The position numbers and the translations under genes are program-made. From a virus (lineage: Duplodnaviria > Heunggongvirae > Uroviricota > Caudoviricetes): 64,000 nt of DNA. The stretch lies in IMG/VR virus record IMGVR_UViG_2832576359_000003, positions 26,348 through 90,347 of that record. One strand, 5' to 3'. Shown piece by piece: positions 1-64,000 of the stretch. A model generated the notes under the pieces. That model searched no databases. It saw only the letters and a program-made list of their open reading frames with translations, and was not told the DNA's origin. Positions within the stretch are counted from its first letter, which is position 1. Each line of letters starts with the position of its first letter.

Positions 1-28
1 CGGCCACGGCCGGCATTACGGTGACATC

Positions 29-652
29 TTGACCACCAGCTTCGACACCTCTCTTACCGGCTTTCGGTTCGTCCGCTCGCACTTCGGCGACACGCTGCGC
101 GACGTCGCGCTGCGCGAGCTCGGCGACGCCTCGAAGTGGCGTGACCTGGTCGCGATCAACTCGCTGCAGCCGCCGTACCTGACGGATGATTCGACGCTCG
201 CGAGCGACACAGTCCTTCTCAACGGTCGCGACTACATCACGATCCCGGCGAGCGCCGCCGCGGCTGCCACCACCGAGGCCGAGGACGTCTTCGGGACCGA
301 TTGCCTGCTCAACGCCGACGGCACGCTCGGTGTGACTGCGTCCGGCGACTTCGCGACGGTATCGGGCGTTGCCAACCTGCAGCAGGCATTGACGAACGCA
401 GTAGGGGTCGAAAAGAAGGAATTGATCTATCACCCGGACTACGGCTGCATCGTGCGGCAATTGCTTGGCGCGGTCGCCGGGCCGGCCGCCGAGCTTCTAG
501 CGGCCGACGACGTGAAGACGACGGTCGAGGCAGACCCGCGCATCAATTCCGTCACGTCATCGACGGGATCGATCTCGGGCGACTCGATCACCGTTTCGAC
601 CGTCGCCCAAGCCATCAACGGCCAAACCGTGACCACTACCGCGGCTGCTTAG
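29..652 (+). CDS. Baseplate wedge protein W (gp25/GpW-like) with N-terminal LysM-like (tail protein X-like) region
   Basis: C-terminal half carries the gp25/GpW signature (ANLQQALTNAVGVEKKELIYHPDYGCIVRQLLG). N-terminal GDTLRDVALRELGDASKWRDLVAINSL resembles the LysM-like phage tail protein X. Sits directly upstream of baseplate J. Confidence 0.55.
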   Translation: MTTSFDTSLTGFRFVRSHFGDTLRDVALRELGDASKWRDLVAINSLQPPYLTDDSTLASDTVLLNGRDYITIPASAAAAATTEAEDVFGTDCLLNADGTLGVTASGDFATVSGVANLQQALTNAVGVEKKELIYHPDYGCIVRQLLGAVAGPAAELLAADDVKTTVEADPRINSVTSSTGSISGDSITVSTVAQAINGQTVTTTAAA

Positions 653-714
653 CGCTCGCACTCGATGTGTCGTGATTCGAAGCTCACCCGGAAGAAGATT
701 CCAGAGGTGAGCGA

Positions 715-1863
715 GTGGCCAGCTTCCAGCTAAAAAATTTCGTTAGCATTTGTGCGAGCATGATCAACCGCATGAAGGCGACCCAAACGGTAGTTACCGA
801 TTACAACGTCGGCGCGGTCGCGCGCACGCTTATCGAAGCGCCCGCGATCGAACTCGAGGAGTTGTATCAGCAGTCGTTCAACATGGTGACCGCTGCAATT
901 CCTGTGTCGGTCTATAAGTCGTTCAATTTCACGGCGCTCGCCGCGATCGCCGCGAGTGGGCTGATTCGGACGACGATCGCTGCGCAGCAGACGGACCAGC
1001 GTATTTCGGCAGGAACGCAGTTCGCAACGACTTCGACCAGCTCCGTATATGTCGCGAGCACGGATACGACGATCGCCGCCGGCGACACGTATGCCGACGT
1101 TCAGGTGGCGTGCTCCGCGACCGGGAGCGCTGGCAATCTGGCAGCGAATCAGTCGTTCACGACCACGCCAACGATTACGGGGTTTGTGAGTGCGACGAAT
1201 CTTTCCCCGTTCACGAGCGGGCGCGATGCAGAAACCGCCGACCAAACGCTGCAGCGCTTCAACGACTACATCTCGACGCTGCCGCGCGGCACGACCGCAT
1301 CGCTGTCGTACGGCCTATCGACCGCCCAGGTCACGGACTCGAATGGCAACGCAATCGAGACGGTTGCCCTGTCGCTCGTCGATGAGCCCTACACGCGTGA
1401 CGCCACGCAGCCGATCGCGCTGGTCAACCTCTACATCTTCAACGGCGTCGGGAGCACGTCCGCGGCGCTGGTCGCGGCCGCGCAAAAGATCATCGACGGC
1501 TACACCCAGACCGACGGTACGAAGGTAGCCGGATACAAGGCCGCCGGCGTGCCCACCACCGTCTATGCGGCAACCGAACAGGACTTGAATTTCTCGGCAG
1601 AGCTTGAAATCGATACCGATCTGACCGATTGGGCTACGGCGGAAGCTGCTGCGACAACGGCGATCGACTCGTACCTGCTGGGGCTTCCATTCAACGCGAC
1701 GGCCGTCGTCGCGAAAATGGAAGCGCTGCTCATGGGCATCACCGGGGTGACCGATGTTCCCAGCATGAGCCTGACCGCGAACGTCACGGGGGGCATCGGC
1801 GTCAAGCTCATGGCCGGCACGTTGTCCTTTACGCAGGCTGCGACGACGGAGGCCACATCGTGA
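715..1863 (+). CDS. Baseplate J-like protein (Mu gp47 / P2 gpJ family)
   Basis: 382 aa. Position and overall character match the baseplate J family, between the W-like gene and the tail fibre. Confidence 0.65.
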   Translation: MASFQLKNFVSICASMINRMKATQTVVTDYNVGAVARTLIEAPAIELEELYQQSFNMVTAAIPVSVYKSFNFTALAAIAASGLIRTTIAAQQTDQRISAGTQFATTSTSSVYVASTDTTIAAGDTYADVQVACSATGSAGNLAANQSFTTTPTITGFVSATNLSPFTSGRDAETADQTLQRFNDYISTLPRGTTASLSYGLSTAQVTDSNGNAIETVALSLVDEPYTRDATQPIALVNLYIFNGVGSTSAALVAAAQKIIDGYTQTDGTKVAGYKAAGVPTTVYAATEQDLNFSAELEIDTDLTDWATAEAAATTAIDSYLLGLPFNATAVVAKMEALLMGITGVTDVPSMSLTANVTGGIGVKLMAGTLSFTQAATTEATS

Positions 1864-2966
1864 AGCTGACGAAGACGCTGCTTCGGTTCCTCCACAAGAA
1901 ATTCAAAAAGGATCCGCTTCCGTTCAACGCCTTCACGATCACCTGTGATGGCAGCGACCTCGCTTGGGTCGTGGCAGATGACGTTCTGACGCTCACGCCG
2001 ACCGGTGGACAGGCTTCGGCGCTAACCGTCGATCTGTCCGCTTATACGCTGCTCCAGCTCGTGCAGTACTTGGCCTCGGAGCCCGGGTACAACTTGAGCG
2101 CGCTGTCGAGCGACTATCGCGATCTGTCGTCGCTCGTTCTGCTCGACGGCAGCGGTGCGGTGTCAGCGGGCACCAACACGCTGACTGGCTACACCAACGT
2201 CCTCTATGCGCTGATGGAGGCGAACGCGCGCGAGCTTCAAACCGCGCACGATGCGATCGATACGCTGCCTGATCAGATGGCGACCACGACGGCGGCCGGC
2301 GACTTCCTGGATTTGCTCGGATCGTATTACAACGTGCCGCGCGCGACGGGCGAGCTCGACGCAGTGTATGGTCCGCGAATCATCGCGACTGTGTTGCGCC
2401 CGGCGAGCAACAACGTCGCGCTCGAAATGGCGATCGAGACGTACACGGGGCAATCCGCAACGGTGACCGACGTCGTCACAAGCGGTGTGACGGGCAGCGT
2501 GTACAACTCGGACCACGACTTCGACGGTTCGATCGACTACAACGCAGTATCGACGAACGTCTATGGTCTGTTCGATGTCTCATACGCCTACGATCTGATC
2601 AACGGCGGTGACCTGACCTCGTTCCAGACAACGGTTGTCTCGCTCATCAATACGCTTCGCGCCGCCGGCACGCACATGCGCTCGATCGCGCTGACGGGAT
2701 CGGTGCTCAGCGACACGCTCACGCCACCGACTGACTCGTTCCATACGCTCGGCGTCGGCGTTCCATTCGCCGACACACTGACGAGCCCAACCGAAAGCAT
2801 GTCGGTGATGCCGACGAGGCTTGCACAGCTTTCGGACACACTGACGACGCCAACCGACGCCGCTTCGATGACGGTCTCCTACAACTATGACTATAGCGGG
2901 CTTCGCTCTTACAACGGCGTGATCGAACACCTCGGCGGGTTCGCGATCACTGAAGATCTCGCATAG
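1860..2966 (+). CDS. Tail/baseplate protein at the Mu gp48 / P2 gpI position
   Basis: In-frame GTG at 1860 overlaps the stop of baseplate J. The longer ORF from 1629 would overlap the J gene and is rejected. Syntenic position between baseplate J and the tail fibre. Confidence 0.4.
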   Translation: MKLTKTLLRFLHKKFKKDPLPFNAFTITCDGSDLAWVVADDVLTLTPTGGQASALTVDLSAYTLLQLVQYLASEPGYNLSALSSDYRDLSSLVLLDGSGAVSAGTNTLTGYTNVLYALMEANARELQTAHDAIDTLPDQMATTTAAGDFLDLLGSYYNVPRATGELDAVYGPRIIATVLRPASNNVALEMAIETYTGQSATVTDVVTSGVTGSVYNSDHDFDGSIDYNAVSTNVYGLFDVSYAYDLINGGDLTSFQTTVVSLINTLRAAGTHMRSIALTGSVLSDTLTPPTDSFHTLGVGVPFADTLTSPTESMSVMPTRLAQLSDTLTTPTDAASMTVSYNYDYSGLRSYNGVIEHLGGFAITEDLA

Positions 2967-3006
2967 TCGTGACACGAGACTGACCTCCAAATGATCGGAG
3001 GTCTAA

Positions 3007-3459
3007 GTGTTTCGTTTCCGCGAAAAATCGCGTCCGCCTACCGGGCGCCTCTCCTACAAGGTGTTTCGAAAGGGCGCGCTCATCGAGGAATTCGATGATC
3101 ACAACCTGATCGTCATCGGTTCCCAAGCCACGCATGCGCACCTTCTTGGCGGCGACGTCGCAAATCGAAGCCTGACGCAGATTGGCTTCGGAACCAACGC
3201 GACGGCCGAGGTATTCGCGAATGCCGCGCTGACGGGCGCGTACATGAACAGCCTAGGCACGCCGACCTATCCGGCTACCAACGAGGTCAGCTTTCCGTTC
3301 TCGCTTGGTTCTGCCGACGTCAACGCGTTTGGGCTCTCGATCTCCGAATTCGGTTTGCTGACTGCCGGCGGCGTTCTATACGCACGCCGCACGCGCGCAT
3401 TGCCTCTCAACTTCAACAGCGACCTGTCTCTCTCCGGGACGTGGGTCATTTCGTTCTGA
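3007..3459 (+). CDS. Hypothetical tail-associated protein
   Basis: 150-aa ORF between the baseplate genes and the tail fibre. No recognisable motif. Confidence 0.35.
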   Translation: MFRFREKSRPPTGRLSYKVFRKGALIEEFDDHNLIVIGSQATHAHLLGGDVANRSLTQIGFGTNATAEVFANAALTGAYMNSLGTPTYPATNEVSFPFSLGSADVNAFGLSISEFGLLTAGGVLYARRTRALPLNFNSDLSLSGTWVISF

Positions 3460-3470
3460 GGCCGCGATAA

Positions 3471-4682
3471 ATGGCAAATCAACCGGAAGTCGCGGAATAC
3501 GATGCTGGCGTATATCAGCTCGAAGTCTCAGATCCTGTTCAAGGTGGCGTGGGAGGGCTCGCGAACGCGCCGCTGCTGAACCTCGCCAATCGGACGGCGT
3601 GGCTCTATACGCAAGTGAACAGCCTGCTCGGCGGAACGGTTATCCCGCCCACGGTTGCTCCGATCAACTCGCCGACCTTCACCGGGTCGCCGGCCGCTCC
3701 GACTCCGGCGCTCGGAGACAACTCGACGAAGCTCGCGACGACGGCCTTCGTGCAAAACACGGTCAGCGGCGAGATTTCCGTGCCGGTCGCGGGCGGCGCG
3801 AACGTCACGCTTTCGGCGGTGCAGGCTGGTAACGGCGTGCTGAATCTGACTGGAGCGCTGACAGCGAACATCGCGGTCATCGTGCCGGGGCAAGGGAAGT
3901 GGACCGTCCTCAATAAGACGACGGGCGCGTACACGCTCACTGTCAAGACGGCCGCAGGCACGGGCATCGCGGTCACGCAAGGGTACTCGCAGAATCTGTG
4001 GTCGGACGGCACCAACGTCTACACGCAGGTTACCGACTTCCCCAGCCTGGTCTTGACCGGAACGCCGACGGCGCCGACGGCGGCCGCCGGCACGAACACA
4101 ACCCAGATCGCCACCACGGCGTTTGTCACAAGCGCGGTGAGCACGGCAACGAGTGGGCTCGCACCGCTCGCTTCGCCAACCTTCACCGGCACGCCGGCCG
4201 CGCCGACTGCGACGGCTGGCACGAACACGACTCAGCTTGCGACAACGGCATTCGTGACGGCGGCGATCACGGGTGTGACGACGGGCTTCGCGCCCCTCGC
4301 GTCGCCCGCATTCACCGGTACGCCGACCGCGCCAACCGCCGTTTACGGGACGAGCAATACGCAGCTCGCGACGACGGCATTCGTGGCGAACAATTATGCG
4401 GCGCTCGCTTCGTTCACGGCTTCAATCGCGTTGCCTGGCTATCAGAAGCTGCCGAGCGGTCTCATCATGCAGTGGCTCTACTTCACCGCATCGGCATCGT
4501 TGACCTTGCAGCTGGCGACGCTACCTATCGCCTTTCCAACCGCCATCTTGGCGATCATCGCGAGTTCGGTCTCTACGAACAGCCCGGTTTATAGCCAGAA
4601 GTACGGGACCTCACTCACGCAGATTTACGTCGCGAGCCAGAACGCGTCGGGTGCTGGCTACGTTCTTGTTATCGGATACTAA
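3471..4682 (+). CDS. Tail fibre protein with tandem collar-like repeats
   Basis: At least 4 tandem copies of the motif SPTFTGTPAAPTA-GTNTTQLATTAFV, typical of P2 gpH-like fibres. Followed by a chaperone-like gene. Confidence 0.75.
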   Translation: MANQPEVAEYDAGVYQLEVSDPVQGGVGGLANAPLLNLANRTAWLYTQVNSLLGGTVIPPTVAPINSPTFTGSPAAPTPALGDNSTKLATTAFVQNTVSGEISVPVAGGANVTLSAVQAGNGVLNLTGALTANIAVIVPGQGKWTVLNKTTGAYTLTVKTAAGTGIAVTQGYSQNLWSDGTNVYTQVTDFPSLVLTGTPTAPTAAAGTNTTQIATTAFVTSAVSTATSGLAPLASPTFTGTPAAPTATAGTNTTQLATTAFVTAAITGVTTGFAPLASPAFTGTPTAPTAVYGTSNTQLATTAFVANNYAALASFTASIALPGYQKLPSGLIMQWLYFTASASLTLQLATLPIAFPTAILAIIASSVSTNSPVYSQKYGTSLTQIYVASQNASGAGYVLVIGY

Positions 4683-4685
4683 GCA

Positions 4686-5246
4686 ATGGGACAGAAATAC
4701 GCCGCCTACGATTCGACCGGCGCCATCGTGGGGTTCTACGACAGCGAAGACAGTCCGGTTCCGACCGGTACGAATGTGATCGAAATTACGGATGCGCAGT
4801 GGTCGGCTGCGATCCAAAACACGACCGGCTTCAAGGTTGTCAGCGGTGTGCTCGTCTCGGTGACCCCGACCGCGGCCCAGCTGCTCGCCACGGCGCAAAC
4901 CACGCAGAAGCTGGTCATCGACGCCGCCTATGCGGATGCGATCCAGCAGAACGTTTCGTTCACCACGGCGGCCGGCGTAACGGAGACATTCGAGGCCGAC
5001 AGCGACAGCCAGACGCTCCTCGTATCGGCAACTCAGGGCTATACGATCGCCGGTGCGACGCCGGCTGGGTTCTATTGGGTCGCGGCCGACAATACGCAGG
5101 TACCGTTCACGCTCGCCGATCTGACGGGGCTCTACCAAGCGACGCTCGCGCAAGGTTGGGAAGCGTTTCAAAAACGCCAGACCCTGAAGTCGCAGATCGA
5201 TGCTGCGACGACTGTCGCCACGGTGCAAGCAATCACCTGGTCATGA
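4686..5246 (+). CDS. Tail fibre assembly chaperone (gpG-like)
   Basis: 186-aa ORF immediately after the tail fibre, start 4 nt after the fibre stop. Call is positional. Confidence 0.45.
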   Translation: MGQKYAAYDSTGAIVGFYDSEDSPVPTGTNVIEITDAQWSAAIQNTTGFKVVSGVLVSVTPTAAQLLATAQTTQKLVIDAAYADAIQQNVSFTTAAGVTETFEADSDSQTLLVSATQGYTIAGATPAGFYWVAADNTQVPFTLADLTGLYQATLAQGWEAFQKRQTLKSQIDAATTVATVQAITWS

Positions 5247-5680
5247 AATTCGCCTTCTACAAAGGCAATTCATCGCTACTCGACAAGCTCATCAGCTGGT
5301 GGATGCGCGGCCCGTACTCGCACGTCGAGGTTATTCTCGGCGAGGGGCCGCGCGGAACGTACACCATCGCGTCGTCTGTCCCCGGTATCGGCGTGCGAAT
5401 CGCGACGCATCAGACGTTGCCGCTCGACGAGTGGGACATCATCGACGGTCCCGGCAATATCGATGCCGCGCGCGCGTGGTTCGAGAAGCGAGTCGGCGCG
5501 CCGTATGACTACGTCGGGCTCCTCGGCTTCGTGCTGCGCCCCGCGACCGGCGACGCGCGCGGGAAATACTGGTGCAGCGAAGCAGCGCTTGAGGCGATCG
5601 GCTTCCCGGGTGCGTGGCGTTACGACCCGAACGCGATGTTCGACGTGATCACGTACAGCGCGCGAGCAGCTCGGGCGTAA
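5243..5680 (+). CDS. Permuted papain-like (NlpC/P60 / YiiX-like) putative hydrolase
   Basis: ATGA overlap with the upstream gene. His in YSHVEV comes before Cys in KYWCSEAA, a His-then-Cys order consistent with permuted NlpC/P60 amidases. Confidence 0.4.
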   Translation: MKFAFYKGNSSLLDKLISWWMRGPYSHVEVILGEGPRGTYTIASSVPGIGVRIATHQTLPLDEWDIIDGPGNIDAARAWFEKRVGAPYDYVGLLGFVLRPATGDARGKYWCSEAALEAIGFPGAWRYDPNAMFDVITYSARAARA

Positions 5681-5699
5681 GGAAAATGCAGCAGGAACC

Positions 5700-5745
5700 G
5701 GGGCCGCCTTCGCGCGGCCTTTTCGTTTTTGTCGTGACGACAGAC
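5700..5745 (+). terminator. Rho-independent terminator after the tail-fibre operon
   Basis: GC hairpin GGCCGCcttcgcGCGGCC followed by TTTTCGTTTTT. Confidence 0.5.
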
Positions 5746-5796
5746 TGATCGCGTGGCCTCACAACGGGCATCGATCAATCATCGCAAACATCAAAA

Positions 5797-6114
5797 ATGA
5801 ACATGGATTTGCTGCCAGTTATTCAGGCCATCTGGGCGGTTCTCGTGTTGGTGCTTATGGCCTTCTCGACCGTCTTGTGGTTTCTGTTCATGTCCGTACG
5901 CGCTGACGCACGCAAGGCTAACGATGGGCTCGCCGAGCACCGGGTGTATTGCGCCGAAAACTACGTCACGTCTAAGGAACTCACTGAGTCGATCGGCGCG
6001 CTGAATCAGACAATCGATCGCCTCATTGCGGCGGTGAATACCAACATGGAGGAGACGCGGCGCGCGCTCTCCGAAATTCACCGCCGCGTCGACACAGTGG
6101 CCGCCGGCAAATGA
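5797..6114 (+). CDS. Small membrane protein, putative holin/lysis regulator
   Basis: N-terminal transmembrane segment (LLPVIQAIWAVLVLVLMAF) plus a coiled-coil tail. Stop overlaps the start of the endolysin. Confidence 0.4.
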   Translation: MNMDLLPVIQAIWAVLVLVLMAFSTVLWFLFMSVRADARKANDGLAEHRVYCAENYVTSKELTESIGALNQTIDRLIAAVNTNMEETRRALSEIHRRVDTVAAGK

Positions 6115-6680
6115 ACGACGACCTCGTACTCACCGCGGACGACCTCTCGCTCACGAAAAGCGCTGAGGCCTGCTATCTCACCGCGTACCCGGACCCCGCC
6201 TCGGCGCTCGCGCAGAAGCTTGTCGCGCTCGGCCTGTGGGCACAGACGCTTCGCGGCGTCGCGATCCCCGCGTCAGTGCTCGCGCTCGGGCTGATCGGCG
6301 CGCCGTGGACGATCGGATATGGGCACACCGGACCCGAAGTGCATCAGGGCCTCGTGTGGACTCAGCCGCAAGCGGATGCCGCGTTGCTGGCCGACATGAG
6401 CGCCGTGCAGGCAAATGTGCGCGCGCACGTCACGGTCGCGCTGACGAAGCCGGAGTTCGTCGCGCTTTGCGACTTTGCATACAACGTCGGGACCGGGAAT
6501 TTCGACACATCAACGCTGTTGAAGCTGCTCGACGCGGGCGACTTCGAGGGCGCGGCCGCGCAATTCGCGCGATGGAATCTGGCCGGCGGCGTCGTTCTCG
6601 CTGGCCTTGTGAAGCGGCGCGGGGCGGAAGCTGCGCTGTTCCTGTCAGGACTGGTCCAAGCGACGACGGCGACGACCTAA
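6111..6680 (+). CDS. Endolysin, GH24 phage lysozyme (lambda R / T4 lysozyme family)
   Basis: SAEACYLTAYPD(P) catalytic Glu/Asp/Thr region and GYGHTG motif. Sits in the lysis cassette. Confidence 0.8.
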   Translation: MNDDLVLTADDLSLTKSAEACYLTAYPDPASALAQKLVALGLWAQTLRGVAIPASVLALGLIGAPWTIGYGHTGPEVHQGLVWTQPQADAALLADMSAVQANVRAHVTVALTKPEFVALCDFAYNVGTGNFDTSTLLKLLDAGDFEGAAAQFARWNLAGGVVLAGLVKRRGAEAALFLSGLVQATTATT

Positions 6681-6700
6681 GTGATAGAGGGAGGAAGGGT

Positions 6701-7072
6701 ATGTGGGGGCTCATTCGGTCGCATTGCCGGATGCCTCAGTTCGAGTTTGTGCGCACCTTCATGCGCCACATTCTCACGGAAGCAGACGGCGAGTCGTATG
6801 ACCTGATTCGCGTATTGGCTCTGTGCTTCGGCGCGAGCTTCGCTATCGGTGGCATGGGCGGCTTCGGCGTGATCGTCGCGTGGGGCGTGCGGCAGTTGAC
6901 GCATCACGCGCTCGATGTCGGCGCGTACTCGACGGCGCTGGCGACCTCATTCGGGGCGTTCGCCGCGGGCTGCGCGACGCTGATGCCCGCGATCGGCTTC
7001 GCTCTCGCGAAGCGCGCTCAGGGCGAGGGGCCATCGGTGCCTGACAAACCAGCAGAGGGAGGTGAGAAGTGA
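6701..7072 (+). CDS. Membrane protein, putative holin/antiholin
   Basis: 124 aa with 2-3 hydrophobic helices (LALCFGASFAIGGMGGFGVIVAWGV...) directly after the endolysin. Confidence 0.4.
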   Translation: MWGLIRSHCRMPQFEFVRTFMRHILTEADGESYDLIRVLALCFGASFAIGGMGGFGVIVAWGVRQLTHHALDVGAYSTALATSFGAFAAGCATLMPAIGFALAKRAQGEGPSVPDKPAEGGEK

Positions 7073-7587
7073 TTTCGTTTTTGATTGCGCATTGGGTGTG
7101 GTTCTCGGGCGGCGGCGCTGCGCTCGTTTTTAGCCTCGTGGCGGGCCTGCTCAGTTGGATCGGGCCTACCGCTCTGATCGCGAACTGGAAAGCCATTCTC
7201 GGCGCCATCGTCGCGGTCGTCGTGCTCGGCGTGATTCTGGTCCTGTACGCGTTGCTCGAACACACGAAGGCCGCGCTCGCGGCCGAGCAGCTCGCTTACT
7301 CGAAGCTCAACGGGAACTACCAGATCGTGCTCGGCGAGAACGCGACGCTCGGCGCCGACAACCTGAAGCTGTCGTCGACGGCGGCCCTGCAGACGGCTAC
7401 CGTCAAGGCGATCGCGGCCCAAGGGGCGCAGGCCAAGCAAGATGCCGCAGCGGCCGTCGCAGCGGCGCTGGCTGCTCAGACGTCCGATCGCGCGACGATC
7501 GCGCGGCTGACCGCGCGTATCAATGATCCGAGTTCGAAGAATGGAGGTTGCGAAAATGAAATCGCTGCTCTGCGCGCTGCTCTGTAG
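7069..7587 (+). CDS. Inner-membrane spanin-like protein (Rz-like)
   Basis: N-terminal hydrophobic segments then an Ala/Gln-rich coiled-coil. The o-spanin gene starts inside its 3' end in another frame. Confidence 0.45.
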   Translation: MISFLIAHWVWFSGGGAALVFSLVAGLLSWIGPTALIANWKAILGAIVAVVVLGVILVLYALLEHTKAALAAEQLAYSKLNGNYQIVLGENATLGADNLKLSSTAALQTATVKAIAAQGAQAKQDAAAAVAAALAAQTSDRATIARLTARINDPSSKNGGCENEIAALRAAL

Positions 7588-7879
7588 CGCGGCGCTCGCC
7601 GCGTGTGCATCCGGGCCCGCGATCGCGCCGGCACCAGTGCTCGACGTGAAGGTCCAAACGGTGGACGTTCCGACGCCGGTCGCATGCGTCGACAAGGTGC
7701 CGGACAAGCCGGCTCTCCTGTCCGATCAAGACCTGCTCGCAGGGAGCGGTGCTCAGGTCGTTGACCAGCTATGGCGCGACCACGTGCAGCGCCGCGACTA
7801 CGAGGCCGTGCTCGAGCCGATCGTATCGAAATGCGCGGCGATCCCGGTCGCGGCATCGGCGCCAGCGGCAATACCGTAG
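7556..7879 (+). CDS. Outer-membrane lipoprotein spanin (Rz1-like)
   Basis: MKSLLCALLCSAALAAC signal peptide with lipobox. RBS GGAGG upstream. Overlaps the 3' end of the i-spanin gene. Confidence 0.5.
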   Translation: MKSLLCALLCSAALAACASGPAIAPAPVLDVKVQTVDVPTPVACVDKVPDKPALLSDQDLLAGSGAQVVDQLWRDHVQRRDYEAVLEPIVSKCAAIPVAASAPAAIP

Positions 7880-7897
7880 CCCGACCGGAAGCCGGCC

Positions 7898-7936
7898 GAA
7901 ATGCCCCGCAATTTGCGGGGCATTTTTGTTTGACCT
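7898..7936 (+). terminator. Rho-independent terminator after the lysis cassette
   Basis: GCCCCGCAAAtttGCGGGGC hairpin followed by ATTTTTGTTT. Confidence 0.6.
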
Positions 7937-7990
7937 GCGCGCCGAAAATGTGCGTGTGCGCGCCGCGCTGCCGTATCCTCTGGCCTGCAC

Positions 7991-8248
7991 ATGCAGGGGT
8001 GGAACGATATGGACGACGCGCTTGAATTCTTCCTCGAACGCGCTGCGATCATGCAGTACGACGGCGGTAAGGACCTGGCAGACGCAGAATTTGCGGCGCT
8101 GAGCCGCACTCGTGTGTACTGCGAGCGTATGGGCATCACGCAGCCCAAGACCGACTATTTCGCGCGGTTCCGCCTCTATCGAATCGACTGGTCGGAATCC
8201 GAGGGAAGGGGCGTCTACGTGCGCGAGACCGTGGACGGAAAATTCTGA
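7991..8248 (+). CDS. Hypothetical protein
   Basis: 85-aa ORF, no motif recognised. Confidence 0.35.
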   Translation: MQGWNDMDDALEFFLERAAIMQYDGGKDLADAEFAALSRTRVYCERMGITQPKTDYFARFRLYRIDWSESEGRGVYVRETVDGKF

Positions 8249-8250
8249 AG

Positions 8251-8478
8251 TTAGCCCTTGAGCGTTATGGAGCGTCCAGCCGTTCCGCGGTCGCGACCCG
8301 CTGACGAGTAGTGATCGACCTCATCGAATCGAAATGTCGCTTCCCTGAGGCGACCCTTCACTTTCTTCTGGCATTTCAGAGTGTCGTGCTCGATTTCCAA
8401 GATTTTCCAAACCTGCGCCGTGGTCTTATGGCGCACGGAGCGTCCGACAATAAACGGTTGAGTGGCAGCGTCCGGCAT
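8251..8478 (-). CDS. Hypothetical protein
   Basis: 75-aa ORF, no motif recognised. Confidence 0.3.
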   Translation of the reverse strand: MPDAATQPFIVGRSVRHKTTAQVWKILEIEHDTLKCQKKVKGRLREATFRFDEVDHYSSAGRDRGTAGRSITLKG

Positions 8479-8536
8479 TTACATCTCCCCTGATATTTCA
8501 GTTTTCGAGAAAAACGCAGCGAGCGCTGTACGCGTG

Positions 8537-8902
8537 TTAAACCGCCTCGCCAATCAATACGCTCGCGGGAATATTCAGTCCTTGATGCAAGCGTCGGATC
8601 ATCGGAAGCGTTAGGTGTCGGCGGCCGTTCAGAATCTCGTACACACGATGCTTGGGCCCGATATATTCGGCCATGTCTTGTACACCGAGGCCTGCTTGCT
8701 CCATCCGGAATCGAATCGCCTCAATTGGATCGGGACGTTCCATCGGGAAGTGCTCGGCCTCATACCGCTCGACGAGAATAGAGAGGATTTCGAGCTCGTC
8801 GCCGTCGGGCGTGCCAACTTCGGGATCCATATCGACGAGCGCGGACACACGTACGAGAGTGGCCTCGTAGTCTACTTCGCTATGAAGAGGGCGGATTTCC
8901 AT
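8537..8902 (-). CDS. higA: HigA antitoxin (XRE-family HTH)
   Basis: MEIRPLHSEVDYEATL...PDPIEAIRFRMEQAGL matches the HigA consensus. Lies immediately downstream of the HigB-like gene. Confidence 0.75.
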   Translation of the reverse strand: MEIRPLHSEVDYEATLVRVSALVDMDPEVGTPDGDELEILSILVERYEAEHFPMERPDPIEAIRFRMEQAGLGVQDMAEYIGPKHRVYEILNGRRHLTLPMIRRLHQGLNIPASVLIGEAV

Positions 8903-8905
8903 CTT

Positions 8906-9208
8906 TTACTCCGGTTCAACAGTCGCGGCGTCGATCGCATCATATTCAGCGTGAGTGCCGATGAATTTGACGTACACAATGCCGACGCGATAAGCGATGG
9001 CAACGACCAATCGATAATCGTTACCCTTAATATTGAAGACAACTCGGTTGTTGCCAACGAAGCTGGCATTCCGATATTGGTCTTTGACGTCCTGCGGCTT
9101 CGTCCATCTTGCCCGGGAAGCTTCCTCATACCACGCCATCAGCGCCGGAGCGGCGTCTTGATTGTTGGCTATGAAAGCGGTCAGGGTTCTTTTGGCTACG
9201 ATTCGCAT
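8906..9208 (-). CDS. higB: HigB toxin (RelE/ParE superfamily)
   Basis: MRIVAKRTL...FNIKGNDYRLVV...FIGTHAEYDAID matches the HigB family consensus. Toxin-first higBA order. Confidence 0.75.
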   Translation of the reverse strand: MRIVAKRTLTAFIANNQDAAPALMAWYEEASRARWTKPQDVKDQYRNASFVGNNRVVFNIKGNDYRLVVAIAYRVGIVYVKFIGTHAEYDAIDAATVEPE

Positions 9209-9330
9209 AGCCTCACTATAGTCCCATCCTGGGACTTGTCAAACAAATTCGTTGGGGAGCCGCTCCAACATGGCTCCAGCATTACTTTACATAATGCAAT
9301 TTGTTGCTCAGACAGAATCTGATCCGGCAG

Positions 9331-9669
9331 TCAGCCTCTGATCAACTCGGGGCGCCATTCACGCACGATCGCCTCGAACTGAGATCCATAGCCCAGCGTG
9401 TCCGGGTAGCTGTGCGAGCGCGAGGCGAGTCGAAACACCACGCACATGTCATCGACGATGTCGTCATCAACACCCCACGCGGTCGTCAAATCGTATTTGC
9501 CGCACTCCGCGGAATTCCACCACGCGAGCAAAAAGTCAGCGACGCTGCGACTTTGGCCTGTATTGCCTTGTGCTCGCGATATCAGCCGCTCGAGCGCCGC
9601 CTTCTCCGCTGGTTGCAAGTGTTCGGAACGCATCGTTGATCCCCCTATTCCTTCGAAAGTAAATCTCAA
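9331..9669 (-). CDS. Hypothetical protein (downstream of trfA)
   Basis: 112-aa ORF. Start may instead be the internal Met near 9633. Confidence 0.35.
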   Translation of the reverse strand: MRFTFEGIGGSTMRSEHLQPAEKAALERLISRAQGNTGQSRSVADFLLAWWNSAECGKYDLTTAWGVDDDIVDDMCVVFRLASRSHSYPDTLGYGSQFEAIVREWRPELIRG

Positions 9670-9992
9670 TGGGCGTTGAGATTTTCTCGAACCATTGCGG
9701 CAATACCGTCCAAGTATCTGTCGACAATAGCGCTACGCACTGCACGCGGTGCTAGCTGACCGATTTCAGGCGGGAAATGAGCGTGTGCCGCGGCCACGTT
9801 GATCGCCCTGAGAAGCGTGGGAAGGGATGCTCCAGCGTACCGCGCCTGGAGTTGATCGGTACGTACAACGTAGCGAACAAGGATTGGGGCCACGAAACCT
9901 GTGCTTCCGAGATCCATCGGATCTTTTATTGCACCAAGCTCTTCGAACGACATGTGTTTCACTTCTTCGAACGAATATTGCTTGAGTTCCAC
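9666..9992 (-). CDS. Hypothetical protein (downstream of trfA)
   Basis: 108-aa ORF overlapping its neighbour by 4 nt. Confidence 0.35.
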   Translation of the reverse strand: MELKQYSFEEVKHMSFEELGAIKDPMDLGSTGFVAPILVRYVVRTDQLQARYAGASLPTLLRAINVAAAHAHFPPEIGQLAPRAVRSAIVDRYLDGIAAMVRENLNAH

Positions 9993-10049
9993 GCGATCTC
10001 TCCGTTACTTGTGTTGGTGTATGCGCGCGGCCGCGATGGAGTTACCGGG

Positions 10050-10913
10050 TTAAGCGCTGATCGCGCGCGCTGCTTTTCCGACGTGAACCTTGTCGTCGTC
10101 ATCGATCTTCCACGAAGCAAGAAACCCGACCGATTGAAGTTCGGTCAAAGCCTTTTTGAGCGTCACGCGAAAATGCGACAGCGCCTTCGCCTGCGACCCG
10201 CATTGCTGGTGGATGAATTTCACCGACACCGCGAACGGAGCTGCGTGGGTGTTGTAGTAGCTATGTAGCCACTTCGACAGTTCTGACCTGAGCCGCAGCC
10301 GCTGCTCGCGCGCGACTCGGCTGTAATCATCGGATGCAAACAGTCGCGCGATCTCGGGTTCGATGTAGCAAATCCACCGAGTCTGCCCATCCGAGTCCGT
10401 CTCGGTGCCGTCCTTCCAGATGAACTTTCGAATCAACGAACCCTGAAAGCCTTTTCGGTTTCCCTCGAACGCCACCTTGAGCGAGCTTTCCTGCAGCCGC
10501 TCAAGGATCTTCACGAGGCGCTCGTACCCTTTGCTCGACGTGTCCCATCCGAGCGTCTTCAGCATCGCGTATCCGGTGAATTCGACGCGCTCCGACAAAA
10601 TCGTGTCTCGGGCCAGATGCAGGATCTCAAGAAAGACGTCGGCGTCGTCCTGCCGCAGCTCCTCGCCTTTGTGCGTGATCGTCGTCGTTCCCGAGCTAGC
10701 GATTTGCTTTCCCGGGAAGTATCGATCGCGCGGCGCCGCGGCGCGGTTCACGTTGAAGAGCGCCGATCGCGCGAGCGAATTCGGCATGCCCCGGACGTTG
10801 GACGGCCAGAGCGGGATCTGCGTAGGCTCGTCGGGCTTGGCGACAGCAGCCTTAGCGCTTCTGGCGAGAGCCGCTGCACCGAGTTGCCTAGTTTTTTCGA
10901 CGAGATCATTCAT
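10050..10913 (-). CDS. trfA: TrfA-type plasmid replication initiator
   Basis: LPLWP, RGMPNSLARSALF and winged-helix blocks resemble IncP TrfA. Start placed at MNDLVEK. An iteron-containing oriV lies immediately upstream. Confidence 0.6.
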   Translation of the reverse strand: MNDLVEKTRQLGAAALARSAKAAVAKPDEPTQIPLWPSNVRGMPNSLARSALFNVNRAAAPRDRYFPGKQIASSGTTTITHKGEELRQDDADVFLEILHLARDTILSERVEFTGYAMLKTLGWDTSSKGYERLVKILERLQESSLKVAFEGNRKGFQGSLIRKFIWKDGTETDSDGQTRWICYIEPEIARLFASDDYSRVAREQRLRLRSELSKWLHSYYNTHAAPFAVSVKFIHQQCGSQAKALSHFRVTLKKALTELQSVGFLASWKIDDDDKVHVGKAARAISA

Positions 10914-10949
10914 GGCGGCCACACTAGCGGTAGTCTGCACGATTCGCAA

Positions 10950-11400
10950 CCCACTACCTTCGGGTTTCTAGCGATGGTCGTTGCTTTTCGGCCAGAGGCT
11001 CGGGTTTCTGGCGATGATCTGAAAAACGGCGTTTGTGCACAACTCTCGGGTGTCTAACGACGGTCATCCAGTGGATATCTGTCGGGTTTCTGGCGACGTG
11101 TTCGGGTGCCTAGCGACGACACCTTCGGGTGTCTAGCGATAGAGGCTCGGGTTTCTAGCGATCGCATGGACATGAAATTTCCTTTTTATTCAATGAATTA
11201 CATGGTGTTTTGGAGAGACCTAATCAGTCTTTAATCTTCTTTAATCCACACCAGACCATCGCTAGAAACCCGATAGTTCGCGATTTCCGGCCCCCGATTT
11301 CGTACCGTCGCTAGAAACCCGATAGTGGAAAATCGTCGCTAGAAACCCGTGGCTACACGTTATGCCCCATCGCTAGAAACCCGTGCCCCGGTGAGCACTC
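10950..11400. repeat. oriV-like origin: 7 direct plus 4 inverted iterons flanking an AT-rich segment
   Basis: Core CGGGTTTCTAGCGA (variants CGGGTGTCTAACGA, CGGGTTTCTGGCGA) at about 10962, 10999, 11045, 11079, 11101, 11123, 11144, the last four on a 22-bp period. AT-rich island 11165-11250. Inverse-oriented TCGCTAGAAACCCG at about 11251, 11307, 11335, 11369. Confidence 0.8.
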
Positions 11401-11559
11401 ACTGTCGGTGAACTCGCGCCCGCCTATGGACAGGGGCGCTGCCCACCGCCTGTCGGCCGTGGACAGCCGCTTCGCGGTCCCTCCCCTGCCCACAGGCTCC
11501 CCGCGGCCCGTGCCCTTCGGGCCTGACGCGCCCTGACGGGCTTGCCTTGCGTTGGGATA

Positions 11560-11600
11560 AACCATAAAAAAACCGGGCTGCATTGCTGCTCGCCCGGTGG
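11560..11600 (-). terminator. Rho-independent terminator of the parAG operon
   Basis: Minus-strand hairpin (CCGGGCgagcagcaatgcaGCCCGG) followed by a T-run, seen on plus as aaaaaaaCCGGGCtgc...GCCCGG. Confidence 0.55.
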
Positions 11601-11664
11601 TCCAGAGTGCTGTGTTACAAGGCTCGGGTTCTGTTTGCCGCCCTGCCCTCCCCGTGTACTTGCT

Positions 11665-12084
11665 TTACTCGAGTCCGTATTTCTTTTTCAACGCGGCCAG
11701 CTTGTCTCGAGTGCCGGCGATGATCACCTCGGACATGGGAATGTCCGTGGCCTTCCAGAAATCCCGCAGTTCCTCGTGCAGGTCGACGGGGAGACGAGTT
11801 TGAAACGGCGTGGTGGCCACCGATCGGCGGCGAGGGATGGGCAACGGATCGTCCTGCGGCTCGTTTTGCGGCTCCACAGGGGGCTTGGGCGCCCTTTCCC
11901 GCGGCTTGGGTGCAGCGACGGCCTCCGAAGCCATAGTGGCGGCCACCTGGTCTTGTGTGTGCGCGGCTGCCTCGGCAGCGTCGATTGCTGTCAGGGAGGA
12001 CGGTGTTTCTGCCTCGTCGCTGTTGCCGCCCTTGATAAATTCCATCGGGCTGCGAAAGCCCTTCCCTCGTGCGGCTGCATTCAT
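11665..12084 (-). CDS. ParG-like ribbon-helix-helix centromere-binding protein (type Ib partition)
   Basis: Small protein downstream of parA. C-terminal TRLPVDLHEELRDFWKATDIPMSEVIIAGTRDKL looks like an RHH fold; N-terminus is disordered. Confidence 0.5.
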   Translation of the reverse strand: MNAAARGKGFRSPMEFIKGGNSDEAETPSSLTAIDAAEAAAHTQDQVAATMASEAVAAPKPRERAPKPPVEPQNEPQDDPLPIPRRRSVATTPFQTRLPVDLHEELRDFWKATDIPMSEVIIAGTRDKLAALKKKYGLE

Positions 12085-12728
12085 TGTGCGATCTCCAGAG
12101 CAAGGGCGCGCATCTCGGCTACGGCCTTGGGGTCAGTGCTGCCGTTGTATTCGGTCACGGCGCGGCCGTCGCGCGCCGTCAGGCGGAATATCTTGCGCTC
12201 GCTGATGAACCCGTCCAGCAGCCGGTATTGGGTCAGGTCTTGAAGGGCTTCGCGCATTTCCGCCACGTCGGTCGATCGGGCGTTTGTCGGAGCGCGGTTG
12301 ATCACCACGAGTGCGCGCAAAGTCTTGTTCCAGATCCGCGCGTTTTTGACGTGGTTGTCCATCTTCGCGAACGTGAAGATGTCGAACTGGCTGGTTTGAG
12401 CAGGTGTGACCACCACATCGGCGGCCACCATCGAGGCGCGCATTTCCTCCGCGTCGTGCCCAGGCGTATCAACCACGATATCGTCGTACTTTGCTTTGAG
12501 GGTCGTCAGCTCTTCTGCAATCGTGGCGCCATAGATGCTGACACACGTGATTTCAGGGGTGATTTTCTCCGTGCGACGTATCTTGTGCCATAGCGATGCC
12601 GATCCCTGCCTATCTGCATCGACGAGTAGCACGTCACGTCCCTCGCCCGCCAGCATTGCGGCATACCCGACGGCCAGCGTGGTTTTACCACTGCCCCCTT
12701 TCTCTCCGCCAAACAAGACAACAGCCAT
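12081..12728 (-). CDS. parA: ParA partition ATPase (small type Ib)
   Basis: Deviant Walker A (GGEKGGSGKTT) and DADRQGS motif. About 215 aa. Start placed at MAVVLFGG. Confidence 0.8.
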   Translation of the reverse strand: MAVVLFGGEKGGSGKTTLAVGYAAMLAGEGRDVLLVDADRQGSASLWHKIRRTEKITPEITCVSIYGATIAEELTTLKAKYDDIVVDTPGHDAEEMRASMVAADVVVTPAQTSQFDIFTFAKMDNHVKNARIWNKTLRALVVINRAPTNARSTDVAEMREALQDLTQYRLLDGFISERKIFRLTARDGRAVTEYNGSTDPKAVAEMRALALEIAQ

Positions 12729-12779
12729 GACAAATACCCCGCGCGCTTGATGTGAATACGCGCAGGGTAGTTGCAATGT

Positions 12780-12900
12780 GCGTGAAATGCAACGTTCGGT
12801 GAATCAAATACTTATGTGTGTGTTTGCGTGCGTATAGGTGTATATCAGGCGTGCTATACGGATATACAGCTATACGGCTATCAACTAGGATTGGCGGAGG
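12780..12900. promoter_or_regulatory. Putative par promoter/centromere region
   Basis: AT-richer segment upstream of parA with short repeats (TATACGG x3, GTGTGTGT). Function inferred only. Confidence 0.3.
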
Positions 12901-13340
12901 GGTTTCGTGGTTGGTGGGGGTTCGTCAATCAAGCTTTTTTGCAGGAGGGCGTGCTGGGATTCTCGCATGGCTTCTGTGAACCGTGTCTCCACGAACTCAA
13001 GTGTCATTCCTTGCGGGCGTGCATGCTGCCTGTCATATACGCAATGGCACCAGTAGCACGCGTAGCAGCCATATACGTCATCCGCCTTCATACCTCCTGC
13101 CTTGCCGTGCTCGCTGCGGTTCGAATGCGCCCACACGACGTTTCCGATCTCCGTCTTGCACACGCCTGGCAGGCGCAACCGACAATACTCTCCGTTCGCC
13201 GATTTCCTGATTTTACTCGTCGGTGCTCGGCGGCTTTTCAGACCCGACCGCGGTGCGAGTTTGCGATCCGGTGCAATATCGCAAACTGGATAGGAGAGCG
13301 CCTCGGGCTTCGTGCGAGCGATCGGCGCCGCGCGTTGCAT
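12885..13340 (-). CDS. NinG/DUF1364-like putative HNH-type recombination nuclease
   Basis: Cys/His cluster: CRLRLPGVC...VVWAHSN...GCYACYWCHC. Start set at MQRAAP to avoid a long overlap with the upstream gene. Confidence 0.45.
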   Translation of the reverse strand: MQRAAPIARTKPEALSYPVCDIAPDRKLAPRSGLKSRRAPTSKIRKSANGEYCRLRLPGVCKTEIGNVVWAHSNRSEHGKAGGMKADDVYGCYACYWCHCVYDRQHARPQGMTLEFVETRFTEAMRESQHALLQKSLIDEPPPTTKPLRQS

Positions 13341-13435
13341 CTGCTTCGCGCCGGGCTTGGACTGGAAAGCGGAACGCTTGAGGGGGGTGTTTCGCGATAG
13401 CCCCTTTCCAGCAGACTTAAAACTGCTGTTCCAAC

Positions 13436-14047
13436 TCACGCTTTGATGATCCCGGCGTACGCCAATTCGCGCTGAATCTGGACCTCTAGCATTTCGGCCG
13501 ATATTTGCGCCGGCGTCATTGTCAACGTGCGATCGCGCATCCAGGCGATCGATGCCCGTGCCGCGTCGACCTCGCGCTGCGTGATGGGCATATCTAGTTC
13601 GAAATGCTTGGCGAGCTTGCGAAGGCCCGCGGTCTGGTCGTCCCATCCATGAGTGCGCGCGAGCTTATCGTAGGTAACGCACACGCTCTCGAGCGCAGGC
13701 GCGAGCGGATAGAGGTTTCCATCAGGCGCGCGGAAACCTGCGACGCCGTTTCGCAGTGTTTCGATTTCTCCGGTCGCGACCAGTGTGTCGAGCAACGATT
13801 CGACGGGGCCGAACACGGCATCGATGCGCGGTCGCTGTTCCTCGTGCGCGAAGGGAAGGTTGTTCGCGATCTCCGCCTTCTTGAGCGCATGGGCCTCTGC
13901 CTTGTACACCAGGCTCGTGATGTGTGACCGCATGCGCTTCGTCGCTGCCGCTGCCTCACCCGCGTCTCGGCGCGCGCGCACCGATGCCTTATCGGTGCCG
14001 CGACGCTGTGCGCGGCTCAGCTTTGGTTGTGCTTGTGCCGTTTCCAT
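13436..14047 (-). CDS. Hypothetical protein in the recombination module
   Basis: 203-aa ORF between the ssb gene and the NinG-like gene. Confidence 0.4.
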   Translation of the reverse strand: METAQAQPKLSRAQRRGTDKASVRARRDAGEAAAATKRMRSHITSLVYKAEAHALKKAEIANNLPFAHEEQRPRIDAVFGPVESLLDTLVATGEIETLRNGVAGFRAPDGNLYPLAPALESVCVTYDKLARTHGWDDQTAGLRKLAKHFELDMPITQREVDAARASIAWMRDRTLTMTPAQISAEMLEVQIQRELAYAGIIKA

Positions 14048-14049
14048 GA

Positions 14050-14598
14050 TCAGTACCGCGCTGCGCCGTCGCGCCGAAGGGGAATGCCGTCGACAGCAGC
14101 GGGCCGCATGAACGGGATGTCGTCGTCAGGAATGTCGCCATATCCGCTCGACTTGGGCTTGCCGCCGCGGGGCGGCGCCGGGTTGTTCGAGCGCTCCTCG
14201 CGATCGTCGTTTGCCCCACCGGAGCTTCGAGCGCCCCCGAGCATCTGAAAGCTATCGACGCGAAGCTCGGTCGAATAGATGTCCTTGCCGGACTGGTCTT
14301 GCCACTTGCGCGTGCGCCACTTGCCTTCGACATACACCTGTTGTCCCTTCTTCAGGTGCTCGCCGGCGATCTCGCCATAGCGTCCGAACACCTGGCAGCG
14401 GATCCATTCGGTGATTTCCTTCTGGTCGCCAGACTGCTTGTCCTTGTAGCGATCCGTGACGCCGATTCGAAACGTGGCGATCGCTTCGCCACTCTGCATG
14501 TATCGAACCTCGGGATCAGCGCCGAGGTTTCCAATGAATGTGCAGCGATTGAGGCTCAAAACGTTTGCTCCGTGAGAAGCGGGGGAGTGCCCCCGCAT
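14050..14598 (-). CDS. ssb: Single-stranded DNA-binding protein
   Basis: OB-fold block FIGNLGADPEVRYMQSGEAIATFRIGV, Gly/Pro-rich linker and acidic C-terminal tip DDDIPF. True start may be the TTG about 14 codons in. Confidence 0.85.
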   Translation of the reverse strand: MRGHSPASHGANVLSLNRCTFIGNLGADPEVRYMQSGEAIATFRIGVTDRYKDKQSGDQKEITEWIRCQVFGRYGEIAGEHLKKGQQVYVEGKWRTRKWQDQSGKDIYSTELRVDSFQMLGGARSSGGANDDREERSNNPAPPRGGKPKSSGYGDIPDDDIPFMRPAAVDGIPLRRDGAARY

Positions 14599-14606
14599 GT
14601 GTTCAG

Positions 14607-16460
14607 CTACGCCGCGTTGCGATACGAGTTCGAATTCGCGATCTGGTCGCTAATGGCCGGGAACAGTTCGGCGATCTGGTCGACGTCGGCGAGTTCGCCC
14701 TCATGCACCCACTCGCACGCGATCTGCTCGGGCATTCCAAGCGCGGGTTGCTTGAGGGTGGCGAAGAGGAGGGCCGTGTTGATGGCGCCATCGTTCGCTC
14801 GCTTCGCGAGCCAGAGGAGGAGGGCGACGCGCGACTTCGCGTCGAGCACATCGACGCGGTCCAGGATCAAAATCCCGAGGCCCGAAATCGATGCGATCGC
14901 TTCGGCGAGCATCGCGTCGATGCGCCACTTCTCCGACTCACAAAGCAGGCTATAAGCACGACTGTCGCCGGTGATGGTCATGTCCGTATGGATCGTCGCC
15001 TGCGGCCAGTTCGTGTCCATCGCGGATTTGCGAAGGGCGCTATTGATTGGCCTAAGCGCTTTCGCGAGCAGCTGCGCGGGCACGCCTTCGGGTCCGAGCT
15101 GCTCGGCGAGCTTCCCCCACTCGAGCACAGCGGTGTGATGCTTGGCGGCGCGCGTGGACTTGTCGTCTGCCTCGTCTGCCTTCGTCTTTTGCTGTTGAAG
15201 GGTGATGTAGTTCTCGTCTGCCTCGCGATACTCGGCGAGATGAAGCTCGAGCGATTCCTGCGCAACGTTGATGTCGGCTTGCGTGACCTGTTCGCTGCTC
15301 GACGGTTGCGCTGCTTTCTCGCGGGCGATCTCGGCGGAGCGCAACGAACGCTCGGTGTTCGTTTGAGCGTTGGTCGCCATCTCGAGTGCCTTGGTGAACT
15401 CCGCGAGCTTCGCGCGCGCCTCGTCGTCGCCTGTGCTGCTCGGCAAGCCGTACTTGTCGACGTACCGATCGAAGGACGGCTGTAGCTGCGCGCAGATTTC
15501 GACGAGACTTTCCGTCTTCGTTCCTTCGAGGGCATCCAGGGCATATTCGATGCCGCGCGCCAGGTCGTGTTCGAGCCCGACTCGCGGCCCGCTTCCGGCC
15601 TTTGCCTTGAGCGCGTCGACCTGCTGTTGAACCTCGGCGAGCGTCTGGCGATCGGCCATCAGTTGCGAGAAAAGCCGCGGCACTTTTTCGCCCAACTCGC
15701 GGGCCGCGGCGCGTTCTCGGGTTTCGGACTCGTACGCTTCGGCCTTAGCCTTAAGGCTGCCGATGATTTCCTGCGTCGTGTGCACTTGCTTCTCGCATGC
15801 ATCACGCTTCGCCTCGGCCTGCGCGATCGCTTCGGCATCGACTTCGGGCTTCTCGGCCTGCCAACCTTCAGCCTTCTTCGAGCCGTACGTTTCGCCCGTG
15901 ACTTCGCGCCATGCGCCGCGCGCTTCGGTCACCTTGACCGTCGCGAACTTCGCGGCCGCGGGAAAGCCCGTGATCGACTTGAGCAGGGGCAGCGTTTCCT
16001 CGACGAAGACGGCGTCGCACTTGGCCTCGAGCAGCATCGTGCGCAGCCGGTCCTCGGTGACGCCGCAATCGGTGAGGGAAAACAGGAAAGTGCGCCGCTC
16101 GTCGTCGGTCAAGCGCGCGAAGCCCTGCGCGTTGAGAACGTAGGGGAGCGCCTCGGGAAGCCCGAGCGACAGGTCTCCGGTCATGGCGTTCGTGCCGGCC
16201 GGGAGCGAAAACGACGCTTCTCCGATGTCCGTAGCGACGCTCACAGTCCCTGCCTTAGCTCCCTCTGTGACCAGAGTCGGATAGAACTTCTTCAGGTTCA
16301 CGCGCAACGTCTCGCCCGTGAAGGCCATGCGCACGGCTTCCTGGATTGATGACTTCGCGGCGCCGTTGAATCCCGCGAATAAGGTGATAGGGCGCGCCGG
16401 AGCGATATCGATGCGGCGCGCGCCGAGGATGTTGCGAATGCTGATGCTGGTGATTTTCAC
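14607..16460 (-). CDS. SbcC/Rad50/RecF-like AAA ATPase
   Basis: N-terminal Walker A (FAGFNGAAKSS), long coiled-coil middle, C-terminal ILILDRVDVLD Walker B/D-loop-like block. Between ssb and recT. Confidence 0.65.
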   Translation of the reverse strand: MKITSISIRNILGARRIDIAPARPITLFAGFNGAAKSSIQEAVRMAFTGETLRVNLKKFYPTLVTEGAKAGTVSVATDIGEASFSLPAGTNAMTGDLSLGLPEALPYVLNAQGFARLTDDERRTFLFSLTDCGVTEDRLRTMLLEAKCDAVFVEETLPLLKSITGFPAAAKFATVKVTEARGAWREVTGETYGSKKAEGWQAEKPEVDAEAIAQAEAKRDACEKQVHTTQEIIGSLKAKAEAYESETRERAAARELGEKVPRLFSQLMADRQTLAEVQQQVDALKAKAGSGPRVGLEHDLARGIEYALDALEGTKTESLVEICAQLQPSFDRYVDKYGLPSSTGDDEARAKLAEFTKALEMATNAQTNTERSLRSAEIAREKAAQPSSSEQVTQADINVAQESLELHLAEYREADENYITLQQQKTKADEADDKSTRAAKHHTAVLEWGKLAEQLGPEGVPAQLLAKALRPINSALRKSAMDTNWPQATIHTDMTITGDSRAYSLLCESEKWRIDAMLAEAIASISGLGILILDRVDVLDAKSRVALLLWLAKRANDGAINTALLFATLKQPALGMPEQIACEWVHEGELADVDQIAELFPAISDQIANSNSYRNAA

Positions 16461-16508
16461 GTTGGCTCCTGTTGGGGGAGGGGAGCGGCGCTCGCGCGCC
16501 GCTCCGCG

Positions 16509-17621
16509 TCAGTCCATCTGAATGAGGGTCGCTTGCTTCGAGCTCTGCGCGCCTTCTTGGAGGGCGGCGCGGCGCTCGCGAAAAAGTGCGTTGAGCGCTT
16601 TGTGCCGATGCTTCGGCGTCGACGAGATCAGATCGGCGGCAATGTCCAGCGTGTCTTCGCTCGTTGCGTTGCGCAGCTGCTGCTCGATCTTGTCGGCCTC
16701 GCGCTCTGCGGGGTCTTGCTCGGGCTCCGCTTGGGCTGAGTTCGCGTGCGATGGCGCGGCTGCCGTAGCGATAGTGGTGGTCTGAGCTGGTTCCTGAGCG
16801 CTTTCGACACGCTGCGTATCGTTTTCAGCACCGTGCTGTCCATCGTCGACGTCGGGGGTGTTCAGGTCGCTGATCGGTGCAATGAGGCCGTCGCCGTCGA
16901 TCGTGAAGTTTTTTCCGTCTTCGCTGGCTGCGTCCAGCGCGATCGCGTTCGAGAGTTCGACCGACTTCGGTACGTACTTGATGACTTGTAGGAGTGGCAC
17001 TTTGCGCGCGTACATCTCCCAGTTGTTAAAGCTGTAGTGCTTCTGCCCGACCTTGTTGACCTTGTCGCGGTGGCGCGCGATTTTGCTAATGGGCCAGAGT
17101 TCGACGACGGGGATATCGGCGCCCTTAATCCATCCGATCGCATAGGCGTGCGTGATGTCGAGCGGATCGTCGAGTGATGTCTCGTTGTGGATCACGAGGT
17201 CGCGCCGCGCGCCATCGGTGAACGTGTACTTCTGGTCGCTGTAAATGACGCCTGTGTAGACCACCGCGCGCCCGGCGCGTGCTACGAGGTCGACGAGACC
17301 CTGCCAACCTGGCACGAACGTGCACTTGCCCTTGTAGGGCACGAGGTAGCCTTGGCCCGTGATGCCGATCTCAAGCCCGAGTTGCGCGGCCACGATCACG
17401 CTCGCGAAAATCGTCCGGATGTCGCATTTGGCGAGCTCGGCGTTTTGGCTGAATTGCGTCAGCGCCAATCGCATCATGCGGTCGGGTTTGAGATGCGTCG
17501 GCAGCGCCATTTCGAGCTGCGCCTTGTGTTTCTGGAAGAAGTCACTCAGGGTCTGCTGCGGCGACGACTTCTTTTCAGTCGGCGCGTTGTTTTCGCGAAG
17601 TGCGGTTAGGGACGTCGTTGC
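16509..17621 (-). CDS. recT: RecT-family single-strand annealing recombinase
   Basis: Conserved RecT core (YLVPYKGKCTFVPGWQGLVDLVARAG). Start placed at MATTSL. Confidence 0.75.
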   Translation of the reverse strand, partial: ATTSLTALRENNAPTEKKSSPQQTLSDFFQKHKAQLEMALPTHLKPDRMMRLALTQFSQNAELAKCDIRTIFASVIVAAQLGLEIGITGQGYLVPYKGKCTFVPGWQGLVDLVARAGRAVVYTGVIYSDQKYTFTDGARRDLVIHNETSLDDPLDITHAYAIGWIKGADIPVVELWPISKIARHRDKVNKVGQKHYSFNNWEMYARKVPLLQVIKYVPKSVELSNAIALDAASEDGKNFTIDGDGLIAPISDLNTPDVDDGQHGAENDTQRVESAQEPAQTTTIATAAAPSHANSAQAEPEQDPAEREADKIEQQLRNATSEDTLDIAADLISSTPKHRHKALNALFRERRAALQEGAQSSKQATLIQMD

Positions 17622-17656
17622 CATAGTCTCGGGATTCCAGTGAAAGGGTAGGTCGG

Positions 17657-18532
17657 TTACGCGTCGCGGTAGATGCACGAATCCCACCGGCCGCAAAAGC
17701 GGGGGTCACACAGAGGACTGCTTGGGTTGGGCGGGAACATGCCCGACTTGAGGAACTGGACGGCATGGGCAATCAGGCCGTCTTCGTATGAGGTGCCGAG
17801 CATTGGGCGCTTGGCGTCGAACGTCTTGCTCACGCCCGTGCGCGCGCTCGCTGTCGTCTGAAGGGCGATGATCTGTGACCCCTCAGTCGGGGTGCGCGTG
17901 TTCTGCTCGAACATGATCGCGTACGCGCCGAGCTGAGGACTGCGTCCCTTGATCAGCACGTTGCCGTCGGCATCGATGAGCCGCGATCCAGTCTTGATGT
18001 CGGGGATGATCACGCCGCCGGCGCCACCTCGCGCCACGCGCGCTCGGTCCATCGTGCCTTTTAGGCGCAGCGTGATTCCGTCGCCGCAGTCGATGTCGAC
18101 CGGCTCCATCTTCATCTCGACCGCGACGAATTCGAATTGCGGGCTGATCTCCGCGCAATATTTCGCGTGCAGGGTCAGGCCGATCTGCTCGGCCTCGCGC
18201 ATGGTGATGCTGCGGTCCTGCTTGTAGTCGACGTCGCCGCCCGGGTTGTGAAGCGTGGCGACGAATACGTCGGCCGCGTCGCTCGCGGTGATCCCCGTCC
18301 CGTCAATACGGCTCTGGTCGAATACGGCGGTGCTGGCGTGGACTGCAGTGCCGAGGCTTGCTCGGATGCCCGAAGGGCGTTTGAGATTGAGAAGGTGCTC
18401 GCCTTCCCATGCATACGCGCAATCAAAGAGTCGTCCCCAGGACGAAGCGCGTACTTCGATGATGCGTGTCGTGGTAAGTGTCACTTGAGCGGGTCCGTGT
18501 CCGTCCAGTATTCTGCGCTGGTGGCAGAACAC
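17657..18532 (-). CDS. PD-(D/E)xK exonuclease with Cas4-like C-terminal Cys cluster (RecE/YqaJ functional analogue)
   Basis: IIPDIKTGS motif and C-terminal CDPRFCGRWDSC (Fe-S type cluster). Immediately upstream of recT. Confidence 0.6.
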   Translation of the reverse strand: MFCHQRRILDGHGPAQVTLTTTRIIEVRASSWGRLFDCAYAWEGEHLLNLKRPSGIRASLGTAVHASTAVFDQSRIDGTGITASDAADVFVATLHNPGGDVDYKQDRSITMREAEQIGLTLHAKYCAEISPQFEFVAVEMKMEPVDIDCGDGITLRLKGTMDRARVARGGAGGVIIPDIKTGSRLIDADGNVLIKGRSPQLGAYAIMFEQNTRTPTEGSQIIALQTTASARTGVSKTFDAKRPMLGTSYEDGLIAHAVQFLKSGMFPPNPSSPLCDPRFCGRWDSCIYRDA

Positions 18533-18589
18533 TATGCGAATACGGAAACTCCATCAAGCGCAGTTTTCGATAAAGGAAGAAATTTAGGC

Positions 18590-18628
18590 GAAAAAAAACC
18601 CGGCGCGACGCGTCCGGGCTTTGCTGGA
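18590..18628 (-). terminator. Rho-independent terminator downstream of cI
   Basis: Minus-strand stem CCCGGACGCGTCGCGCCGGG then TTTTTTTT, seen on plus as aaaaaaaaCCCGGCGCGACGCGTCCGGG. Confidence 0.55.
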
Positions 18629-18655
18629 GGGAGGAAGGGGCCTGCTCGTGCCCGC

Positions 18656-19420
18656 TTAGAAACCGCCGATGCCTTGGAATCCCTTTACGCGGCCTACAAT
18701 GACCAGCGCCTGCGACTGGCGGTAGTCGAGCGTCATCTCGGGGACCTTGCCGCTGTCCGTGGTGATGCGAATGCCCTTGTTGATGTAGTGATGCAGCCGG
18801 CGCACGCATGCTTTGTCGTCGATCACGACGAGAAACACGCCGCCATCGTCTGGAATTTCCGTATCTGCGCGATCCGCAACAATGCTGTCGTTTTGGCACA
18901 AACGCGGCCCCATTGCGCTGTCGCGCAACTTGAACGAAACAAGGTTTTCAGGATCGACACCGGTCTCGCGGATCAAGGACCCTTGAAACAGAATCTTCTC
19001 TCGGGCGCTGACTGAAACGGTCACGCCCCCCCGGGCTGCATCTGGTCTTACTTCTAGCGTTCCAATCGCCACGTTATCGTCCCACTTTAAGTCGGTAATT
19101 TCTTCTTTGTCCGACGCGGGCGATGTAGTTGTGTCCGTTGCGTCGAGTGCAGAATTATGCACCGCAACGGACTTGCTTTGAAGTGAATTTGTACTTGTTG
19201 GAAGAAAAAAATCTGCGACACGCACCTGCAATGCCGTCGCGAGAGCCTCCAACTTGGGCTGCGGCACGCCCTGTTTGCCCGTCTCAATCTTCGACAGGCT
19301 GGAGTTGCTGATTCCCGTAAGTGCCTGTACTTCCATCAATGTCAGGCCGCGTTCGAGTCGGTAGCGGCGGATCTGTGCGCCGATTTCAGCTAAGGACACG
19401 TGTGGGTACTCCCTGATCAT
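18656..19420 (-). CDS. CI-like repressor (XRE HTH + S24 LexA-like peptidase domain)
   Basis: N-terminal HTH (LTLMEVQALTGISNSSLSKIETGK). C-terminal S24 motifs (SAMGPRL Ser ... GRVKG Lys). Divergent from the cro-like gene. Confidence 0.8.
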   Translation of the reverse strand: MIREYPHVSLAEIGAQIRRYRLERGLTLMEVQALTGISNSSLSKIETGKQGVPQPKLEALATALQVRVADFFLPTSTNSLQSKSVAVHNSALDATDTTTSPASDKEEITDLKWDDNVAIGTLEVRPDAARGGVTVSVSAREKILFQGSLIRETGVDPENLVSFKLRDSAMGPRLCQNDSIVADRADTEIPDDGGVFLVVIDDKACVRRLHHYINKGIRITTDSGKVPEMTLDYRQSQALVIVGRVKGFQGIGGF

Positions 19421-19550
19421 TCAATGTATTCGGACTGCTGACTTGGTTCCGTCGGATCTGCGGTTTTCTCATGACGCATGCTTGCCATTGCGCAAAATCT
19501 GCCCTTCACGCACAATTACTGGAAATTTTCTTCGATAAAAGCAGATAGGT
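19421..19550. promoter_or_regulatory. cI/cro divergent promoter-operator region
   Basis: 130-bp intergenic region containing the palindrome TTGCGCAA and related half-sites (TGCGCAA, TCACGCA). Confidence 0.45.
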
Positions 19551-19823
19551 ATGACCGCAGCCAATCTCAGCCCGCTTCGCAAAGCTCGCGAGGCTCGGGA
19601 CCTCAGCCTCAAGGAGGTTGCGGCCGCCGTAGGCACGTTCACGGGGAATCTGTCGCGCATCGAACGCGGTTTGCACAACGCGTCACGCGACCTCGCGGCC
19701 GCGCTCGCCAAGTTTTTTGCGCCGGACATTACCGAACTTCATATCTTTTATCCTGAGCGATACGCAGATTTCTGCCCTTCGAAATCGTCTGCTTATACGA
19801 AGAAAGCAGAGATTCTGTCGTAA
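19551..19823 (+). CDS. Cro-like XRE-family HTH regulator
   Basis: HTH block LSLKEVAAAVGTFTGNLSRIERG. 90 aa, divergent from cI. Confidence 0.6.
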   Translation: MTAANLSPLRKAREARDLSLKEVAAAVGTFTGNLSRIERGLHNASRDLAAALAKFFAPDITELHIFYPERYADFCPSKSSAYTKKAEILS

Positions 19824-20059
19824 TCGTTCTTTAGGGTTGCACGATACGCATTTTTGCTCGTGATGGCAAAGAGTTCGTTCGGTTAGGCAGATGTCTTTTG
19901 CTTTTTGGTCGTTCTAAGCACCAAAAAATGACCAAAATCGGAAAAAAAGAGTGCGTTTCGCCCGGTTTCGAACAGACGTATTTCTTCGGTGCTGACTGCC
20001 TTGTCGAGCCGATCGGTCTGATGATTAACCTGTTGATTACAAAAAACAAAAAGGCCCCG

Positions 20060-20095
20060 GTGCGCGAACGCCGGGGCCTTCTTTTTGCAAACCAC
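20060..20095. terminator. Bidirectional rho-independent terminator (tR1-like)
   Basis: AAAAAGGCCCCGGtgcgcgaacgCCGGGGCCTTCTTTTT, with A/T runs on both sides of the stem. Confidence 0.6.
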
Positions 20096-20216
20096 TACAT
20101 CGAGTTAGCGTGAATTATATCCCGAAAGTTGCCTGCCAAGCAGAACGTGTTCTGCAATTTTTTGTGAACTGTGCAGATTGCAAGTCCGCGCGCCGCACCG
20201 CTTGCGCGGGGGGCGC

Positions 20217-21089
20217 ATGACGACGCACCATTTCGAGGTCGACGACGCCGTTCGATATGGCGTGAACGCCGCTGTCATTCTTCAGAATCTTCGATTCTGG
20301 ATCTTGCACAACAAGGCGAACGGGAAGCACCAGCACCAGGGCCGGACCTGGACGTTCAACAGTGCTCGCGCGTTCTCGCTGCTGTTCCCATACCTAAGTG
20401 CCGATCAGGTGAAACGCATCCTTCGCAAGCTCGTCGACGAAGGTGTTTTGCTCGCGCGCACGCTCGCTGAGGACAGTTGGGATCGAGTCAACTGGTATGC
20501 GTTCGATGATGAGTCGAAGCACCTTGCACAGCCCGAAACCCCCGTCGCAGCGCATGGTGCAAATTCGCCCAATGCATCGGGCGGAATCGCACCATCCATG
20601 GGGCGAAAGCGCACCGTCGATGGTGCGAAATCGCCCAATCACAAGACAGATGTAAACACAGATAAAAAACGCAGATCTAAATCTATATCGGCTGCTGCGC
20701 AGCCTGACGATGATTTCGAGCAGGCCTGGGCGCTTTATCCGAGTCGGGGCGGTGGAAATTCGAAGGCCGACGCGCTGAAGGCTTGGAAGGCGCGCATTGC
20801 TGCTGGCGACACCGCTGCGCAAATGCTCGAGGGCGTGCAGCGCTACGCGGTGTTCTGCGACAAAACAGGGAAGCTCGGCACCGAGTACGTGAAGCAGGCT
20901 AAGACGTTCTTTGGACCCTCTCGGCACTTTGCTGATGCGTGGCCTGTGCCGGTCGCCTCGGCGCCGGCCGCGCGCGACGACACGCGCTTTGCTTCTTCGC
21001 GCTCGATCGTAGGTTCGGCATCCCCTCATTCCGTAGGAGCACGCGATGACGGCAAGACCATCGACGCTGACGCTCGCTTCGTCAACTGA
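20217..21089 (+). CDS. Lambda O-like replication initiator (winged-helix N-terminus)
   Basis: N-terminal winged-HTH-like domain. Iteron repeats plus an AT-rich stretch sit inside the coding region at 20545-20700, as in lambda ori. Followed by an overlapping P-like gene. Confidence 0.45.
   Translation: MTTHHFEVDDAVRYGVNAAVILQNLRFWILHNKANGKHQHQGRTWTFNSARAFSLLFPYLSADQVKRILRKLVDEGVLLARTLAEDSWDRVNWYAFDDESKHLAQPETPVAAHGANSPNASGGIAPSMGRKRTVDGAKSPNHKTDVNTDKKRRSKSISAAAQPDDDFEQAWALYPSRGGGNSKADALKAWKARIAAGDTAAQMLEGVQRYAVFCDKTGKLGTEYVKQAKTFFGPSRHFADAWPVPVASAPAARDDTRFASSRSIVGSASPHSVGARDDGKTIDADARFVN
20545..20700 (+). repeat. Lambda-type origin inside the O-like gene: 4 iterons + AT-rich region
   Basis: GGTGCAAATTCGCCC, GGCGGAATCGCACC, GGGCGAAAGCGCACC, GGTGCGAAATCGCCC at about 20-bp spacing, then acagatgtaaacacagataaaaaacgcagatctaaatctatat. 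Confidence 0.6.
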
Positions 21090-21807
21090 GCGCGCGCCGA
21101 GCGGCGCCGATACGGGCATCGATCGGGTGTTCCTGCATCTGCATGGAATCTGGGGGCGACGCTTCGGCGATCAATTTCTCTCGGGCGACGTGGTCGACGG
21201 CGTCGACACGGGCATCGCAAGCGCGAAGCTCGTTTGGGCAGAGCGGATCCGTGCGAACGGATTGACCATCGGACAGATTCGCCGCGGCATGGCGGCGGTC
21301 GAGAAGCTGAAGCATCCCCCGTCGTGGGCGGACTTCTTGCGCGTTTGCCTGCCGCCGGCGATCGACGCCGATCGCGCGCTCTCTGAAGCCGTTGTGCAGA
21401 TGGAGCGGCGCAGGCGAGGGGAGGACCGGTGGACCGACGCATGCGTGTTTTGGGCCGCCGTGCGCGTGGGCGAATACGACATACTTTCAAAGTCGCGCGA
21501 ATGGTTGCGCCCCGTCTTCGCCGCCGCGCTCGAGGCCGTGCTCGCGCAGGGAATCGTGCCGCCCGTTCCAGAGCGCGCGCCGGCGCTCGTTGCGCCCGGC
21601 ACCGCGGTGACGGACACAGAGTCGGCGAAGGCTCGCCTCGCGTCGCTCGCGCGGACGCACCTTCAGCAGACGTCGGTTCCGGGGCTCGCGTGGGCTCAGC
21701 GCGCGCTCGAGCGCAAAGCGCGGGGCGAGCCGGTCGCTGCGAAACTCGTGCTCGACGCCGAGCGTGCGCTCGCCGCTCGCGCATCCGCGTCGAGCGGTGA
21801 GGCCTGA
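21046..21807 (+). CDS. Lambda P-like replication protein (helicase loader)
   Basis: LTIGQIRRGMAAVEKLKHPPSWADFLRVC parallels lambda P (EQVNAGMRVARRQNRPFLPSPGQFVAWC). Overlaps the end of the O-like gene as in lambda. Confidence 0.5.
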   Translation: MTARPSTLTLASSTERAPSGADTGIDRVFLHLHGIWGRRFGDQFLSGDVVDGVDTGIASAKLVWAERIRANGLTIGQIRRGMAAVEKLKHPPSWADFLRVCLPPAIDADRALSEAVVQMERRRRGEDRWTDACVFWAAVRVGEYDILSKSREWLRPVFAAALEAVLAQGIVPPVPERAPALVAPGTAVTDTESAKARLASLARTHLQQTSVPGLAWAQRALERKARGEPVAAKLVLDAERALAARASASSGEA

Positions 21808-21810
21808 AGC

Positions 21811-22317
21811 ATGACGAATAGCGTGCGCATGACACCCGAGCAATACGCCGAGCATTTGCGGAAGCGTGAGGCGCCACGTCGCGCACAAGGTCCCGCGCCC
21901 GCTGCGGTCGCGCCTGCGCTCTCCGCTGCCGATGCAAAGGTCTTGCGTGCGCACGCAGCGAACCAGGCATTCCAGGCGCTGGGCCGCTTGCCGAAAGGCA
22001 CGATGAACAAGACCGAAGGGCAGTACGCGGATTTCCTCGAGGAACAGAAGCGCATCGGCAAAGTCCTGTTCTGGAAATTCCACCCGTTCAACGTGCGCCT
22101 CGCAAACAACACGTTTTACGAGGTCGATTGGCTCGTGCTTCCTTTCGACATGGTTCTCGAGATCCATGAAACGAAGGGCGGCCGCACGACGGACAAAGGC
22201 CAATTGAAATTAAAGCTGTGCGGTGAAGTACTGCCCGTATTCCGTATGAAAAAGGTCATCAAGCAGACAAAGGCTGATGGCGGTGGTTGGCTTATCGAGG
22301 AATATTCCGCGACATGA
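21811..22317 (+). CDS. DUF1064 / VRR-NUC-like PD-(D/E)xK nuclease-fold protein
   Basis: YEVDWLVL ... LEIHETKGG fits a D...E.K nuclease-fold motif. In the nin-like region after the P-like gene. Confidence 0.4.
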   Translation: MTNSVRMTPEQYAEHLRKREAPRRAQGPAPAAVAPALSAADAKVLRAHAANQAFQALGRLPKGTMNKTEGQYADFLEEQKRIGKVLFWKFHPFNVRLANNTFYEVDWLVLPFDMVLEIHETKGGRTTDKGQLKLKLCGEVLPVFRMKKVIKQTKADGGGWLIEEYSAT

Positions 22318-22529
22318 GTGCCCAAGCGATACCGATACATACCGATTGGCGCGTGCGGCGCGCGATCGCTGCGATCAATGCCGACGATTCGTGGGACTTT
22401 GCCGTGTATGCGGCCGAGTTCGAATGCGACGAGGAAGAGGCGATCGAAATATTTTTTCGCGCCGCGCGTGTGCTCGGCGTCCGGTTCCGCGTAGTGGAGG
22501 ACCGGCCGCGCTCAGCCCTATTGCACTGA
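22314..22529 (+). CDS. Hypothetical small protein
   Basis: ATGA overlap with the upstream gene. 71 aa, acidic. Confidence 0.3.
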   Translation: MSAQAIPIHTDWRVRRAIAAINADDSWDFAVYAAEFECDEEEAIEIFFRAARVLGVRFRVVEDRPRSALLH

Positions 22530-22554
22530 CCTACCTCTTCGACGACGGTGTCCT

Positions 22555-23136
22555 ATGGCAGCGAAACCCGATTTCCCCGTGACGTATTTCGAGCAAGAGG
22601 GCGCGCCTGGCAAGTACTTCGCGTGCGCGCACTATGGGACGATGAGTGTGAATGCATGCGCGCGAAATTTCACCGACGCGCCGCACTCTGTTAAGCAAGG
22701 GCGCCTGCAGCGATGCATCGGGTGCTCGGTCGGTGCCACGCATGCGGGAGTCGATGCTCCGCCCGCGGCGAGCCCACCGTCTTCATCGATCGTCTATCGG
22801 CCGGCGTGCGTGCGCTGCCGGCGCGACGGCCGCACGCAAGGGTCGCGGCTCGTCGGCCGCATGCGTCTCGTGCGCGGCGGCACGATTTGCGTCTCGTGTT
22901 TCAACCGCGAGAAGGAGGTTGTCTCCGGCGCAAACGCGAAGGGTGCGAAGCCTCGCAAGTGGTCGGGCCTCTTCTTCTCGTCTGTGACGTACGTGACCTG
23001 GTCGCGCGCTGTCGTTCAAGTTCACCCGGACCCGGTCGTCGATCGCATCGAGCTCGCATTGACGATGCTTCGCCGCGGTCATGAGCGGGGCGTCGCCTGG
23101 TCACGGCCGCCGGTTCTGATTCCGCTGGAGGCATAG
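22555..23136 (+). CDS. Hypothetical Cys-rich protein
   Basis: 193 aa with several CxxC pairs (CIGCSVG, CVRCRRDG, CVSCF). Confidence 0.4.
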   Translation: MAAKPDFPVTYFEQEGAPGKYFACAHYGTMSVNACARNFTDAPHSVKQGRLQRCIGCSVGATHAGVDAPPAASPPSSSIVYRPACVRCRRDGRTQGSRLVGRMRLVRGGTICVSCFNREKEVVSGANAKGAKPRKWSGLFFSSVTYVTWSRAVVQVHPDPVVDRIELALTMLRRGHERGVAWSRPPVLIPLEA

Positions 23137-23138
23137 CG

Positions 23139-23534
23139 ATGCTCGTCCAGTTCGACCTGTTCGGAGCAGATGATCCGTCCGACGAGCAGCCTGCCGACGG
23201 CAAGCCTTTGCGCAAATCGCGGGGCGCGAGCGGATGGCGTCTTGCCGATCATTGCTGTCGATACTGCTTCGGCCGCGTGCTCGAGCAAGTTGCCAAGGGC
23301 GTCGTGATTGAGGTTCGATGCGCCGAGTGCGGGCAGCGCGCGGCCGGCGGGGCGGAGCTGCTCTGCTGCTGCGGCGCCGACTGCGGCGAACTCGGCCAAT
23401 TGCTCGTGTGCGTGAAGAACCCGTGCGTCACGCCTGAGGTCCCCCACGAAATTCTCGTGCGCGAACGGCGCCGGCCGGAAAAGACGGAGCGCGACGCCGC
23501 GCCGATCCGCCCGGTCAAGATCTCTGGTTTCTGA
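23139..23534 (+). CDS. Hypothetical Cys-rich protein
   Basis: 131 aa with CCRYC, CAEC and CCCGADCG clusters. Confidence 0.35.
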   Translation: MLVQFDLFGADDPSDEQPADGKPLRKSRGASGWRLADHCCRYCFGRVLEQVAKGVVIEVRCAECGQRAAGGAELLCCCGADCGELGQLLVCVKNPCVTPEVPHEILVRERRRPEKTERDAAPIRPVKISGF

Positions 23535-23699
23535 ATTCTTCCTTAATCGAAAATAAATTCTGCGTTAAACGCATATTTTCGAGGAATGGGGATAGAATCC
23601 TTCCTGCGTTCGGTGCAGCAATGGCCGGAACGAATCTCTCGGTCGGTCGTGACAAGAGACTCGGTTTTATCGGGTCTCGTGTTCGTACTTACGGAGAGG

Positions 23700-23996
23700 A
23701 TGGAAGTGAGGAAGAAAGAATTTGTCGCCGCCGTCGCTGCGGCCTCGTCGCTTACCGCCGCGCAGGTTTCCCGCGCGCTGAAAGCGCTCGAGGAGGTCTC
23801 GGCCAATCACATCAAGGATTTCGGATCGGTGCAGGTCCCCGGGCTTGTGACGATCAAGCGCATGCCGGTCGAGGAACGTGTGCGGCAAAAGCCCAGCACC
23901 CGTGAATCGTTCGTGGCGCCGGCCTCGGTGCTCGTGAAAGCGAAGCCCGTACCGCGCTTCAGCAAGCGTATCAAGGCTGAGAACGTACCTGCTTGA
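23700..23996 (+). CDS. HU/IHF-family DNA-binding protein
   Basis: MEVRKKEFVAAVAAASSLTAAQVSRALKALEEV...VQVPGLVTIKRMPVEERVRQKP shows the HU fold pattern. Start chosen at the internal Met of the longer ORF. Confidence 0.6.
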   Translation: MEVRKKEFVAAVAAASSLTAAQVSRALKALEEVSANHIKDFGSVQVPGLVTIKRMPVEERVRQKPSTRESFVAPASVLVKAKPVPRFSKRIKAENVPA

Positions 23997-24307
23997 TGCG
24001 TGACGGCCGCCAAGCCGGCAGTGGCGGCAGTAACGCCGGCAGATGCGTACGCGGCACGGGCGGCTAGGCCCTCCGGGATTCGACACGCGCAAGCGTGTGC
24101 GGCGGGGCGCATCGGACACCGGGAAAGACTGGGCAACTGATCAATTTTGCGGGGTAGGGAATGTCGAGCGTGTCGTGGTCGCCTCTTGCATGGCTCCGGG
24201 CTCTGTTCCGGTTTATCGCGCGTCGCGGCGACGGCTCGCAAGCATCTCCCGCCTCGTTGGCGTTTCAATTCAACCTGCCTGACGGCAACCTTTTAAGGGG
24301 TACGACG

Positions 24308-24880
24308 ATGGATCTGCAACTCAAAGACGACGCACAAGCGCAACAGTATTCGGTGGTCCTGAAGGACAAGGCCGGCAACGTCGCGGCGGCAACGGGCGAG
24401 CTGACGGTGTCGGTGTCGGATTCGACGGTGGTTACCGCGACGCTGTCGGCCGATGGTTCGACGGTCGCGATCGCGCCGGGCAAGATCGGTTCGGCTGTCG
24501 TTACGGTGTCGGACGCGGCAGACGAACTGTCGGCGTCGATCAACGTCACGGTGACCGCTGGCACGCCGGCTTCGATCGAACTGGACCCGGTGGCGGCCGA
24601 CACGTCGACCGCGTCGAGCACGGACGCTTCGACCACGGCGGCGAGCACGTCGACGGATGCAACGAGCACGGCCTCGACCGCCGATACCGCGTCGTCGACG
24701 GATGCCACGACGGCGCCGGCTGCTGGTACCGATTCGAGCGCCGATGCAACGGACGCGTCGTCGGCCGATGCGTCGACCGCCACGGATGCGTCGACGGATA
24801 GCGCCGCCTCAACCTCGGATGCAACGACGGACGCGGCCGCGGCCGCCGACGAGACCGCTGCCGACGCGACGGCGCAGTAA
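24308..24880 (+). CDS. Ig-like domain protein with Ser/Thr/Asp/Ala-rich low-complexity tail
   Basis: N-terminal beta-rich stretch (TVSVSDSTVVTATLSADGSTVAIAPGKIGSAVVTVSD) then about 100 aa of STDA-rich sequence. Confidence 0.4.
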   Translation: MDLQLKDDAQAQQYSVVLKDKAGNVAAATGELTVSVSDSTVVTATLSADGSTVAIAPGKIGSAVVTVSDAADELSASINVTVTAGTPASIELDPVAADTSTASSTDASTTAASTSTDATSTASTADTASSTDATTAPAAGTDSSADATDASSADASTATDASTDSAASTSDATTDAAAAADETAADATAQ

Positions 24881-25028
24881 AGCGGTGAAGGGAAGGCGCT
24901 CGCACGCGCGGGCGTCTTCGTTTTAAGAAGATTTGAATTGCGTTTTACGCAGAATTGTCTATGATGGCTGCATTGCATGGCGGATGAGTTGTCTGCAATG
25001 TGTATAGCTGTGTAGCAGTGTGGATATA

Positions 25029-25103
25029 CGCGGGCTTGGCCGATCGGTTAGGCGCCAGCTTCCCAAGCTGGTAATAGGCGAGTTCGATTCTCGCAGCCCG
25101 CTC
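25029..25103 (+). tRNA. tRNA-Gly (anticodon CCC), slightly noncanonical D-stem and 6-nt variable loop
   Basis: Acceptor GCGGGCT/AGCCCGC, anticodon arm CCAGC-TTCCCAA-GCTGG, T-arm GCGAG-TTCGATT-CTCGC, 3' TCCA. Confidence 0.6.
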
Positions 25104-25258
25104 CAGTATTAGTGCTTCCCGCTCGGTTGGATCGAGTGCTTGGCCCCCGGTCGGGACTCAGGGGTGCCCCTCAAGCGCCGAGGAATCGAAGAGGCCATGA
25201 CCGGCCGCTAGCAGCGCCTCGAAATAATCGTCCGCTGGCCCCGTAGGGCCAACGATTT

Positions 25259-25335
25259 GGCAGGGTGGGGAAGTTGGTCATCCCGATGGGCTCATAACCC
25301 GTAGATCGCTGGTTCGAGTCCAGCCCCTGCAACCA
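25259..25335 (+). tRNA. tRNA-Met-like (anticodon CAT) with G1-A72 mismatch
   Basis: Anticodon arm ATGGG-CTCATAA-CCCGT, T-arm GCTGG-TTCGAGT-CCAGC, encoded ACCA end. First acceptor pair mismatched. Confidence 0.5.
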
Positions 25336-25523
25336 AACTGATGGGTGGCGCAACCTCCCTGAACCGGTGACCTAAAAGTTAGGGAACTGCGCGGAGCAAC
25401 GACGGTTGCGAGTGTTCAGAAATACGGGTGTAACAGTGGTTGCTCGGGGCCGGTGACGTACACCGGCGCTGTACCCGATATGCGCATGCGATGTGTGTGC
25501 ATATCAGGTGCAGTAAGCGGTAT

Positions 25524-25600
25524 GTCGCGTTGGACTTCTGGTTGAGGTCAGCATCCTTTCAAGGTGCGTAGGTCGGGTTCGAATCCCACACGCGACACCA
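25524..25600 (+). tRNA. tRNA-like gene (possible anticodon TTC), imperfect T-stem
   Basis: 7-bp acceptor GTCGCGT/ACGCGAC with encoded ACCA. Hairpin GCATC-CTTTCAA-GGTGC. GGGTTCGAATCCC T-loop with a mismatched stem. Confidence 0.35.
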
Positions 25601-25604
25601 GTTT

Positions 25605-25683
25605 CGCTGGGTAGCTCAAGCGGTAGAGCGTTCTCTCTCCAGAGAGGGGAAGGTTGGTGGTTCAAGTCCATCCCTGGCGGCCA
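25605..25683 (+). tRNA. tRNA-like gene, anticodon arm irregular
   Basis: Canonical D-arm TAGCTCAAGCGGTAGAGC and T-arm GGTGG-TTCAAGT-CCATC. Acceptor has two G-U pairs. There are 3-4 extra nt around the anticodon arm, so the anticodon is ambiguous. Confidence 0.35.
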
Positions 25684-25915
25684 GCGGTTCCTTGTTGTGC
25701 TTCGGTGCGGTGCCAGCCATAACATCGGCTGGGTGGAGGGTCGGGGCCGCTACCCCGACCCCTCATTTACCCATCGAAGAATGTGCATGAATTGCAACTA
25801 ACGCCCAAGCATGCTCGTCTCTCGGCGAGCGCTTCGCGGTGGTTGCGCAATGGTTGGGTGGCCGGGGCGATATCCCTTTGTGTCCGCGCGCAAACCGCGC
25901 CTCGGCTGCTCAAAC

Positions 25916-26001
25916 CCTCTGGTCTGGATTTGCTCGCTGACGTTCTCTAAGGACCCGCTCGTTCGCTGGAGCGTCGGAGATAGAGTCCAGACCAGAGGGT
26001 G
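25916..26001. ncRNA. Structured element: 14-bp perfect inverted repeat stem-loop
   Basis: CCCTCTGGTCTGGA at 25916 and TCCAGACCAGAGGG at 25988 flank a 58-nt loop that has internal pairing potential. Lies between tRNA-like genes. Confidence 0.3.
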
Positions 26002-26019
26002 AGGGGCCGCACCCTAGCA

Positions 26020-26119
26020 GCAGCCGTAGCTCAGTCAGGTAGAGCACCCCGTCGAGGGGGAGACTGGAATTCCAGGCACGCGGCGCCGTGTGGCACGGGT
26101 TCAAATCCCGTCGGCTGCT
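26020..26119 (+). tRNA. Long tRNA-like element (about 100 nt) with extended 11-bp terminal stem and insertion
   Basis: D-arm GTAGCTCAGTCAGGTAGAGC and T-arm ACGGG-TTCAAAT-CCCGT. Terminal stem AGCAGCAGCCG/CGGCTGCTGCT. About 45-nt insert containing the palindrome CTGGAATTCCAG. Class II or intron-like, anticodon unassigned. Confidence 0.3.
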
Positions 26120-26556
26120 GCTAGGGCGACAAGGGGCCTCGCGCCCTGACAGCAGAGTCTGCCGAGAACGTCGCGCGCGCGGCGCCGAGGCGAACGTCGA
26201 TGGTGTGGCCGCATCGGTAGGCGGGATCCGGGCTCTGCTGTGAGGGTGGAAGGTACGGCGGCTTCAAAAATGTGACCTCCGGTGTGCGGGTTCGAGTCCC
26301 GATCGCTGGCCGAGACTGAAGTTGGTAGACGCAGACGAAATAGCCATGTGCGAAACGTCGGAGCACGGCTGGTGTGCAGTTGGAACGCACACCCGAGGTC
26401 ACCCTCATCGAACTGCGCTTGCATCGCAGTCCACCAGTTGGCAGCGTCGGGAGACGCCCCCCGTCAGCACGAGTGCTGCGGTCTGTGTCTGATCCTATCG
26501 GGTCCATACCGCAGTAGTTTTGCATTGGTCTCCTACGGCTTCCCCGGTCGAAGGAT

Positions 26557-26590
26557 TAAAGCCCCGAATTTCGGGGCTTTTTTTTATGCT
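26557..26590. terminator. Bidirectional rho-independent terminator
   Basis: AAAGCCCCGAAatttCGGGGCTTTTTTTTTAT. Confidence 0.7.
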
Positions 26591-26793
26591 GCAGCGGTCT
26601 TGCGCGCGCGAGGCGGATAGATCCGCTTGATGCGGATGCCGGCGGCGCGCCGCGCGGCCGCGATCGTCCGATAATCCGGATTCTTGTACATCGCCTGGGG
26701 CGTGAGCCCGGCCAGGCGCGCGGCGCGGTATCCAGTGCAGCCCCCGCGCACGAGCTCGAGCGCGGTGATCATGCGATCGCTGATCGTCTTCAT
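26584..26793 (-). CDS. Small HTH DNA-binding protein
   Basis: ITALELVRGGCTGYRAARLAGLTPQAMYKN is HTH-like. Last gene of the leftward accessory block. Confidence 0.4.
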   Translation of the reverse strand: MKTISDRMITALELVRGGCTGYRAARLAGLTPQAMYKNPDYRTIAAARRAAGIRIKRIYPPRARKTAAA

Positions 26794-26800
26794 TGCGGTC

Positions 26801-27379
26801 CTATAGATGCGGGGTAAAGCAGATCGGCAGCCGATTATCGGTGCCCTTGGTCAGCGGCATGGTCGCCGGCAGGTTGAAGTTCGCGTCGAATGCCCACCAC
26901 AGCTTGTAACCATACTTCGCGCCGGCCGCGTCTGTATACGCGAAATAGCGGCCGTCGATCGTGTGCGCCTTCAGCAGGGTGAGCGTCGCGCCGTCGTGCT
27001 CGAGCGTGTCGATCACCCACTCCGTCGGGTCGTACGCGATGCCGAGCGGCCAATAGCAAAAGCCATATGCCGGGTTGCGCCACAGCCAGCGTACGCGCAG
27101 CACATACAGGTTGAAGCCCGTCGGCGTGCCCGTGCCGCTGTAGTACCAGCCGGTGGCGTTCAGGATCGACTGCCAGCGCGTCAGCGTGGTCGGCACGACG
27201 AAATAGAGGCCTTGCCAGCCGGCGTCGATCGGTGCGTCTTCCGTCTCGAACCATACGAGCCAATTCGGGAGATAGCCGTTCGACTGCACGAACAACGCGA
27301 GCCCCGGCGCGAGGAGGCACGCGAGTCCCGTGAAAATCAGATTGAGCAGCGTCGCGCCGGCGTAGCGAAGATATTTCAT
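26801..27379 (-). CDS. Hypothetical membrane protein (Trp/Tyr-rich)
   Basis: N-terminal TM (ATLLNLIFTGLACLLAPGLALFV). Start placed at MKYLRYAG. Confidence 0.4.
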   Translation of the reverse strand: MKYLRYAGATLLNLIFTGLACLLAPGLALFVQSNGYLPNWLVWFETEDAPIDAGWQGLYFVVPTTLTRWQSILNATGWYYSGTGTPTGFNLYVLRVRWLWRNPAYGFCYWPLGIAYDPTEWVIDTLEHDGATLTLLKAHTIDGRYFAYTDAAGAKYGYKLWWAFDANFNLPATMPLTKGTDNRLPICFTPHL

Positions 27380-27429
27380 GGTGAGGTCCGATATCGAAGG
27401 CGGCACGTCGCCGCACGTCCATCGTGTCG

Positions 27430-27765
27430 TCACGCCTCAGCCGATGAAACCGGCGCTCGGCGCGTGCGCAACCATTCCTCAGCATTGGCCGGGCTCCCGA
27501 GCAAGCCGGTCGCGCGGCGCCGCGCGTTCATGGCGCCACATTGGCGCCACGTGATCTCGACGGCACCCGCGGCGATCGCGGCCGCGCGCTTCGACAACGC
27601 GATGTCGTAGTGGCTGCCGCTGGTCTTCTCTGGCGACTGCCACCACCGGCGAGCGACGCCGATCTGCGCGGCCATCGCGTGCAGCTCGGCGTCCGTGTCG
27701 GCGATCATGTGGCACATGATCATGCGGCCGAACTTCGCGCGCATGTCGTCGACGTAGACGGTCAT
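27430..27765 (-). CDS. DUF4031-like protein
   Basis: MTVYVDDMRAKFGRMIMCHMIADTDAELHAMAAQIGV...SHYDIAL fits the DUF4031 pattern. Confidence 0.45.
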   Translation of the reverse strand: MTVYVDDMRAKFGRMIMCHMIADTDAELHAMAAQIGVARRWWQSPEKTSGSHYDIALSKRAAAIAAGAVEITWRQCGAMNARRRATGLLGSPANAEEWLRTRRAPVSSAEA

Positions 27766-28868
27766 GGCAGCACCGAGTCGACGGACAGATCGGGATGCGG
27801 AAATCCATCGTGCGTCACACCATCGAGCAAACGGCCGGCCGCGATCTTGCCGACGCGCGCGCTCATGGCGCCGTCGTCGAACGTGTGCCACGCGGGGTTT
27901 TGCGGGCCTGTGGGGGCTCCCTCGGCGAACGATAGGGTCAAGGTGTCACCGTCGCGCTCGGCGGGCATCCACTCGCCCCATTGCTTGAACAGGAACGGAA
28001 CGCCGGCCGCCGCGCATTGGTCGCGCAGCGCGCGGGCCCAATCGCGATGCATAGGCCGCGCGTGCGCGCCGCTCTCACCGCCGACGATGACCCAATCGAT
28101 CAGCTTCTTCTCGCTGTCGAAGATGTAGCCTGCGTCGCTCTCGAAGGATCGATGGCTCCCGCACTTCGGGCACGAGGGCTTTGCAGATTGATCGTCTGCA
28201 CCGCATGCGCTGCAGCGATCTGCGGCCCCGAATGGCTCGCCGCACGATCCGCATCCATCCGGGCCGGCGTCGTTATAGCTTCCGTGGAAACTGCAGTCTG
28301 CGCAGGTATACGGATCAAGCCATTTCAGAAGATCGATGGCCCCGAGCATCGGCTCGATCGAAAGGAAGCGCACGGGCGCCGGCGTCGCGATCAGCTTCGG
28401 GATGTCGCGATCGGCCTCTTCCTGATTGCATATCGTCGCGCCGAGCCAGACGTTTTCGGGCAGCCATCCCGGGATCTGCGACACCATCATCGGAACGTTG
28501 CCGATGCGCTTCGTCAGCAGCAGCCAATCGAGGTTAGGCGTGTCGCGGATGAGCACGAACAAGTCGGCGCGCCACTGCGGATCGACGGCGTTGTCAAATA
28601 CGTCGGCGAGCGAAGCACAGAAGACGCGCCGCCGGCGCCCGTGCTCGGCGAAGAACGCCTCATGCTGGCGGTTCCACTTCTCCGGTTGCTTCCATGATGC
28701 CGCCGACGTGTGGCGACGTTCAGCGCGGGCACCCCATGTGACCCCGAGCGCGCGCGCCGGCGTGCTGACTTCCGCGTAGCAGTGGTCGCACGCGGGCGAG
28801 ACCTTCGTGCATCCGATCCACGGATTGAAGGTCGCGTCAGTCCATTCGATTTTGCTGGTTTCGGCCAT
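27762..28868 (-). CDS. Phage Gp37/Gp68-family protein (DUF5131)
   Basis: N-terminal TSKIEWTDATFNPWIGCTKVSPACDHCYA signature. Several CxxC clusters in the middle. Confidence 0.55.
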   Translation of the reverse strand: MAETSKIEWTDATFNPWIGCTKVSPACDHCYAEVSTPARALGVTWGARAERRHTSAASWKQPEKWNRQHEAFFAEHGRRRRVFCASLADVFDNAVDPQWRADLFVLIRDTPNLDWLLLTKRIGNVPMMVSQIPGWLPENVWLGATICNQEEADRDIPKLIATPAPVRFLSIEPMLGAIDLLKWLDPYTCADCSFHGSYNDAGPDGCGSCGEPFGAADRCSACGADDQSAKPSCPKCGSHRSFESDAGYIFDSEKKLIDWVIVGGESGAHARPMHRDWARALRDQCAAAGVPFLFKQWGEWMPAERDGDTLTLSFAEGAPTGPQNPAWHTFDDGAMSARVGKIAAGRLLDGVTHDGFPHPDLSVDSVLP

Positions 28869-28877
28869 GCTTGTTCA

Positions 28878-29384
28878 CTAGTCCATGTGTTGGTTCGGAA
28901 AGGCCGCGCACGGGCCCTCGTGTCCACTCTTGCGCTGGCATTGCCATCCTGCTTCGGCCTTGTCGCACGAGCCGTCGTCGACCTCGATCTGCGTGTTTGT
29001 CTGTCGAGCGCGCGCGACGGCAGCAAGTTCCTCGATGACGGCCGAGGCCGCGGTGAAGTCATTCATGCGGCCAGAGTGATCGCGCGCCCATTCCGGCACG
29101 CCGTCGCGCCACTGACCGTGCGCGCGCAGATGGAGCCATTCGGCGTAGCGCGGGGTATCGCTCGCCACATCATCGGCTTCAGGGGAGGCGCGCCGGTTCC
29201 ACGCCGCGGTAAGACCGTCGAGCGTCGAATGGATCATTCCGCACTCACAGCCAGGACATGCGATCGTGAAGCTGCCTGGATGTGGCGGCAGGTCGGACCA
29301 GTGGTGCGGGTGTGGCGGATGTTCTTCGATCGTTTGCTCGGACCCGCAGAACGGGCATCGCAACAGGTTCCGTTGAGTGGTCAT
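28878..29384 (-). CDS. Zn-ribbon protein, possibly Lar-like restriction alleviation
   Basis: N-terminal LLRCPFCGSEQ and a later CPGCECG cluster. Confidence 0.3.
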   Translation of the reverse strand: MTTQRNLLRCPFCGSEQTIEEHPPHPHHWSDLPPHPGSFTIACPGCECGMIHSTLDGLTAAWNRRASPEADDVASDTPRYAEWLHLRAHGQWRDGVPEWARDHSGRMNDFTAASAVIEELAAVARARQTNTQIEVDDGSCDKAEAGWQCQRKSGHEGPCAAFPNQHMD

Positions 29385-29556
29385 GTCGGCTCCCCGGCGG
29401 CGCGGTCTGCCGCATCCTTCAGCGTGTGGTAAACCTCCTGCTTATGAAGCAAGTAGCGGGAGGCTTTCTTGAGTTCTAGCGCGGCATCTTGATATCTGCG
29501 CTCGGCCGCACGCAGATCACTCTCGGCCTCACGCAGCATGCGTTCATTGAAGTCTT

Positions 29557-31344
29557 TCACGATTCACCCCCGGCGGCGCGGTCGATGGCGAGCATACGGT
29601 CCATCTGTGCCCGGACGAGCTTCGCGGCGTCTCGATTCTTGGCCGTGATGATGATGTAGTCGCCGTCTGTCCCGACGCTTTTAACCGGCGCATCGAAGCC
29701 GCGCTTAGGCGTAACGCTCGCAGGTTGAGCGGCGAGGATGTGCGTGACTACTGCGCCGTCGTGATTCGCCGCGCACTGCAATGCGTCGGCCTCGTTGATG
29801 AATACGCGATGCCAAGTCTGTTCGGCTTCGCCGGGCCATTCGACGTACCACGCCTCTTTCTGATCGCTCGTCAGCCCCACAGCGGCAGCGGGCTCGCTCG
29901 GCGCAGCACGCAGTTCAGCCGACACGAGTGCATGAAGCACGTCCACGACATTCTCGCGGCTGGTTCGATTTTTGGCTGCGTCGCTCATGTGTTCGTAGAC
30001 GTGATCCGGTAACGGCGCGCAAGGCGTATCGGTGCCTGTTGCATTGCAGGTTGGGCAGGTGGGCGCTTCCGTAGATAGGGCGGCGCGGGCCTGCCAGCCG
30101 TCCCAATGAGAATTTGTCCCGGGCCACGCATAGCCGTCCTTTTCTCGAGTCAGGAGAAATTCCAAACCGGCGTATCGCGTAACAGCCCATGCCTCGAATG
30201 CGCCACGCTCGCATGCAGACTGATCGACCATATCGGTTTCCTCGGGCTCGCTCGGCGCAGCGGGGGCGACGGTTGAAGCGGCGACGGATTTTGCATGCTG
30301 GCGAATATGGGCGCCCGCAATAATCGACTCATACGCGTAGTCTCCCCACTGACCGGGACATCCCTTCCTGTTCAGCTTGGTGAGCACGTAGTCCGCGATG
30401 AACGTCGCGTCGGCGTCGCTGGGCGCTGCACTCGCCACTACGGGGGCGCCAGTAGCTTGTTTGCGCGAAGGCGGATAGCCGGGCTTCATGCCGCGAATGA
30501 CGCGCGCATCCTCCCGCATGCCCCAGTTCTGTTCCATCTCGACCGCAGCGGCCTCAAGCAGATTATTGAGGTCGGCCGCCTGCGCATCTTCCGCCACTAC
30601 GGGGGCGACGGGAGCGGCGTCTGTGTCAACGCTTTCGCCGAGCGCGCGGCGGATCGCGCTGAATCCTGCATCGGTTGCGGCCTCGTCATCGTCCTCGACC
30701 GCATCCATGTCGTTCAGCGTATCGCCCAGATGGTTCATCGCGGCGTAGATGGCAAGCAGGTCCGCGCGCGATACGAGCACGGCGTCGGCCGGCCCCGTTG
30801 CATCTGCCCCCCGCTCCCCCTCAACAGCGGCGCACTCGGCCGGTATATCAGGGCTTGCGTTGGTCAAACTCGAAACAAGTCGAACATCGATGTGCGAGGC
30901 GTATCTGGCATTGCACATATGCAGATGAACGGCGTGGGCGTCCCATCCAATCGGGCTCACGACCCGCTTGAACCACTTCCCGCGACCGTCATACACGTCC
31001 CACAGCAGTCCAACGCCGTCATCCCACGTCGCCAAGGGCTTTTCATCTGCCCCCTCAACAGCATCGAGCCGCTCGCCCATTTCAGATAGCAGCTGCTCGA
31101 CGTCGGGCACGTTACGCGCATAGACCTCCTGTCCGCTTCCGTCGCCTGGCACGACACGCAGCAGGATTTTTCGCACGTCGCAATCGGCCGGGATCTGGGA
31201 TTTAACAGCATGGAGCAGGTCGCTAATTACCTCGCCGGCGTTGTTCGGCGTATCACGCGAGGCGATCACTCGGCACAATTCTCCGATTGTCCGGCCGCCG
31301 TAGTAGATTTTGTCGGTCATGTCTTTATCTCGCTTGTGCCCCAT
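29557..31344 (-). CDS. Large hypothetical protein (595 aa)
   Basis: Long high-GC3 ORF. CPTCNATGTDTPC and HLHMCNARYASH motifs. No family recognised. Confidence 0.45.
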   Translation of the reverse strand: MGHKRDKDMTDKIYYGGRTIGELCRVIASRDTPNNAGEVISDLLHAVKSQIPADCDVRKILLRVVPGDGSGQEVYARNVPDVEQLLSEMGERLDAVEGADEKPLATWDDGVGLLWDVYDGRGKWFKRVVSPIGWDAHAVHLHMCNARYASHIDVRLVSSLTNASPDIPAECAAVEGERGADATGPADAVLVSRADLLAIYAAMNHLGDTLNDMDAVEDDDEAATDAGFSAIRRALGESVDTDAAPVAPVVAEDAQAADLNNLLEAAAVEMEQNWGMREDARVIRGMKPGYPPSRKQATGAPVVASAAPSDADATFIADYVLTKLNRKGCPGQWGDYAYESIIAGAHIRQHAKSVAASTVAPAAPSEPEETDMVDQSACERGAFEAWAVTRYAGLEFLLTREKDGYAWPGTNSHWDGWQARAALSTEAPTCPTCNATGTDTPCAPLPDHVYEHMSDAAKNRTSRENVVDVLHALVSAELRAAPSEPAAAVGLTSDQKEAWYVEWPGEAEQTWHRVFINEADALQCAANHDGAVVTHILAAQPASVTPKRGFDAPVKSVGTDGDYIIITAKNRDAAKLVRAQMDRMLAIDRAAGGES

Positions 31345-31528
31345 TTAACGCCGTGCACGACAAATTTGACTTCGTTGATCTTGATAAGGTGCAGGTCACG
31401 ATTCATACCGCGCAGCTTGGTTATGCCTTCGCGCACGGCTTGTTGGGCGAGGGCGTCGGTATTCCCTTTATCGCCCCACGTGTCGACGGTTAATTCAACC
31501 TCGGCAACGATTCGAACGGTAGTGCTCA
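31317..31528 (-). CDS. Small hypothetical protein (70 aa)
   Basis: Internal-Met start MSTTVRIVAEV of the longer ORF. Overlaps the upstream gene by 28 nt. Confidence 0.3.
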
Positions 31529-31531
31529 TGT

Positions 31532-32578
31532 TCAGTCCTTGGCGGGTTGAGCGGGCTGCGGTGCGGCGAGGAGTGCATCGCGCGCGTCTTTCTCGATGCA
31601 ATAGAGTTGCAACAGCTCGTCGACGACTGCGGTATCGCCGGCATACCAGCGCGATCCCAGTTCGGTCATGTGGTCTTTGAACTGGCGCAGCATCTCGGCT
31701 GTGCCGGTCTCCTGATGTCCATGCTTCAGCGCGCGCTGCGCGGCCCCGAACATGCCGGAATAGTCGACGCGCATACCCTTGTGGTCCTCGGCCAGCAGCG
31801 GGATGCGCGTCGGCGCTTCCGCTTGCTTGGGGGCGGCGCGCAAACCCATCGGCAACGCTGCGTCGGAAATCGACTTGCCAAGCGACCACAGGAACATGCA
31901 GAAATTCGCAACGTCTCGGGGATCGCCTTTTTCGACGTGCTCCCGAAGCATGATCGATAGCTCAGTCGGGTCGCATTGCTCCCATCCTTCGCGTCCTTTC
32001 GCGCGCGCCTCCGAGAGCTTGTCCTTCAATGCGCAGGCGAAACGATCCACAGCAACGTCATCGCTATGTGCCTCTTGCTTGGGGGCGGCAGCTTGGGGTG
32101 CGGCGTAGACGATGCGGGCCAAGTCGGCGCGCAGGCCCTTTGCTCGGTCATATTCCGCACGATCAACGTCCCGCCACTGATCGGCAATGAAGCCCGTTTG
32201 ATAGATCGGCTCGCTCGCCTGCTGCGCATCCCACGACAATTCGAACTGCGTCTTGATTTCGAACGTCGCGAAACCCTTGCTCGCCGCGTCTGCCTCTTCG
32301 TACTTCGGCCGGAAAATGAGGCAATCGGAGCCGTCGGGATACTTGCCCGTCAGCTTGAATCCGGACTGCTTCAGCCCGGCGCCTGTGGGGACATGTGGCG
32401 GGACAGCGTCGCGGCGCTCGCTGATCGACTCGTGCTCGCTGAGCAGCTCTTCGATGCGCTTGCACGCATCGAATGTGGCGGCATCGAATAAGGCGTTCCC
32501 TGTCTTCGCGCGGATTGATGGGAGGTGCCGGGCGATCTTTGCTGCCAGCGACCGATCGTTAGACGTCATGTCGTTCAT
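31532..32578 (-). CDS. Hypothetical protein (348 aa)
   Basis: Long ORF with coding GC3 bias, stop 4 nt from the next start. No motif recognised. Confidence 0.45.
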   Translation of the reverse strand: MNDMTSNDRSLAAKIARHLPSIRAKTGNALFDAATFDACKRIEELLSEHESISERRDAVPPHVPTGAGLKQSGFKLTGKYPDGSDCLIFRPKYEEADAASKGFATFEIKTQFELSWDAQQASEPIYQTGFIADQWRDVDRAEYDRAKGLRADLARIVYAAPQAAAPKQEAHSDDVAVDRFACALKDKLSEARAKGREGWEQCDPTELSIMLREHVEKGDPRDVANFCMFLWSLGKSISDAALPMGLRAAPKQAEAPTRIPLLAEDHKGMRVDYSGMFGAAQRALKHGHQETGTAEMLRQFKDHMTELGSRWYAGDTAVVDELLQLYCIEKDARDALLAAPQPAQPAKD

Positions 32579-33666
32579 GCGGCGTTCCGTGCTTCGTTAT
32601 TGATGGGGATCACGCGATTGGGCTTGCTGTTCCAACCCTTGCACTCATCGGCCGTGAACTTGCCGGCTTTACTGCTGTCGCGCGTGTAACCGCAGAATCC
32701 CGCGCAGTGGTACATCTCGTGCTCGTCGTGCCACACGTGAAAGAGGGGCATCTCTTTCTGGAAAAGGATGTCGCGTAGCGTGCACGCACGCTCGAAGTTC
32801 ATAGTCGAAACAGCCGTCGCGAGCTCGGCTTCGAGACGCTTTCGACGGTCGCGCCCGTTGCGCTTGACGCGCAGGTTATCTGGACACTTCGTGAACAGTT
32901 CGAAGCTTGCGATGTTTCGCAAGCCGAATTTGTCGGTGACGACCCACCACATGTTGTTGATGTTGTAGTAGGCGGTCCCTGCCTGTATACGGCCCTTGTA
33001 GTCAGCGAACCAGACTCGTTGTCCGTGCACGACGCGTGCGCGTTCCGCGGACCGGTGGTTGTATTCGACTTCGTCGCCGCGCGGGCGCCCCGTCGCTTTG
33101 TCGTAATGCCGTGAGGCCTCGTAATGGGCCTGGATCCACTCAAGCGCCGTTACGCCGTTAAATCCGCGATTGCGCTCGGGCTCCGTGAACGTGTATCCAG
33201 TGAAGACGTTGCAGAGATAATCGCGAATGCGGCGCCGCGTGCGCTCCATCTCCAAACGCAGGAGGTAGGGCATCGCCTGTTCCTTGTTGGATTCATAGCG
33301 GCCCTCGTGATCGGGGCGCGTCGGAGTGTTGACGCTCTGGAACATTTCGAACTCGATGTGCCGGCCGGTCAGCGACAAGTCGGCCTTGAGATCGCCTTTC
33401 ACGCAGAAACGTTGGCGTTGAGCTGCCCAACGCGCGACATTGCCCCCGTAACGCTTAACGTCGAGTTCGTTGATCGGCGGCATCGAGCACGTCCAGCCGA
33501 GCCGGTTTAACGTCTGAATGATTCGCGCGAACACCTCGTGTTTGAATTGCCGCTCCCAGCGCTCGGAGGCGTCATGGCCCCCGCTGCCGCCTTCTTCCCA
33601 GACGTGCAGCGCGGCGTCATGGAACACGATGCGTCCCGAGCGGTCGATTTGTGCTTTCGTGAGACT
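32575..33666 (-). CDS. Hypothetical protein (364 aa), Trp/Arg-rich
   Basis: Start at MSLTKAQIDRSG. C-terminal Cys/His cluster HVWHDEHEMYHCAGFCGY. No family recognised. Confidence 0.45.
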   Translation of the reverse strand, partial: SLTKAQIDRSGRIVFHDAALHVWEEGGSGGHDASERWERQFKHEVFARIIQTLNRLGWTCSMPPINELDVKRYGGNVARWAAQRQRFCVKGDLKADLSLTGRHIEFEMFQSVNTPTRPDHEGRYESNKEQAMPYLLRLEMERTRRRIRDYLCNVFTGYTFTEPERNRGFNGVTALEWIQAHYEASRHYDKATGRPRGDEVEYNHRSAERARVVHGQRVWFADYKGRIQAGTAYYNINNMWWVVTDKFGLRNIASFELFTKCPDNLRVKRNGRDRRKRLEAELATAVSTMNFERACTLRDILFQKEMPLFHVWHDEHEMYHCAGFCGYTRDSSKAGKFTADECKGWNSKPNRVIPINNEARNAA

Positions 33667-34166
33667 CATGCTTTCACCTGAACGGCTGTTGCTGCATGGG
33701 CGGCCTTGAACATGCCGCGCGTGAGCGTGATGTCGACCCCTTCGCGCAGCGTCGCGCGCAGGAGTGCTGTGTCGTCGGGACGATCCGACGTGAGGGATGC
33801 GCCGATGCGCGCGAATGGTTCGAGCGCGGTTCGCGCCACACGGCCGATCTGCGCGTCGCGCGCGGCGGCTCGTGCATACATGGGCAAGTCGTGCCATGAG
33901 TGATGCTGAAGGTGGCCGGCGCCTCCCTTCAACGCGTCGGCGATCTGCGAGAGGATGGAAGCGAGGCTGTCGGAAACTTGTCGCGCAAGTTCGGATTCGT
34001 CGATCTCGATCGGCTCAGCGCTGCCGTCGAGCACGCCGCGCAGGAAGTCGCGATAGACCGCGTTGAGCGCCGACCGGCGTACCTGCACGTATTCCTGCCG
34101 TTCGGTGAACGCGAGCGCCTGGCTGATGCTCACGATGTTGGCGACCTGTTCGCTGGTGAGGATCAT
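33666..34166 (-). CDS. Hypothetical protein (166 aa)
   Basis: Translationally coupled ORF in the accessory block. Confidence 0.4.
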   Translation of the reverse strand: MILTSEQVANIVSISQALAFTERQEYVQVRRSALNAVYRDFLRGVLDGSAEPIEIDESELARQVSDSLASILSQIADALKGGAGHLQHHSWHDLPMYARAAARDAQIGRVARTALEPFARIGASLTSDRPDDTALLRATLREGVDITLTRGMFKAAHAATAVQVKA

Positions 34167-34939
34167 GCTGTTGCCTCCTCGCGCGGGGTCAACATGAGGG
34201 CTTTGCTGGCCTCGAACACGGCCGCGCTGCAGTCGCTATACCCGTGACCCGCCAGGATGCCGGCGGCGGCGCTCAGGCGCGTTGTCAGCGGTGTCTCGGC
34301 GTGGCGCTCCGGCGTCGATTCGTTCGCGTGCGTCGCCTCTTCGATTGCCTGGTCGATTTCGTCGAGCATGGCGTCGGCGACGATGCCCGCCAGTTCGCGC
34401 TGCTGCATCCGATCGTCGCCGCCGGAGTCCCACCGATCCTTGATGGCGGCGACTAACGCGCGTGCTGCCTTGAGCCCGGGCACTTTCCCTTCGCCGGCGA
34501 TATACGGGGCGAGCGCTTGCTCGAGCGCGACCGCGTCCTCGTCGCCCGGCGCGAGGGTGATCCGGCCCGCGGCCATTTTGGCGGTGCCCTTAAGGCGCGC
34601 GACGGTGAAGCTCACCGCGGAGCGCAGCCGATCGCCGATCGCGGCCGTGCGTCCGTTGAGCCAGAACGGGGCGAGCCAATGGTCGAGGCTCGCCGGCGGA
34701 TTGGTGCCCAGGTAGCCAAACGAGATCGCGCTATCGATCGCGTCTTTGACTAGGTCGCGCTGCGTCTGCTTGATAGTGGTTTCGGCCGTTGACAGGCGCA
34801 GCGCGAGCTGGTTGAGCGCGTTGTGCCCCGCTTGAGTGGGATCGAAATGCAGCGTGATCGACTTGCTTTCGATGTCGTGCGGGCAGGCGATCGCGCGCAT
34901 GTAGAGCGGTCCGGATTCGGGTTTCGTCTTGTCGGTCAT
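34163..34939 (-). CDS. Hypothetical protein (258 aa)
   Basis: Translationally coupled ORF in the accessory block. Confidence 0.4.
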   Translation of the reverse strand: MTDKTKPESGPLYMRAIACPHDIESKSITLHFDPTQAGHNALNQLALRLSTAETTIKQTQRDLVKDAIDSAISFGYLGTNPPASLDHWLAPFWLNGRTAAIGDRLRSAVSFTVARLKGTAKMAAGRITLAPGDEDAVALEQALAPYIAGEGKVPGLKAARALVAAIKDRWDSGGDDRMQQRELAGIVADAMLDEIDQAIEEATHANESTPERHAETPLTTRLSAAAGILAGHGYSDCSAAVFEASKALMLTPREEATA

Positions 34940-34950
34940 GGTGGTGGGTG

Positions 34951-35187
34951 TCAGTGTTGGCGGATCCAGAGGCCTGCGACCATCTGAAGGCGCCCGGAGC
35001 GCCGCTCGCGGAAAATGAGGCGGTCGACGATGCGGTTTGCGGTGCCGTCATGGCGCGCGAATCCGTAGCGCTCCGCGCTGTCGACGATGTCGGCCATGCG
35101 GAATTGCTCGAGCGGCACGCGCTTGAGAATCGTGTCGAGCACCTCGTCCATCTGCTCGGGCTCGAGCTGCGAGTTCAGGTTCATCAT
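34951..35187 (-). CDS. Small hypothetical protein (78 aa)
   Basis: Short ORF between the SPFH gene and the 258-aa gene. Confidence 0.3.
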   Translation of the reverse strand: MMNLNSQLEPEQMDEVLDTILKRVPLEQFRMADIVDSAERYGFARHDGTANRIVDRLIFRERRSGRLQMVAGLWIRQH

Positions 35188-35233
35188 TCGGTGTTCCGTC
35201 AGGCTTCGATCGTCGGTTGTCCAGGGCTGCTGA

Positions 35234-36094
35234 CTACTTCGTAGCGCCGACCTGGATCATCGGGATCGCGTTGCCCATCATGTAGGTCGGGTAGTGGCCG
35301 TCCCACTTCTCGATCTTCATCTTCTCGATCAACGACGGGTTCGCCGCGAGCGACTGGCCGAGGATGTCGTTGGCCTTCGCGGTGTTTTGCGCGACCTGCA
35401 GCGCGGCTTCGCTCTCGACGACGCGCTTTTGCGCTTCCCACTTCGTTTGCGCGATCTCGTTCTCGACGCGAAGGGCGTTTTGCTGCGCGGTGATCTTTGC
35501 CTCGATCGCGTCGTTGAACTGCTTGCTGAATTGGAAGTCGACGATGTTCACCGCGCTGACGTTGACGCCGATGTTCTTGAAGCGATTCAGCAGGGCCTCG
35601 CGCACTTCCTGGCTGACCTGATCGCGGCGCTGAATCAGATCGGTTGCCTCGTAGCGCGCTGCGACTGCTTTGACGGTGTCGTGCACAGCGGGATCCATGA
35701 TCGTCGGCCACGGGTCGCTGCCAAGATTGGCGTAAATCGCCGCCGCGGCGGCCGGCAGAATGTTGAAGTTGACCGCGACCTTCATGTCGACCTGCTGGAG
35801 ATCCTTCGACGAGCCGGCGACATCCGATTCGGACTTGTGAACGCCGACATAGACGGTGTGCATCGTCTGCGAGATCGGCATGCGGAAATGGATGCCAGGC
35901 GCGTATGTTTTTTCAGACGGCGCGCCGAATGTGGTCATCACTCCCACGTAGCCGGCCGGAACAGTCGCGACGGGCATGAGGGCCCAAAGTGCGCCCAGGG
36001 CGACCACTGATAAAACGCAAATGATGGCGAGACGAAGCTGGCTCATGCTGCTCGTGCTGGATTCGTCGCGGTTAGGTTGGTTGGTCGATACCAT
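35234..36094 (-). CDS. SPFH / band-7 (prohibitin/HflC-like) membrane protein
   Basis: N-terminal TM then the SPFH core (GYVGVMTTFGAPSEKTYAPGIHFRMPISQTMHTV...VNFNI) and a coiled-coil tail. Confidence 0.65.
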   Translation of the reverse strand: MVSTNQPNRDESSTSSMSQLRLAIICVLSVVALGALWALMPVATVPAGYVGVMTTFGAPSEKTYAPGIHFRMPISQTMHTVYVGVHKSESDVAGSSKDLQQVDMKVAVNFNILPAAAAAIYANLGSDPWPTIMDPAVHDTVKAVAARYEATDLIQRRDQVSQEVREALLNRFKNIGVNVSAVNIVDFQFSKQFNDAIEAKITAQQNALRVENEIAQTKWEAQKRVVESEAALQVAQNTAKANDILGQSLAANPSLIEKMKIEKWDGHYPTYMMGNAIPMIQVGATK

Positions 36095-36154
36095 CGGGGT
36101 TTCTCCGGCTTTAGTTGAGTGATTGCGCCGCGACGTGCGGCGCTTGGGATTCGG

Positions 36155-38125
36155 TTAAGCGGCCGCGGCAGCACGCAACTCGTGCGCGAAATTAGCGCGG
36201 ATGATTGCGGCGGCGACCGGCGGGCAGACGCTGTTGCCGATCATGCGGACCTGAGCCGACTTGGAAAGGCGCTTGCCGTTGTGCTCGGGGTCGAGCACGT
36301 ACGAATCGGGGAAGCCCTGGGCACGCGCGAGCTCGCGCGGCGTGAGCATGCGCATGCCGATATCGACGATGGCGTAGTCCTCGCCGTGGATCGTCACGAG
36401 ACCGAGCCGGTCTTTCGTCGGGATCGTGTGCATCGGGTCGCGCAGATCCTGATGCTGGCCGCCTTCGCTGTAGTACTTGATCAGGAAGGCGCGCACCTCG
36501 GCGTGATGCAGTCCACCGGCGCTTACCGTGTGGAGCGGCTCGGCGACCGGTTGCGCGCCGCCGTTGTTGCGCAGCTTCACGAGGTGCGACACGGCGATCG
36601 CCGAATCGGCCTTCGCGGTGATTGTGGCAGCGGGCTCGCTCGCGTCGCGCGGCCGAGACTGACCAGCGCGGCCGCCACAGCCGACGATCTGAGCGGTGAC
36701 GAGCGCGTGGTGATCCTGCGTCGTGACCGTGCTCATCGGGTATGCGAGGTCCGCGCCGGGCGTTTCATTACCGCCGTAGTGCTTCGCGAGGAAGGCGGAC
36801 ACGAGGGCGTGCTTCGCGCCGCCCGCGACGACGGTGCCGAGTGGCTTGTCGATACCCGGCGCGCGCGGCGCCTGCCCGGCGCGCTCGCCGTATCCCGTCT
36901 GAATCAGCGTTGCGGCGACGATCTGCTGCTGGCCGCCGCTCGCAGTGATCGTGCTCAGCGGCGCTTTTGCGGATCGACCGGCCTTAACGCCCACGCGTTC
37001 CTTGTTGTGCTGCGCGAGGAATGCAGTAACGAGCGCTTGCTCGCTGCGGTTCGCGCCCGTGACGGTCGCGAGCGGTGCGTCGGCGCGCGCGCCGCGGTCT
37101 GAGCCCTGGTGCGTGACGTGCATCAAGGTCGGCGCGACCATCGCAAGGCTTCCACCGCGCGGATACGCGGTGATCGTGCGCAATGGTTCGCTCCCGCTGT
37201 GGACCGTGTCGCGGCCGTTGTAGTGCGCAATCGGAACGATGAAAGGGTCGGCGCTGTTCACGACGAACTTCATGATGCCGCGCGCGATACGCCGCAGCGT
37301 CGCATCCTTGAGCGGGCGATCGCGCTCGAAGATCGAGGGGCACGGGATCGACCAGTCGATGCATTCGGCCGCGGTGCGGTACGGCGCGAGCGCGCCGCGC
37401 GCGACGGCGTCCGAGTTCGGCGCGCCGTGCGTGGGCGCGGGCCAAACGATCGGAAGCCCATCGCGGCGCGCGAACAGATAGAGGCGCTTGCGAATCGTCG
37501 GCGTGCCGAAGTCGCACGCGCGCAGCACGCGCCATTCGACCTTGTATCCGAGCCCCGCGTAGAGTCGCTCCATCGGGAAGTCGGCGCCGAGCGTCTCGAA
37601 GATCTCGGGCACGTCCGGGTGCTCAGGCGACAGGCCGGACGAGAGCGCATCGACGAACGCGCGGAACGTGCGGCCTTTCTCGGCCTTGATCGGTTGGCCG
37701 TGCTCGTCGACCGGGCCCCAATCCTGGAACTCCTCGACGTTTTCGAGCGCGAGGCAGCGCGGCACCTGGAAGGTCCCCCACTTCAGGGCGATCCAGGCCA
37801 GCCCGCGGATCTTCTGGTCGCGCGGCTTGCCGCCCTTCGCCTTCGAGTGATGCTTGCAATCGGGGCTGAACCAGGCAAGCCCGATCGGCATCTGGTTCGT
37901 GATGAAGCCCGGGTGCACCGCAAAGACGTCTTCGCGATAGTGCCGCGTCGTCGGGTGGTTGGCCGCGTGCATCGCGAGCGCTTCGCCGTCGTGGTTGATG
38001 GCGATATCGACCGGGCGCCCGAAGGCCATCTCAATGCCCGTGCTCGCGCCGCCGCCGCCGGCGAAGTTATCCACGATGAGTTCGTGCCCCAAGTCGAGCT
38101 CGAAACTGATCTCGTCGCGCTTCAT
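36155..38125 (-). CDS. DNA cytosine-5 methyltransferase with 8 tandem ~35-aa repeats in the variable region
   Basis: Motif I DNFAGGGG, PC-like SPDCKHHS, ENV(EEF) motif, C-terminal MIGNSVCPPVAAAI. Repeat unit PLxTITAxG..HALVTAFLAKHYG occurs 8 times between roughly aa 300 and 580. Confidence 0.7.
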   Translation of the reverse strand: MKRDEISFELDLGHELIVDNFAGGGGASTGIEMAFGRPVDIAINHDGEALAMHAANHPTTRHYREDVFAVHPGFITNQMPIGLAWFSPDCKHHSKAKGGKPRDQKIRGLAWIALKWGTFQVPRCLALENVEEFQDWGPVDEHGQPIKAEKGRTFRAFVDALSSGLSPEHPDVPEIFETLGADFPMERLYAGLGYKVEWRVLRACDFGTPTIRKRLYLFARRDGLPIVWPAPTHGAPNSDAVARGALAPYRTAAECIDWSIPCPSIFERDRPLKDATLRRIARGIMKFVVNSADPFIVPIAHYNGRDTVHSGSEPLRTITAYPRGGSLAMVAPTLMHVTHQGSDRGARADAPLATVTGANRSEQALVTAFLAQHNKERVGVKAGRSAKAPLSTITASGGQQQIVAATLIQTGYGERAGQAPRAPGIDKPLGTVVAGGAKHALVSAFLAKHYGGNETPGADLAYPMSTVTTQDHHALVTAQIVGCGGRAGQSRPRDASEPAATITAKADSAIAVSHLVKLRNNGGAQPVAEPLHTVSAGGLHHAEVRAFLIKYYSEGGQHQDLRDPMHTIPTKDRLGLVTIHGEDYAIVDIGMRMLTPRELARAQGFPDSYVLDPEHNGKRLSKSAQVRMIGNSVCPPVAAAIIRANFAHELRAAAAA

Positions 38126-38289
38126 TTATTCGATTCCTTCGATGAAATTGCTTGTTGAGCGACCAGCGCATCCTGCTCGACGCGCTGCCGGCGCCCGAGC
38201 GCGACGTGCTCGTCGAACTCTCGGCGGCTGATGCGGTTGTCGACGAACACGCGCGTCGCGAGGCGCATATCGCCCTTGAAGGCGAACAT
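38122..38289 (-). CDS. Small hypothetical protein
   Basis: 55 aa from MFAFKGD with coding GC3 bias. Start uncertain. Confidence 0.25.
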   Translation of the reverse strand: MFAFKGDMRLATRVFVDNRISRREFDEHVALGRRQRVEQDALVAQQAISSKESNK

Positions 38290-38351
38290 GCGGATCTGGT
38301 CGAGCGCCGAGTCGCGCCCGCGATCGCGTCGGCCGAACTGCGGGGCGCGCG

Positions 38352-38573
38352 TCACGCGTGGCTCCGCGAGCAGCCGGAGCAGCGTGCGTCGCCGGGCGTG
38401 CCGCGCGCGTAGCCGCATTCCTTGCTCATCTGGACGGGCACGATCTCGATGACGGGCAGGCGCGTTTGCATGCGCCCGTGGTCCGCGAGCATCGTTTCCC
38501 ATCCGTTCTGCACGACGATCCTGTCGCGCGGCGCGGGGCGGTTCTGGCAGGCGTACGGGGCGATCGTGCTCAT
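38352..38573 (-). CDS. Small hypothetical protein (73 aa)
   Basis: MSTIAPYACQNRP..., strong GC3 bias. ATGA-coupled to the upstream gene. Confidence 0.3.
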   Translation of the reverse strand: MSTIAPYACQNRPAPRDRIVVQNGWETMLADHGRMQTRLPVIEIVPVQMSKECGYARGTPGDARCSGCSRSHA

Positions 38574-39211
38574 GCGAGGGTCTCCATCAAGCGGCGGAAC
38601 TGCGGCGACGGGTCGGTGCCGAGGCTCTTGAGGAGGATCGCGATCTCGTTCGCGAGCACGACGGTCGGCTCGGGCAGCGGGGTCCAGGCTTCCGGCTGCG
38701 GGCACTCGGCGACGTCCATCGCGTGCGTCACCGTTTCGGCGCTGATCGCGTGCTCGAAGTGCGTCGTCGCCGCGACGGCGAGCGATTCCGCGCTCGGATG
38801 CTTGGACGCCTCGCTGACGACCCAGAGGCAGAGCCGGTGGAATTCACGCGGCGTTAGTTCCTCCGCCGCCCTGGACGCGCTCGATACCGGTCCGGATGCC
38901 GCCGGCGTCGGGCTGCTCTTTGCTGTGAGGGTGGGTCGTTTCTCACTCATTTGCGCTGCTTTCTTCGTGGGTTCGGTGGATGGCGTCGCTGCTTCGGGCG
39001 CCGGGTTCTCGCGCAGGAAACGGCGCATGTGCATGGATGCGAGGTTGTCGCCGGCTGAGTCGCACTTGCCGGTCGCAATCGAAAACGAGCGCTCGACGCC
39101 GTTGGGTGCTCTCAGGACCGCGCACATGCGGTTGGATTCGCGCTGAACGCGCACGACCTCAAGGCCGGCGCGCTCCGCGAGGTGCTTTATGTCGCGTGCT
39201 CGGTTGGTCAT
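38570..39211 (-). CDS. Hypothetical protein (213 aa)
   Basis: Start at MTNRARDIKHLAE. The N-terminal extension of the long ORF is Arg/His-rich non-coding-like sequence and is rejected. Confidence 0.4.
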   Translation of the reverse strand: MTNRARDIKHLAERAGLEVVRVQRESNRMCAVLRAPNGVERSFSIATGKCDSAGDNLASMHMRRFLRENPAPEAATPSTEPTKKAAQMSEKRPTLTAKSSPTPAASGPVSSASRAAEELTPREFHRLCLWVVSEASKHPSAESLAVAATTHFEHAISAETVTHAMDVAECPQPEAWTPLPEPTVVLANEIAILLKSLGTDPSPQFRRLMETLA

Positions 39212-39510
39212 TTCACCGAATCGAGGATGGAGTCGATCTGCTGCATCGGACCGGTGAGGTCGCCGAGCGTGACGGTCGCCCCGGCGATCTGCTCGCGCAG
39301 CCCACGAAACGCGTGGATCAGGTCGGGCAGCTTCGTGTAGAGCGTCGCTTGCGCGAATGCATCCATCTGGCGCACGCGCGGGAATCGTCCGACCGTGATC
39401 GGTCCGTTGATGGTGTCGGCGACGACCGTGATGTCTGCCTCGGTCGTGCGTCCGATGCGATACGGGCCGGGGATGAGGCCCGCGACCTGGTCCTTTGCTT
39501 TGGGCGACAT
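39208..39510 (-). CDS. Hypothetical protein (100 aa)
   Basis: ORF overlapping its neighbours by 4 nt. Confidence 0.35.
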   Translation of the reverse strand: MSPKAKDQVAGLIPGPYRIGRTTEADITVVADTINGPITVGRFPRVRQMDAFAQATLYTKLPDLIHAFRGLREQIAGATVTLGDLTGPMQQIDSILDSVK

Positions 39511-39521
39511 CGTCGTGCTCC

Positions 39522-39872
39522 TCAGCGGGCGTGGGCAAAGGTGCGTTCGAAATCCGCCGTGCGGTGCTGCTCGATGCCCCCGAATGCCGACGGCTGCCGG
39601 CCGAGCGCCGGTGCCGCGTTGCGCGCGCCCTTCGCCGCGTGAGCAATGCGCTTGCTATCCCCCTTGGCTTGCTCAAGCGCCTCGTCGGCCTCGATCTCGG
39701 ACTGCAGGCGTGCAATACGGGCCTCGAGCATGGGCACGCTCGACCGGTAGAACTCGAGTGCGCACTTGTGCTCGACGAGGGTGAAGCGCGCCTCGTGCAG
39801 CTTGAATTTCGACTCGCTACGCGGATCCTTCATCGCGAAAGCCTTGGCAATGCGTTGGAGCAGCTTCTTCAT
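39522..39872 (-). CDS. Hypothetical protein (116 aa)
   Basis: Start at MKKLLQRIAKAF. Helical. Confidence 0.35.
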   Translation of the reverse strand: MKKLLQRIAKAFAMKDPRSESKFKLHEARFTLVEHKCALEFYRSSVPMLEARIARLQSEIEADEALEQAKGDSKRIAHAAKGARNAAPALGRQPSAFGGIEQHRTADFERTFAHAR

Positions 39873-39919
39873 GTCGTTACCTTCTTTGGGAGGGAAGGCC
39901 GCAACCCGCGGCCCGAGGG

Positions 39920-40180
39920 TCAAGCCGTGTGCGTTGCGTGAGCCGCGTGCTGATGCTCGATGTGCTGCGGAGCGCTCGGGGGCGTGAGGCGCGAAATCCC
40001 GAGGACAAAGGAGACGTACCAGATGGCGCCGCAGACCATGCCCGTGCCGAGCATGTAGACGAAGAGGCGCGGGGTCGAAATCGTGTTCTGAGAAGGGTCC
40101 GCGTGCTTGCGGCCCGGCTGATTCTTCTTTTTACGAAGAAATTCGCGCTTGTCTGCGAAGTCGCGTGCGATCGTGTTCAT
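39920..40180 (-). CDS. Small membrane protein (86 aa)
   Basis: One TM segment (LFVYMLGTGMVCGAIWYVSFVLGI). Confidence 0.3.
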   Translation of the reverse strand: MNTIARDFADKREFLRKKKNQPGRKHADPSQNTISTPRLFVYMLGTGMVCGAIWYVSFVLGISRLTPPSAPQHIEHQHAAHATHTA

Positions 40181-40199
40181 GAGCGTCTCCGGTCGCGAC

Positions 40200-40445
40200 T
40201 CAGCAGTACGTCAGGGGGGTGATCAGCTTGATGCGGCCCGCTTCCTGGTGTGCGAGGAAGGACTCTGTCAGGGTCGCTACGTTCTCTGCGAATTCCGCGG
40301 CGTAGCGCTTGTGGCCTGCCTGGATGCAGCTTTCCATGCATTCGATGGTGTTGCCGGTGCGCTTCGCGACGGCGGTCAGCGCAGCCCTTCGGATCTCGTG
40401 CGAGGCCCTTCGGATCTCTACCAGCTTCGTCCCCTGTGTCTCCAT
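40200..40445 (-). CDS. Small hypothetical protein (81 aa), first gene of the leftward block
   Basis: Internal-Met start METQGTKLVEIRRASHEIRRAALTAV of the longer ORF. Divergent from the terminase-small-like gene. Confidence 0.3.
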   Translation of the reverse strand: METQGTKLVEIRRASHEIRRAALTAVAKRTGNTIECMESCIQAGHKRYAAEFAENVATLTESFLAHQEAGRIKLITPLTYC

Positions 40446-40677
40446 CTCTGCCTCGCTTGTGCGTTGAAGTGAGGCAATTGTGAAACTTACGAATCTGCAC
40501 GTCAAGCAGAATGATGCGTTATTCGCAGATTTACGTGATACGCTTGCGCCATATTCTTCGAATAAAGCAAGTAATCGCGCAAAAGCGCCGCCCTCCTGTT
40601 GACGACGTAAACGTCTCGGGGCGTTGTCTTCGTTGTCGTGACGCGATGCTTGAGCACAACGTCTCTCGGGGCCGGTA

Positions 40678-41319
40678 GTGGCGCGCGTATCAATCAGCAA
40701 AGAGCAATGGCGTATCGCGCGGATCCAGTGGGAGGGTGATCCGCTGGTGTCGTACGCCGATATCGCCGAACAACTCACGACTTCGCGCCAGGCGGTCAAG
40801 CAGCACGCCGATCGCAACGGCTGGCAAAAGAAGATCGACGCCGCCGCGGTCGCTGAGAAAGCACACATCGCAGCGGATGCGAAAGTTTCATATGTGCCCG
40901 TGGGAACGCCGGAGCAAGCGCCCTCCGTTTACGTAGAAACCGCTGAAAACGTCGATCTGTCGCGCGCGCCGATGCGTCCCGCGCTGCCGACGCCGGTACC
41001 TGCAGGCACTGACTCGCAAACGGCATCGGTCATGGTCGAGCAGGGCGCCGTCGACATGCGTGCACAGGTGCTCGCGCAGCACCGGACCGAATGGAAGGCC
41101 GTACGCAGCAAGCTCTACAAGCTCTTGAAGGCGGGCGACTCGATGCCCGATGGGGATACCGCGCGCGCGGTAAAGGCCGTCGCCGAGTCGGTGAAGGTGC
41201 TGCAGGAAGGGGAGCGGAAGGCCTACGGCCTGGAGGCGCCCGGCGACCCGCGCAATCCCGGTGCGGGCCGGCCGGCGATCGTGATCAATCGCACGAAGGG
41301 GAAGACGATTGGTCGCTGA
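40678..41319 (+). CDS. Terminase small-subunit-like protein (gpP-like / Terminase_5-type N-terminus)
   Basis: N-terminal ISKEQWRIARIQWEGDPLVSYADIAEQLTTSRQAVKQHADRNGWQKK resembles the HTH start of gpP-like terminase ATPase-subunit proteins. Confidence 0.4.
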   Translation: MARVSISKEQWRIARIQWEGDPLVSYADIAEQLTTSRQAVKQHADRNGWQKKIDAAAVAEKAHIAADAKVSYVPVGTPEQAPSVYVETAENVDLSRAPMRPALPTPVPAGTDSQTASVMVEQGAVDMRAQVLAQHRTEWKAVRSKLYKLLKAGDSMPDGDTARAVKAVAESVKVLQEGERKAYGLEAPGDPRNPGAGRPAIVINRTKGKTIGR

Positions 41320-41320
41320 T

Positions 41321-41896
41321 CTATGCCGTGGCGCGCGCGCGCATGATGGTCTGGCGGCTCGTGCCGAAGTCGCGGGCCACGATGCCGATGGGCGTGCCCT
41401 CGGCCAGCCGCTCGCGCACCTGGACCTTCTGCGCCTCGGTGAGGCTTGCGCGGCGCCCGAGCTTCTTTCCCTCTTTGCGCGCCCGGTCGAGCCCCGCGTG
41501 CGTGCGCTCGATCAACAGGTCGCGCTCGAACTCTGCAACGGCCGTGATGACGCTCATCGTCATCTTGCCCGCGGCGCTCGTGAGGTCCACGCCGCCCAGG
41601 GCGAGGCAATGCACGCGCACGCCGAGGCTCGCGAGGTTCTCGACGGTCTGCCGCACGTCCATCGCGTTGCGGCCCAGCCGGTCCAGCTTCGTCACGATCA
41701 GCACGTCGCCTTCCTCGAGGCGGTCGAGCAGCTTGGCGAAGCCCGGCCGCTCGCTGGCGTTGACGCTGCCGCTGATGGTTTCGGCCACGATGCGGCGCTG
41801 GTCGACCGCGAAGCCGTGGGATTGGACCTCGGTGACCTGGTTGGCGGTCGTTTGCTCGGCGGTGCTGACCCGCGCGTAAAGGAAGGTTCGGCTCAT
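41321..41896 (-). CDS. Serine recombinase (resolvase/invertase family)
   Basis: [11 protein letters not shown] catalytic Ser block, resolvase core, C-terminal HTH ([17 protein letters not shown]). About 190 aa. Confidence 0.8.
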
Positions 41897-42027
41897 TTTC
41901 TTCGATTTCTTCACATTGACGAAATGGGTGTACGAATTCTGCCTTATACGCAGAATTACGCAACCCTATTTTTTGGACACCTTTCTTCGGGCCGTCCAGA
42001 TTCGTCCGTTATCGGCGGGGGTGCTCT

Positions 42028-43278
42028 GTGACGACCCTCCACCTGGGTGACTGCCTCGCGGTGCTCGCCGGCATGCCCGACGCCTCGTTCGATTCGATCG
42101 TCACCGATCCGCCGTACCACCTGACGAACAACGGGGGCGGCCCCGCGCGCGGCTCGGACAACGCGTACACGCGTGCGCGCGCCGGCGCCTCGTCGCGTGG
42201 CTTCATGGGCCTCGAATGGGACGGCGGTGATATCGCCTTCCGCCCGGACGTGTGGCGCGAGTGCTTGCGCGTGCTCAAGCCCGGTGGTCATCTGCTCGCG
42301 TTCTCGGCCGCGCGCACGTACCACCGGATGGCCTGCGCGATCGAGGACGCGGGCTTCGAGGTCCGCGACCAGGTCATGTGGATCTATTCGTCCGGCTTTC
42401 CAAAGTCGAAAAACCTCGACGGCGAGTGGGAGGGGTGGGGCACTGCGCTCAAGCCCGCGCACGAGCCGTTGTGCCTGGCGCGCCGGCCACTCGAGGGGAC
42501 GGTGGCCGAGAACGTCGCGCGCTATGGCGTTGGTGCTCTGAATATCGACGGTTGCCGTGTCGCGTCCGACGAGCTGGTCGCTCGCATCGAGCACGCCGAC
42601 ACCGGCGCGCAGCGTGGCTACGGCGGCGGCATACGCGGGGGCACGCGCCGATCGGCTGGCACCGATGGCCGCTGGCCCGCCAACGTCATGCACGACGGCT
42701 CCGACGCCGTTCTGGCCGCGTTCCCGTCGGCGCCCGGTCAGCAGGGGCGTGCCGTCAACGATGGGGCTGCCGCGTCGAACAGCGTCTACGGCGCGATGCG
42801 CAACGTTACGGCCGCGCCGGCGCCGCGCGTTGAAGTGGACACGTCCGCCGCGCGCTTCTTCTATTGCGCGAAGGCGTCGCGCGCGGACCGCAACGCGGGC
42901 TTGCCGTCAGGCGACGTGCCGGCGGTGTCGCAGGACTCGACGATGCGCGCTTGCGAGACAGCCGATTGGGCCGCGCGCAATGGCAACCATCACCCGACCG
43001 TCAAGCCGACATCGCTGATGCAGGAGCTTTGCCGCTTGGTCACGCCACCCGGTGGCCACGTCCTGGACCCGTTCATGGGTTCGGGATCGACTGGCCGTGG
43101 CGCCGTGCTCGAGGGGTTCGAGTTCAGCGGCATCGAGCTTTCCGCCGCATACCACGCGATCGCGCGCGCCCGGATCGACGACGCCGCGCGGGCTCGCGCA
43201 GAGCTTGTCCGCGCCGCCGCTGATGAATCCCGCGCGCGCTCGCAACTGGATCTCTTTGAGGTGCCCGATGTCGTGTGA
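42028..43278 (+). CDS. DNA methyltransferase, N6-adenine/N4-cytosine family (beta class)
   Basis: DPPY motif near the N-terminus (IVTDPPYHL) and FxGSG near the C-terminus (DPFMGSGSTG). Confidence 0.75.
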   Translation: MTTLHLGDCLAVLAGMPDASFDSIVTDPPYHLTNNGGGPARGSDNAYTRARAGASSRGFMGLEWDGGDIAFRPDVWRECLRVLKPGGHLLAFSAARTYHRMACAIEDAGFEVRDQVMWIYSSGFPKSKNLDGEWEGWGTALKPAHEPLCLARRPLEGTVAENVARYGVGALNIDGCRVASDELVARIEHADTGAQRGYGGGIRGGTRRSAGTDGRWPANVMHDGSDAVLAAFPSAPGQQGRAVNDGAAASNSVYGAMRNVTAAPAPRVEVDTSAARFFYCAKASRADRNAGLPSGDVPAVSQDSTMRACETADWAARNGNHHPTVKPTSLMQELCRLVTPPGGHVLDPFMGSGSTGRGAVLEGFEFSGIELSAAYHAIARARIDDAARARAELVRAAADESRARSQLDLFEVPDVV

Positions 43279-43329
43279 TCGCGCACCGCTGCTCCTTCCG
43301 CGGGCTCTCCCGCTTTTCTGCTGACCTCC

Positions 43330-44394
43330 ATGAAAAAACTATCAGCTTTCTTCGTGTTGTTCTTCGCTTACGCGCTCGCGTTCGCGTTGCCGACGCCCCA
43401 TCAGATCGAGGACGCGCTCGCCGCGAATGACTACGCCAGCGCGCGCAGCATGCTCCAGCAAGTGCTCGTCGAGCGCCCCGATAGCGCGCGCGCCCATCTG
43501 CTGAATGCCTACGTGCTCGAACACGTCGATCACAACGTGGGGGCCGCGCGCGCCGAACTGCAAACGGCGACAGGGCTCGACAAGCGCGGCGACGTGAAGG
43601 GCTCGGCGCTTTACGGCCGCGTCATCGCGGAAATGGACGCTCAGCCGGTTGCGCCGGCCGCCGCGCAGCCGACACCTCGACCCGCCGCGCATGCCGTGGC
43701 GTCTCCGCAGTCCGTGTCGACTCAACCGCCCCATAACAGCGACGGCTTCGCGCTTCTGGTCGTCCTTCTGTTCGTGGTCGTGGTGCTCGGGATCGTCGCT
43801 TTGGTATCGCGTGCGATGCGGCCGCCGACGGTGGTGATCCACCATCGCCACAACCCCGATCCGCGTCATGTTCGCCGCGCGGCTCCGAGCCCGGCTCCGC
43901 TTCCCCCGAGCGGCGCGCACGTCGTTTATGTGCCGGAGCGCGACGCTGGCGCGTATCCGTCGACCGTGATCGTCCCGCCGGCGGCTCCCGTGCGCGGCGG
44001 CATGACGGCCGGCGAAAACTTCGCGTCGACCGCGGGCGGCGTCGTGGCCGGAAACCTGATCAGCGACTCGCTTCTGCACTCGCACCACAGCTCGCGGGAC
44101 ATCGACGATGACGACGAACGCCGCCGGCGTCGCCGCGACTTGAGCGATGACGCGGTCGATGCGCCGATCCAGAGCCGCGCGCCGTCCGTTGACTACGCGA
44201 CGGAGCGTGCTTCGTTCTCGTCGTCGAGCTCGGATTCGGATAGCTGGTCGCCGTCGCCCATCTCGTCTTCCTCGTCCAGCTCGGATAGCTGGTCGAACAG
44301 CAGCGGGTCGGACAGCTCGTCGTCCTCGTGGGATTCGGGCGGCTCGTCGTCGAGCGACTGCGGCAGCAGTAGCGGCGGATCGGACTGGTCCTGA
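43330..44394 (+). CDS. Secreted/membrane-anchored protein with Ser-rich low-complexity C-terminus
   Basis: Signal peptide MKKLSAFFVLFFAYALAFA, TPR-like helical region, TM (LLVVLLFVVVVLGIVALV), then a long SSSSDSDSWS-type tail. Confidence 0.45.
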   Translation: MKKLSAFFVLFFAYALAFALPTPHQIEDALAANDYASARSMLQQVLVERPDSARAHLLNAYVLEHVDHNVGAARAELQTATGLDKRGDVKGSALYGRVIAEMDAQPVAPAAAQPTPRPAAHAVASPQSVSTQPPHNSDGFALLVVLLFVVVVLGIVALVSRAMRPPTVVIHHRHNPDPRHVRRAAPSPAPLPPSGAHVVYVPERDAGAYPSTVIVPPAAPVRGGMTAGENFASTAGGVVAGNLISDSLLHSHHSSRDIDDDDERRRRRRDLSDDAVDAPIQSRAPSVDYATERASFSSSSSDSDSWSPSPISSSSSSSDSWSNSSGSDSSSSSWDSGGSSSSDCGSSSGGSDWS

Positions 44395-44396
44395 AT

Positions 44397-44618
44397 GTGC
44401 CGATCAATGAGGTTCGTGAGCGTGAATGGGCAGCCGATGCCGCTCGCTGCCTCGCTGAGTTCCACGACGCCGTCGCTGCTGCGCGTAGCCGCAACTTCGC
44501 TCCGGGCAAAGCGCTTATCGAGCGGGTGCGTGAGCGCGGCGGCGACGCGATGGCCGAAGTGGCGCGCGCCGAGTTGCGCAAGCACGCGGGTATCGCGCCG
44601 CCCGCTTCTGGCGAATGA
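44397..44618 (+). CDS. Small hypothetical protein
   Basis: 73-aa ORF starting 3 nt after the upstream stop. Confidence 0.3.
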   Translation: MPINEVREREWAADAARCLAEFHDAVAAARSRNFAPGKALIERVRERGGDAMAEVARAELRKHAGIAPPASGE

Positions 44619-44640
44619 AACGGATTTCCGAGAGGGCAAT

Positions 44641-44964
44641 GTGAGAAAGGTTTTCAAGTACGAGGTCGCGCGACGCGGCCAAGAGCCTACGGTGCTCCGT
44701 CTTCCGGGGTCTGCAACGCTATCGCGCGTCGACGTGCAAGACGGCCGCTTCATGGTCTGGGGGGGCGTCCCGACCGGTTTGCCGGCTGACACCGAATTCG
44801 AGGTGTTCGTGGTCGGCACTGGCGATCCGATCCCCGACGACGTCTTCGTGTTGAACACGTTCTTCGAAGGGCCTTTGGTGTGGCACGCGTGCGTACGCAT
44901 CCTCGCCGTCCCGTCGCACCTTCACGTCGGAAAGACGCACAGCGGGGTGACGCATGGTTGCTGA
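44641..44964 (+). CDS. Hypothetical protein (107 aa, GTG start)
   Basis: GTG preceded by a GAGAGGG RBS-like sequence. The N-terminal extension of the long ORF is rejected. Confidence 0.35.
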   Translation: MRKVFKYEVARRGQEPTVLRLPGSATLSRVDVQDGRFMVWGGVPTGLPADTEFEVFVVGTGDPIPDDVFVLNTFFEGPLVWHACVRILAVPSHLHVGKTHSGVTHGC

Positions 44965-46363
44965 CCAACACGGCTTTACGTTGCGTTCGATCAGCGACCT
45001 GCTTCCGTACGCGCGGAACTCCCGCACGCATAGCGACGACCAGGTCGCGCAGCTCGCCGCGTCGATCGATGAGTTCGGGCTGGTCGGCGCGATCGTCGTG
45101 CGCGACGGCACGATCGCGAAGGGGCACGGCACGCTCGCCGCGGTGCGAAAGCTGATCGAGGCGGGGAAGGGCATCTATCCGCCGCCGGGCCGCTCGCAGG
45201 GCGCTGATGCCTATCCAAATGGCCTTGTGCCGGCGATCGATGCGTCGGGTTGGTCTGATGCGCAGTTCCGCGCGTACGTCATCGCGGACAACAAGCTCGC
45301 GCTGAACGCCGGGTGGGATCTGGACATGCTCCGGATCGAACTCGAGGAGTTGCAGACCGAAGGCTTCGATCTCTCGCTGACGGGCTTCGAGCTCGACGAG
45401 ATCAAAGACCTTCTCACGCCCGAGCAGCTCGACCCGAACGGCAAGGACCCCGATGCCATTCCAGATGTGCCGCCCGATCCGCATTCGGTGCTCGGGGATG
45501 TGTGGATCCTGGGCGCGCACCGGGTGATGTGCGGCGACTCCACGATGCTGGATTCGTGGGACACGCTGATGGCCGGCGAGATGGCCGATATCGTCTGGAC
45601 CGATCCGCCGTACAACGTCGCTTACGAGGGCGTGGCCGGCAAGATCAAGAACGACGATATGGGCGACGAGCAGTTCGCGCAATTCCTGCTTGACGTCCAC
45701 ATCGCGCTGTTCTCGATCATGAAGCCCGGTGCCGCCATCTATGTCGCGCACGCGGATTCCGAGGGCTACAACTTCCGCAGGGCGTTCAAACAAGCGGGGC
45801 TCAAGCTGGCCGGCTGCCTGATCTGGCGCAAAGACCAGTTCGTCCTTGGCCGCTCGGACTATCAGTGGATGCACGAGCCAATCCTTTACGGCTGGAAGCA
45901 GGGCGCTGGGCACCGCTGGTTTGGCGGACGCAAGCAAACCACTGTGCTCGAGTATGGCGAGGGCTCTCCGTTCGAACAGCAGGCCGACGGTCGCTGGGTC
46001 GTGCGCGTGGGGAATCAGACGTTCGTCGTCGACGGCGCCGCGAAGGTTGAGCGCATGGAGTCGTCGCTCGTGTTCCACGAAAAGCCCGCGCGCTCGGCGC
46101 TGCATCCAACCACCAAGCCAGTCGGCCTGGTCGCGAAGTTCCTGCGCAACAGCGCGCGCCACAACGACATCGTCGTCGACGCGTTCGGCGGCTCCGGATC
46201 GACGCTGATCGCGTCTGAAGAAATGGGCATGTGCGCACGCCTGATGGAGCTTGACCCCAAGTTCGTCGACGTGATCTGCCAGCGCTACTACGCATTCACC
46301 GGCCGCGTGCCGGTCAACGCTCGCACAGGCGAGGAATTCCCCGTGAAGGAGAAGCAGCAGTGA
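44954..46363 (+). CDS. ParB-like nuclease domain fused to N6/N4 DNA methyltransferase
   Basis: N-terminal ParB/Srx-like block (LLPYARNSRTHSDDQVAQLAASIDEFGLVGAIVV). MTase motifs DPPY (VWTDPPYNV), HPTTKP and GGSGST. Confidence 0.75.
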   Translation: MVADQHGFTLRSISDLLPYARNSRTHSDDQVAQLAASIDEFGLVGAIVVRDGTIAKGHGTLAAVRKLIEAGKGIYPPPGRSQGADAYPNGLVPAIDASGWSDAQFRAYVIADNKLALNAGWDLDMLRIELEELQTEGFDLSLTGFELDEIKDLLTPEQLDPNGKDPDAIPDVPPDPHSVLGDVWILGAHRVMCGDSTMLDSWDTLMAGEMADIVWTDPPYNVAYEGVAGKIKNDDMGDEQFAQFLLDVHIALFSIMKPGAAIYVAHADSEGYNFRRAFKQAGLKLAGCLIWRKDQFVLGRSDYQWMHEPILYGWKQGAGHRWFGGRKQTTVLEYGEGSPFEQQADGRWVVRVGNQTFVVDGAAKVERMESSLVFHEKPARSALHPTTKPVGLVAKFLRNSARHNDIVVDAFGGSGSTLIASEEMGMCARLMELDPKFVDVICQRYYAFTGRVPVNARTGEEFPVKEKQQ

Positions 46364-46743
46364 TCGAAACCGATCCGAAAGGACTCGACTCGCGCGTGAT
46401 GGGCGCGAAGACCGACGCGCAAAAGGTGCGCCCGTCGTTGATCTTGAACGACATGCCGCGCGCGATTCTAGCTATCGCTCAGCTCGGCACGATCGCCGTT
46501 CGGCTGAAGTACTCACCCGGCTCGTGGCTGCAAGTTGAGCGGGGCATCGAGCGCTTCACCGATGCGATGGACCGCCATCGTTTGGCCGAAGGCCTTGAAG
46601 TGTTCGACGAGAACACGCCCGGCTTCGAAGAAGTTCGCCACGCGACGTCGGTCGCCTGGAATGCGCTTGCGCGTCTCGAACTGATCCTGCGCGAGGCGCA
46701 TGCGCGGCGCCCCGTGTCGATCGAATTTGTCGCGGTGGCCTGA
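46360..46743 (+). CDS. Hypothetical protein (127 aa)
   Basis: ATGA-coupled to the upstream MTase gene. Confidence 0.4.
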   Translation: MIETDPKGLDSRVMGAKTDAQKVRPSLILNDMPRAILAIAQLGTIAVRLKYSPGSWLQVERGIERFTDAMDRHRLAEGLEVFDENTPGFEEVRHATSVAWNALARLELILREAHARRPVSIEFVAVA

Positions 46744-46931
46744 TGCTCGATACCGGTCCGCTTCAATCCGGCATGACGGCAGACGACGCCTTGCACAAGG
46801 CGTTCCCTGCCTCTCAATCGCACGGCCACGTGCAACCCCATCCGTTGGGTCACAAAGCCCGCTGCGGTGGCCCGGCGTTGTGCTCGCAGTGTCAGCGCGA
46901 GCGCGACTTCCTCGCGGGGCTCGGTCAATGA
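46743..46931 (+). CDS. Small hypothetical protein
   Basis: 62-aa ORF. Confidence 0.25.
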   Translation: MLDTGPLQSGMTADDALHKAFPASQSHGHVQPHPLGHKARCGGPALCSQCQRERDFLAGLGQ

Positions 46932-47116
46932 ATGCTCGTCAGCGCCGCATCGGCCGCCGGTCCCGGTGCCGGGACTACCTGCGTTGGCACGCGGAGTTGC
47001 CGGCCCATATGCGAGCTGTGTTCTCGGCCGCCGAGACTCACATGTTCGCGGGCGACGCGCTCGCTCTCCCTACCCATTTCGATGGCTTCTCATTCAAGGA
47101 CAAAAAACCATGTTGA
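46928..47116 (+). CDS. Small basic protein, MNARQRR family copy 1
   Basis: MNARQRRIGRRSRC... ATGA overlap with the upstream gene. A paralogous N-terminus starts at 47600. Confidence 0.3.
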   Translation: MNARQRRIGRRSRCRDYLRWHAELPAHMRAVFSAAETHMFAGDALALPTHFDGFSFKDKKPC

Positions 47117-47445
47117 AACTGATCCTCGCGGCGCTCGTCGCGGCCATCTCGCTTTCTGGCTGTAACGACAACTACCCTCCGGACACGCCGCTCGCCACGC
47201 AGTCGCCAGGCGCGCAGGCGGCCCCCGTACCGGCGTCGTCGCCTCTGCATCCCGTAGTCGCGCCGCGCTTCTCGGTCGCGCGCGTGGGCGTCTTCGCCGA
47301 TGGCTTGGCGTACGGGGAGCGCCGGGGCATCTATGTGCTCGAGGATTCGCAGACGGGTAAGGAATACGTCGGGATCAGTGGCGTCGGAATCGCCGAACTC
47401 GGCAGCCATCAGGTGGGCAAGACGCAAACCGAGGACGAGCGGTGA
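47110..47445 (+). CDS. Lipoprotein
   Basis: MLKLILAALVAAISLSGC signal peptide with lipobox. Confidence 0.5.
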   Translation: MLKLILAALVAAISLSGCNDNYPPDTPLATQSPGAQAAPVPASSPLHPVVAPRFSVARVGVFADGLAYGERRGIYVLEDSQTGKEYVGISGVGIAELGSHQVGKTQTEDER

Positions 47446-47599
47446 GATTCGATCTGATTAGCGGCATCGTCACGCTGGCCGTCTCCGTCTTCATGGCATG
47501 CCTATTCATGCACGAGAAAGGAATGTGCGTGGAGCGCGGGCGCGCATATGTCTGGTACAGCGAGATCGGTTTCGAGTGCGTCGTGCCGAAAGCATCGCA

Positions 47600-47833
47600 A
47601 TGAACGCTCGTCAGCGTCGGACGGCGCGTCGCTCGATATTCGGTCTTTTGTTCCGGCTCGGCGGCCGCACGATGCAAGTAGTGGTCACGGGCGATCTTCC
47701 CGCGGCACGGCCTGTGCCGCCTCCACCTGTGCCTCCCTCGACGACTCTGCACATCGATGGCCAGACGTATCGACTGGACGGGTTTCGTTGCGGTCGGTAC
47801 GAGGTAGGCGAATGGGCGCGCTTATTTCGATGA
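47600..47833 (+). CDS. Small basic protein, MNARQRR family copy 2
   Basis: MNARQRRTARRSIFG... The first 22 nt are nearly identical to the start of the 46928 gene. Confidence 0.3.
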   Translation: MNARQRRTARRSIFGLLFRLGGRTMQVVVTGDLPAARPVPPPPVPPSTTLHIDGQTYRLDGFRCGRYEVGEWARLFR

Positions 47834-47960
47834 AAGCGAGGGTTTCCTCGCACAAACCCCATCCGAAAACGAGCGTTTTCGGGTGGCCCTAAAGGGTGAG
47901 TCCGAAATCTAACCCATCACATTTCGGACTGCCCATTCCGTACTGACCACGTTTTCGGAC

Positions 47961-48671
47961 ATGTTCAAGAGCTTTCCAAAGAACGCTACAGGCCGCGATT
48001 TCGTCGTCGGTGATATCCACGGTGCCTACAGCCGTCTCGAAGCCGCCATGGCCCGCATATCGTTCGACGCGTCGAACGATCGCCTGTTTTCTGTGGGTGA
48101 TTTGATCGATCGCGGGCCGGAGTCGGAGCGCGTGCTTGAGTTCCTCGCGCAGCCGTGGTTCCACGCGGTTCGCGGCAATCACGAAGCCGTCGCCATCGAC
48201 TACGCCCGCGGCGAGGTTTCGGATGAGGATCAGACGCAGCACGGCGGATCGTGGTTCGTCGGAATGCCGCAGCTCGCGCGCACGGCCTACGTCGACGCCT
48301 TCGATGTGCTGCCCAATGGCATCGAGATCGACATCGGCGACGAACTCCGTGTCGGCATCGTGCACGCCGACTGTCCGCTGGCGCACTGGGACGACTTCAA
48401 AGCCCGGGCAGGGGAAGGCTTCGATTCGCGTGATCGCGAGGCGCTTCTCAGCGCTTCGATGTGGTCACGCGCGCGCGTCAAACATGGGGATACCACATGG
48501 GTTGACGGTGTCGCCGCGGTGTTTGTTGGGCACACGCCGGTAAAGAGCGTGCTCGAGCTGGGCAACGTCGTGCATATCGACACGGGTGCCTTTCTCGAAG
48601 GCCGACCCCTGACGGTTATTCAACTGCGGCCGGCCGACGGCCTCGTCTACCAGGTGGCGGCGCAGGTATGA
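47961..48671 (+). CDS. Ser/Thr protein phosphatase (lambda PPase-like metallophosphoesterase)
   Basis: GDIHG, GDLIDRG and GNHE metal-binding motifs. Confidence 0.8.
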   Translation: MFKSFPKNATGRDFVVGDIHGAYSRLEAAMARISFDASNDRLFSVGDLIDRGPESERVLEFLAQPWFHAVRGNHEAVAIDYARGEVSDEDQTQHGGSWFVGMPQLARTAYVDAFDVLPNGIEIDIGDELRVGIVHADCPLAHWDDFKARAGEGFDSRDREALLSASMWSRARVKHGDTTWVDGVAAVFVGHTPVKSVLELGNVVHIDTGAFLEGRPLTVIQLRPADGLVYQVAAQV

Positions 48672-48925
48672 ACGTTCAATTTGAGCTGCCTGTCGGCGCT
48701 CTCGTGAACGGGTGGCGCCATCTCGGGGACGGTCGTTTCGCGGCCGATACCTCTCTGCCTGTCGGGCTCGGCTATCCGCCCCACTGGATCGAATGCGTCG
48801 TCGCCGATCCGCAAGCACCCCCCGCGCCGGTACCGGCCGCGCCTTTCTCCGACCCGATGCCCGATGTTGCCTATCGCGTGCTGGTCGACGTTTCCCACCC
48901 GCCGGCGAGCGCCGGCAAACCCTAA
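48668..48925 (+). CDS. Hypothetical protein
   Basis: 85-aa ORF. Confidence 0.3.
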   Translation: MNVQFELPVGALVNGWRHLGDGRFAADTSLPVGLGYPPHWIECVVADPQAPPAPVPAAPFSDPMPDVAYRVLVDVSHPPASAGKP

Positions 48926-48935
48926 CAGGTCATCC

Positions 48936-49526
48936 ATGATCGTGTTTCTTCTCGCTTTGAACTTCGGTATCAGCTGGCTTAACTGCTGGGTGGTCGGCGG
49001 CATCTGGGCCGAGTCCCGCGCGCTCGGCGGTTTCTCGCGCGTGCTCGCGTGGTGCGGCGCCACGCAGGCCGCGATCGGCTTCAGCAGCGTGATCGGGTTC
49101 GTGCTCGGCTATGTGCTGTTCGCGAGCGGACATATGCCGCCCAAGGTCGCGCACGGCGCCGCGGCGCTTTGGTATTTGCTGGTGATCATTCCCGCGCTCG
49201 GTACCGGCCTGATCATCACCATCGAGTCATGGATCATCGCGTTCCGCACGCGCAGCATCCTCGACATGGGGTCCGCGACCTACAACACGTTTTCCATGGC
49301 CTACAACGTCTACCAGGCCGCAGATGGCGGGATTTTCGACGCGCTTGGCGACGTGGGCGATCTCTTCGACGACAACGATGCGTGGCCGATCATGCTCGCG
49401 GTCGTGCTCGTCGCGGTGGCGCTCGCCGGCGGCATATGGCTCACGTACGTGCTGATCGGCAAGTACGCGGGACGGCTTCCTCTCCCGGCGCGCGGCGCGT
49501 CGGCGCCCATCGTCGCGGGGCACTGA
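48936..49526 (+). CDS. Polytopic membrane protein
   Basis: 4-5 predicted TM helices. Start placed at MIVFLLALNF. Confidence 0.45.
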   Translation: MIVFLLALNFGISWLNCWVVGGIWAESRALGGFSRVLAWCGATQAAIGFSSVIGFVLGYVLFASGHMPPKVAHGAAALWYLLVIIPALGTGLIITIESWIIAFRTRSILDMGSATYNTFSMAYNVYQAADGGIFDALGDVGDLFDDNDAWPIMLAVVLVAVALAGGIWLTYVLIGKYAGRLPLPARGASAPIVAGH

Positions 49527-50413
49527 TGGGCTGGAAGCACGACGCTCTCGCGCGGGACCTCGCGGACCATCTCTCGGCAGCGACAGATCGGATGGTCTGG
49601 ACCGACATGCAGCTCGGGCCCGCGGGCTCGCCGCGCCCGGACGTGTACGCCGTGCCCAAGTCATACGCGAAGTTCACGCCGATCGCCTACGAATGCAAGA
49701 TCAGCGTCGCCGACTTCCGGCGCGACGTGACGGCGGGGAAGTGGACGAAATATCTGTCGTACGCGGCCGGCGTCGTCTTCTGCGTGCCCCAAGGGCTCAT
49801 AGGGAAGGCGGATATCCCCCACGGGTGCGGGCTCATGGTGCGCGGCGCCGAGGGCTGGCACACGGTCAAGGGTCCCACGCTGCGCGCCGTAGACAACCTC
49901 CCGCTTGCGGCGTGGCAGAAGCTGCTGATCGACGGGGTGGGGCGTCAGCGCGCGGAGATCCGCGACCGGGCGTCATCCGTGTGGGGGATGTCGGAGCAGG
50001 CCCGGACCCGGCTCGGCGACACGGTCATGCGCGCCGTGCAGGACCACGCGCGCGCGACGACGCGCCTTCGGCAGGCTACGGAGCAGCTCGAGGCGGCGGC
50101 CAAGGACGCGCAGCGCGAGCGCGACCGGGTCGTGAAGGATGCGGTCGATGCCGCGAATCGGGAAGCCGCGCGTATCGATGAGGGACGTCGCGCGCTCTGC
50201 GATGTGCTCGGCCTCGAGCCTACGTCCAGCGCGTACGCGATTGCGCGCGCAGCGACCGACGTCGCGCACCGGCTCAATCGTGACGATGAAATCGTGAGAC
50301 TGCGACGCGAACTCGACCGGGTGCGCGCTGCGGTAACCGCCGGCCTTGAGCCGCTGCCCGACGTGAAAGTGATTGAGGAGCCAGATGACCACGTATCAGA
50401 AATTTCTGCATAG
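49526..50413 (+). CDS. MmcB-like PD-(D/E)xK nuclease domain protein with coiled-coil tail
   Basis: MQLGPAGSPRPDVYAVPKSYAKFTPIAYECKISVADF fits the MmcB-family D...E.K core. Confidence 0.45.
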   Translation: MGWKHDALARDLADHLSAATDRMVWTDMQLGPAGSPRPDVYAVPKSYAKFTPIAYECKISVADFRRDVTAGKWTKYLSYAAGVVFCVPQGLIGKADIPHGCGLMVRGAEGWHTVKGPTLRAVDNLPLAAWQKLLIDGVGRQRAEIRDRASSVWGMSEQARTRLGDTVMRAVQDHARATTRLRQATEQLEAAAKDAQRERDRVVKDAVDAANREAARIDEGRRALCDVLGLEPTSSAYAIARAATDVAHRLNRDDEIVRLRRELDRVRAAVTAGLEPLPDVKVIEEPDDHVSEISA

Positions 50414-50621
50414 GACCGTTCTCGCGGTCGCCGCGCTCGGTTCAATGACCGTGCTCGCTGTGACTGGCCACCAGATCTTCGCGCTGTGCGCGCTCTGCGT
50501 GTTCTTCTCGGCGGCCGACATCTGATGAATCCGCTGTTTCTCTGCCTCTGGTGGCTCTGCTGGGTGTACGGGCCGAGCGCGCCGGAGCTTCCCGAAATTC
50601 CCCCGTCTGCGAAGGTGAAGG

Positions 50622-51752
50622 TTGATGAGTGAAAAGAAAGTGATTGCGCCGTCGATCGGCCGCAAGGTCTGGTACGTGCCGCTCGCACGCGATGGCGAGA
50701 TCAAAACGAACGACGAGGTTCAGCCGCTCGACGCCACGGTCATCTACGTGTGGTCCGACAGCATGGTCAACCTCGACGTGACGGACCATGTCGGGGCGCG
50801 CCACGTTCGCACGAGCGTCACGCTGATCCACCCCGGGGACGCCGAATTGCAATGGGGCGGCTTCGCGAAATGGATGCCCTACCAGGTCGGCCAAGCGAAC
50901 AAGGAAGATGGCCGTCGAGTCGTGGGAATCGACCCCGTCGGAAAGCTCGAGACGACGGAATCGGCGCCGCGCGGCGGCGACGCGCAGACGCGCATCGGCC
51001 CGAGCGTTGCTCGCGAGGCCATCGAGGCGCTGTTCGAGCGCGTCGACTGGAAATTTGAACAGCCGTCCGGGAGCACGTCGACGTTCGCGCATGCGTTCCT
51101 CGACGGCTTCTATCTCGCGTCCGGTCATTCGGCGTGCGTGTCGCCGGAAAATTTCAACGCTTTCATGGGGCGCAATATCGCGCTGGAACAGGCGCGCCAG
51201 AAGGTCTATGACAAGCTGTGGGAACTGGAGGACTACCTGCTGCGCGCGCGCATCAACGGGCGCTTGGGCGACATCACGTACGCGCTTGGCGAGGTGACCG
51301 TCAGAATCGACCAAGATATGCGGTGCCACATCTGGACCCCGGGCGAAGTGACGATCGATGGCAATGTGAACTGCACCGGCTCTGTGGTCGCCGCGGCCGG
51401 TACGTTGGCGCCCGAAAAGCATTCGACTGGCGTCGCGGCGCGCCCGCAAGCGCATTCCGACATGGATATCGGCGGCGCGATCGCGGCGCTGAAGGATGGC
51501 GAGCGCGTCGCGCGGCGCGGCTGGAACGGAAAGGACATGTGGCTCGCGCTGTCGCCGGGCGTGAGTGCGGTCCCTGCCGACAAGTTCTGGGCTCGGCCGA
51601 ACCGAGCCTACGCGGCGTCGACCGAATCGGGAGCGGCCGACGTGCTGCCCTCTGTGACGATGAAGACCGCGACGGGTGAGATCCTGATGGGCTGGCTCGC
51701 CTCGCAGACGGACTTGCTCGCGAACGACTGGTTCGTGCTGGAAGGGCAGTGA
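50622..51752 (+). CDS. Gp49-like domain + C-terminal DUF2829 (Tad2-like) domain protein
   Basis: Middle block FAHAFLDGFYLASGHSACVSPENFNAFMGRNIALEQARQKVYDKLWELEDYL is Gp49/66-like. C-terminal GGAIAALKDGERVARRGWNGKDMWLAL...DLLANDWFVL is the Trp-rich DUF2829 pattern. Confidence 0.45.
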   Translation: MMSEKKVIAPSIGRKVWYVPLARDGEIKTNDEVQPLDATVIYVWSDSMVNLDVTDHVGARHVRTSVTLIHPGDAELQWGGFAKWMPYQVGQANKEDGRRVVGIDPVGKLETTESAPRGGDAQTRIGPSVAREAIEALFERVDWKFEQPSGSTSTFAHAFLDGFYLASGHSACVSPENFNAFMGRNIALEQARQKVYDKLWELEDYLLRARINGRLGDITYALGEVTVRIDQDMRCHIWTPGEVTIDGNVNCTGSVVAAAGTLAPEKHSTGVAARPQAHSDMDIGGAIAALKDGERVARRGWNGKDMWLALSPGVSAVPADKFWARPNRAYAASTESGAADVLPSVTMKTATGEILMGWLASQTDLLANDWFVLEGQ

Positions 51753-51875
51753 TGTATCTGAGCCTCCACGAGCTGTTCGACGTCGTCCTGGGTTGCGTCG
51801 GGGTCGGCTTTGTCGCCGGCGCGGCCGCCGCCATCGCCTTCTTGGTGCGACGCGCCCGCCGCGTCCGCTGATCCT

Positions 51876-52136
51876 CTATGCGACGGCGCGCACCGCCCAC
51901 GTGCCGTCGCCTCTCAGCCGGGCATGCCATTCCTCACCGTGGCAGCGCACCGTGAGTGACATCCCACCCGTGTACTCGTTTCGCACGACGTATCCGCCAC
52001 TTGGATGCCACACGGGGCGTGTCTCGTATTCGATGTCAACCAAATCGACCGGGCCGTCGCACACCGCGCAGTGCGGCCACGCGTCGCGACCCGGGTGCCG
52101 GGGTATCGTGAGGTCGGTCGATCCGTTGCTCGTCAT
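51876..52136 (-). CDS. Hypothetical protein
   Basis: 86 aa with a CAVCDG...C...H cluster. Confidence 0.3.
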   Translation of the reverse strand: MTSNGSTDLTIPRHPGRDAWPHCAVCDGPVDLVDIEYETRPVWHPSGGYVVRNEYTGGMSLTVRCHGEEWHARLRGDGTWAVRAVA

Positions 52137-52154
52137 GGTTCCCTCTGTGGTGGG

Positions 52155-52562
52155 TTAGCGCTCTGGGCGCGAAACGCCGAGCATCGCTCCATACCCGAGT
52201 GCCGCGGCGCGCGCGTACGCCTCCTGGATGGCGGGATGCTGTTCCTTCAGATCGGCGTCGTGCCGCAGAGTCGGGTTGAAGCTCGTATATGCGCCGTCGG
52301 CACCGTGGCGGGCGACCAACGTCGGCGGCAACGCCGCCTGCTCGCACAGATACAGGTCGAATTCTTTGAACACGCCGAGCACAACGCTTCCCTTCATCGG
52401 GTGCGGATATCGCGGCGCACCGGGCCATGCCGTTCCGTAGCGCGATTGCTCGTTGGGGATCTCGCCGACACCCTTAGCCCCCGTGAGCACGATTCCCCAT
52501 TCCGGCAGCATCTCGATGACGTGCTTGATCCACTCGTAGTGGGTGGCTTCGCTCGGGGTCAT
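52155..52562 (-). CDS. Hypothetical protein
   Basis: 135-aa ORF. Confidence 0.35.
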   Translation of the reverse strand: MTPSEATHYEWIKHVIEMLPEWGIVLTGAKGVGEIPNEQSRYGTAWPGAPRYPHPMKGSVVLGVFKEFDLYLCEQAALPPTLVARHGADGAYTSFNPTLRHDADLKEQHPAIQEAYARAAALGYGAMLGVSRPER

Positions 52563-52903
52563 TCGTCACCTTTCTTTCCGCCATCGTGGACGGTAAATCG
52601 CGGCACGCCGAGCGTCGGCAGCGTCGCAGGTATGTCGGCGTCGTCGAGCGATTCCCGGATCATGTGCTCGAGCACGTTCGTGTTGTTCAACTGCCGGGCG
52701 ACCTCGGTCGCGTCGCGCACGCGATCCTCGAGATAGCGCCACGTCGCCGGCGGCTTGCTCGGGTCGGCGGCCCATGACTCGGTGACCGCGCGCAGCGCCG
52801 TCTCGTCGACGCCGAGTGCCTGCGCCATCACCGCATATCCGGTGCGTTGATTGTCCATGTTTCGCTCGTGTTTATCGGTGGTTTGGACATCATAAACCGA
52901 CAC
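52559..52903 (-). CDS. Hypothetical protein, possible HTH
   Basis: YAVMAQALGVDETALRAVTE is HTH-like. Confidence 0.3.
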   Translation of the reverse strand: MSVYDVQTTDKHERNMDNQRTGYAVMAQALGVDETALRAVTESWAADPSKPPATWRYLEDRVRDATEVARQLNNTNVLEHMIRESLDDADIPATLPTLGVPRFTVHDGGKKGDE

Positions 52904-52918
52904 GAGCGCGTGCCCGTT

Positions 52919-53135
52919 TTATTCCTCGGCCGGTCGAATTGCGGTCGCGGCGCGGCGAATGCCGACGGATAGATCCCCATCCCCGAACGCGCGCAGGGTG
53001 GCGATCGACTGCTCGTCCAACGTGACCGACTTGCGGTGGAGCTTGCCTGCTGCGTCGATGGCTTTGCGGCCTTGCCCGCGGCCCGCGCCACCGCGCCCGG
53101 TTAGCTGGCGAGGCGCCCCCTTACTGGCGCTCACG
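52919..53135 (-). CDS. Small RHH-like protein (GTG start)
   Basis: RKSVTLDEQSIATLRAFG looks like a ribbon-helix-helix beta-strand. GTGA overlap with the upstream gene. Confidence 0.25.
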
Positions 53136-53385
53136 GCTTGAATGCCGCGCGCGCTTCCTTGCGCGACATGTAGAGCTCGTTTTGCGAGGCGAGGACGCGA
53201 ATCTTGCCGGACAAAATCACGCAATCGAATCCGTTTTCGTCGGGCTCGCGCGTTTCGATGAGTTCGACCTTGCACACGACCTGGTGGCATTGCATGTTGA
53301 GTCCGACCGTGTAGCGCGTGCTGTTTGTGCTTTCCATTTGCGTCTCCGTTGCGTTCTCGATGGTTGAATCATGCGCATCAATCAA
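53131..53385 (-). CDS. Hypothetical protein
   Basis: 84-aa ORF. Confidence 0.3.
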   Translation of the reverse strand: MIDAHDSTIENATETQMESTNSTRYTVGLNMQCHQVVCKVELIETREPDENGFDCVILSGKIRVLASQNELYMSRKEARAAFKP

Positions 53386-53453
53386 AACACAGTCAACCGC
53401 TATTCGTGGTCGTCGTGACAGTAGCCTCGAAGCGAATTCATATGAGGCTTCGC

Positions 53454-55919
53454 ATGACCGAAATGCTCCATGCGGTAAGGCCGCGCGCTGTGCTGCTGCT
53501 CAAAGCGGTATCGAAGAAGCAGGTCTACGTGCCTGCGTACACCCGCCACGACGGCACGGTGGTGGTGGGCCACTACGCCACGGTGAATGTCGCCATCGAC
53601 CACAGCGACACGAAGGTCTTGGCGGGCCGAGGTTCGCACTCTCAACGCCAGGCGCACGCAAAACTCGCGCAGCACGACTGGTTCAACGCGATGGATCACG
53701 GGGACCGCGTGAATCTTCTGCTTCACCACGCCACGAAGATCCAAGACAAGGCATCGCGCGCGGCCGCCGTGTCAATGTGGCGAACCGCGGCGCTGGCTGG
53801 CCGCAACCCGACGCCGGCGCAGTGGCGCGCGTTCCATGCGCTCCCCAGCGATCGCAAGCTCGCGCTGCTCGACGAGGTGCGGCAGACCGGGCGCACTGAT
53901 CATCTGAACTCGCCGCCCGTGGCAGCGGACGCCGAGCATCCGAATTCGCCGGCCACGCCGACGCCAGTTCCCTCGGCCGCACCTCCGCGCGTCGTCGCGG
54001 CGGAAACGTCCGGGCCGGAATCTCGCGCGCGCGAAACCGACACGCCGAGCGACGGCGATACGAAGACGGTCGACGGCGTGACGTACGTCCTGCAGGGCGG
54101 CCGCTGGCATCGTCAGACGCCCGAGAGCGAACAGGCCGAACAGCCGGCCTCCACGCCGCCCGAGCAGCCTGTTGCGCCAACGCCCTCGGCGGCCGACCGC
54201 GATCGGCACGCCGGGGCGATGCGCGCGGTCGTTGCGCCGACATTCCCCGAGACGAGCGCCTCGAATGCAGGGTGCACGCGCCGGGTCGCCGCACTGCGTG
54301 CCATGGCCGAGGCGGGAGATGTCGACGGGATCTCGAGTTTCTCGACGTCGCGCACGCGCGCGAACTACGCCCGCGTCGACGACTACCGGGCCGCGCTGCT
54401 GGCCGCGGCGCAGAACCTGACGCCTGCCGAGGCTCAGCGCGCCGTTGAAACACCGCCGCCGGCGCCCCCGCAGCTCTCCGGCGCGAACATGCAAAACACG
54501 GCGCTGCTCGCCGCTCAACGCAAAATCAACATGCTGCACGACGCCGCGCGCGCGGCCGACCCGGTTGCAGCGATTCAGGCGATCAACACGTCCCGCGGCA
54601 ACCGGTACCTGGACGCGGCCGACAATTACAAGCGCGCGCTGCTTGCACACTTCGGCGTCGACATCGCTGGCGCGCCCGTGCCGGGCGTCAGTGCCGAAGG
54701 AGAAGCGTCGCGCGCGCCGCGAATCGTTGCGGCTCGCGAGGCACCAGCGCCGGCCGCGGCCCCGCCGCGCGAGCAGCCCGCGGAGACCGCTGTTCCCGAG
54801 GCGGAGAGCCCGCCCCCGTTGCCCGACTCACAGAACCCCGCGATCGCCGCGAACCCGCTCGGGTACTCCGAGGTCGTGCTCGGGTTCGTGCCGCGCCCCA
54901 ACGTGCCGTTGAGCGTGCGCACGAACATGCCTGGTGTGCAGTTTCCCGATCCGCGCATGGCCGAGTTGAACCGCCGGTACCTCGCGCAGCCGACCTCGCT
55001 GCAGCAGCGCGCTCGCGAATATCAGGCGGGAAATTGGGCGCCGCGCACACCTGAGGTGATCGCGGCGGAGGCAGCAGCTGCGGCCGAGCGCCAGCGCGCC
55101 GAGCAAGAGGCTATCCGGCGCGCCGCGGCGGCGGTGGAGGCGCGCCTAGGATCCATCGAACAGATCTTCCGGCCGCGCGCGGCGGTCGGTGCAAACGTCC
55201 GCGTCCTCAACTCGCACATCTCCGACGTCGATGCGCAGCGCGTGCTCGGTGTTCCGAAGGAGCAGGCTGACGTCATGTTCAAGCAGATGGTCGTCGACTA
55301 CGGCTTCGGCGTGACGTTCGCCATCACTGCGACCGCCTCGCCGGCGCAAATCGAGGTCCAGTATCACGGATCGGACGGAACATCGATCACGCGTCGATTC
55401 AAACGAGACACCGCCGGTGGCCCGCTGTCGGTGTACCACGCGTATTTCAAGGCCGGGAGCACGGGCGGCGGGTCAGGAAAACAGCTGTTCCGCAACTCGA
55501 TGGGGGTCTACAAGGCGCTCGGCGTGGCCGAGGTATCTGTGTACGCCAATATCGACGTGGGGGGCTATGCCTGGGCGAAGTTCGGTTATCTGCCGAAGAA
55601 TTGGGGAAACCTCCGCGCGACGCTGCGCAATCGCTTGTCATCGATCGCAAACGGGTCAATCTCGCGCGCGACGCAAGGGCGCCGGTCGGTGCAGTTGCCC
55701 GCACTGGATCCGTCGATCGTTGCAAAAATCAACACCGTGCTCGACAGCGACTCTCCGGAGACGCTCTGGGTTATCGCCGACATGAAGGTCGGCGAGCGCG
55801 CGGTCGGGAAGGAGCTTTTGCTCGGCACGGATTGGAACGGCGTGATGAAGCTGTCCCACGAGCGAACCATGCTAAGGTTCGCGAAGTACGTCAGTCCCGA
55901 TAGGAGTCAAGCACAGTGA
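53454..55919 (+). CDS. Large multidomain protein with GNAT-like C-terminal domain
   Basis: N-terminal LLLKAV...YTRHDGTVVVGHYA motif shared with the next gene. Pro/Ala-rich linkers. C-terminal YHAYFKAGSTGGGSGKQLFRNSMGVYKALGV resembles GNAT motif A. Confidence 0.45.
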   Translation: MTEMLHAVRPRAVLLLKAVSKKQVYVPAYTRHDGTVVVGHYATVNVAIDHSDTKVLAGRGSHSQRQAHAKLAQHDWFNAMDHGDRVNLLLHHATKIQDKASRAAAVSMWRTAALAGRNPTPAQWRAFHALPSDRKLALLDEVRQTGRTDHLNSPPVAADAEHPNSPATPTPVPSAAPPRVVAAETSGPESRARETDTPSDGDTKTVDGVTYVLQGGRWHRQTPESEQAEQPASTPPEQPVAPTPSAADRDRHAGAMRAVVAPTFPETSASNAGCTRRVAALRAMAEAGDVDGISSFSTSRTRANYARVDDYRAALLAAAQNLTPAEAQRAVETPPPAPPQLSGANMQNTALLAAQRKINMLHDAARAADPVAAIQAINTSRGNRYLDAADNYKRALLAHFGVDIAGAPVPGVSAEGEASRAPRIVAAREAPAPAAAPPREQPAETAVPEAESPPPLPDSQNPAIAANPLGYSEVVLGFVPRPNVPLSVRTNMPGVQFPDPRMAELNRRYLAQPTSLQQRAREYQAGNWAPRTPEVIAAEAAAAAERQRAEQEAIRRAAAAVEARLGSIEQIFRPRAAVGANVRVLNSHISDVDAQRVLGVPKEQADVMFKQMVVDYGFGVTFAITATASPAQIEVQYHGSDGTSITRRFKRDTAGGPLSVYHAYFKAGSTGGGSGKQLFRNSMGVYKALGVAEVSVYANIDVGGYAWAKFGYLPKNWGNLRATLRNRLSSIANGSISRATQGRRSVQLPALDPSIVAKINTVLDSDSPETLWVIADMKVGERAVGKELLLGTDWNGVMKLSHERTMLRFAKYVSPDRSQAQ

Positions 55920-56104
55920 ACGTCATTTTTGAGCACGACGAGGAGAATCCCGTGCCGGCCGACGCGGCCGACGGGATGCAAGACCTCATGGCCGAGCTCG
56001 ACGAGCCGTCGTCGACGTCCTGGGACATCGCGGTCGAAAACCCGCCGCACGAGGGCTATGACGGACCTTTGCCGCACCCTAGCTTGCCGAAAGCGCCGGG
56101 GTGA
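55916..56104 (+). CDS. Small acidic hypothetical protein
   Basis: 62-aa ORF followed by a terminator. Confidence 0.25.
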   Translation: MNVIFEHDEENPVPADAADGMQDLMAELDEPSSTSWDIAVENPPHEGYDGPLPHPSLPKAPG

Positions 56105-56117
56105 ACCTCACCCTATG

Positions 56118-56150
56118 CCGCCGAGAAGCCCGCCGCGCGCGGGCTTTTTT
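56118..56150 (+). terminator. Rho-independent terminator
   Basis: GAAGCCCGCCGCGCGCGGGCTTTTTTGCG. Confidence 0.6.
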
Positions 56151-56230
56151 GCGTCCGAATTTTCCCTCGCTCGACGGTCGTCGTGATGCAAACATGCTGT
56201 CACTTTCCTGATCCAACCGTGGGGTATCGC

Positions 56231-56839
56231 ATGAGCAAAGCAAAGCCGGTCCTGTTCCTGAAGGCGCACGTCGGCTCCTACACTCGCTCGGACGGCACCG
56301 TTGTGCAGGCGCACGAAACGAGCGCGCGCTCGGCGGTACCGCGCCACCGCTCGATCGTGGAAGCGGCAACGTATTCGGGAGGCCACCACGAGGAACACAG
56401 CGTGAGCCATTTGCCCAATCAGTCGAGCCGGGGGATTCGTGTGGGCGCCGGCGACAAGGCGCACGCGATGGAGCACGCGCGCGCGACGTTCTCGGCGGCC
56501 GGTCTCAAGCGCAAAGGTACGGACACTATCTCGGGGGCCGAACAGTACGAGTCGGCCTCGCACGCCGGCGAAATTTGGCACAACAACGGCACGGTGCATG
56601 TAGTGGTGCAGCGCAAGTCGAAAGCCGCGGCGCCGGCCGCTTCCGGTGGACTCCACCACACGGACCTGCGCGAAGGCGATGAAATCGAGGGGCCGGACGG
56701 CGAGAAACACGAGTATTCGCACACGCAGCGCGGCGTGGGCCGGATGGTCGTCCACACCGGCGCCGGGCACACCTTCCCGACCGAGCGCGACGGCACGCTG
56801 AAAGGCTTCAAGAAGACCGGGCACAACTTCGCCGACTGA
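56231..56839 (+). CDS. Hypothetical protein sharing its N-terminal motif with the 53454 gene
   Basis: MSKAKPVLFLKAHVGSYTRSDGTVVQAHET parallels RAVLLLKAVSKKQVYVPAYTRHDGTVVVGHYAT. His-rich. Confidence 0.4.
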   Translation: MSKAKPVLFLKAHVGSYTRSDGTVVQAHETSARSAVPRHRSIVEAATYSGGHHEEHSVSHLPNQSSRGIRVGAGDKAHAMEHARATFSAAGLKRKGTDTISGAEQYESASHAGEIWHNNGTVHVVVQRKSKAAAPAASGGLHHTDLREGDEIEGPDGEKHEYSHTQRGVGRMVVHTGAGHTFPTERDGTLKGFKKTGHNFAD

Positions 56840-56892
56840 CGCGTCGTGACGCAAGCCTAGAGGCCTTCGCATACCCCTCCCGAGGCCCAGAA

Positions 56893-57096
56893 ATGTCCGC
56901 ACGCATTCAGATCGTCGTCGTCGATTCGAAAGGCAATTCGTTCGACCCCAACTCGCTCGCGCACGTCTACACGAACGACGACGACGGAAACCGCCTGACC
57001 GATACCTGCTTTGACGGCGCCGTCACCCGAGTCAAGACGTGCACCTACGATACGAGCGGCGCGAAGCTGACCGAGTCGGCCTGGGTCGTGCAGTGA
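56893..57096 (+). CDS. Small hypothetical protein
   Basis: 67-aa ORF. Confidence 0.3.
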   Translation: MSARIQIVVVDSKGNSFDPNSLAHVYTNDDDGNRLTDTCFDGAVTRVKTCTYDTSGAKLTESAWVVQ

Positions 57097-57149
57097 GGTC
57101 GTGACACCACGATTGCCCGTGTTTATCGGGCTTTCGTGGGGTCGCAAAG

Positions 57150-59768
57150 GTGCAGTCTGTCGAGTGTGAGTTTCCTGAACTGTTCGAAGGGCAGGAACGC
57201 ATCGCGAGTAGCCTCGCGCGTTTCAATCTCGTGCACGGCGGCGAGCAGTGCGGCAAGAGCACGACGGCGATCGACGTCCTGCTGCTCTCGCAATTTGGCG
57301 CGCTCAACGGGTATCACGTCGCCTTCTGCGTGCCCGACGAGGCCGCTGTAACGGTCGCCAAGCGGCGCGTCTTCTCCCTCATTCACCACCTCGTCGACGG
57401 GCGTCCCGATCGGCCCCGCGTCGAACTAATCACGGGTGGCTCGATTCGCTTCGTGCGGCTCGATGACGAGCACCTTGAGCTTTGGGACCACCTCGCGCTG
57501 ATCGTCGTCGACGACGCGCAGCTCGTGCCGCGCATCGAGCCGCTCTGGTATGACGTGCTCGAACCTGCGCTCGGGCGCTCGCGCGGCTCGGCCTGGATCT
57601 TCGGAAAGCCCCGCGGCGCGCGCGACGGATTCGCGAGCCTCGCGCGGAACGCCGCCGGCGGCGTGCTATGGGCGGCATACCGCATGCCCACGGAAGAAAA
57701 CCCGTATTTCGACCGCGCGCGCCTCGAAGCGGACCGCGAGAAATTCACAGCAGACCAGTTCGCGCAGGAACGCGAGGGCGTCTTCGTCGACGTGCCGGTG
57801 GCGCTCACCGCGTCACAGTCGATCATCAAGCCTGGCGAGACGTTCCGCGAGTGGTGCATCCGGCTCGGCGAAGAAGGCCTCCACGTCGACGAAAAGCCAT
57901 TCACGCTCGACGATCGCCCGGCGATGCACTTCGTCTACGACCTGATCCCCTCGACCGCCGAAGAGGCGTTCCAGCGCATCGACGTGATCATGAAGTGCAC
58001 GCAGGTCGGGTTCACGGTGTTCGAAATGATGGCGATGCTGTATCTCGCGCTTCGCTTCGCGCCGGCGAAGATCGGCAGCTTCATGCCGTCGAAGGATCTC
58101 GCCGCCGGCAAGTCGTCGAATCGGTTCATGGGCATCGTGCGCACGATGCCGGCCGTGCACTCGATGATGACCGAGACGGCCGCCGAGCACGGCAAGTCCG
58201 GCGAGGGCAACGTCCTTACGCGGAACCTCGGCAACTCCATCTTCTATTTCCTCTGGACGTCCGGCAAGACCACGACCGAGTCGAACCCGATGGACGTGGT
58301 TTCGTTCGACGAAGTGCAGGAAATGAAGATCGCGGCGATGGAGAAAACCCGCGAGCGTATGTCGGCGTCGGCGATCCGCTACACGCTGATGGGATCCACC
58401 GCGAATTGGCCGGACGAGGATATCCACTGGTGGTTCAAGAAGGGCACGCAGTACCAATTTCACACGGACTGCCCCTCATGCCACACAGGGCAGGTTCTCG
58501 ACGATCACTTCCCCAAGTGCGTGGGCTTTGATCCCACGGCGCTGCGTTGGAACCCGCGCGAGGCCGAGGCGGGCATCGTGGGCGAGTACCGGTACCGCTG
58601 CCACGCGTGCGGCGGATGGATCGATGACCCGCAGATCGGCCGATGGATCGCGAAATTCCCAGAGGCTTCGATCCGCTCGCTCCACTTCCCACAGTTCCTG
58701 TCCCCGACGATCTCGCCGCGCGAAATGTACGAGGCGTATCGCGACGCCAAGGACATGAAGAACTTCTACAACCGGAAGCTCGGAAAGCCGTACGTCGATC
58801 CCACACAGGTTCCGGTCAACCTCGAGATGCTCGCCGCGTGCGCGGCGCTCGGGATGAAGCTCGGCGTCGTGTGGGAGGAGCGGGGCCGCGACACGTACAT
58901 GGGCATCGACCAGATGGGGCAATTTAACGCGGTCTTGATCGCGAAGCGGCTGCCGACTGGTCACATGGCGATTATCCACGCTGAGGAAGTCTACGACGCA
59001 GACCCGTTCGCGCGCTGCTCGGTGCTGCTCGAGCGCTATGGCGTGCGCGTTTGCGTCGTCGAAACGCTGCCGAACTACAACGACGCGAAGCGCTTCGCCA
59101 ACCGCCACCCGGGCATCGTGTTCCTCGCCGGCTACGGCAACATGGAAAGCGACATGCTGCGGTGGGGCGACGATCGGGCGAACCGCTCGGAGCGCCGCAC
59201 GGACGACGAGGACCGCGACCAGTACACGGTCACGCTCGACCAATACAAGTCGATGCAGGTTGCCTTCGCGCGGATCTCGAAGCTGGTTTGCGTGTTTCCT
59301 GATCCGAAGGCCCTTATCCAGGAGCTGACCGACGACGGGGACAACGGCAAGGGCGAGCGATCGTTGCGCCCGATCCTCGAGGAGCGCGTGTTTAAGCACT
59401 TCACGCGCACGGCGCTGATCGCCGAGCGCGACGAGGAGGAAAAGAAATTCCGGCGCCGCGTGGTCAAGGTCGGTATCGACCCTCACTTCTCGTACGCGTT
59501 CATGCTGCTCAACGTCGCATGGGCTCGCGCGCACGGTACGGCGTCGTTTCTATTCCCTGACGAGGCGGAGGAGGTTGAAGTGCCCCAAGGAAGCATTGCG
59601 ATCGCGCAGACGCGCGTTCTGGCGGATATCAAGCGGGAGACTGAGGAGGCGGGGGCAGAGAAGTGCGCCGGCTGCGCATCGTTCGACGAGGAGCGGGGGT
59701 GGTGCGAGGAGCGCGAGGTGCTGGTGAGGCCGAGCAGCCCCGCGTGCATCTTGTTTATGGATCGGTAG
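57150..59768 (+). CDS. Terminase large subunit (GpA family) with ~250-aa N-terminal extension carrying a second P-loop
   Basis: GpA-like Walker A KCTQVGFT near aa 283 and a Zn ribbon (CPSCHTGQ...CHACGG). Additional N-terminal Walker A GGEQCGKST and Walker B LIVVDDAQ. No stop codon over 872 aa. GTG start. Confidence 0.6.
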   Translation: MQSVECEFPELFEGQERIASSLARFNLVHGGEQCGKSTTAIDVLLLSQFGALNGYHVAFCVPDEAAVTVAKRRVFSLIHHLVDGRPDRPRVELITGGSIRFVRLDDEHLELWDHLALIVVDDAQLVPRIEPLWYDVLEPALGRSRGSAWIFGKPRGARDGFASLARNAAGGVLWAAYRMPTEENPYFDRARLEADREKFTADQFAQEREGVFVDVPVALTASQSIIKPGETFREWCIRLGEEGLHVDEKPFTLDDRPAMHFVYDLIPSTAEEAFQRIDVIMKCTQVGFTVFEMMAMLYLALRFAPAKIGSFMPSKDLAAGKSSNRFMGIVRTMPAVHSMMTETAAEHGKSGEGNVLTRNLGNSIFYFLWTSGKTTTESNPMDVVSFDEVQEMKIAAMEKTRERMSASAIRYTLMGSTANWPDEDIHWWFKKGTQYQFHTDCPSCHTGQVLDDHFPKCVGFDPTALRWNPREAEAGIVGEYRYRCHACGGWIDDPQIGRWIAKFPEASIRSLHFPQFLSPTISPREMYEAYRDAKDMKNFYNRKLGKPYVDPTQVPVNLEMLAACAALGMKLGVVWEERGRDTYMGIDQMGQFNAVLIAKRLPTGHMAIIHAEEVYDADPFARCSVLLERYGVRVCVVETLPNYNDAKRFANRHPGIVFLAGYGNMESDMLRWGDDRANRSERRTDDEDRDQYTVTLDQYKSMQVAFARISKLVCVFPDPKALIQELTDDGDNGKGERSLRPILEERVFKHFTRTALIAERDEEEKKFRRRVVKVGIDPHFSYAFMLLNVAWARAHGTASFLFPDEAEEVEVPQGSIAIAQTRVLADIKRETEEAGAEKCAGCASFDEERGWCEEREVLVRPSSPACILFMDR

Positions 59769-59771
59769 GGG

Positions 59772-60086
59772 TCATCGCCGACGGGCGGAAACTGGGCGCT
59801 TCCGCGGCTTTCTGGCATCTAGTTGCGCTTTGAGCTGTAAGTACTGATTCAGCTCCTTCGGTTCCGGGACGTCTTCCTTACGCCAGAACAGCACCTGTTG
59901 GCCTTTCCAATGCGTGCCCGTCGCCCAGAAGTCCGGGTCACCTGGCATCTTCTCCAAGACCTCCATCCTGAGTGGCTGGTCGCGGCGCCAAGGGACGCAG
60001 GCTCGCAACCGGGCTCCGGTTAGGCCGAACAAGATATCGCCTTCGCGGACAGGTTGCCCATCGAGGTATGCGAGCACGCTACCCAT
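59772..60086 (-). CDS. Hypothetical protein
   Basis: 104-aa ORF, last gene of the leftward NAD operon. Confidence 0.3.
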   Translation of the reverse strand: MGSVLAYLDGQPVREGDILFGLTGARLRACVPWRRDQPLRMEVLEKMPGDPDFWATGTHWKGQQVLFWRKEDVPEPKELNQYLQLKAQLDARKPRKRPVSARRR

Positions 60087-60104
60087 GTTGTGTCTCGTCG
60101 ATCG

Positions 60105-60308
60105 TCATGTTGCCTGTTCTCTCATCGTCTGGGTCTTCAGCAAGAAAAGCTCCCAACGAGCAATGTCCATGCGGCGTGTCCCGCGCTCGTATTCGGACCA
60201 GCGCACCGCGCTACTCAGATGCACGAGGCTCGCGGCCTTCGACTGGCTGATACGCGCCGCGCGGCGGACCGCGCGCACTTCGTCACTCGTTGGGGTCTTC
60301 AGGGTCAT
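60105..60308 (-). CDS. Short XRE-like HTH protein
   Basis: EVRAVRRAARISQSKAASLVHLSSAVRWSEYERG is HTH-like. Confidence 0.35.
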   Translation of the reverse strand: MTLKTPTSDEVRAVRRAARISQSKAASLVHLSSAVRWSEYERGTRRMDIARWELFLLKTQTMREQAT

Positions 60309-60338
60309 GTGTCGCTGCGGTGATGGACTATTGGTGCG

Positions 60339-62072
60339 TCATGGCATGATCCCGGTCCAGTCGATGCTGCCTGGCTCGGGGCACTCCCACGACATGGCAA
60401 GGCGATTGCGCATTTGCGCAAGTGTCGTCGTCCGTACCAGTTTCCCATCACGAAAGATCGGCTTAAGCGAGCCGGTATCGAACACGGTAGGGTCTTGCCG
60501 GTCGTACAGCACGTAATCGTCGTCAACGCGGCGCACGCACACCAATCCCTTCGCGGACTTCTTCGTGCCGTCGTCGGTTGCCGGATCCTTGTAAATCTCT
60601 ATCGACTCGCCGCCGACCTCGGCATAGATCGCCTTCAGCGCGAAGCCGAATGTATCGCGTGACACCATGTTGTACGTGTACGAGCCGATGCCGAAAACGA
60701 CGTTGTTCGACGCGAAGCCCTTGTCTGCCAGACGGCGCAGGATGCGCACGCCACGCTCGAGTGTGATCGAATCGCCGTAGATCAGGCCTACGTGACTGTC
60801 GAGTACCTTGAAGCCCTTGTCTGTTCCCGTGCCGCCGTAGATATCCCAGAGGCATTCGACCGCGCCCTTGCGCTCGGCAGCCGTGATCCGACGACCCATG
60901 CCTGCGCGTCCGCACGTGACATATTTTCCTTCTTCGTCGACAACCGGTTGCCCATCGTCGTCGCACATAAGCTCGTCATTTCGGTAACCCGTCAGAATCT
61001 TCACCGGGTCGCCCGAGTCGGGCCTGAACACCACCTTGCACTGGCCGAGCGCATTTGGCCGGCGCGCGAGAATCTCGTCTTTGAGCTCGCGCGCGACGAC
61101 CGTGATCGTGTTCCAGAAATCGAACGAATCGGCGACGATCGAAATCATGCCTTCGGGATAGTCCTCGGTCACAAGCTCGCGGATCACTTCCTGCTCGGCG
61201 ACGCACCGCATTTGCTTCTCGGTGAAAATCTCGTTTCCGCGCTTGCGCTTGAGAGCCGCGAGCACGCGCAGAATCCGAAGCGTCATCACGCTGTGCTCGG
61301 TCGCCGGGATCGAACCCCCGATCAGTTCCTTATCTGCGTCGGCGCCGTAGAAGTCCTCGGCATAGTCGATAGCGGGGATCGTGTCGGTGCCGGTGAATGA
61401 GAGCAAGTGACCGAGGCCGCAACGCATCGCATCGTGCACGCCGCTCATGCCGCGCATCGAGAAATCGTGGCCTTGCCAGCTAACGAAGTCCTCGGGAGCA
61501 CCCGTGAGCCGCGCGAAGTACGTGAGCAGCTTGCGGAATTCAAAGGCAATCGTCGCGACCGTCGACGGCTTCCAGTTCTCGCAGCTGAATAGCGTCTCGA
61601 AGTACGTTGCGAGCCACGAATGCTCGCCTCGGGCAATAAAGATGATCGGCGGCACCTTGATATTCACGCGAGAGCCTTCGGGGAGTGCCCGGATCTCGAG
61701 CGGCAAATATCCGAGGTCGTGCAAGGCCTCGAGCTTCGCCGTCGACACTGCATCCGGTCCGAGTGCGGTGTCCATGCGGCGCTTGAACTTGCGCACGGCC
61801 TTGGCCTTGGGAACGTCGAAGAATCGCTTCCCGAACAGGTCAATGACGAATTCCTGAATCCAGCCCTGCTGGCCGAGCCACACGACCTTTCCGTCGAACA
61901 GCTGCGGCAGGACCGGCGCGTACTTAGCCGAGCGCGGCGTGAAGTTCGCGACGAGCATGTCTAATCCGGCCGGGTACATGCCCGGGTGCCCGGTCTTGTA
62001 GAAGTCGGCGAGGTTGAACGGCACGAGGCCGTTTTGCTTCTCGAGTACGTCGTGATCGATGGGTGCGTTCAT
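60339..62072 (-). CDS. Nicotinamide phosphoribosyltransferase family protein (NadV/NAMPT; possibly Namat-like)
   Basis: N-terminal NLADFYKTGH(P)GMYP (NAMPT TDSYK-type motif), GTDT, IADSFD and FGIGS blocks typical of the NAMPT family. Confidence 0.75.
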   Translation of the reverse strand: MNAPIDHDVLEKQNGLVPFNLADFYKTGHPGMYPAGLDMLVANFTPRSAKYAPVLPQLFDGKVVWLGQQGWIQEFVIDLFGKRFFDVPKAKAVRKFKRRMDTALGPDAVSTAKLEALHDLGYLPLEIRALPEGSRVNIKVPPIIFIARGEHSWLATYFETLFSCENWKPSTVATIAFEFRKLLTYFARLTGAPEDFVSWQGHDFSMRGMSGVHDAMRCGLGHLLSFTGTDTIPAIDYAEDFYGADADKELIGGSIPATEHSVMTLRILRVLAALKRKRGNEIFTEKQMRCVAEQEVIRELVTEDYPEGMISIVADSFDFWNTITVVARELKDEILARRPNALGQCKVVFRPDSGDPVKILTGYRNDELMCDDDGQPVVDEEGKYVTCGRAGMGRRITAAERKGAVECLWDIYGGTGTDKGFKVLDSHVGLIYGDSITLERGVRILRRLADKGFASNNVVFGIGSYTYNMVSRDTFGFALKAIYAEVGGESIEIYKDPATDDGTKKSAKGLVCVRRVDDDYVLYDRQDPTVFDTGSLKPIFRDGKLVRTTTLAQMRNRLAMSWECPEPGSIDWTGIMP

Positions 62073-62092
62073 TGTTGTGTCTCTGGTTTGAG

Positions 62093-62908
62093 TTAGACCA
62101 CGGTGCAGCGATCGTCGCTGATCCAGTTGTTACGCGTGAAAACCTGCGCATATCCCTCGAGCAGCACGTCGAGTCCCTTGCTGAAAATGCCGTGTGTGAC
62201 GTAGAGGAAAAGCTGGTGGCGCGTGCCCTGCGTGTCCTGCTTAGCTTTGATGGCGCTCGCCAATTCGATAAAAGTCCGTCCACCGTCGCAGATGTCGTCG
62301 ACGACAAGCAAGGGCAATTCGGGAAGGTCGCCGAGGACCTCGGTGCCCGTGATCTGACCGGTTCGTGTGTCGCGCACCTTGTCCGCAAATACGACTTCCA
62401 GATCGAAGGCCGAGGCGAGCTTCAGGACGCGTTTGCGTGCCCCCGCATCGGGTGCCACTAGCGCGACCTTCGTGCCGATTCGGTCGATCACCGCCGAGAG
62501 AGGCAGAACCGGGTCGGCGATCTGGACACGCTCGAGCAGCGCGGGCACGACGTCGCTGTGCGGATCCTCAATGAGCACGCGGCTGTATTTCTGGGCGTTG
62601 ATCAGGTCACAAAACACCTTGGCGCTCAGCGACTCTCCCCGGTTGGCCACGCGATCCTGGCGTGCATAGGGGACATAGGGCATGTCAAGGATGATGCCGG
62701 CCGCCGGATAGGCGCGGCGCAGCGCGTCAGTGATCATGATCAGCGCCATGACGTCGGCCGAGCTTTTCAGTCCTGCGCTGATCAGCAGCCCGCGGGGCGC
62801 GACGGCGTCTGCCTGAACGGTTGCGTGGATCTCGCCACCGGGGAACGTGAGGGTCTTTACGTCGAGCTTCCTATAGCCTGTTTCGGTAACTACGGATACA
62901 TCGATCAT
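62093..62908 (-). CDS. Ribose-phosphate pyrophosphokinase-family protein (short Prs-like; possibly Adps-like)
   Basis: Prs N-terminal domain pattern and PRPP-binding loop (LLVVDDICDGGRTFIELASA). 271 aa, shorter than canonical Prs. Adjacent to the NAMPT-like gene. Confidence 0.7.
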   Translation of the reverse strand: MIDVSVVTETGYRKLDVKTLTFPGGEIHATVQADAVAPRGLLISAGLKSSADVMALIMITDALRRAYPAAGIILDMPYVPYARQDRVANRGESLSAKVFCDLINAQKYSRVLIEDPHSDVVPALLERVQIADPVLPLSAVIDRIGTKVALVAPDAGARKRVLKLASAFDLEVVFADKVRDTRTGQITGTEVLGDLPELPLLVVDDICDGGRTFIELASAIKAKQDTQGTRHQLFLYVTHGIFSKGLDVLLEGYAQVFTRNNWISDDRCTVV

Positions 62909-62923
62909 TGTTCAGTCCTGTTG

Positions 62924-63358
62924 TCAGAAGAGTTCGCCTTGAGCGGCGTTCGGGATTGCTGGTTTGATTGCTGCGGGGAGGCCTGCACGGCGTCGCGCGA
63001 TCCCCTGTACTGCCTCGCGTATCGATAGGGCTTCGCCATCCTTCAACACGCGGCGATGGCCTTCTTCTGTGCCCTTGGGGTGCTCGGGGCAGTAGTCGTA
63101 CGTGTCCCACGTTCCGGTCCGGCCCATCTTTATGTGGATGACCCCGCGACGTTCGGCGTGCTTCGTGCACAGGGGCATGTCACACGTGTGCACAAAATCC
63201 CGGCTCGGGATGCGCTCGACCTTTCCCGTCTTGATGCCGATCGCCTCGGACCGATAGCCCCTCCCCAGCACGTGGTCGCATAGCTGCGTGGCGGGGAGCG
63301 CGCAATAGAAGCAAGTCTGTTGCTGCCGTGGCATCAAAGCGCCTCGCGCCGGACCCAA
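62924..63358 (-). CDS. Hypothetical Cys/His-rich protein
   Basis: CFYCALPATQLCDHV...HTCDMPLCTKH...YCPEH suggests Zn binding. Confidence 0.3.
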   Translation of the reverse strand: MGPARGALMPRQQQTCFYCALPATQLCDHVLGRGYRSEAIGIKTGKVERIPSRDFVHTCDMPLCTKHAERRGVIHIKMGRTGTWDTYDYCPEHPKGTEEGHRRVLKDGEALSIREAVQGIARRRAGLPAAIKPAIPNAAQGELF

Positions 63359-63585
63359 TTCGCCGGATCAATGAGGCGCCCAGCTTGCAAATCAAACATC
63401 GGATCGAAAGGTCGCATGCACGACAGGCAAACGACCGGGTCGGACAGCTCTACTCGCGTGCCGTCGAGTCGCTCGAAGTCAGGGGCAAATATCCGCTCGC
63501 CCGACAGGGGAACGGCTACCCTGAAAAATGCGGGCTTCCCGCACACAGGATCGATGAAGGCGAACGGATGCGTTTCGACGCTCAT
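63334..63585 (-). CDS. Small hypothetical protein
   Basis: 83-aa ORF. Confidence 0.25.
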   Translation of the reverse strand: MSVETHPFAFIDPVCGKPAFFRVAVPLSGERIFAPDFERLDGTRVELSDPVVCLSCMRPFDPMFDLQAGRLIDPANWVRREAL

Positions 63586-63986
63586 GCCGGATCCTGGAAG
63601 AGCTTCACGGGCTTCGCATATTCGTCGAAGTGATGCTTAACGATCCGAAGCTTTCCGTCCGCCGACGCGCGCGAGCGAAGCGCGAAGCCGATGCATGCGA
63701 TGGTGTTCTGCGCTCGCTCGAGTGTTTTCCTCAGGCGTTCCTGCGCGTCGGTCGGTGCAAACAGGCGGGGCGTACCCACCTCGATAAACACCTTCCCAGC
63801 GTCCCAATCGAATCCCTCGTGGATCGAAACGACGTTTTTGGCCGGCGTGCCGCCGACCGATGCAAATCCTGGGTCAAACGGGACGACCAGCCGTGTTTCG
63901 CGGCGCGCGCGCGCGCGCGCGGCGATCGCAGCCAGGCGCTCGGACGCCTCCGCGACGCTCATTGGTGCTTGTTCGGGGCGTGACAT
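63582..63986 (-). CDS. Hypothetical protein, first visible gene of the leftward NAD operon
   Basis: 134-aa ORF with coding GC3 bias. Confidence 0.35.
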   Translation of the reverse strand: MSRPEQAPMSVAEASERLAAIAARARARRETRLVVPFDPGFASVGGTPAKNVVSIHEGFDWDAGKVFIEVGTPRLFAPTDAQERLRKTLERAQNTIACIGFALRSRASADGKLRIVKHHFDEYAKPVKLFQDPA

Positions 63987-64000
63987 TAGAAAAGGGCTCC

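Follow-up and report, generated by a model that had tools for sequence, protein, structure and literature searches.

The window analysed here, a stretch of 64,000 nucleotides from a Caudoviricetes genome, carries on its plus strand an open reading frame of 376 codons and a stop, the exact coordinates of which, as well as the peptides quoted from it in an earlier note on this DNA, are reproduced by our ORF call and translation (Table 1). The GC3 of this ORF is 0.83 overall and stays within 0.73-0.93 across all 30-codon blocks, and because it is high in every block the ORF is considered to be coding throughout. Inspection of the start shows TTG at 50622 immediately followed by ATG at 50625; the order of the two codons, the spacing of an AAGGTG element and the beginning of the homologues with MS.. 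or MT.. together favour the ATG, so that the true product probably has 375 aa. An exact protein look-up and exact 38-mer scans of the genome and viral collections found no identical copy of the gene. On the whole, the protein consists of three modules, which are two known sponge domains and an uncharacterised N-terminal barrel. The domain identities, folds, residue conservation, and fusion and neighbourhood statistics given below are all observations made in this study.

Table 1. Features of the three-module ORF and of the neighbouring genes discussed in the text (positions are those of the window).
Feature	Residues	Positions	Strand	Basis
Shine-Dalgarno-like AAGGTG (putative)		50611..50616	+	8-9 nt 5' of ATG 50625; read from the sequence
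Whole ORF, 376 codons + stop		50622..51752	+	ORF call; GC3 uniform along the length
N module, five-stranded Tudor/SH3-like β-barrel + C-terminal helix (motif WMPYQxGQA)	1-97	50622..50912	+	
Linker 1, predicted disordered	98-122	50913..50987	+	pLDDT <50 at 98-116, 118-122
Acb4 (PF13876), alpha-beta-beta-beta-alpha	123-212	50988..51257	+	Pfam, profile, predicted topology, Foldseek, residue map
Lineage-specific middle segment	213-280	51258..51461	+	pLDDT 31-67; GC3 0.73-0.87
Tad2-like (PF11195, formerly DUF2829)	281-374	51462..51743	+	Pfam, PDB sequence matches, fold, residue map
Upstream gene, "MmcB-like" in the earlier note		49526..50413	+	PHROG 5429 "DNA repair protein", E=1.3e-13 only
NAMPT/Namat-like gene		60339-62072	-	PF04095 1.1e-35; NF006629 4.9e-150
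Prs/Adps-like gene		62093-62908	-	Prs TIGR01251 8.7e-34

At its C-terminus the ORF encodes a genuine Tad2-like (DUF2829) domain. The earlier proposal that the last ~90 aa belong to this family, for which an HMM search had been suggested as a check, is confirmed by a strong Pfam match of aa 281-372 to PF11195 (E=2.4e-20; 73.2 bits, the cut-off being 25) that covers positions 1-72 of the 73 in the profile. The domain contains five Trp in 96 aa and matches the sequences of solved Tad2 proteins, namely SptTad2 (8WJD, 2.2e-17), HgmTad2 (8KBI, 2.7e-15) and SPO1 Tad2 (3e-9). Its pLDDT is mostly 78-95, with a single dip to ~56 near aa 351-360. With the Tad2 fold taken as an N-terminal helix plus an antiparallel sheet with inserted loops, the comparison of predicted folds also agrees with the proposal, for in a Foldseek search of the PDB with the full-length AlphaFold model the top 17 matches out of 17 (ranks 1-17) are solved Tad2 structures, with probability 1.0 and TM to target of 0.54-0.73. 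Tad2 proteins such as SPO1 gp34.65, HgmTad2/AcrIIA7 and SptTad2 agree with our protein in HMM family, fold and the motifs GWNG and W..SQTD; they usually stand alone with ~90-105 aa, however, while here Tad2 occupies the last third of 376 aa.

The domain ahead of Tad2 is assigned by Pfam to PF13876 (Phage_gp49_66), with 45.5 bits where the cut-off is 27 and E=1.1e-11 over aa 131-210. The fusion of a Gp49/66-like domain with DUF2829, as noticed before, is thus real, but the partner is not an uncharacterised one, since PF13876 is now the Acb4 family of anti-CBASS sponges. The secondary structure in the AlphaFold model (H131-139, E142-146, E154-160, E163-170 and H180-211) gives aa 123-212 a dsRBD-like fold similar to that of SPO1 Acb4 (9E4W), whose chains occupy 13 of the Foldseek ranks 18-31 (probability 1.0, TM 0.48-0.56). 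The Pfam membership, the topology, the ENFNxxxG core and F48/F62/N63/L89 are common to both proteins, although they are distant in sequence: a single-sequence phmmer search of the PDB with this domain gives no match, and a profile is needed to bring up 9E4W as the top match, weakly (E=0.0015). The cGAMP contacts of SPO1 Acb4 are K36, F48, E49, V56, Y57, F62, N63, I66, T70, K81 and L89; four of these 11 are identical in our protein (F163, F178, N179 and L207) and two are conservative, while T152 and Y164 stand in place of the guanine-reading K36 and E49, and V173, I186 and E201 in place of the phosphate-contacting Y57, T70 and K81. Because so few contacts are identical and both K36 and E49 are replaced, the ligand of the domain may differ from cGAMP.

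Fusions of Acb4 with Tad2 are frequent, and the one from phage Pm86 blocks type I Thoeris as well as type I CBASS (Tal et al. 2025, bioRxiv 10.1101/2025.07.12.664507). In Pasteurella phage Pm86, ORF47 (AWY03314.1) encodes Acb4 and then Tad2 in one ORF, in the same order as here, has the same Tad2 gcADPR residues, and aligns to aa 129-374, i.e. to both domains, with 27.6% identity (E=2e-15). It differs in its size of 185 aa with a short linker against 376 aa, since our protein has the additional N barrel at aa 1-97 and a unique 68-aa spacer between Acb4 and Tad2; moreover, the Pm86 fusion is known from experiment, and ours from sequence and model. In our protein the two domains likewise lie in one uninterrupted ORF of uniform GC3, and the same architecture is present in four other proteins (P0002, P0004, P0008 and P0001). 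A common logic, the combination of several sponge modules, is also seen in the Acb4-Sequestin fusion gp59 of Pseudomonas phage Ab09, a tetramer binding gcADPR and cGAMP, and in a Burkholderia ubonensis prophage (L005), where N-Sequestin, Acb4 and Tad2 are three adjacent genes immediately upstream of the terminase genes, an island with the N, Acb4 and Tad2 modules of our protein; in these cases, however, the modules are divided between two or three genes or the pairing is a different one, and the Pfam search of our protein shows no Sequestin domain (PF21825). The Acb4-Tad2 core is therefore an already published fusion class and not new in itself. The earlier suggestion of a candidate immune-signal sponge holds with regard to the Tad2 HMM match, fold and gcADPR residues, but it was incomplete in missing the identity of Acb4 and the N barrel, and with PF13876 being Acb4 and the Acb4-Tad2 fusion published and validated, the protein belongs to a dual-sponge class and is less novel than was implied. 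We consider it likely, at a probability of about 75%, that the protein is a modular dual sponge (Acb4 and Tad2) of a Burkholderiales-type phage, silencing CBASS and type I Thoeris.

Between the two sponge domains, the middle segment is predicted by AlphaFold to have three short strands of low confidence (218-238) followed by a disordered part (246-276), and no counterpart of aa 213-280 is present among 80 homologues. That the segment is left over from another gene, or arose as a frameshift artefact, is rejected, since the in-frame end of Acb4 is all that blastx finds in any frame and the GC3 is high.

The N module, which had been overlooked as a separate third domain, is new here and is, judged by the Pfam and PDB searches, the only really uncharacterised part of the protein. 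It bears the motifs GR.VW and WMPYQxGQA and the invariant residues R14, N50, D55, S65, W84 and Q88, has no Pfam family and no PDB sequence match for its profile, and its fold is a generic Tudor/SH3-like one without a specific match among solved structures. Since there is no Pfam model for the family, fusion screens based on Pfam would miss it. The family is large, with ~4,900 sequence clusters at 50% identity, and mostly comprises stand-alone phage proteins of ~100 aa (190 of 267), which argues for a function of its own. Among 62 dereplicated viral loci, drawn from the 80 top-scoring matches of the fused copy, 22 have the N module fused to, or within 1 kb of, Acb4, Tad2 or Sequestin, a local enrichment of ~50-fold. 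Ten members of the N family in which a longer region is unassigned were scanned with Pfam, and the only matches were to PF13876, in two of them (P0251 and P0324). The possibility that the N module is itself a Sequestin is rejected, for Sequestin (PF21825) is a short, all-helical protein while the module is a barrel, and neither the protein nor 16 N domains match PF21825 at E<=10. Family members lie near terminase and portal genes in PA8 and in Xanthomonas phage Sopo, whose CAA2393652.1 is, like P0182, a stand-alone relative of the N module. Such a location might indicate a role in the head or in packaging, which we think improbable, since sponge genes share the pre-terminase position and the N domain is repeatedly fused to sponges. 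Lockin and Tad3-Tad8 were likewise considered for the N module, the profile of which has no sequence match in the PDB. The Lockin protomer is a curved, elongated β-sheet; it assembles into a cog-like hexamer and contacts phosphates through residues of the K45/K48 type. Tad3-Tad8 are reportedly Thoeris inhibitors that bind protein, a loop of theirs entering the active site of ThsB. Judged by its association with sponges alone, the N module would most probably act as one more anti-signalling module, binding either another immune signal or an immune protein. That the barrel is the founding example of a large phage anti-signalling family, and the whole protein a triple-action inhibitor, is a more tentative proposal, to which we would give rather less than even odds.

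The poorly kept SPO1 Acb4 contacts and the generic fold of the N domain could instead point to a protein in which Tad2 alone is active, with the Acb4-like and N parts as non-binding scaffolds for avidity, solubility or oligomer stability. We regard this as unlikely, in view of the Acb4 domain scoring well above the Pfam cut-off with its ENFNxxxG core and fold retained, and of the binding of 3'3'-cGAMP by all of the eight diverse Acb4 homologues assayed. In addition, at seven of the 11 contact positions (T152, F163, C172, V173, N179, I186 and L207) our protein has the same residue as the Pm86 fusion, which is active against CBASS and Thoeris, and the mostly stand-alone occurrence of the N family is at odds with a scaffold role for that module.

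Concerning the ligand of the Tad2 domain, SPO1 Tad2 contacts gcADPR directly through W25, N26, W73, T78 and D79, and the gcADPR site of HgmTad2 is knocked out by mutation of W21, N22, S90, T92 and D93. [quoted passage not shown] Between them, the Tad2 homologues act against CBASS, Pycsar and Thoeris I, II and IV, many inhibiting more than one, and the same W/N and W..S.(S/T)D residues occur in ModTad2, a binder of His-ADPR and cUMP, so that they do not tell one ligand from another. Our Tad2 domain might accordingly target His-ADPR (type II Thoeris), N7-cADPR (type IV) or Pycsar cUMP/cCMP, with the N and Acb4 parts covering type I Thoeris or other signals. Such an assignment seems quite improbable, however, as our protein is far closer to the type I Thoeris inhibitors SptTad2 and HgmTad2 (1e-17 to 1e-15) than to ModTad2 (3e-9), and T363 is as in 3'cADPR binders while ModTad2 has S78. 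An AcrIIA7-type anti-CRISPR rather than a signal sponge, as would follow from the deposition of 8KBI and 9KZR (the latter also matched by the Tad2 domain, E=2.4e-13) as "Inhibitor of Type II CRISPR-Cas system"/AcrIIA7 and from the label "anti-CRISPR protein" of homologues in some phage records, is highly improbable, since the literature describes AcrIIA7 (=HgmTad2) as a protein that binds gcADPR and cGG, the Cas9 inhibition reported for it could be reproduced neither in vitro nor in vivo, and the original Tad2 paper argues that DUF2829 proteins are anti-Thoeris.

The capacity of the Tad2 domain for cyclic dinucleotides can be judged by comparison with HgmTad2. The CDN-pocket residues R31, K46, S47, F70 and N85 of HgmTad2 correspond here to S311, a gap, a gap, V341 and M356, and HgmTad2 has a long β2-β5 insertion while that of our domain is of intermediate length. 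Our protein hence lacks the pocket residues of the HgmTad2/SptTad2 subtype with dual binding of gcADPR and cyclic dinucleotides, and an HgmTad2-type pocket is likewise absent from the active Pm86 fusion. The residue comparison suggests a division of labour with Acb4.

In the genome context, a NAMPT-family and Prs-like gene pair (60339..62908, minus strand) sits 8.6 kb downstream of the sponge ORF. The presence of an NAD+ module in this phage, already mentioned in the earlier note, is borne out by the matches to NF006629 and TIGR01251, and against the literature definition of NARP1 the pair is identified as a NARP1-like NAD+ reconstitution pair. The pair may add a second line of protection from effectors that deplete NAD+, for instance ThsA of Thoeris. 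The gene described as an MmcB-like nuclease is indeed found directly upstream, but the MmcB label is doubtful, the sole match being PHROG 5429, with none in the Pfam, NCBIfam or PDB searches. In a megablast of 24 kb against phages, the only nearby DNA matches are two Burkholderia phages, over ~400 bp of this upstream gene.

Taken as a dual sponge, the protein would have three independently folded domains with flexible linkers between them. How it oligomerises, which ligands it binds and that it counters defence in vivo are inferred by analogy with the characterised sponges, in both families of which the ligand pockets lie between protomers. By homology with SPO1 Acb4, the Acb4 domain would form a tetramer and sequester the cyclic dinucleotides of CBASS (3'3'-cGAMP-type), and the Tad2 domain, likewise as a tetramer by homology with the Tad2 proteins of SPO1, Hgm and Spt, would sequester the 1''-3' gcADPR (3'cADPR) of type I Thoeris, in two inter-protomer pockets made by the GWNG and W..SQTD motifs. 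Dinucleotide capture would be left to the Acb4 domain, because the Tad2 domain is without the insertion residues for CDN binding in HgmTad2 and SptTad2. A single polypeptide, and hence a single tetramer, would in this way silence two signalling immune systems before the effectors fire, and should an NADase effector become active nonetheless, the NARP1-like genes would repair NAD+. How the protein assembles might also depend on the N domain and on the 68 aa between Acb4 and Tad2.

The Acb4-Tad2 core represents a further, Burkholderiales-type case of a phage stacking sponges against CBASS and Thoeris, and together with the NARP1-like module it amounts to a layered counter-defence in one genome. 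The concrete lead is the unannotated family of ~100-aa barrels, with thousands of members, which occur in fusion with, or next to, sponges of three unrelated families; it is obtained by the guilt-by-fusion logic through which Sequestin was discovered, applied here to the N domain. If the anti-signalling reading is true, the stand-alone relatives of the N module would be a widespread counter-defence gene, and should the N domain turn out to be inhibitory, thousands of phage proteins now labelled "hypothetical" would gain an annotation and a new ligand or immune-signalling target could come to light.

The gene at 50622-51752 was read in an earlier note as encoding a candidate immune-signal sponge, that is, a protein sequestering immune signal molecules, in which a DUF2829 domain is fused to a Gp49/66-like one. 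The ORF call on the window returns exactly this frame on the plus strand, with 376 codons and a third-position GC of 0.83 overall and 0.73-0.93 across all 30-codon blocks, as expected of a real gene where the genome has 62-66% G+C; the proposed ORF is thus borne out. Directly after the TTG at 50622 stands an ATG at 50625, and a Shine-Dalgarno-like AAGGTG lies 8-9 nt upstream of the latter. Since the homologues begin with MS.. or MT.., the product is probably a 375-aa protein starting at this ATG.

The assignment of the C-terminal domain to the Tad2 family holds in both sequence and fold. In Pfam, aa 281-372 score well beyond the curated cut-off of PF11195 'Tad2-like' (E=2.4e-20), the family once named DUF2829, and a direct PDB sequence search finds SptTad2 (8WJD, E=2.2e-17), HgmTad2/AcrIIA7 (8KBI, 2.7e-15), ModTad2 (9EIB) and SPO1 Tad2 (8SME, 3e-9). 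A full-length AlphaFold2 model from a 45-sequence alignment has a mean pLDDT of 77.5, with the Tad2 domain mostly at 78-95 and a dip to about 56 near aa 351-360; its 17 top PDB matches are all Tad2 structures (probability 1.0, TM to target 0.54-0.73), so the fold comparison proposed in the earlier note comes out in favour of Tad2. In SPO1 Tad2, 1''-3' gcADPR is contacted by W25, N26, W73, T78 and D79, and the gcADPR site of HgmTad2 is knocked out in the W21A/N22A and S90A/T92A/D93A mutants. In the MAFFT alignment our protein keeps all these residues (W301, N302, W358, S361, T363, D364). The second pocket of HgmTad2 (R31, K46, S47, F70, N85), through which HgmTad2 and SptTad2 bind cGG or cGAMP, is absent in the same alignment, with S311, a deleted loop, V341 and M356 instead. 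The same pattern, gcADPR residues kept and cyclic-dinucleotide pocket absent, is found in the experimentally active Acb4-Tad2 fusion of Pasteurella phage Pm86. From these residues we infer a gcADPR-type pocket without the cyclic-dinucleotide pocket. Tad2 homologues collectively bind 3'cADPR, His-ADPR, N7-cADPR, cUMP/cCMP and cyclic dinucleotides, and since the ModTad2 motif is nearly identical to the gcADPR-site motif here, the residues do not prove the identity of the ligand.

The Gp49/66 domain, which the earlier note left without a role of its own, is a member of the Acb4 family PF13876 (aa 131-210, E=1.1e-11, well beyond the curated cut-off). The founder of this family is SPO1 anti-CBASS 4 (Acb4), a tetrameric sponge with four 3'3'-cGAMP bound, and cGAMP binding was found in 8/8 diverse Acb4 homologues tested. 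As a single sequence the domain has no match in the PDB; a profile of 15 homologues of the domain has Acb4 9E4W as best match (E=0.0015). [quoted passage not shown] For the ligand contacts we referred to the SPO1-type Acb4 of phage CampHawk, whose residues are exactly as in the paper: four of 11 are identical (F163, F178, N179, L207), two are conservative, and K36, E49, Y57, T70 and K81 are replaced. The Pm86 domain agrees with ours at 7/11 positions (T152, F163, C172, V173, N179, I186, L207). The contact residues do not fix the ligand specificity.

The sponge reading is supported in part: the protein would be a dual Acb4-Tad2 sponge of a published class rather than a Tad2 domain on an unknown carrier. 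Acb4-Tad2 fusions are described as frequent, and the one of Pm86 cancels CBASS as well as Thoeris, type I in both cases (Tal et al. 2025, bioRxiv 10.1101/2025.07.12.664507); its ORF47 is the best phage-database match spanning both domains (aa 129-374, E=2e-15); an Acb4-Sequestin fusion of Pseudomonas phage Ab09 forms a tetramer and binds gcADPR and cGAMP. The Acb4-Tad2 core is hence already known, and the headline of the earlier note is another member of this class. Our protein adds to this core a beta-barrel at its N-terminus and a linker unique to it. The model predicts disorder for residues 98-122 and 246-276 and three low-confidence strands for 218-238. Segment 213-280 has no homologue among the fetched proteins and no alternative-frame relic. 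Linkers of such length and flexibility may allow Acb4 and Tad2 to assemble as separate tetramers, as was modelled for Pm86 (Tal et al. 2025, bioRxiv 10.1101/2025.07.12.664507). Overall, our confidence that the protein acts as a sponge for several signals, countering immunity of the CBASS and Thoeris types, is 0.75.

The window is phage DNA, with genes for baseplate J, sheath initiator, tail fibre, lysozyme, RecT/PD-(D/E)XK, SSB and TrfA. No close relative is found among 50,697 phage records; at both the DNA and the protein level the nearest ones come from Burkholderia, Paraburkholderia and Cupriavidus.

Features of the window around the sponge gene and beyond
Feature	Position	Strand	Remark
TrfA-type plasmid replication initiator	10050-10949	-	
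DNA methyltransferase	36155-38125	-	
DNA methyltransferase	42028-43278	+	
DNA methyltransferase	44954-46363	+	
NinI-like Ser/Thr (calcineurin-like) phosphatase	47961-48671	+	three genes upstream of sponge gene
Putative small ORF, 50 aa	50373-50525	+	hydrophobic, transmembrane-like; flanks sponge gene
Putative small ORF, 40 aa	51749-51871	+	hydrophobic, transmembrane-like; flanks sponge gene and overlaps its stop codon
864-aa ORF	53325-55919	+	high GC3; between sponge and terminase genes; no match in Pfam or NCBIfam
gpA-type large terminase	57150-59768		
NAMPT/Namat-like gene, 577 aa	60339-62072	-	NF006629, 4.9e-150
Prs/Adps-like gene, 271 aa	62093-62908	-	adjoins NAMPT-family gene

The NAD+ module named in the earlier note is present, and the two genes would constitute a NARP1-type pair, the first enzyme, classified at family level, being Namat (ADPR-PP specific) or canonical Nampt. 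NARP1, the phage NAD+ reconstitution pathway, pairs Namat with the Prs homologue Adps. It uses ADPR and nicotinamide to restore NAD+ and overcomes NADase systems, type I Thoeris among them. On the upstream side of the sponge gene are two N6/N4 DNA methyltransferases, the phosphatase, and the gene called 'MmcB-like' before, which matches the PHROG 'DNA repair protein' and for which we found no other support. A 2026 preprint reports that phage phosphatases counter a RES defence system which degrades NAD+ and against which NARP1 fails; the NinI-like phosphatase might therefore be part of the counter-defence here as well. The three methyltransferases (one N6/N4, one ParB-fused N6/N4, one C5) point to a heavy anti-restriction investment in the same accessory region, and a TrfA-type initiator in a genome whose baseplate and sheath genes are myovirus-like is a hint that the phage may live as a phage-plasmid.

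Residues 1-97, the beta-barrel, form the separate N module. Of 80 proteins homologous to the full-length query, 39 have Tad2 alone and 15 Acb4 alone, followed by N-Tad2 (12), Tad2 with an AP2/HNH insertion (5), N-Acb4 (4), Acb4-Tad2 (4) and a single N-Acb4-Tad2 protein (P0001, 341 aa). The N family has at least 5,405 matches in a 90%-clustered database, and an exhaustive HMM search gives 4,892 representatives of 50% clusters, 3,064 of them at E<=1e-10. The best 267 members include 190 stand-alone proteins, mostly of about 95-125 aa, 12 Tad2 fusions, 13 Acb4 fusions (12 N-Acb4, one in reverse order), six Sequestin (PF21825) fusions, 44 proteins with unannotated extensions and two tandem N-N proteins. 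An apparently helical extension follows N in a 22-member family (P0084, P0105, P0108, P0201-P0206, P0209 and others), with no Pfam match in the four members scanned (P0202, P0203, P0204, P0206); the same region stands between N and Tad2 in P0003, P0006 and P0011-P0013.

Besides N, two more N-terminal modules recur with Tad2, spread over P0019, P0025, P0032, P0038, P0047 and P0034, P0037, P0054, P0069, P0070: one is marked by 'THVSHKQVEAYP...GYLSHSPRAVFEDGY', the other (PF24729 in P0029) by 'YIGTK..PMTR..GYVSWSP..F..AY'. By fusion logic both are additional candidate anti-defence domains. In P0071, P0073-P0076 and P0078, Tad2 is split directly behind the GWNG ligand motif by about 170-250 aa with AP2 and HNH_3 endonuclease domains, which looks like a homing-endonuclease-type insertion within a sponge gene.

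For the neighbourhood of N, 80 N-encoding IMG/VR loci were scanned in six frames with HMMs of N, Acb4, Tad2 and Sequestin, and dereplicated to 62 clusters. In this sample, biased because its loci were those matching a fused copy of N best, 22 clusters (35%) have a sponge domain within 1 kb of N, always on the same strand and in 10 of them in the same ORF, in the orders NA 11, AN 5, NS 3, NT 2, NTA 2 and SN 1 (A, Acb4; T, Tad2; S, Sequestin). Up to 1 kb from N, sponge domains reach 0.196 per kb, against 0.0038 per kb farther out in the same loci, with 24 domains observed vs 0.47 expected. In a Burkholderia ubonensis prophage (L005, Logan SRR1956477, 2840-4072), N-Sequestin, Acb4 and Tad2 are three consecutive genes that immediately precede those for TerS, TerL and portal, a compact anti-signalling island in pre-terminase position. 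The gene of P0001 is likewise directly upstream of terminase genes, and such a position of sponges explains why the stand-alone N genes of phages Sopo and PA8 are near packaging genes. Tal et al. (2025, bioRxiv 10.1101/2025.07.12.664507) looked in Pfam for families that form fusions with Acb4 or Tad2, a screen in which N, having no Pfam model, would have been invisible. Since the evidence is purely one of association, we consider it less likely than not, though conceivable, that the N module is the founder of a large family of anti-signalling proteins, new relative to the Pfam models.

Follow-up and report, generated by a model that had tools for sequence, protein, structure and literature searches.

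A phage late-operon cassette of putative virion-delivered effectors with a common N-terminal motif, one of them ending in a GNAT-like domain

In the T4 proteins IPI–III and Alt and the Dar proteins of P1, several unrelated proteins of one phage have a common short N-terminal element; such proteins enter the head during assembly and are injected. Alt and DarA/DarB are also discussed in the literature on polyvalent proteins (PMC5512222), where Iyer, Burroughs, Anand, de Souza and Aravind (2017), in the part of the text available, describe (pro)phage polyvalent proteins in which ART domains have a GNAT family as neighbour, and argue that polyvalent proteins are packaged. The shared N-terminal leader described below is absent from that part of the text. 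A further system for comparison is that of the MuF polymorphic toxins of temperate phages (Jamet et al. 2017, PMC5576092), in the account of which GNAT toxin domains are not mentioned.

The locus presented here lies in a stretch of phage DNA of 64,000 nt (the window), which also has genes for baseplate, tail fibre, endolysin, RecT and TerL; all features discussed are on the plus strand. The original prediction had placed two adjacent proteins of 864 and 202 aa in it. Both ORFs were found at the positions given there and agree with the NCBI calls for Pararobbsia silviterrae, RKP44755/WP_121091302, a putative polyvalent-type effector protein with 41 homologues (ATG at 53454; 53454..55919), and RKP44757 (start at 56231, 202 aa). 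The length of 864 aa is that of the ORF read from an upstream TTG at 53325, and the NCBI start at ATG 53454 reduces it to 821 aa. Contrary to the prediction the two genes are not adjacent, being separated by a conserved acidic ORF of 62 aa (55916..56104), the start of which overlaps the stop of the 821-aa gene by 4 nt (GTGA). The 202-aa gene (56231..56839), coding for a His-rich modular protein and a probable second leader-bearing cargo, is followed by a 67-aa ORF (56893..57096, GC3 0.85) with no family match in Pfam and PHROG scans, and by the gene of a gpA-type terminase large subunit (TerL, 57150..59768; PF05876, E 6e-15; phrog_675, E 9e-90). TerL closes one rightward gene block that includes the 821-aa gene, and the latter is thus phage-encoded beside late/virion genes, as polyvalent proteins are.

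The N-termini of the 821-aa and 202-aa proteins have the motif LLKA-x(4/10)-YTRxDGTVVxxH in common. It spans aa 12–45 of the larger protein (AVLLLKAVSKKQVYVPAYTRHDGTVVVGHYATVN; 53487..53588), as LLLKA and a β-hairpin with YTRHDGTVV..H, and aa 6–31 of the smaller one (PVLFLKAHVGSYTRSDGTVVQAHETS; 56246..56323), where regex, family conservation and profile comparison all recognise it. The predicted sharing of this motif is well borne out: pairwise BLASTP gave 16/40 identities (E 2e-4), comparison of the two family profiles with hhalign a probability of 97.6% (E 2.7e-12), and the core regex, run on the six frames of the 64-kb window, matched these two ORFs and otherwise only one weak off-frame site. 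The spacing between LKA and YTR had been given as 5–9 residues, and was measured to be 10 in the 821-aa and 4 in the 202-aa protein. The leader is kept in 31 of the 41 homologues of the former and in all nine (9/9) of the latter; neither a Pfam model for it nor the motif string in the literature was found. In the AF2 model of the 821-aa N-terminus, aa 1–18 are flexible and the strands 19–26 and 40–47 flank the YTRxDGT turn. The hairpin of the big family would thus sit inside a folded domain as an integral part of it, in contrast to the classical targeting peptides, which are disordered.

The N-terminal domain of the 821-aa protein (aa 1–155; 53454..53918) appears as the leader hairpin on a helical bundle, with the elements GxGSHSQRQAH..., HAT.IQ, SGWR and GRNPT.QW. 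The long Pro/Ala-rich linkers that had been predicted are present as two stretches, with a P+A content of 31% at aa 151–252 and 47% at aa 401–460. Within such a linker lies GDTKTVDGVTYVLQGGRWHR (54054..54113), a hairpin-like motif conserved in the homologues, and Dolphis gp117 and fHe-Yen8-01 g129 begin with a variant related to it, LLIKA + G.YFLQNGRWH. The conserved middle region (54207..54662) holds two TSRxRxNYxxVDxYRxALLA repeats (aa 292–319 and 373–400), seen in the sequence and in alignment A2 and found also in the leaderless GNAT-bearing homologues P0034 and P0036. Further on, the A2 consensus has the segment QNPxIAANP..LGFVPRPNVPL..WPDPxMAELNRRYLAQ (54825..54989), which leads into a charged Ala/Glu/Arg-rich stretch.

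The 41 homologues, 557–1344 aa long, have the N-domain, the repeats and the C-terminal domain in common. On this frame some of them carry inserted ART-PolyVal and WGR domains, in one (P0004) visual inspection of the sequence shows a ParB-like DGHHR insert, and relatives that share the N-domain have ADPrib_exo_Tox at the C-terminus in place of GNAT. Because of these insertions and this exchange the 821-aa protein would belong with the phage polyvalent effectors described by Iyer et al. (2017), and the likeness to polyvalent proteins that had been proposed agrees with the GNAT+ART family in the available part of that paper (PMC5512222). The UniRef name is 'Large polyvalent protein-associated domain-containing', and neither the N-domain, the TSR repeats nor the leader motif matched the Pfam LPD models. 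It is most likely that the 821-aa protein is a virion-carried effector.

The structure model of the C-terminal part (aa 571–821; 55164..55916) indicates a divergent GNAT-fold (acyl-CoA N-acyltransferase-like) domain, α/β with a central mixed sheet and the β4-α3-β5-α4 core. The original prediction had allowed for a C-terminus without a GNAT fold; the fold is present in the model, and the motif-A-like segment that had been pointed out is located in it. This is the Gly-rich β4-α3 loop GSTGGGSGK (55455..55481), GNAT motif A and by model and conservation the putative acetyl-CoA pyrophosphate loop, between strand 99–107 and helix 115–130 (model numbering). It reads T-G-G-G-S-G-K at aa 670–676, and the 79 viral relatives give the consensus [QTR]-G-x-G-x-[GA]-K (counts [Q29/T27/R19]-G66-x-G59-x-[G51/A20]-K72). 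The β5-α4 element ANIDVGGYAWAKFGY (55545..55589), in the GNAT motif B region and with an invariant Tyr705, does not vary in alignment A1 and hardly varies in A2, but one set of loci was retrieved with this very pattern, and there its invariance is by construction. H662 and Y705 are conserved in the alignments and are candidate catalytic residues. Pfam gave no match at E≤10 for the GNAT-like domain alone, nor in 35 homologues, and a PDB profile search with the domain found nothing. The domain was found in 243 IMG/VR contigs, and the same family is fused to MuF (contigs L032–L034), to portal+InPase and to S78 protease+HK97 capsid. It is a sizeable head-associated family of putative acetyltransferases which the sequence libraries have missed.

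Directly 3' of the GNAT-ending gene, a homologue of the acidic ORF was present in all seven loci (7/7) whose DNA was examined (the window, L001, L005, L006, L009, L010 and L013). The ORF has a pI of 4.05, a single basic residue and no family match in profile scans, and its linkage to the GNAT suggests that it is an immunity or chaperone partner. Downstream of the relatives that end in the ART exotoxin there is an unrelated family of ~160-aa ORFs, in 4/4 examined. Each type of terminus thus seems to have its own ORF family, a variable C-terminal putative toxin with a small ORF directly behind it, which is the toxin-immunity logic of the MuF toxins (PMC5576092). The 202-aa protein had no match in Pfam, PHROG, PDB or PADLOC, and in its homologues P0043–P0050 three small modules are shuffled behind the same leader.

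The motif is also found in other phages. A motif profile search matched ~1070 protein clusters, and among the 130 top database carriers the first copy lay at most 60 aa from the N-terminus in 108 (83%). The tag is not strictly N-terminal, being found at aa 141/153 in P0014/P0017. Carriers include InPase/PBECR3/LPD3, ART-PolyVal, RadC, Acb1 and XkdF-protease proteins, and one phage can have several of them: four different ones in the L004 operon (a 480-aa protein, a 1258-aa ART polyvalent protein, a NUDIX+kinase-like and a small protein), three in L001 (a 482-aa protein, P0003 and a small protein), two each in L005 and the window, as well as Dolphis gp116/gp119 and PHB04 gp032/gp027. Tag carriers adjoin terminase or portal genes, those of PHB04 being directly 3' of the portal gene, and the gene of P0036 lies between MuF and protease/capsid genes. 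The usual gene order in related loci is MTase, polyvalent gene, acidic ORF, cargo, TerL and portal, and a deacetylase gene (PF00850) or SIR2 is found close by.

In Yersinia phage fHe-Yen8-01, the TerL of which is 45% identical to that of the window, the depositors have labelled g129 (polyvalent ART toxin), g130 (partner ORF) and g131 (leader-bearing, 44% identical to the NUDIX cargo of L004) as 'particle associated'. The labels are apparently experimental in origin and come from the GenBank record, for which no paper was found; the large terminase has the same label, so they may be unspecific. With g130 among the labelled proteins, a chaperone or co-packaged inhibitor is a better fit for the partner ORF than an immunity protein confined to the cytoplasm. 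The N-terminal bias, the several cargoes per operon, the terminase/portal context and the labelled syntenic homologues support the view that the N-terminal tag behaves like a common address.

We consider it probable that the locus is a late-operon cassette of virion-delivered effectors with a common address tag, where we infer packaging, the role of the tag, the immunity role of the acidic ORF, catalysis and the target. The 821-aa protein would consist of an N-module (flexible LLKA arm, YTRxDGTxVxxH hairpin and helical bundle), Pro/Ala linkers, repeats and the GNAT payload. The translationally coupled 62-aa acidic protein would be the dedicated partner of the GNAT, most likely keeping it inactive or chaperoning it in the producing cell, and the 202-aa protein would be a second, independent cargo with the same tag on small His-rich modules. 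The role we propose for the tag is that of a portable address: it would take unrelated cargo to a single place, in all likelihood the head under assembly, and the cargo would be ejected with the DNA and act at the very start of infection, the injected GNAT acetylating a host target. A wider version of this reading can only be put forward tentatively, namely that LLKA(H)V-YTRxDGTxVxxH is an undescribed and widely used portable virion-loading tag, that tagged modules are head-loaded and injected, and that the GNAT and its acidic partner are a new injected acetyltransferase-inhibitor pair. The cargoes known so far include ART, GNAT, NUDIX, HD hydrolase, Acb1, InPase and nuclease domains, and anti-defence payloads could then be shuffled by swapping the sequence after the tag.

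Two other explanations concern the motif itself. The core YTRxDGTxVxxH was also found as tandem copies in very small proteins that have a signal peptide and no phage features, which means that the hairpin may be a generic structural or binding unit, for oligomerisation or for nucleic-acid or metal binding, with no virion-targeting role. Its conserved His, Lys and Arg, its place inside a folded domain in the big family, and the internal or repeated copies in 89 of the 130 top carriers, some far from the N-terminus, fit with this. The phage-type motif has, however, an additional conserved LLKA(H)V arm and the N-terminal bias described above, and it heads unrelated enzymes clustered in one operon by terminase/portal. 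Furthermore, internal copies start modules in P0145, P0147, P0151 and P0169, as expected if separate leader-bearing genes have fused, and we find a purely generic hairpin somewhat unlikely. The same position before each module in multi-module proteins could also mean that the LLK|A arm with the hairpin is a site where a protease cuts polyproteins, a maturation signal and not an address, which partly overlaps with the cassette reading. P0143 has three copies behind an XkdF-type prohead protease domain, the arm is predicted to be flexible, and proteolysis of polyvalent proteins is proposed in the available part of Iyer et al. (PMC5512222). Against this, no protease gene was identified beside the window locus, and in single-module proteins the motif is 3–15 aa from Met1, where a cut would free nothing useful unless it were a step like that of capsid-targeting peptides. 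A processing site is therefore quite unlikely.

It is also possible to place the activity of the GNAT in the producing cell or in the head, on phage proteins, polyamines or a head component, or to see a toxin-antitoxin or superinfection-exclusion module in it. The domain is fused to assembly components (portal, MuF and protease-capsid proteins), deacetylase (PF00850) or SIR2 genes occur near related loci, and the tightly linked small partner ORF recalls toxin-antitoxin logic. But MuF/portal fusions are the accepted signature of ejected toxins (PMC5576092 and the available part of PMC5512222), the architecture is unlike that of GNAT toxin-antitoxin pairs, where an RHH antitoxin lies upstream of a toxin of ~170 aa, and the slot on the N-module is interchangeable with an ADP-ribosyltransferase exotoxin, a trait of effector payloads and not of assembly enzymes. 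We regard a GNAT that is not injected as unlikely. For the small genes, the position just 5' of TerL raises the question of whether one of them, the 202-aa protein or the product of the 62-aa ORF, could be the small subunit of the terminase (TerS). No recognisable TerS was found, and directly 5' of TerL there is a small leader protein in L004 and the acidic ORF in L006 and L010. The latter two loci have no small leader protein, though, and in L009 the acidic ORF follows the GNAT gene in a MuF/capsid module, away from any terminase. Its charge is not that of a DNA-binding protein, and the small family consists of shuffled His-rich modules without an HTH signature, which makes a TerS highly improbable.

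If the tag truly addresses the virion, it would give a simple sequence rule for predicting injected phage proteins, an open question for most phages, and a handle for engineering phages to deliver chosen proteins. A large number of proteins that are likely to counter host defences in the first minutes of infection (Acb1-, NUDIX-, ART- and GNAT-bearing) are marked by it, and the conserved small partner of the GNAT offers a direct route to biochemistry. Should the tag be only a structural hairpin, what is left would be one more polyvalent protein, new but ordinary within a known class.

Polyvalent proteins, as far as the available part of PMC5512222 describes them, are likewise large, multidomain and (pro)phage-encoded beside late/packaging genes; their GNAT+ART combination is matched by the homologues here (ART-PolyVal PF18760, GNAT end), and InPase, PBECR3, LPD3, RadC and ddrB-ParB of that network occur in other motif carriers. 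Only one enzyme domain, the GNAT, can be recognised in the window protein, besides uncharacterised modules, and its homologues add ART-PolyVal and WGR. To the GNAT family in that part of the paper (e.g. BAR32501.1) its family can be likened by domain combination. With the MuF toxins (PMC5576092) it has in common a putative N-terminal virion-association module, a variable, putatively toxic C-terminus and a small downstream ORF, and the GNAT family itself is MuF-fused in L032–L034. Pfam detects no MuF domain (PF04233/PF06152) in the window protein, and MuF occurs solely in other proteins that have this GNAT (L032); the leader/N-domain stands where MuF would, and MuF toxin genes lie downstream of portal, whereas the window gene lies upstream of terminase.

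The GNAT toxins and effectors TacT/AtaT, which acetylate tRNA, and AcrVA5 have only 8–17% identity to the domain, which differs from them in a ~70-residue helical insertion, N- and C-terminal extensions and its place as C-terminal payload of an 821-aa protein. A module of the TacAT/AtaRT type was rejected, as there is no stand-alone ~170-aa toxin and the partner is a downstream acidic protein of 62 aa, not an upstream RHH. The flexible LLKA arm seen in the model is compatible with a packaging/cleavage signal of the T4 type and proves nothing. The tag is unrelated in sequence to the T4/P1 targeting element, longer (about 26–34 aa), partly hairpin-folded, sometimes internal or repeated, and spread over many phage lineages. 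Even so, as in the capsid targeting of T4, a short N-terminal element is common to several cargoes of one phage.

The big protein (RKP44755) and the small protein (RKP44757) begin with a common motif, as the original prediction held: AVLLLKAVSKKQVYVPAYTRHDGTVVVGHYATVN at aa 12–45 of the former and PVLFLKAHVGSYTRSDGTVVQAHETS at aa 6–31 of the latter. The spacer between LKA and YTR had been given as 5–9 residues; the real spacers are 10 in the big protein and 4 in the small. The likeness is more than chance. The pair gives a BLASTP E of 2e-4 (pairwise), and no other real ORF in the six frames of the window has the core pattern. Of the big protein's 41 homologues 31 retain the motif, as do all 9 homologues of the small protein, and the two family profiles align in hhalign with a probability of 97.6% (E 2.7e-12). 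This tag is all that the small protein has in common with the big one, and behind it the family shuffles three small His-rich modules. In an AF2 model of aa 1–160 of the big protein (pLDDT 90.9), aa 1–18 including LLLKA are flexible, the YTRHDGTVV turn connects strands 19–26 and 40–47, and a helical bundle follows at aa 52–143. No fold relative of this modelled domain was found, and PDB sequence searches with whole-family, N-domain and small-protein profiles returned nothing.

The gene of the big protein lies at 53454–55919 and that of the small at 56231–56839, both identical to the NCBI gene calls. A length of 864 aa had been proposed for the big protein; the ORF stands, but that length counted from an upstream TTG, and the NCBI start gives 821 aa. 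Nor are the two tagged genes adjacent, as they were thought to be, because an ORF of 62 aa (55916–56104) separates them, its GTG overlapping the stop of the big gene (GTGA). Pfam, PHROGs and PADLOC scans gave no match for the two tagged proteins, the 62-aa ORF or a 67-aa ORF, and blastn and tblastn gave none for the locus at E≤1e-3 in 50,697 GenBank phages.

A word-indexed search for the motif gave only proteins of up to 90 aa, and the census was instead taken from an exhaustive HMM search. At E≤1e-3 the 34-column motif profile matched 1070 cluster representatives, ranging from 44 to 2046 aa in length; at E≤1e-10 there were 91. Among 130 new top matches the first copy of the tag lay within 60 aa of the N-terminus in 108, and 89 had more than one copy. 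Internal copies were found at module starts, as expected from fusion of leader-bearing genes. Some carriers have domains that are hallmarks of polyvalent proteins (InPase+PBECR3+LPD3, ART-PolyVal, RadC); others include the anti-CBASS enzyme Acb1 and an XkdF-type prohead protease. Often one operon encodes several different tagged proteins. Directly 5' of TerL, the large terminase gene, the related locus L004 has four: a 480-aa protein, an ART polyvalent protein of 1258 aa, a NUDIX + kinase-like protein of 512 aa and a small protein of 181 aa. The polyvalent gp117 of Pseudomonas phage Dolphis stands between the tagged gp116 and gp119, and after the portal gene of Bordetella phage PHB04 come an HD hydrolase (gp032) and the giant gp027. 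Two tagged proteins (L004 1402–2844; P0055) end in DDVPF, like the bacterial SSB tip DDDIPF, an ending that may mimic the SSB tail and bind SSB-interacting host enzymes.

The tag could also be a generic hairpin module, or a mark for processing by a protease. On its own, the core YTRxDGTxVxxH is also found as tandem copies in tiny signal-peptide proteins, so the hairpin by itself is not specific to phages; in the phage version of the motif an LLKA(H)V arm is joined to the core. The tiny proteins (P0051, P0052, P0054, P0056, P0058, P0060, P0064, P0065, P0068, P0072) are 70–90 aa long with one or two copies of V.V.GYTRKDGTxVxxHxR, mostly with a signal-peptide-like N-terminus and several with a 'NWST.GN.NP.TG' tail, and are an uncharacterised mini-protein family with the same core hairpin, outside the Pfam families. 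No Pfam model of the motif was found, also when these proteins were scanned, and no mention of YTRKDGT, YTRSDGT, YTRRDGT or YTRHDGT was found in the literature. Dolphis gp117 (L007 9381–13049) and g129 of Yersinia phage fHe-Yen8-01 (L091 77–6517) keep an LL(I)KA arm, with a G.YxLxxGRWH hairpin in place of YTRxDGT, and PHB04 gp028 (L092 11632–12141) keeps the arm with nothing recognisable in place of the hairpin. The GRWH motif is also internal in the big protein of the window (54054–54113). What all forms of the tag share may be the LLKA arm.

Homologues of the big protein, 557–1344 aa long, have one fixed frame in common with it: an N-terminal domain of ~155 aa, Pro/Ala-rich linkers holding a GDTKTVxGxxYVLxxGRWHR motif, two TSRxRxNYxxVDxYRxALLA repeats, a segment QNP...RPNVPL...RRYLAQ, a charged stretch rich in Ala/Glu/Arg and a C-terminal domain of ~250 aa. 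The longer ones have insertions of ART-PolyVal (PF18760, 6/35) or WGR (PF05406, 10/35); a ParB-like DGHHR stretch was read by eye in the homologue P0004, and some relatives with the same N-domain have an ADP-ribosyltransferase exotoxin domain as C-terminus instead. The same modular behaviour is described for polyvalent proteins in Iyer et al. 2017 (PMC5512222), where a GNAT family of (pro)phage polyvalent proteins typically stands beside an ART domain. The big protein very likely belongs to the polyvalent family. Its UniRef name is 'Large polyvalent protein-associated domain-containing', and in Pfam scans no LPD model stood behind this name.

The C-terminal domain almost certainly has a GNAT fold, judging from its model. 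The segment that had been predicted to resemble GNAT motif A does form the loop between strand β4 and helix α3 of this fold. The consensus of the loop over 79 distinct viral relatives, [Q/T/R]-G-x-G-x-[G/A]-K, is by its sequence the canonical acetyl-CoA loop Q/R-x-x-G-x-G/A. His662 in β4 and Tyr705 at the start of α4 are nearly invariant to invariant in the homologue alignments, at what we take to be the usual positions of the GNAT general base and acid residues. We infer acetyltransferase activity for the domain. It has no Pfam match at E≤10 and none among PDB sequences by profile search, and it includes a helical insertion of ~70 residues; it is therefore a divergent family.

A homologue of the 62-aa ORF (BLASTP E 1e-4 to 1e-31) is found directly after the GNAT-ending gene in all seven such loci examined (the window, L001, L005, L006, L009, L010 and L013), with a pI of about 4 and 14–18 acidic against 1–8 basic residues. 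The relatives that end in an ART exotoxin domain (L004, L008, Dolphis gp117, fHe-Yen8-01 g129) are each followed by a different acidic family of ~160 aa. A C-terminal payload that co-varies with the next ORF is a signature for immunity proteins in polymorphic toxins, those of phage MuF included (Jamet et al. 2017, PMC5576092). Because payload and downstream ORF co-vary here as well, it is conceivable, if somewhat short of an even chance, that the 62-aa protein is the cognate inhibitor or chaperone of the GNAT domain.

A pattern-plus-tblastn scan found relatives of the GNAT domain in 243 IMG/VR viral contigs. Some are fused to Phage_Mu_F (L032), to a portal protein and InPase (L021) or to a prohead S78 protease and HK97-type capsid protein (L025), and one is within a 2023-aa ddrB-ParB polyvalent protein (L014). 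The gene of P0036, which has the GNAT domain without the leader, lies between a MuF gene and those of an XkdF-type protease and the major capsid protein. The GNAT-bearing homologues P0034 and P0036, both without the YTR leader, have an HPRDxxGRF- or GGxGGEF-type motif in its place in the N-terminal region; the HPRDxxGRF type is presumably another short motif common among phage head-associated proteins. Relaxed tblastn of the domain against GenBank phages gave eight weak matches (E 4e-3 to 0.9), four of them in genes whose annotation is capsid protease, minor head protein or morphogenesis protein, a location that is suggestive and not evidence. A PF00850 gene (histone-deacetylase family) stands directly 5' of the GNAT-ending polyvalent gene in L006 (5722–6573), L010 (7112–7945) and an ERZ1426842 contig, and a SIR2 gene is near it in L001 (8395–9231). 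This pairing of acetyltransferase and deacetylase in related loci suggests a functional link. Beside the GNAT gene of the window a deacetylase was rejected, none being found in 43–53 kb.

The window is part of a Pararobbsia silviterrae contig of 90,347 nt and is phage DNA by its gene content, with baseplate, tail-fibre and endolysin genes at 0–8 kb, RecT, an SbcC-like gene and several DNA methyltransferases at 14–46 kb, and a gpA-type large terminase of 872 aa (57150–59768, + strand). This TerL has 45% identity over 886 aa to that of fHe-Yen8-01 and an extra ~230 aa at the N-terminus matching another terminase PHROG (phrog_2). It belongs with the Mecenats66/Dolphis/PHB04 group, a headful-packaging clade of its own (PMC9503643). 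Genomes of this group are 90–95 kb, and the source contig may be a complete phage genome and not an integrated prophage. No small terminase was recognised; the small protein and the acidic ORF were both rejected for this role.

Convergent with the terminase gene is that of a NAMPT-like protein (60339–62072, − strand; phrog_448, E 2.5e-174), adjoined by a PRPS-like gene (62093–62908, − strand; phrog_619, E 3.5e-78); going solely by family annotation, the pair matches Namat+Adps, the pair of the phage NAD+ reconstitution pathway NARP1 (bioRxiv 10.1101/2024.02.11.579819). A 376-aa protein (50622–51752, +), in which Phage_gp49_66 (PF13876) is fused to a Thoeris anti-defence Tad2-like domain (PF11195, E 2.4e-20), is likely another anti-defence gene near the cassette. 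A MazZ-like dATP/dGTP diphosphohydrolase N-terminal domain (PF18909; 46360–46743, +), a calcineurin-like metallophosphatase (47961–48671, +), at least three DNA methyltransferases (36155–38125, 42028–43278, 44954–46363) and, in the equivalent region of Dolphis, an 'adenylosuccinate synthase' and a PAPS reductase together hint at DNA base modification.

The gene order MTase, (deacetylase), polyvalent gene, acidic ORF, variable cargo, TerL, morons, portal is repeated in distant loci. In the GenBank record of fHe-Yen8-01, for which no accompanying paper was found, the depositors labelled the syntenic g129, g130 and g131 'particle associated'. The first, an ADP-ribosyltransferase toxin of 2146 aa, has homologues in the polyvalent proteins of L004 and Dolphis; the second is its ~160-aa partner, and the third begins MLKAQIKGYMRRDGVYVKPH and has 44% identity to the L004 NUDIX cargo. 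The terminase carries the same label, and the labels are thus supportive and not conclusive. Association of the big-protein family with the virion seems rather probable. The proteins of the cassette would be late products that are packed into the head and leave it together with the DNA, with the tag, alone or within the N-domain, as their shared address; that the tag is this address has at best about an even chance. The GNAT domain would be the payload of the big protein, with the 62-aa acidic protein as its restraint or escort, and once injected would acetylate a host target, with translation components (TacT/AtaT-like) or defence proteins (AcrVA5-like) as candidates by analogy. On a rival reading, the GNAT domain may act in the producer cell or in assembly. 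The finding matters more if the tag is a portable packaging signal.

As far as we have found, the tag shared at the N-terminus and how widely it occurs, the strict pairing between this GNAT family and a small acidic ORF, and the direct GNAT fusions to portal, MuF and protease-capsid proteins are new. GNAT domains in polyvalent proteins were already reported (PMC5512222). Among known systems the big protein fits best in the phage polyvalent-protein class, as a member or variant, and it parallels the MuF polymorphic toxins, but without MuF.

Follow-up and report, generated by a model that had tools for sequence, protein, structure and literature searches.

The stretch of viral DNA analyzed here (the window, 64 kb in length) carries seven co-directional open reading frames (ORFs) on the minus strand, at 59772 to 63986, which either overlap or are spaced 15 to 30 nucleotides (nt) apart. 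The ORF listing and profile matches bear out the initial annotation's description of a leftward NAMPT-family and Prs-family gene pair accompanied by small HTH and Cys-rich genes; the Prs-family gene is transcribed first, and 20 nt separate it from the NAMPT-family gene. The features considered are as follows.

63986..63582, minus strand: 134-aa ORF matching phrog_6026, phrog_12566, and phrog_33620, all PHROG families with no assigned function
63585..63334, minus strand: 83-aa ORF with no family match in profile searches
63334..62924, minus strand: Cys-rich gene, 136 aa, phrog_10082
62908..62093, minus strand: Adps-like gene, 271 aa, matching Pribosyltran_N and Pribosyltran; predicted ADP-ribose pyrophosphokinase of the Prs superfamily
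62072..60339, minus strand: Namat-like gene, 577 aa; predicted nicotinamide ADP-ribose transferase of the Nampt superfamily
60308..60105, minus strand: HTH gene, 67 aa, Aca10 family, with a weak HTH_31 match
60086..59772, minus strand: last ORF of the run, 104 aa, no family match
57150..59768, plus strand: GpA-type large terminase (PF05876, E = 6e-15; phrog_675, 303 bits)
50622..51752, plus strand: gene with a C-terminal Tad2-like domain (anti-Thoeris sponge; PF11195), outside the operon

The terminase is convergent with the operon, and only 3 nt separate its end from the operon's last stop codon; at the other end, the first ORF starts 14 nt from the window edge, leaving the 5′ end of the operon and its promoter outside. 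The 134-aa ORF finds no match in a PDB sequence search and, like the 83-aa ORF, is absent from the relatives L106, L186, and L187; the 104-aa ORF has no significant PDB sequence match and is not conserved in relatives. Elsewhere, the window encodes baseplate, tail-fiber, and lysozyme proteins, an SSB/RecT/exonuclease set, and several DNA methyltransferases. The presence of the plasmid-type genes TrfA and ParA makes the element look like a phage-plasmid. The Tad2-like domain occupies residues 281 to 372 of its gene product (73 bits against a PF11195 cutoff of 25) and resembles SptTad2 (PDB 8wjd, E = 4.7e-16) and SPO1 Tad2 (8sme, E = 1.6e-7).

The Pfam, NCBIfam, and PHROG matches of the 271- and 577-aa proteins are far beyond chance. 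On TIGR01251, the Prs-family protein passes only marginally (116.8 bits; cutoff, 113), in the range of validated or putative Adps proteins from Bas63, SPbetaL1, and Av-05 (106 to 147 bits) and some 300 bits under E. coli Prs (422.7), and on NF002320, it scores 108.7 against a cutoff of 297 (E. coli Prs, 533 bits); it also matches phrog_619 at 264 bits. A canonical class I PRPP synthetase is disfavored by scores far under the cutoff of every Prs equivalog model and by the loss of both the N-terminal segment of Prs and the C-terminal ~35 residues. Identity to the Adps proteins of Bas63 and SPbetaL1 is modest (32% and 31%), and the catalytic features are those of Adps. Lys177, in the flexible loop KVRDTRTGQI, aligns with SPbetaL1 K162, the counterpart of Bacillus subtilis Prs K197, whose replacement (K162A) abolishes Adps activity (Osterman et al., preprint 10.1101/2024.02.11.579819), and the loop pattern that the protein shares with Adps (K-x-R-[DN]-x-x-T-G-x-I) is absent from Prs. 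In addition, DPHSDV replaces the DLHAxQ of Prs and DDICDGGRT replaces DDxxDTxGT, signatures that, like the terminal truncations, were derived in this analysis and are not published criteria.

A neighbor-joining (NJ) tree of 23 sequences places this protein inside an Adps cluster, bracketed by the validated Bas63 and SPbetaL1 enzymes; the cluster takes in all Namat-adjacent Prs homologs, and six canonical Prs proteins split off with 100% bootstrap, although this tree and its Namat counterpart are small samples in which some deep nodes are weak (e.g., 51% for excluding a Ralstonia Prs paralog). Adjacency is itself characteristic of the group, as a Namat homolog adjoins 97% of Adps-clade members (Osterman et al., preprint 10.1101/2024.02.11.579819). 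We predict that the 271-aa product is an Adps that pyrophosphorylates ADP-ribose (ADPR) rather than ribose-5-phosphate, a preference for which the DPHSDV and DDICDGGRT motifs and the truncated termini are indirect support.

The 577-aa protein matches PF04095 (NAPRTase; E = 1e-35), NF006629 (500 bits; cutoff, 405), and phrog_448 (582 bits). Its best PDB match is 9W5X/9W5W (444 bits), identified as SPbetaL1 Namat (PMC12774641), well ahead of Xcc Nampt (148) and human Nampt (127). Identity is 40% to Bas63 Namat and 40 to 44% across validated Namats, compared with only 27 to 29% to canonical Nampts. The catalytic core (D23, Y25, F204, R207, D230, R350, D352, G433, D434, R472, and D473) is identical throughout to that of SPbetaL1 (D13, Y15, F189, R192, D215, R306, D308, G360, D361, R399, and D400), and the catalytic His is His260, within ATEHSVM. 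Two further elements distinguish Namats from Nampts. The clamp loop is long, as in Namats, and reads TPRSAKY (S-A-K50-Y51) where Bas63 has TPRSDKW (S-D-K-W), whereas Nampts have the short ESRGG(R/K)(Y/F); K50-Y51 corresponds to the published pattern for a selectivity-clamp loop, in which an Arg stands at position 3, or a Lys or Tyr is followed by a stacking fourth residue (PMC12774641). The clamp helix, GSYTYNMVSRD, follows the Namat frame GS-X-Phi-X-Phi-X-Phi-TRD, with Tyr465 at position 3, where SPbetaL1 has the aromatic F392 (PMC12774641), and Tyr467 at position 5; the corresponding Nampt residues are G/A and L, within a GG(G/A)LLQ motif that this protein lacks.

The helix departs from validated Namats in two respects, the reading SRD in place of TRD and, more conspicuously, Met469 at position 7, where validated Namats have a Tyr (SPbetaL1 Y396). 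The alignment to characterized and canonical enzymes called for by the initial annotation thus returns Adps- and Namat-type features for both proteins but not an aromatic residue at this position. Among the 120 closest homologs, position 7 is mostly M (with V, C, S, F, H, L, and Y also present), and in phage PAK_P1, it is Cys. Because position 7 is described as "most often aromatic" and each single clamp mutation carries a cost below 2-fold (PMC12774641), we regard the aromatic as a consensus rather than a defining trait, but Met469 lowers certainty about the strength of the preference for ADPR-pyrophosphate (ADPR-PP), which could be weaker in this enzyme. In the NJ tree, the protein falls inside the Namat cluster, with the Nampts of Ralstonia (pbeF), KP15, and K571 beyond a long, 100%-supported branch, and tblastn scores across phages are likewise bimodal (Namat type, at least 292 bits; Nampt type, at most 186 bits). 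The 577-aa product is predicted to be a Namat, converting ADPR-PP and nicotinamide to NAD+.

Together, the trees, curated HMM scores, Lys177, the Adps loops and truncations, and the Namat clamp uphold the identification of the pair as NARP1 (Adps plus Namat) that the initial annotation had put forward, and we consider it probable that the two genes act together as a NARP1-type pair to rebuild NAD+ and that their carrier is a temperate, myovirus-like phage-plasmid of Pararobbsia (Burkholderiaceae). By this assignment, the pair is a divergent copy of a known pathway from a known counter-defense family and not a new type of system. The route would begin when a host TIR, SIR2, or SEFIR-type effector splits NAD+ into ADPR and nicotinamide. 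The Adps-like enzyme would then transfer pyrophosphate from ATP to the terminal ribose of ADPR, with Lys177 as the catalytic flexible-loop residue, and the Namat-like enzyme, combining a Nampt-type core with an adenine clamp (loop K50-Y51 and helix Y465/Y467), would exchange the pyrophosphate of ADPR-PP for nicotinamide, yielding NAD+ directly with no NMN adenylyltransferase step.

The pair resembles the NARP1 systems of phages Bas63, SPbetaL1, and Fado (Osterman et al. 2024, preprint 10.1101/2024.02.11.579819; Lan et al. 2026, PMC12774641) in being phage borne, in the order of a Prs-family gene followed by a Nampt-family gene, in clade membership, and in the conserved catalytic Lys, Adps loops, Namat core, and clamp-loop and clamp-helix patterns. 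It differs in its divergence (31 to 32% identity for Adps and 40 to 44% for Namat), in the position 7 Met and the SRD, in its residence on a temperate Burkholderiaceae phage-plasmid together with an Aca10-family HTH gene, and in that its nearest relatives are bacterial chromosomal pairs rather than known phages; no DNA match occurs among 50,697 phage records.

Those closest relatives number about 80 beta-proteobacterial chromosomal pairs. Of these 80 closest genomic loci, about 75 have nrtR next to or near the pair, and none shares the phage neighbors. Among IMG/VR relatives, also 80 in number, the two genes are always linked: most pairs are directly adjacent, and no pair is more than about 3 kb apart. 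NrtR is a repressor built of Nudix and winged-helix domains that is released by ADP-ribose, and nrtR-prs-nadV operons are known from Shewanella, Acinetobacter, Chromobacterium, and Cytophaga (Rodionov et al. 2008, PMC2330246). Such chromosomal "prs-nadV" operons have been read since 2008 as PRPP/NMN salvage (PMC2330246). By sequence, the window pair belongs to the nrtR-linked subclade (59 to 66% and 66 to 71% identity; sister group with 100% bootstrap), shares its two-gene order, and has the Met-type clamp helix that is also present in Burkholderiaceae, Chromobacterium, and Duganella copies. The refuting condition of the initial annotation, grouping with housekeeping Prs/NadV, therefore needs restating: the pair does associate with chromosomal "prs-nadV" operons, yet it does so inside the Adps and Namat clades and not with housekeeping Prs and Nampt. 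The chromosomal operons are NrtR repressed, whereas the window pair has no adjoining nrtR, lies in a phage accessory cassette, and is accompanied by no NrtR homolog anywhere in the 64-kb window. That bacterial-type pairs can have NARP1 chemistry follows from pfAdps/pfNamat of Paenibacillus foliorum, a NARP1 that is not from a lytic phage, which converts ADPR and nicotinamide to NAD+ and neutralizes SPARSA (PMC12774641); this Firmicute pair is closely related to SPbetaL1 (54% and 72% identity) and only distantly to the beta-proteobacterial subclade to which the window pair belongs.

Of the small genes named alongside the pair, the HTH gene holds up as a partner and can be specified further. Its 67-aa product matches Aca10 of Pseudomonas citronellolis (PDB 7XI5; phmmer E = 7.8e-12, residues 2 to 61 against 2 to 60), with R45 aligned to the critical DNA-binding residue R44 of Aca10 (PMC9410881) and A50 to G49. 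Related phage contigs carry versions of the gene at 77% and 62% identity, placed directly upstream of Adps, whereas in the window it follows Namat. Three such contigs contain the HTH-Adps-Namat trio, which lies between portal and terminase in an accessory cassette of variable content. The terminase of the related contigs (54 to 56% identical) is again convergent. The product is probably an Aca10-family autorepressor, which would act on the cassette promoter as Aca proteins do on anti-defense operons, although no intergenic inverted repeat of the Aca operator type occurs in the visible operon (the window ends 14 nt upstream of the first ORF) or in the candidate promoter regions of the relatives. 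The nearest parallel is the acrIC7-acrIC6-aca10 operon (PMC9410881), likewise a counter-defense operon of a mobile element with a small, dimeric-type HTH that keeps the critical Arg; its cargo is Acr proteins, whereas that of the window would be NARP1 enzymes.

The chromosomal relatives bring up a rival to counter-immunity that leaves the chemistry intact: the pair may be a passenger copy of a host-type, nrtR-regulated NAD-recycling operon, serving housekeeping NAD+ recycling in the lysogenic or plasmid state or buffering the NAD+-consuming enzymes of the phage itself. This would fit the chromosomal setting of the 80 closest relatives (nrtR in about 75, phage neighbors in none), the temperate, plasmid-like nature of the element (TrfA and ParA), and the occurrence, near the same locus in a related phage, of a WGR/ADP-ribosyltransferase-toxin protein and a large NUDIX protein. 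We nonetheless judge it unlikely, though the most serious of the alternatives: in the phage copies, nrtR is gone and an Aca10-family repressor, typical of anti-defense operons, is linked in its place, the accessory cassette that holds the trio is variable, a Tad2-like anti-Thoeris domain is present elsewhere in the element, and the NARP1 pairs of three unrelated phages counter NAD+-depleting systems in experiments (Osterman et al., preprint 10.1101/2024.02.11.579819).

The initial annotation had also offered canonical salvage, in which PRPP from a short synthetase is used by a NadV/Nampt to make NMN, with a host NMNAT or PncC route completing the synthesis, much as in NARP2. Database names and Pfam and NCBIfam matches (Prs and NAPRTase/NadV), the marginal pass on TIGR01251 (116.8 versus 113), and the classical reading of prs-nadV operons (PMC2330246) all agree with this, and because Namat yields NMN from PRPP in vitro (PMC12774641; 10.1101/2024.02.11.579819), a canonical side activity of the 577-aa protein is possible. 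As the main function, however, it is improbable. The Prs-like protein scores in the validated-Adps range and shares the loops and truncations of Adps; in a Prs-type assay, SPbetaL1 Adps formed no product, yet it pyrophosphorylated ADPR (10.1101/2024.02.11.579819); and the NAMPT-like protein has Namat clamp residues and low identity to canonical Nampts. NARP2, or salvage II (Nampt plus NMNAT, as in KVP40 and the NadM-NadV of Ralstonia), resembles the window pair in restoring NAD+ with a Nampt-superfamily enzyme and nicotinamide, but it needs PRPP and an NMNAT, and the 577-aa protein lacks both the GG(G/A)LLQ motif and the short clamp-equivalent loop of its Nampts. Canonical Ralstonia Nampts adjoin a gene annotated as an ADP-ribose pyrophosphatase, read here as NadM, whereas the 64-kb window contains no NadM homolog (tblastn for NadM-type NMNATs, E ≤ 1).

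Decay of the two genes into nonfunctional remnants is very improbable: the Met at clamp position 7, the sole unusual residue that would speak for decay, is common to most of the 120 closest homologs, and the ORFs retain their full length, every catalytic residue, and a GC3 (0.76 to 0.79) like that of neighboring genes.

The nrtR-linked chromosomal relatives, the Aca10-family HTH, and the phage-plasmid character with its Tad2-like domain are all additions to the initial annotation. A broader proposal can be made, which we offer tentatively and with somewhat less than even confidence: the Aca10-like HTH, Adps, and Namat genes would constitute a self-regulated, mobile anti-defense cassette that has been exchanged with beta-proteobacterial nrtR-"prs"-nadV operons. 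If so, an ADPR-responsive repressor (NrtR) was swapped for an Aca-type one in the phage-plasmid lineage, and the Met-type clamp helix would mark a functional subclass of Namat. The widespread bacterial operons (core in Achromobacter and Chromobacterium) would then be substrate-induced, housekeeping NARP1 rather than PRPP/NMN salvage, which would answer the puzzle, dating to 2008, of why NrtR controls a second prs paralog.

The Cys-rich gene, by comparison with the HTH gene, is probably not a component of the module. Its correct start codon is the ATG at 63334, which overlaps the stop codon of the ORF before it (TGATG) and gives a 136-aa product of the same length as a 100% identical protein named at NCBI. 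About 110 representative homologs share conserved Cys and Asp columns, and an AF2 model (pLDDT, 85.6) has no fold match in the PDB. In the relative L187, which lacks Adps, Namat, and the HTH gene, the Cys-rich gene still lies beside the terminase, and it is probably a neighbor belonging to the phage backbone.

The minus strand between 59772 and 63986 carries seven tightly packed ORFs (ORF listing of the window), followed by a convergent terminase gene:

First ORF, minus strand: 134 aa, no informative match in PHROG/PDB searches
Second ORF, minus strand: 83 aa
62924-63334, minus strand: Cys-rich protein, 136 aa from the ATG at 63334, in a TGATG overlap with the preceding stop
62093-62908, minus strand: Prs-family protein, 271 aa
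60339-62072, minus strand: NAMPT-family protein, 577 aa, 20 nt downstream of the Prs-family gene
60105-60308, minus strand: helix-turn-helix (HTH) protein, 67 aa
Last ORF, minus strand, after the HTH gene: 104 aa
57150-59768, convergent: GpA-type large terminase, its stop codon 3 nt from the end of the ORF run

Profile searches make the family assignments of the Prs-family and NAMPT-family proteins unambiguous; family and PDB searches likewise gave no informative match for the 104-aa ORF. Starting the Cys-rich protein at the ATG at 63334 gives 136 aa, the length of a 100%-identical protein named in NCBI. Because the first ORF begins 14 nt from the window edge, the cassette promoter is out of sight; a promoter scan of 59000-64000 detected no sigma-70-like site, and terminator-like matches in that interval showed no excess over shuffled sequence.

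To place the Prs-like protein, we used as references the experimentally studied pairs of Bas63 (MZ501086, genes 79-80) and SPbetaL1, further phage pairs from Av-05, PAK_P1, ICP1, Archie, and GH15, and, as canonical enzymes, six Prs and three Nampts (Ralstonia pbeF, Klebsiella phage KP15, and Vibrio phage K571). Its scores against TIGR01251 (116.8 bits) and NF002320 (108.7 bits) fall in the ranges of the Bas63, SPbetaL1, and Av-05 Adps (106-147 and 74-121 bits, respectively), versus 423 and 533 bits for Escherichia coli Prs. In neighbor-joining trees (BLOSUM62, 19-23 taxa, 60-100 bootstraps, with some weak deep nodes), it lies inside a Namat-adjacent cluster that is bracketed by two validated Adps and split from canonical Prs with 100% bootstrap. 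The alignment shows an Adps-specific flexible loop, K-x-R-[DN]-x-x-T-G-x-I, in which Lys177 aligns to SPbetaL1 K162, a residue whose mutation kills Adps activity (10.1101/2024.02.11.579819). The protein reads DPHSDV where Prs has DLHAxQIQGFF and DDICDGGRT where Prs has DDxxDTxGT, and, relative to Prs, it is truncated by an N-terminal segment and by ~35 residues at the C terminus; these motif signatures were derived in this analysis and are not published criteria. The PDB has no Adps structure on record.

The NAMPT-like protein aligns best in the PDB with SPbetaL1 Namat (9W5X/9W5W, 444 bits), versus 148 bits for Xcc Nampt and 127 bits for human Nampt; a match to 9KE8 (368 bits, GVGAQTYQRNTRD) was left out of this comparison. 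Among phages, tblastn scores are bimodal, with Namat-type sequences at 292 bits or more and Nampt-type sequences at 186 bits or fewer, and canonical Nampts are set apart in the neighbor-joining tree by a long branch with 100% support. The catalytic core is fully conserved, and the loop of the selectivity clamp, TPRSAK50Y51, carries the Lys-plus-aromatic pattern described for Bas63 by Lan et al. (PMC12774641). The clamp helix reads GSYTYNMVSRD, as opposed to GG(G/A)LLQ... in Nampts. Alignment to both enzyme types, as the initial annotation had proposed, thus recovers Adps-type loops and a Namat clamp with one deviation: position 7 is Met469 where SPbetaL1 has Y396, and SRD replaces TRD. The same combination occurs in most of the 120 closest homologues, position 7 is Cys in phage PAK_P1, and single-site clamp mutations cost less than 2-fold (PMC12774641). 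Separately, the 547 positions of phrog_12872 match Adps over the first ~220 and Namat over the remainder, which implies the existence of putative natural phage Adps-Namat fusion proteins.

The 64-kb window encodes no NMN adenylyltransferase of the NadM type, and the scores, trees, motifs, and this absence together place both proteins in the NARP1 families. The initial annotation's reading of the two genes as a NARP1 pair was correct, as trees, HMM scores, loops, clamp, and core agree: we regard the proteins as very probably members of the Adps and Namat clades, and NARP1 chemistry is predicted for them with good, if somewhat lower, confidence. Host NADases would yield ADP-ribose (ADPR) and nicotinamide, the Adps-like enzyme would convert ADPR and ATP to ADPR-PP, and the Namat-like enzyme would join ADPR-PP and nicotinamide into NAD+ and PPi, while the Aca10-like HTH protein would keep expression limited. 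A counter-defence role is the likelier purpose, though predicted less firmly than the chemistry; its main rival holds that identical chemistry serves lysogen or phage metabolism. Against the second reading in the initial annotation, a PRPP/NMN route, stand the placement of both proteins in the NARP1 families and the lack of a NadM in the window, although the NAMPT-like protein may share the known side activity of Namat, which makes NMN in vitro (PMC12774641; 10.1101/2024.02.11.579819). NARP3 (PnuC plus NadR) is ruled out, its proteins being unrelated to this pair. The NARP1 pair is therefore not a new system but an expected homologue of a pathway found in ~4% of sequenced phages; what it adds is linkage to an Aca10-type protein, kinship to nrtR-regulated bacterial operons, and a Met-type clamp variant.

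Outside phages, a one-genome-per-species scan returned 80 bacterial loci with Adps-like genes 38-66% identical to that of the window, from Trinickia, Paraburkholderia, Chromobacterium, Duganella, nearly every Achromobacter species, and Kordia. Local tblastn located a Namat-like gene adjacent or close to the Adps-like gene in most loci, the fetched stretch containing none for four of the most distant, and a gene for NrtR (Nudix plus winged helix) adjoins the pair in ~75 of the 80 (e.g., L010, a bacterial locus, 9180-12517). The window's phage neighbors occur in none of the 80 loci, and the 64-kb window contains no nrtR. Rodionov et al. 2008 described this arrangement as the nrtR-prs-nadV operon, in which ADP-ribose releases NrtR from DNA; they left its second prs paralogue unexplained (PMC2330246), as it has been since. 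The Adps and Namat trees both join the window pair to the Burkholderiaceae/Chromobacterium copies as its sister group (100% bootstrap). The initial annotation held that grouping with housekeeping Prs/NadV would count against NARP1; the pair groups with chromosomal operons, but these fall within the Adps/Namat clades, apart from true Prs and Nampt. Because the nrtR-linked pairs nest inside those clades, the classical operons may be substrate-induced NARP1 pathways, a connection not drawn in the one paper that a full-text search found to name both "NrtR" and "NARP1"; the close sequence kinship forms a bridge from phage counter-defence to a bacterial ADPR-inducible NAD+ recycling operon.

On a Ralstonia solanacearum megaplasmid (L104 1359-3910), a pbeF-type Nampt with 27% identity to the NAMPT-like protein adjoins a gene of 346 aa that bears the annotation "ADP-ribose pyrophosphatase" and that we read as a bifunctional NadM; in the Burkholderiaceae, the classical route through NMN and the pair of NARP1 type both occur, as distinct systems. 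The best "phage" match to the Namat (50%), in "Acinetobacter phage MD-2021a" (L105, CAKLQF020000015.1 49035-55513), has prs-nadV and an NrtR-like gene between AraC, TauE, and MetH-like genes and appears to be bacterial chromosomal DNA entered as a phage record.

Among known phages, identity peaks at 45% and 50%, and a search of 50,697 phage records found no near-identical DNA. Adps and Namat are linked in all 80 IMG/VR loci returned, only two of which share the window's phage context (L106 and L107, the latter equal to L186 on a 92.9-kb contig). These and L189, a metagenomic contig with the closest Namat (75%), share one order: portal on one strand, an opposite-strand cassette of variable small genes, HTH-Adps-Namat, and the convergent GpA terminase. 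The window and these relatives have in common only the HTH protein (62-77% identical), Adps, Namat, and terminase, to which L106 and L186 add the Cys-rich gene. In a finer Namat tree, the window and the closest metagenomic copy form the sister group (86%) of the copies in the IMG/VR phages, nested among nrtR-linked sequences; the Adps tree does not resolve phage-copy branching at this level. A further related contig, L187, carries the Cys-rich gene beside the terminase without HTH, Adps, or Namat, which marks the Cys-rich gene as backbone and leaves the trio as the conserved unit. Of the small HTH and Cys-rich proteins initially assigned to the pair's operon, both lie in the co-directional run, but L187 rules out the latter as a module component.

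In L186 (9078-10004; L107 8844-9770), a GIY-YIG/NUMOD3 homing endonuclease gene sits between Adps and Namat, with RtcB RNA ligase and NinX upstream in the cassette. Very large proteins precede the terminase in relatives (L186 19094-21704, L189 16168-20824): in one, a 1264-aa protein with WGR and ADP-ribosyltransferase-toxin domains, an NAD+-consuming enzyme adjoining the NAD+-rebuilding cassette, lies beside a 516-aa NUDIX protein; another has a 1690-aa LPD1/InPase protein. The window's counterpart position holds an 864-aa ORF with no family match.

The HTH protein matches PDB 7XI5 across its whole length (E 7.8e-12); this structure is Aca10, repressor of an anti-CRISPR operon (PMC9410881), whose critical Arg44 is kept as R45. 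We infer that it would autoregulate the cassette; the search for Aca-type operators returned only GC-rich palindromes within coding sequence in the window and nothing in the relatives, either between genes of the portal/cassette region or near the HTH gene. The Cys-rich family (~110 representative sequences) has invariant columns C11, C19, D20, C51, and C82, and its confident AF2 model (pLDDT 85.6) matches no PDB fold (best E 0.6), nor did a PDB sequence search return a match; the protein is a candidate zinc-binding phage protein, as yet uncharacterised.

Proteins named from Pararobbsia silviterrae, on a 90,347-bp contig, match the Prs-like and the Cys-rich protein at 100% identity. Other genes of the window include those for baseplate J, tail fibre, and lysozyme; SSB, an SbcC-like protein, RecT, and exonuclease; a NinI-like phosphatase and a small-terminase-like gene; and the following:

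10050-10949, minus strand: TrfA-type replication initiator
12081-12776, minus strand: ParA ATPase
29557-31344, minus strand: 595-aa ORF without Pfam, PHROG, or PADLOC match
36155-38125, minus strand: large DNA methyltransferase
41321-41914, minus strand: serine DNA invertase
42028-43278, plus strand: large DNA methyltransferase
44954-46363, plus strand: large DNA methyltransferase
50622-51752, plus strand: Tad2-like protein, 376 aa, multidomain, with an N4 gp49/Sf6 gp66-like middle domain and a C-terminal Tad2-like domain
53325-55919, plus strand: 864-aa ORF without Pfam, PHROG, or PADLOC match

One of the three methyltransferases has a ParB-like fusion. The TrfA and ParA genes lie amid phage structural and recombination genes, and no obvious host housekeeping block is seen within the 64-kb window. 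That the pair is phage-encoded is well supported, and the element is probably a temperate phage-plasmid, not an integrated prophage. If active, the pair would add temperate phage-plasmids of soil Burkholderiaceae to the range of NARP1, until now mostly lytic phages of enterobacteria and Bacillus, and would place the pathway under the control of an Aca-type regulator, in the company of a Tad2-like sponge. The Tad2-like domain (PF11195, 73 bits; SptTad2, E 4.7e-16; SPO1 Tad2, E 1.6e-7) suggests a Thoeris-signal sponge on the same element, a predicted second and independent anti-Thoeris function; together the two would form a layered answer to Thoeris-type immunity, combining signal block with repair of NAD+ damage. 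As for defence genes, PADLOC returned candidate PDC-M matches only, to one ORF. The methyltransferases and serine invertase amount to a large anti-restriction and phase-variation load that recalls P1-like elements.
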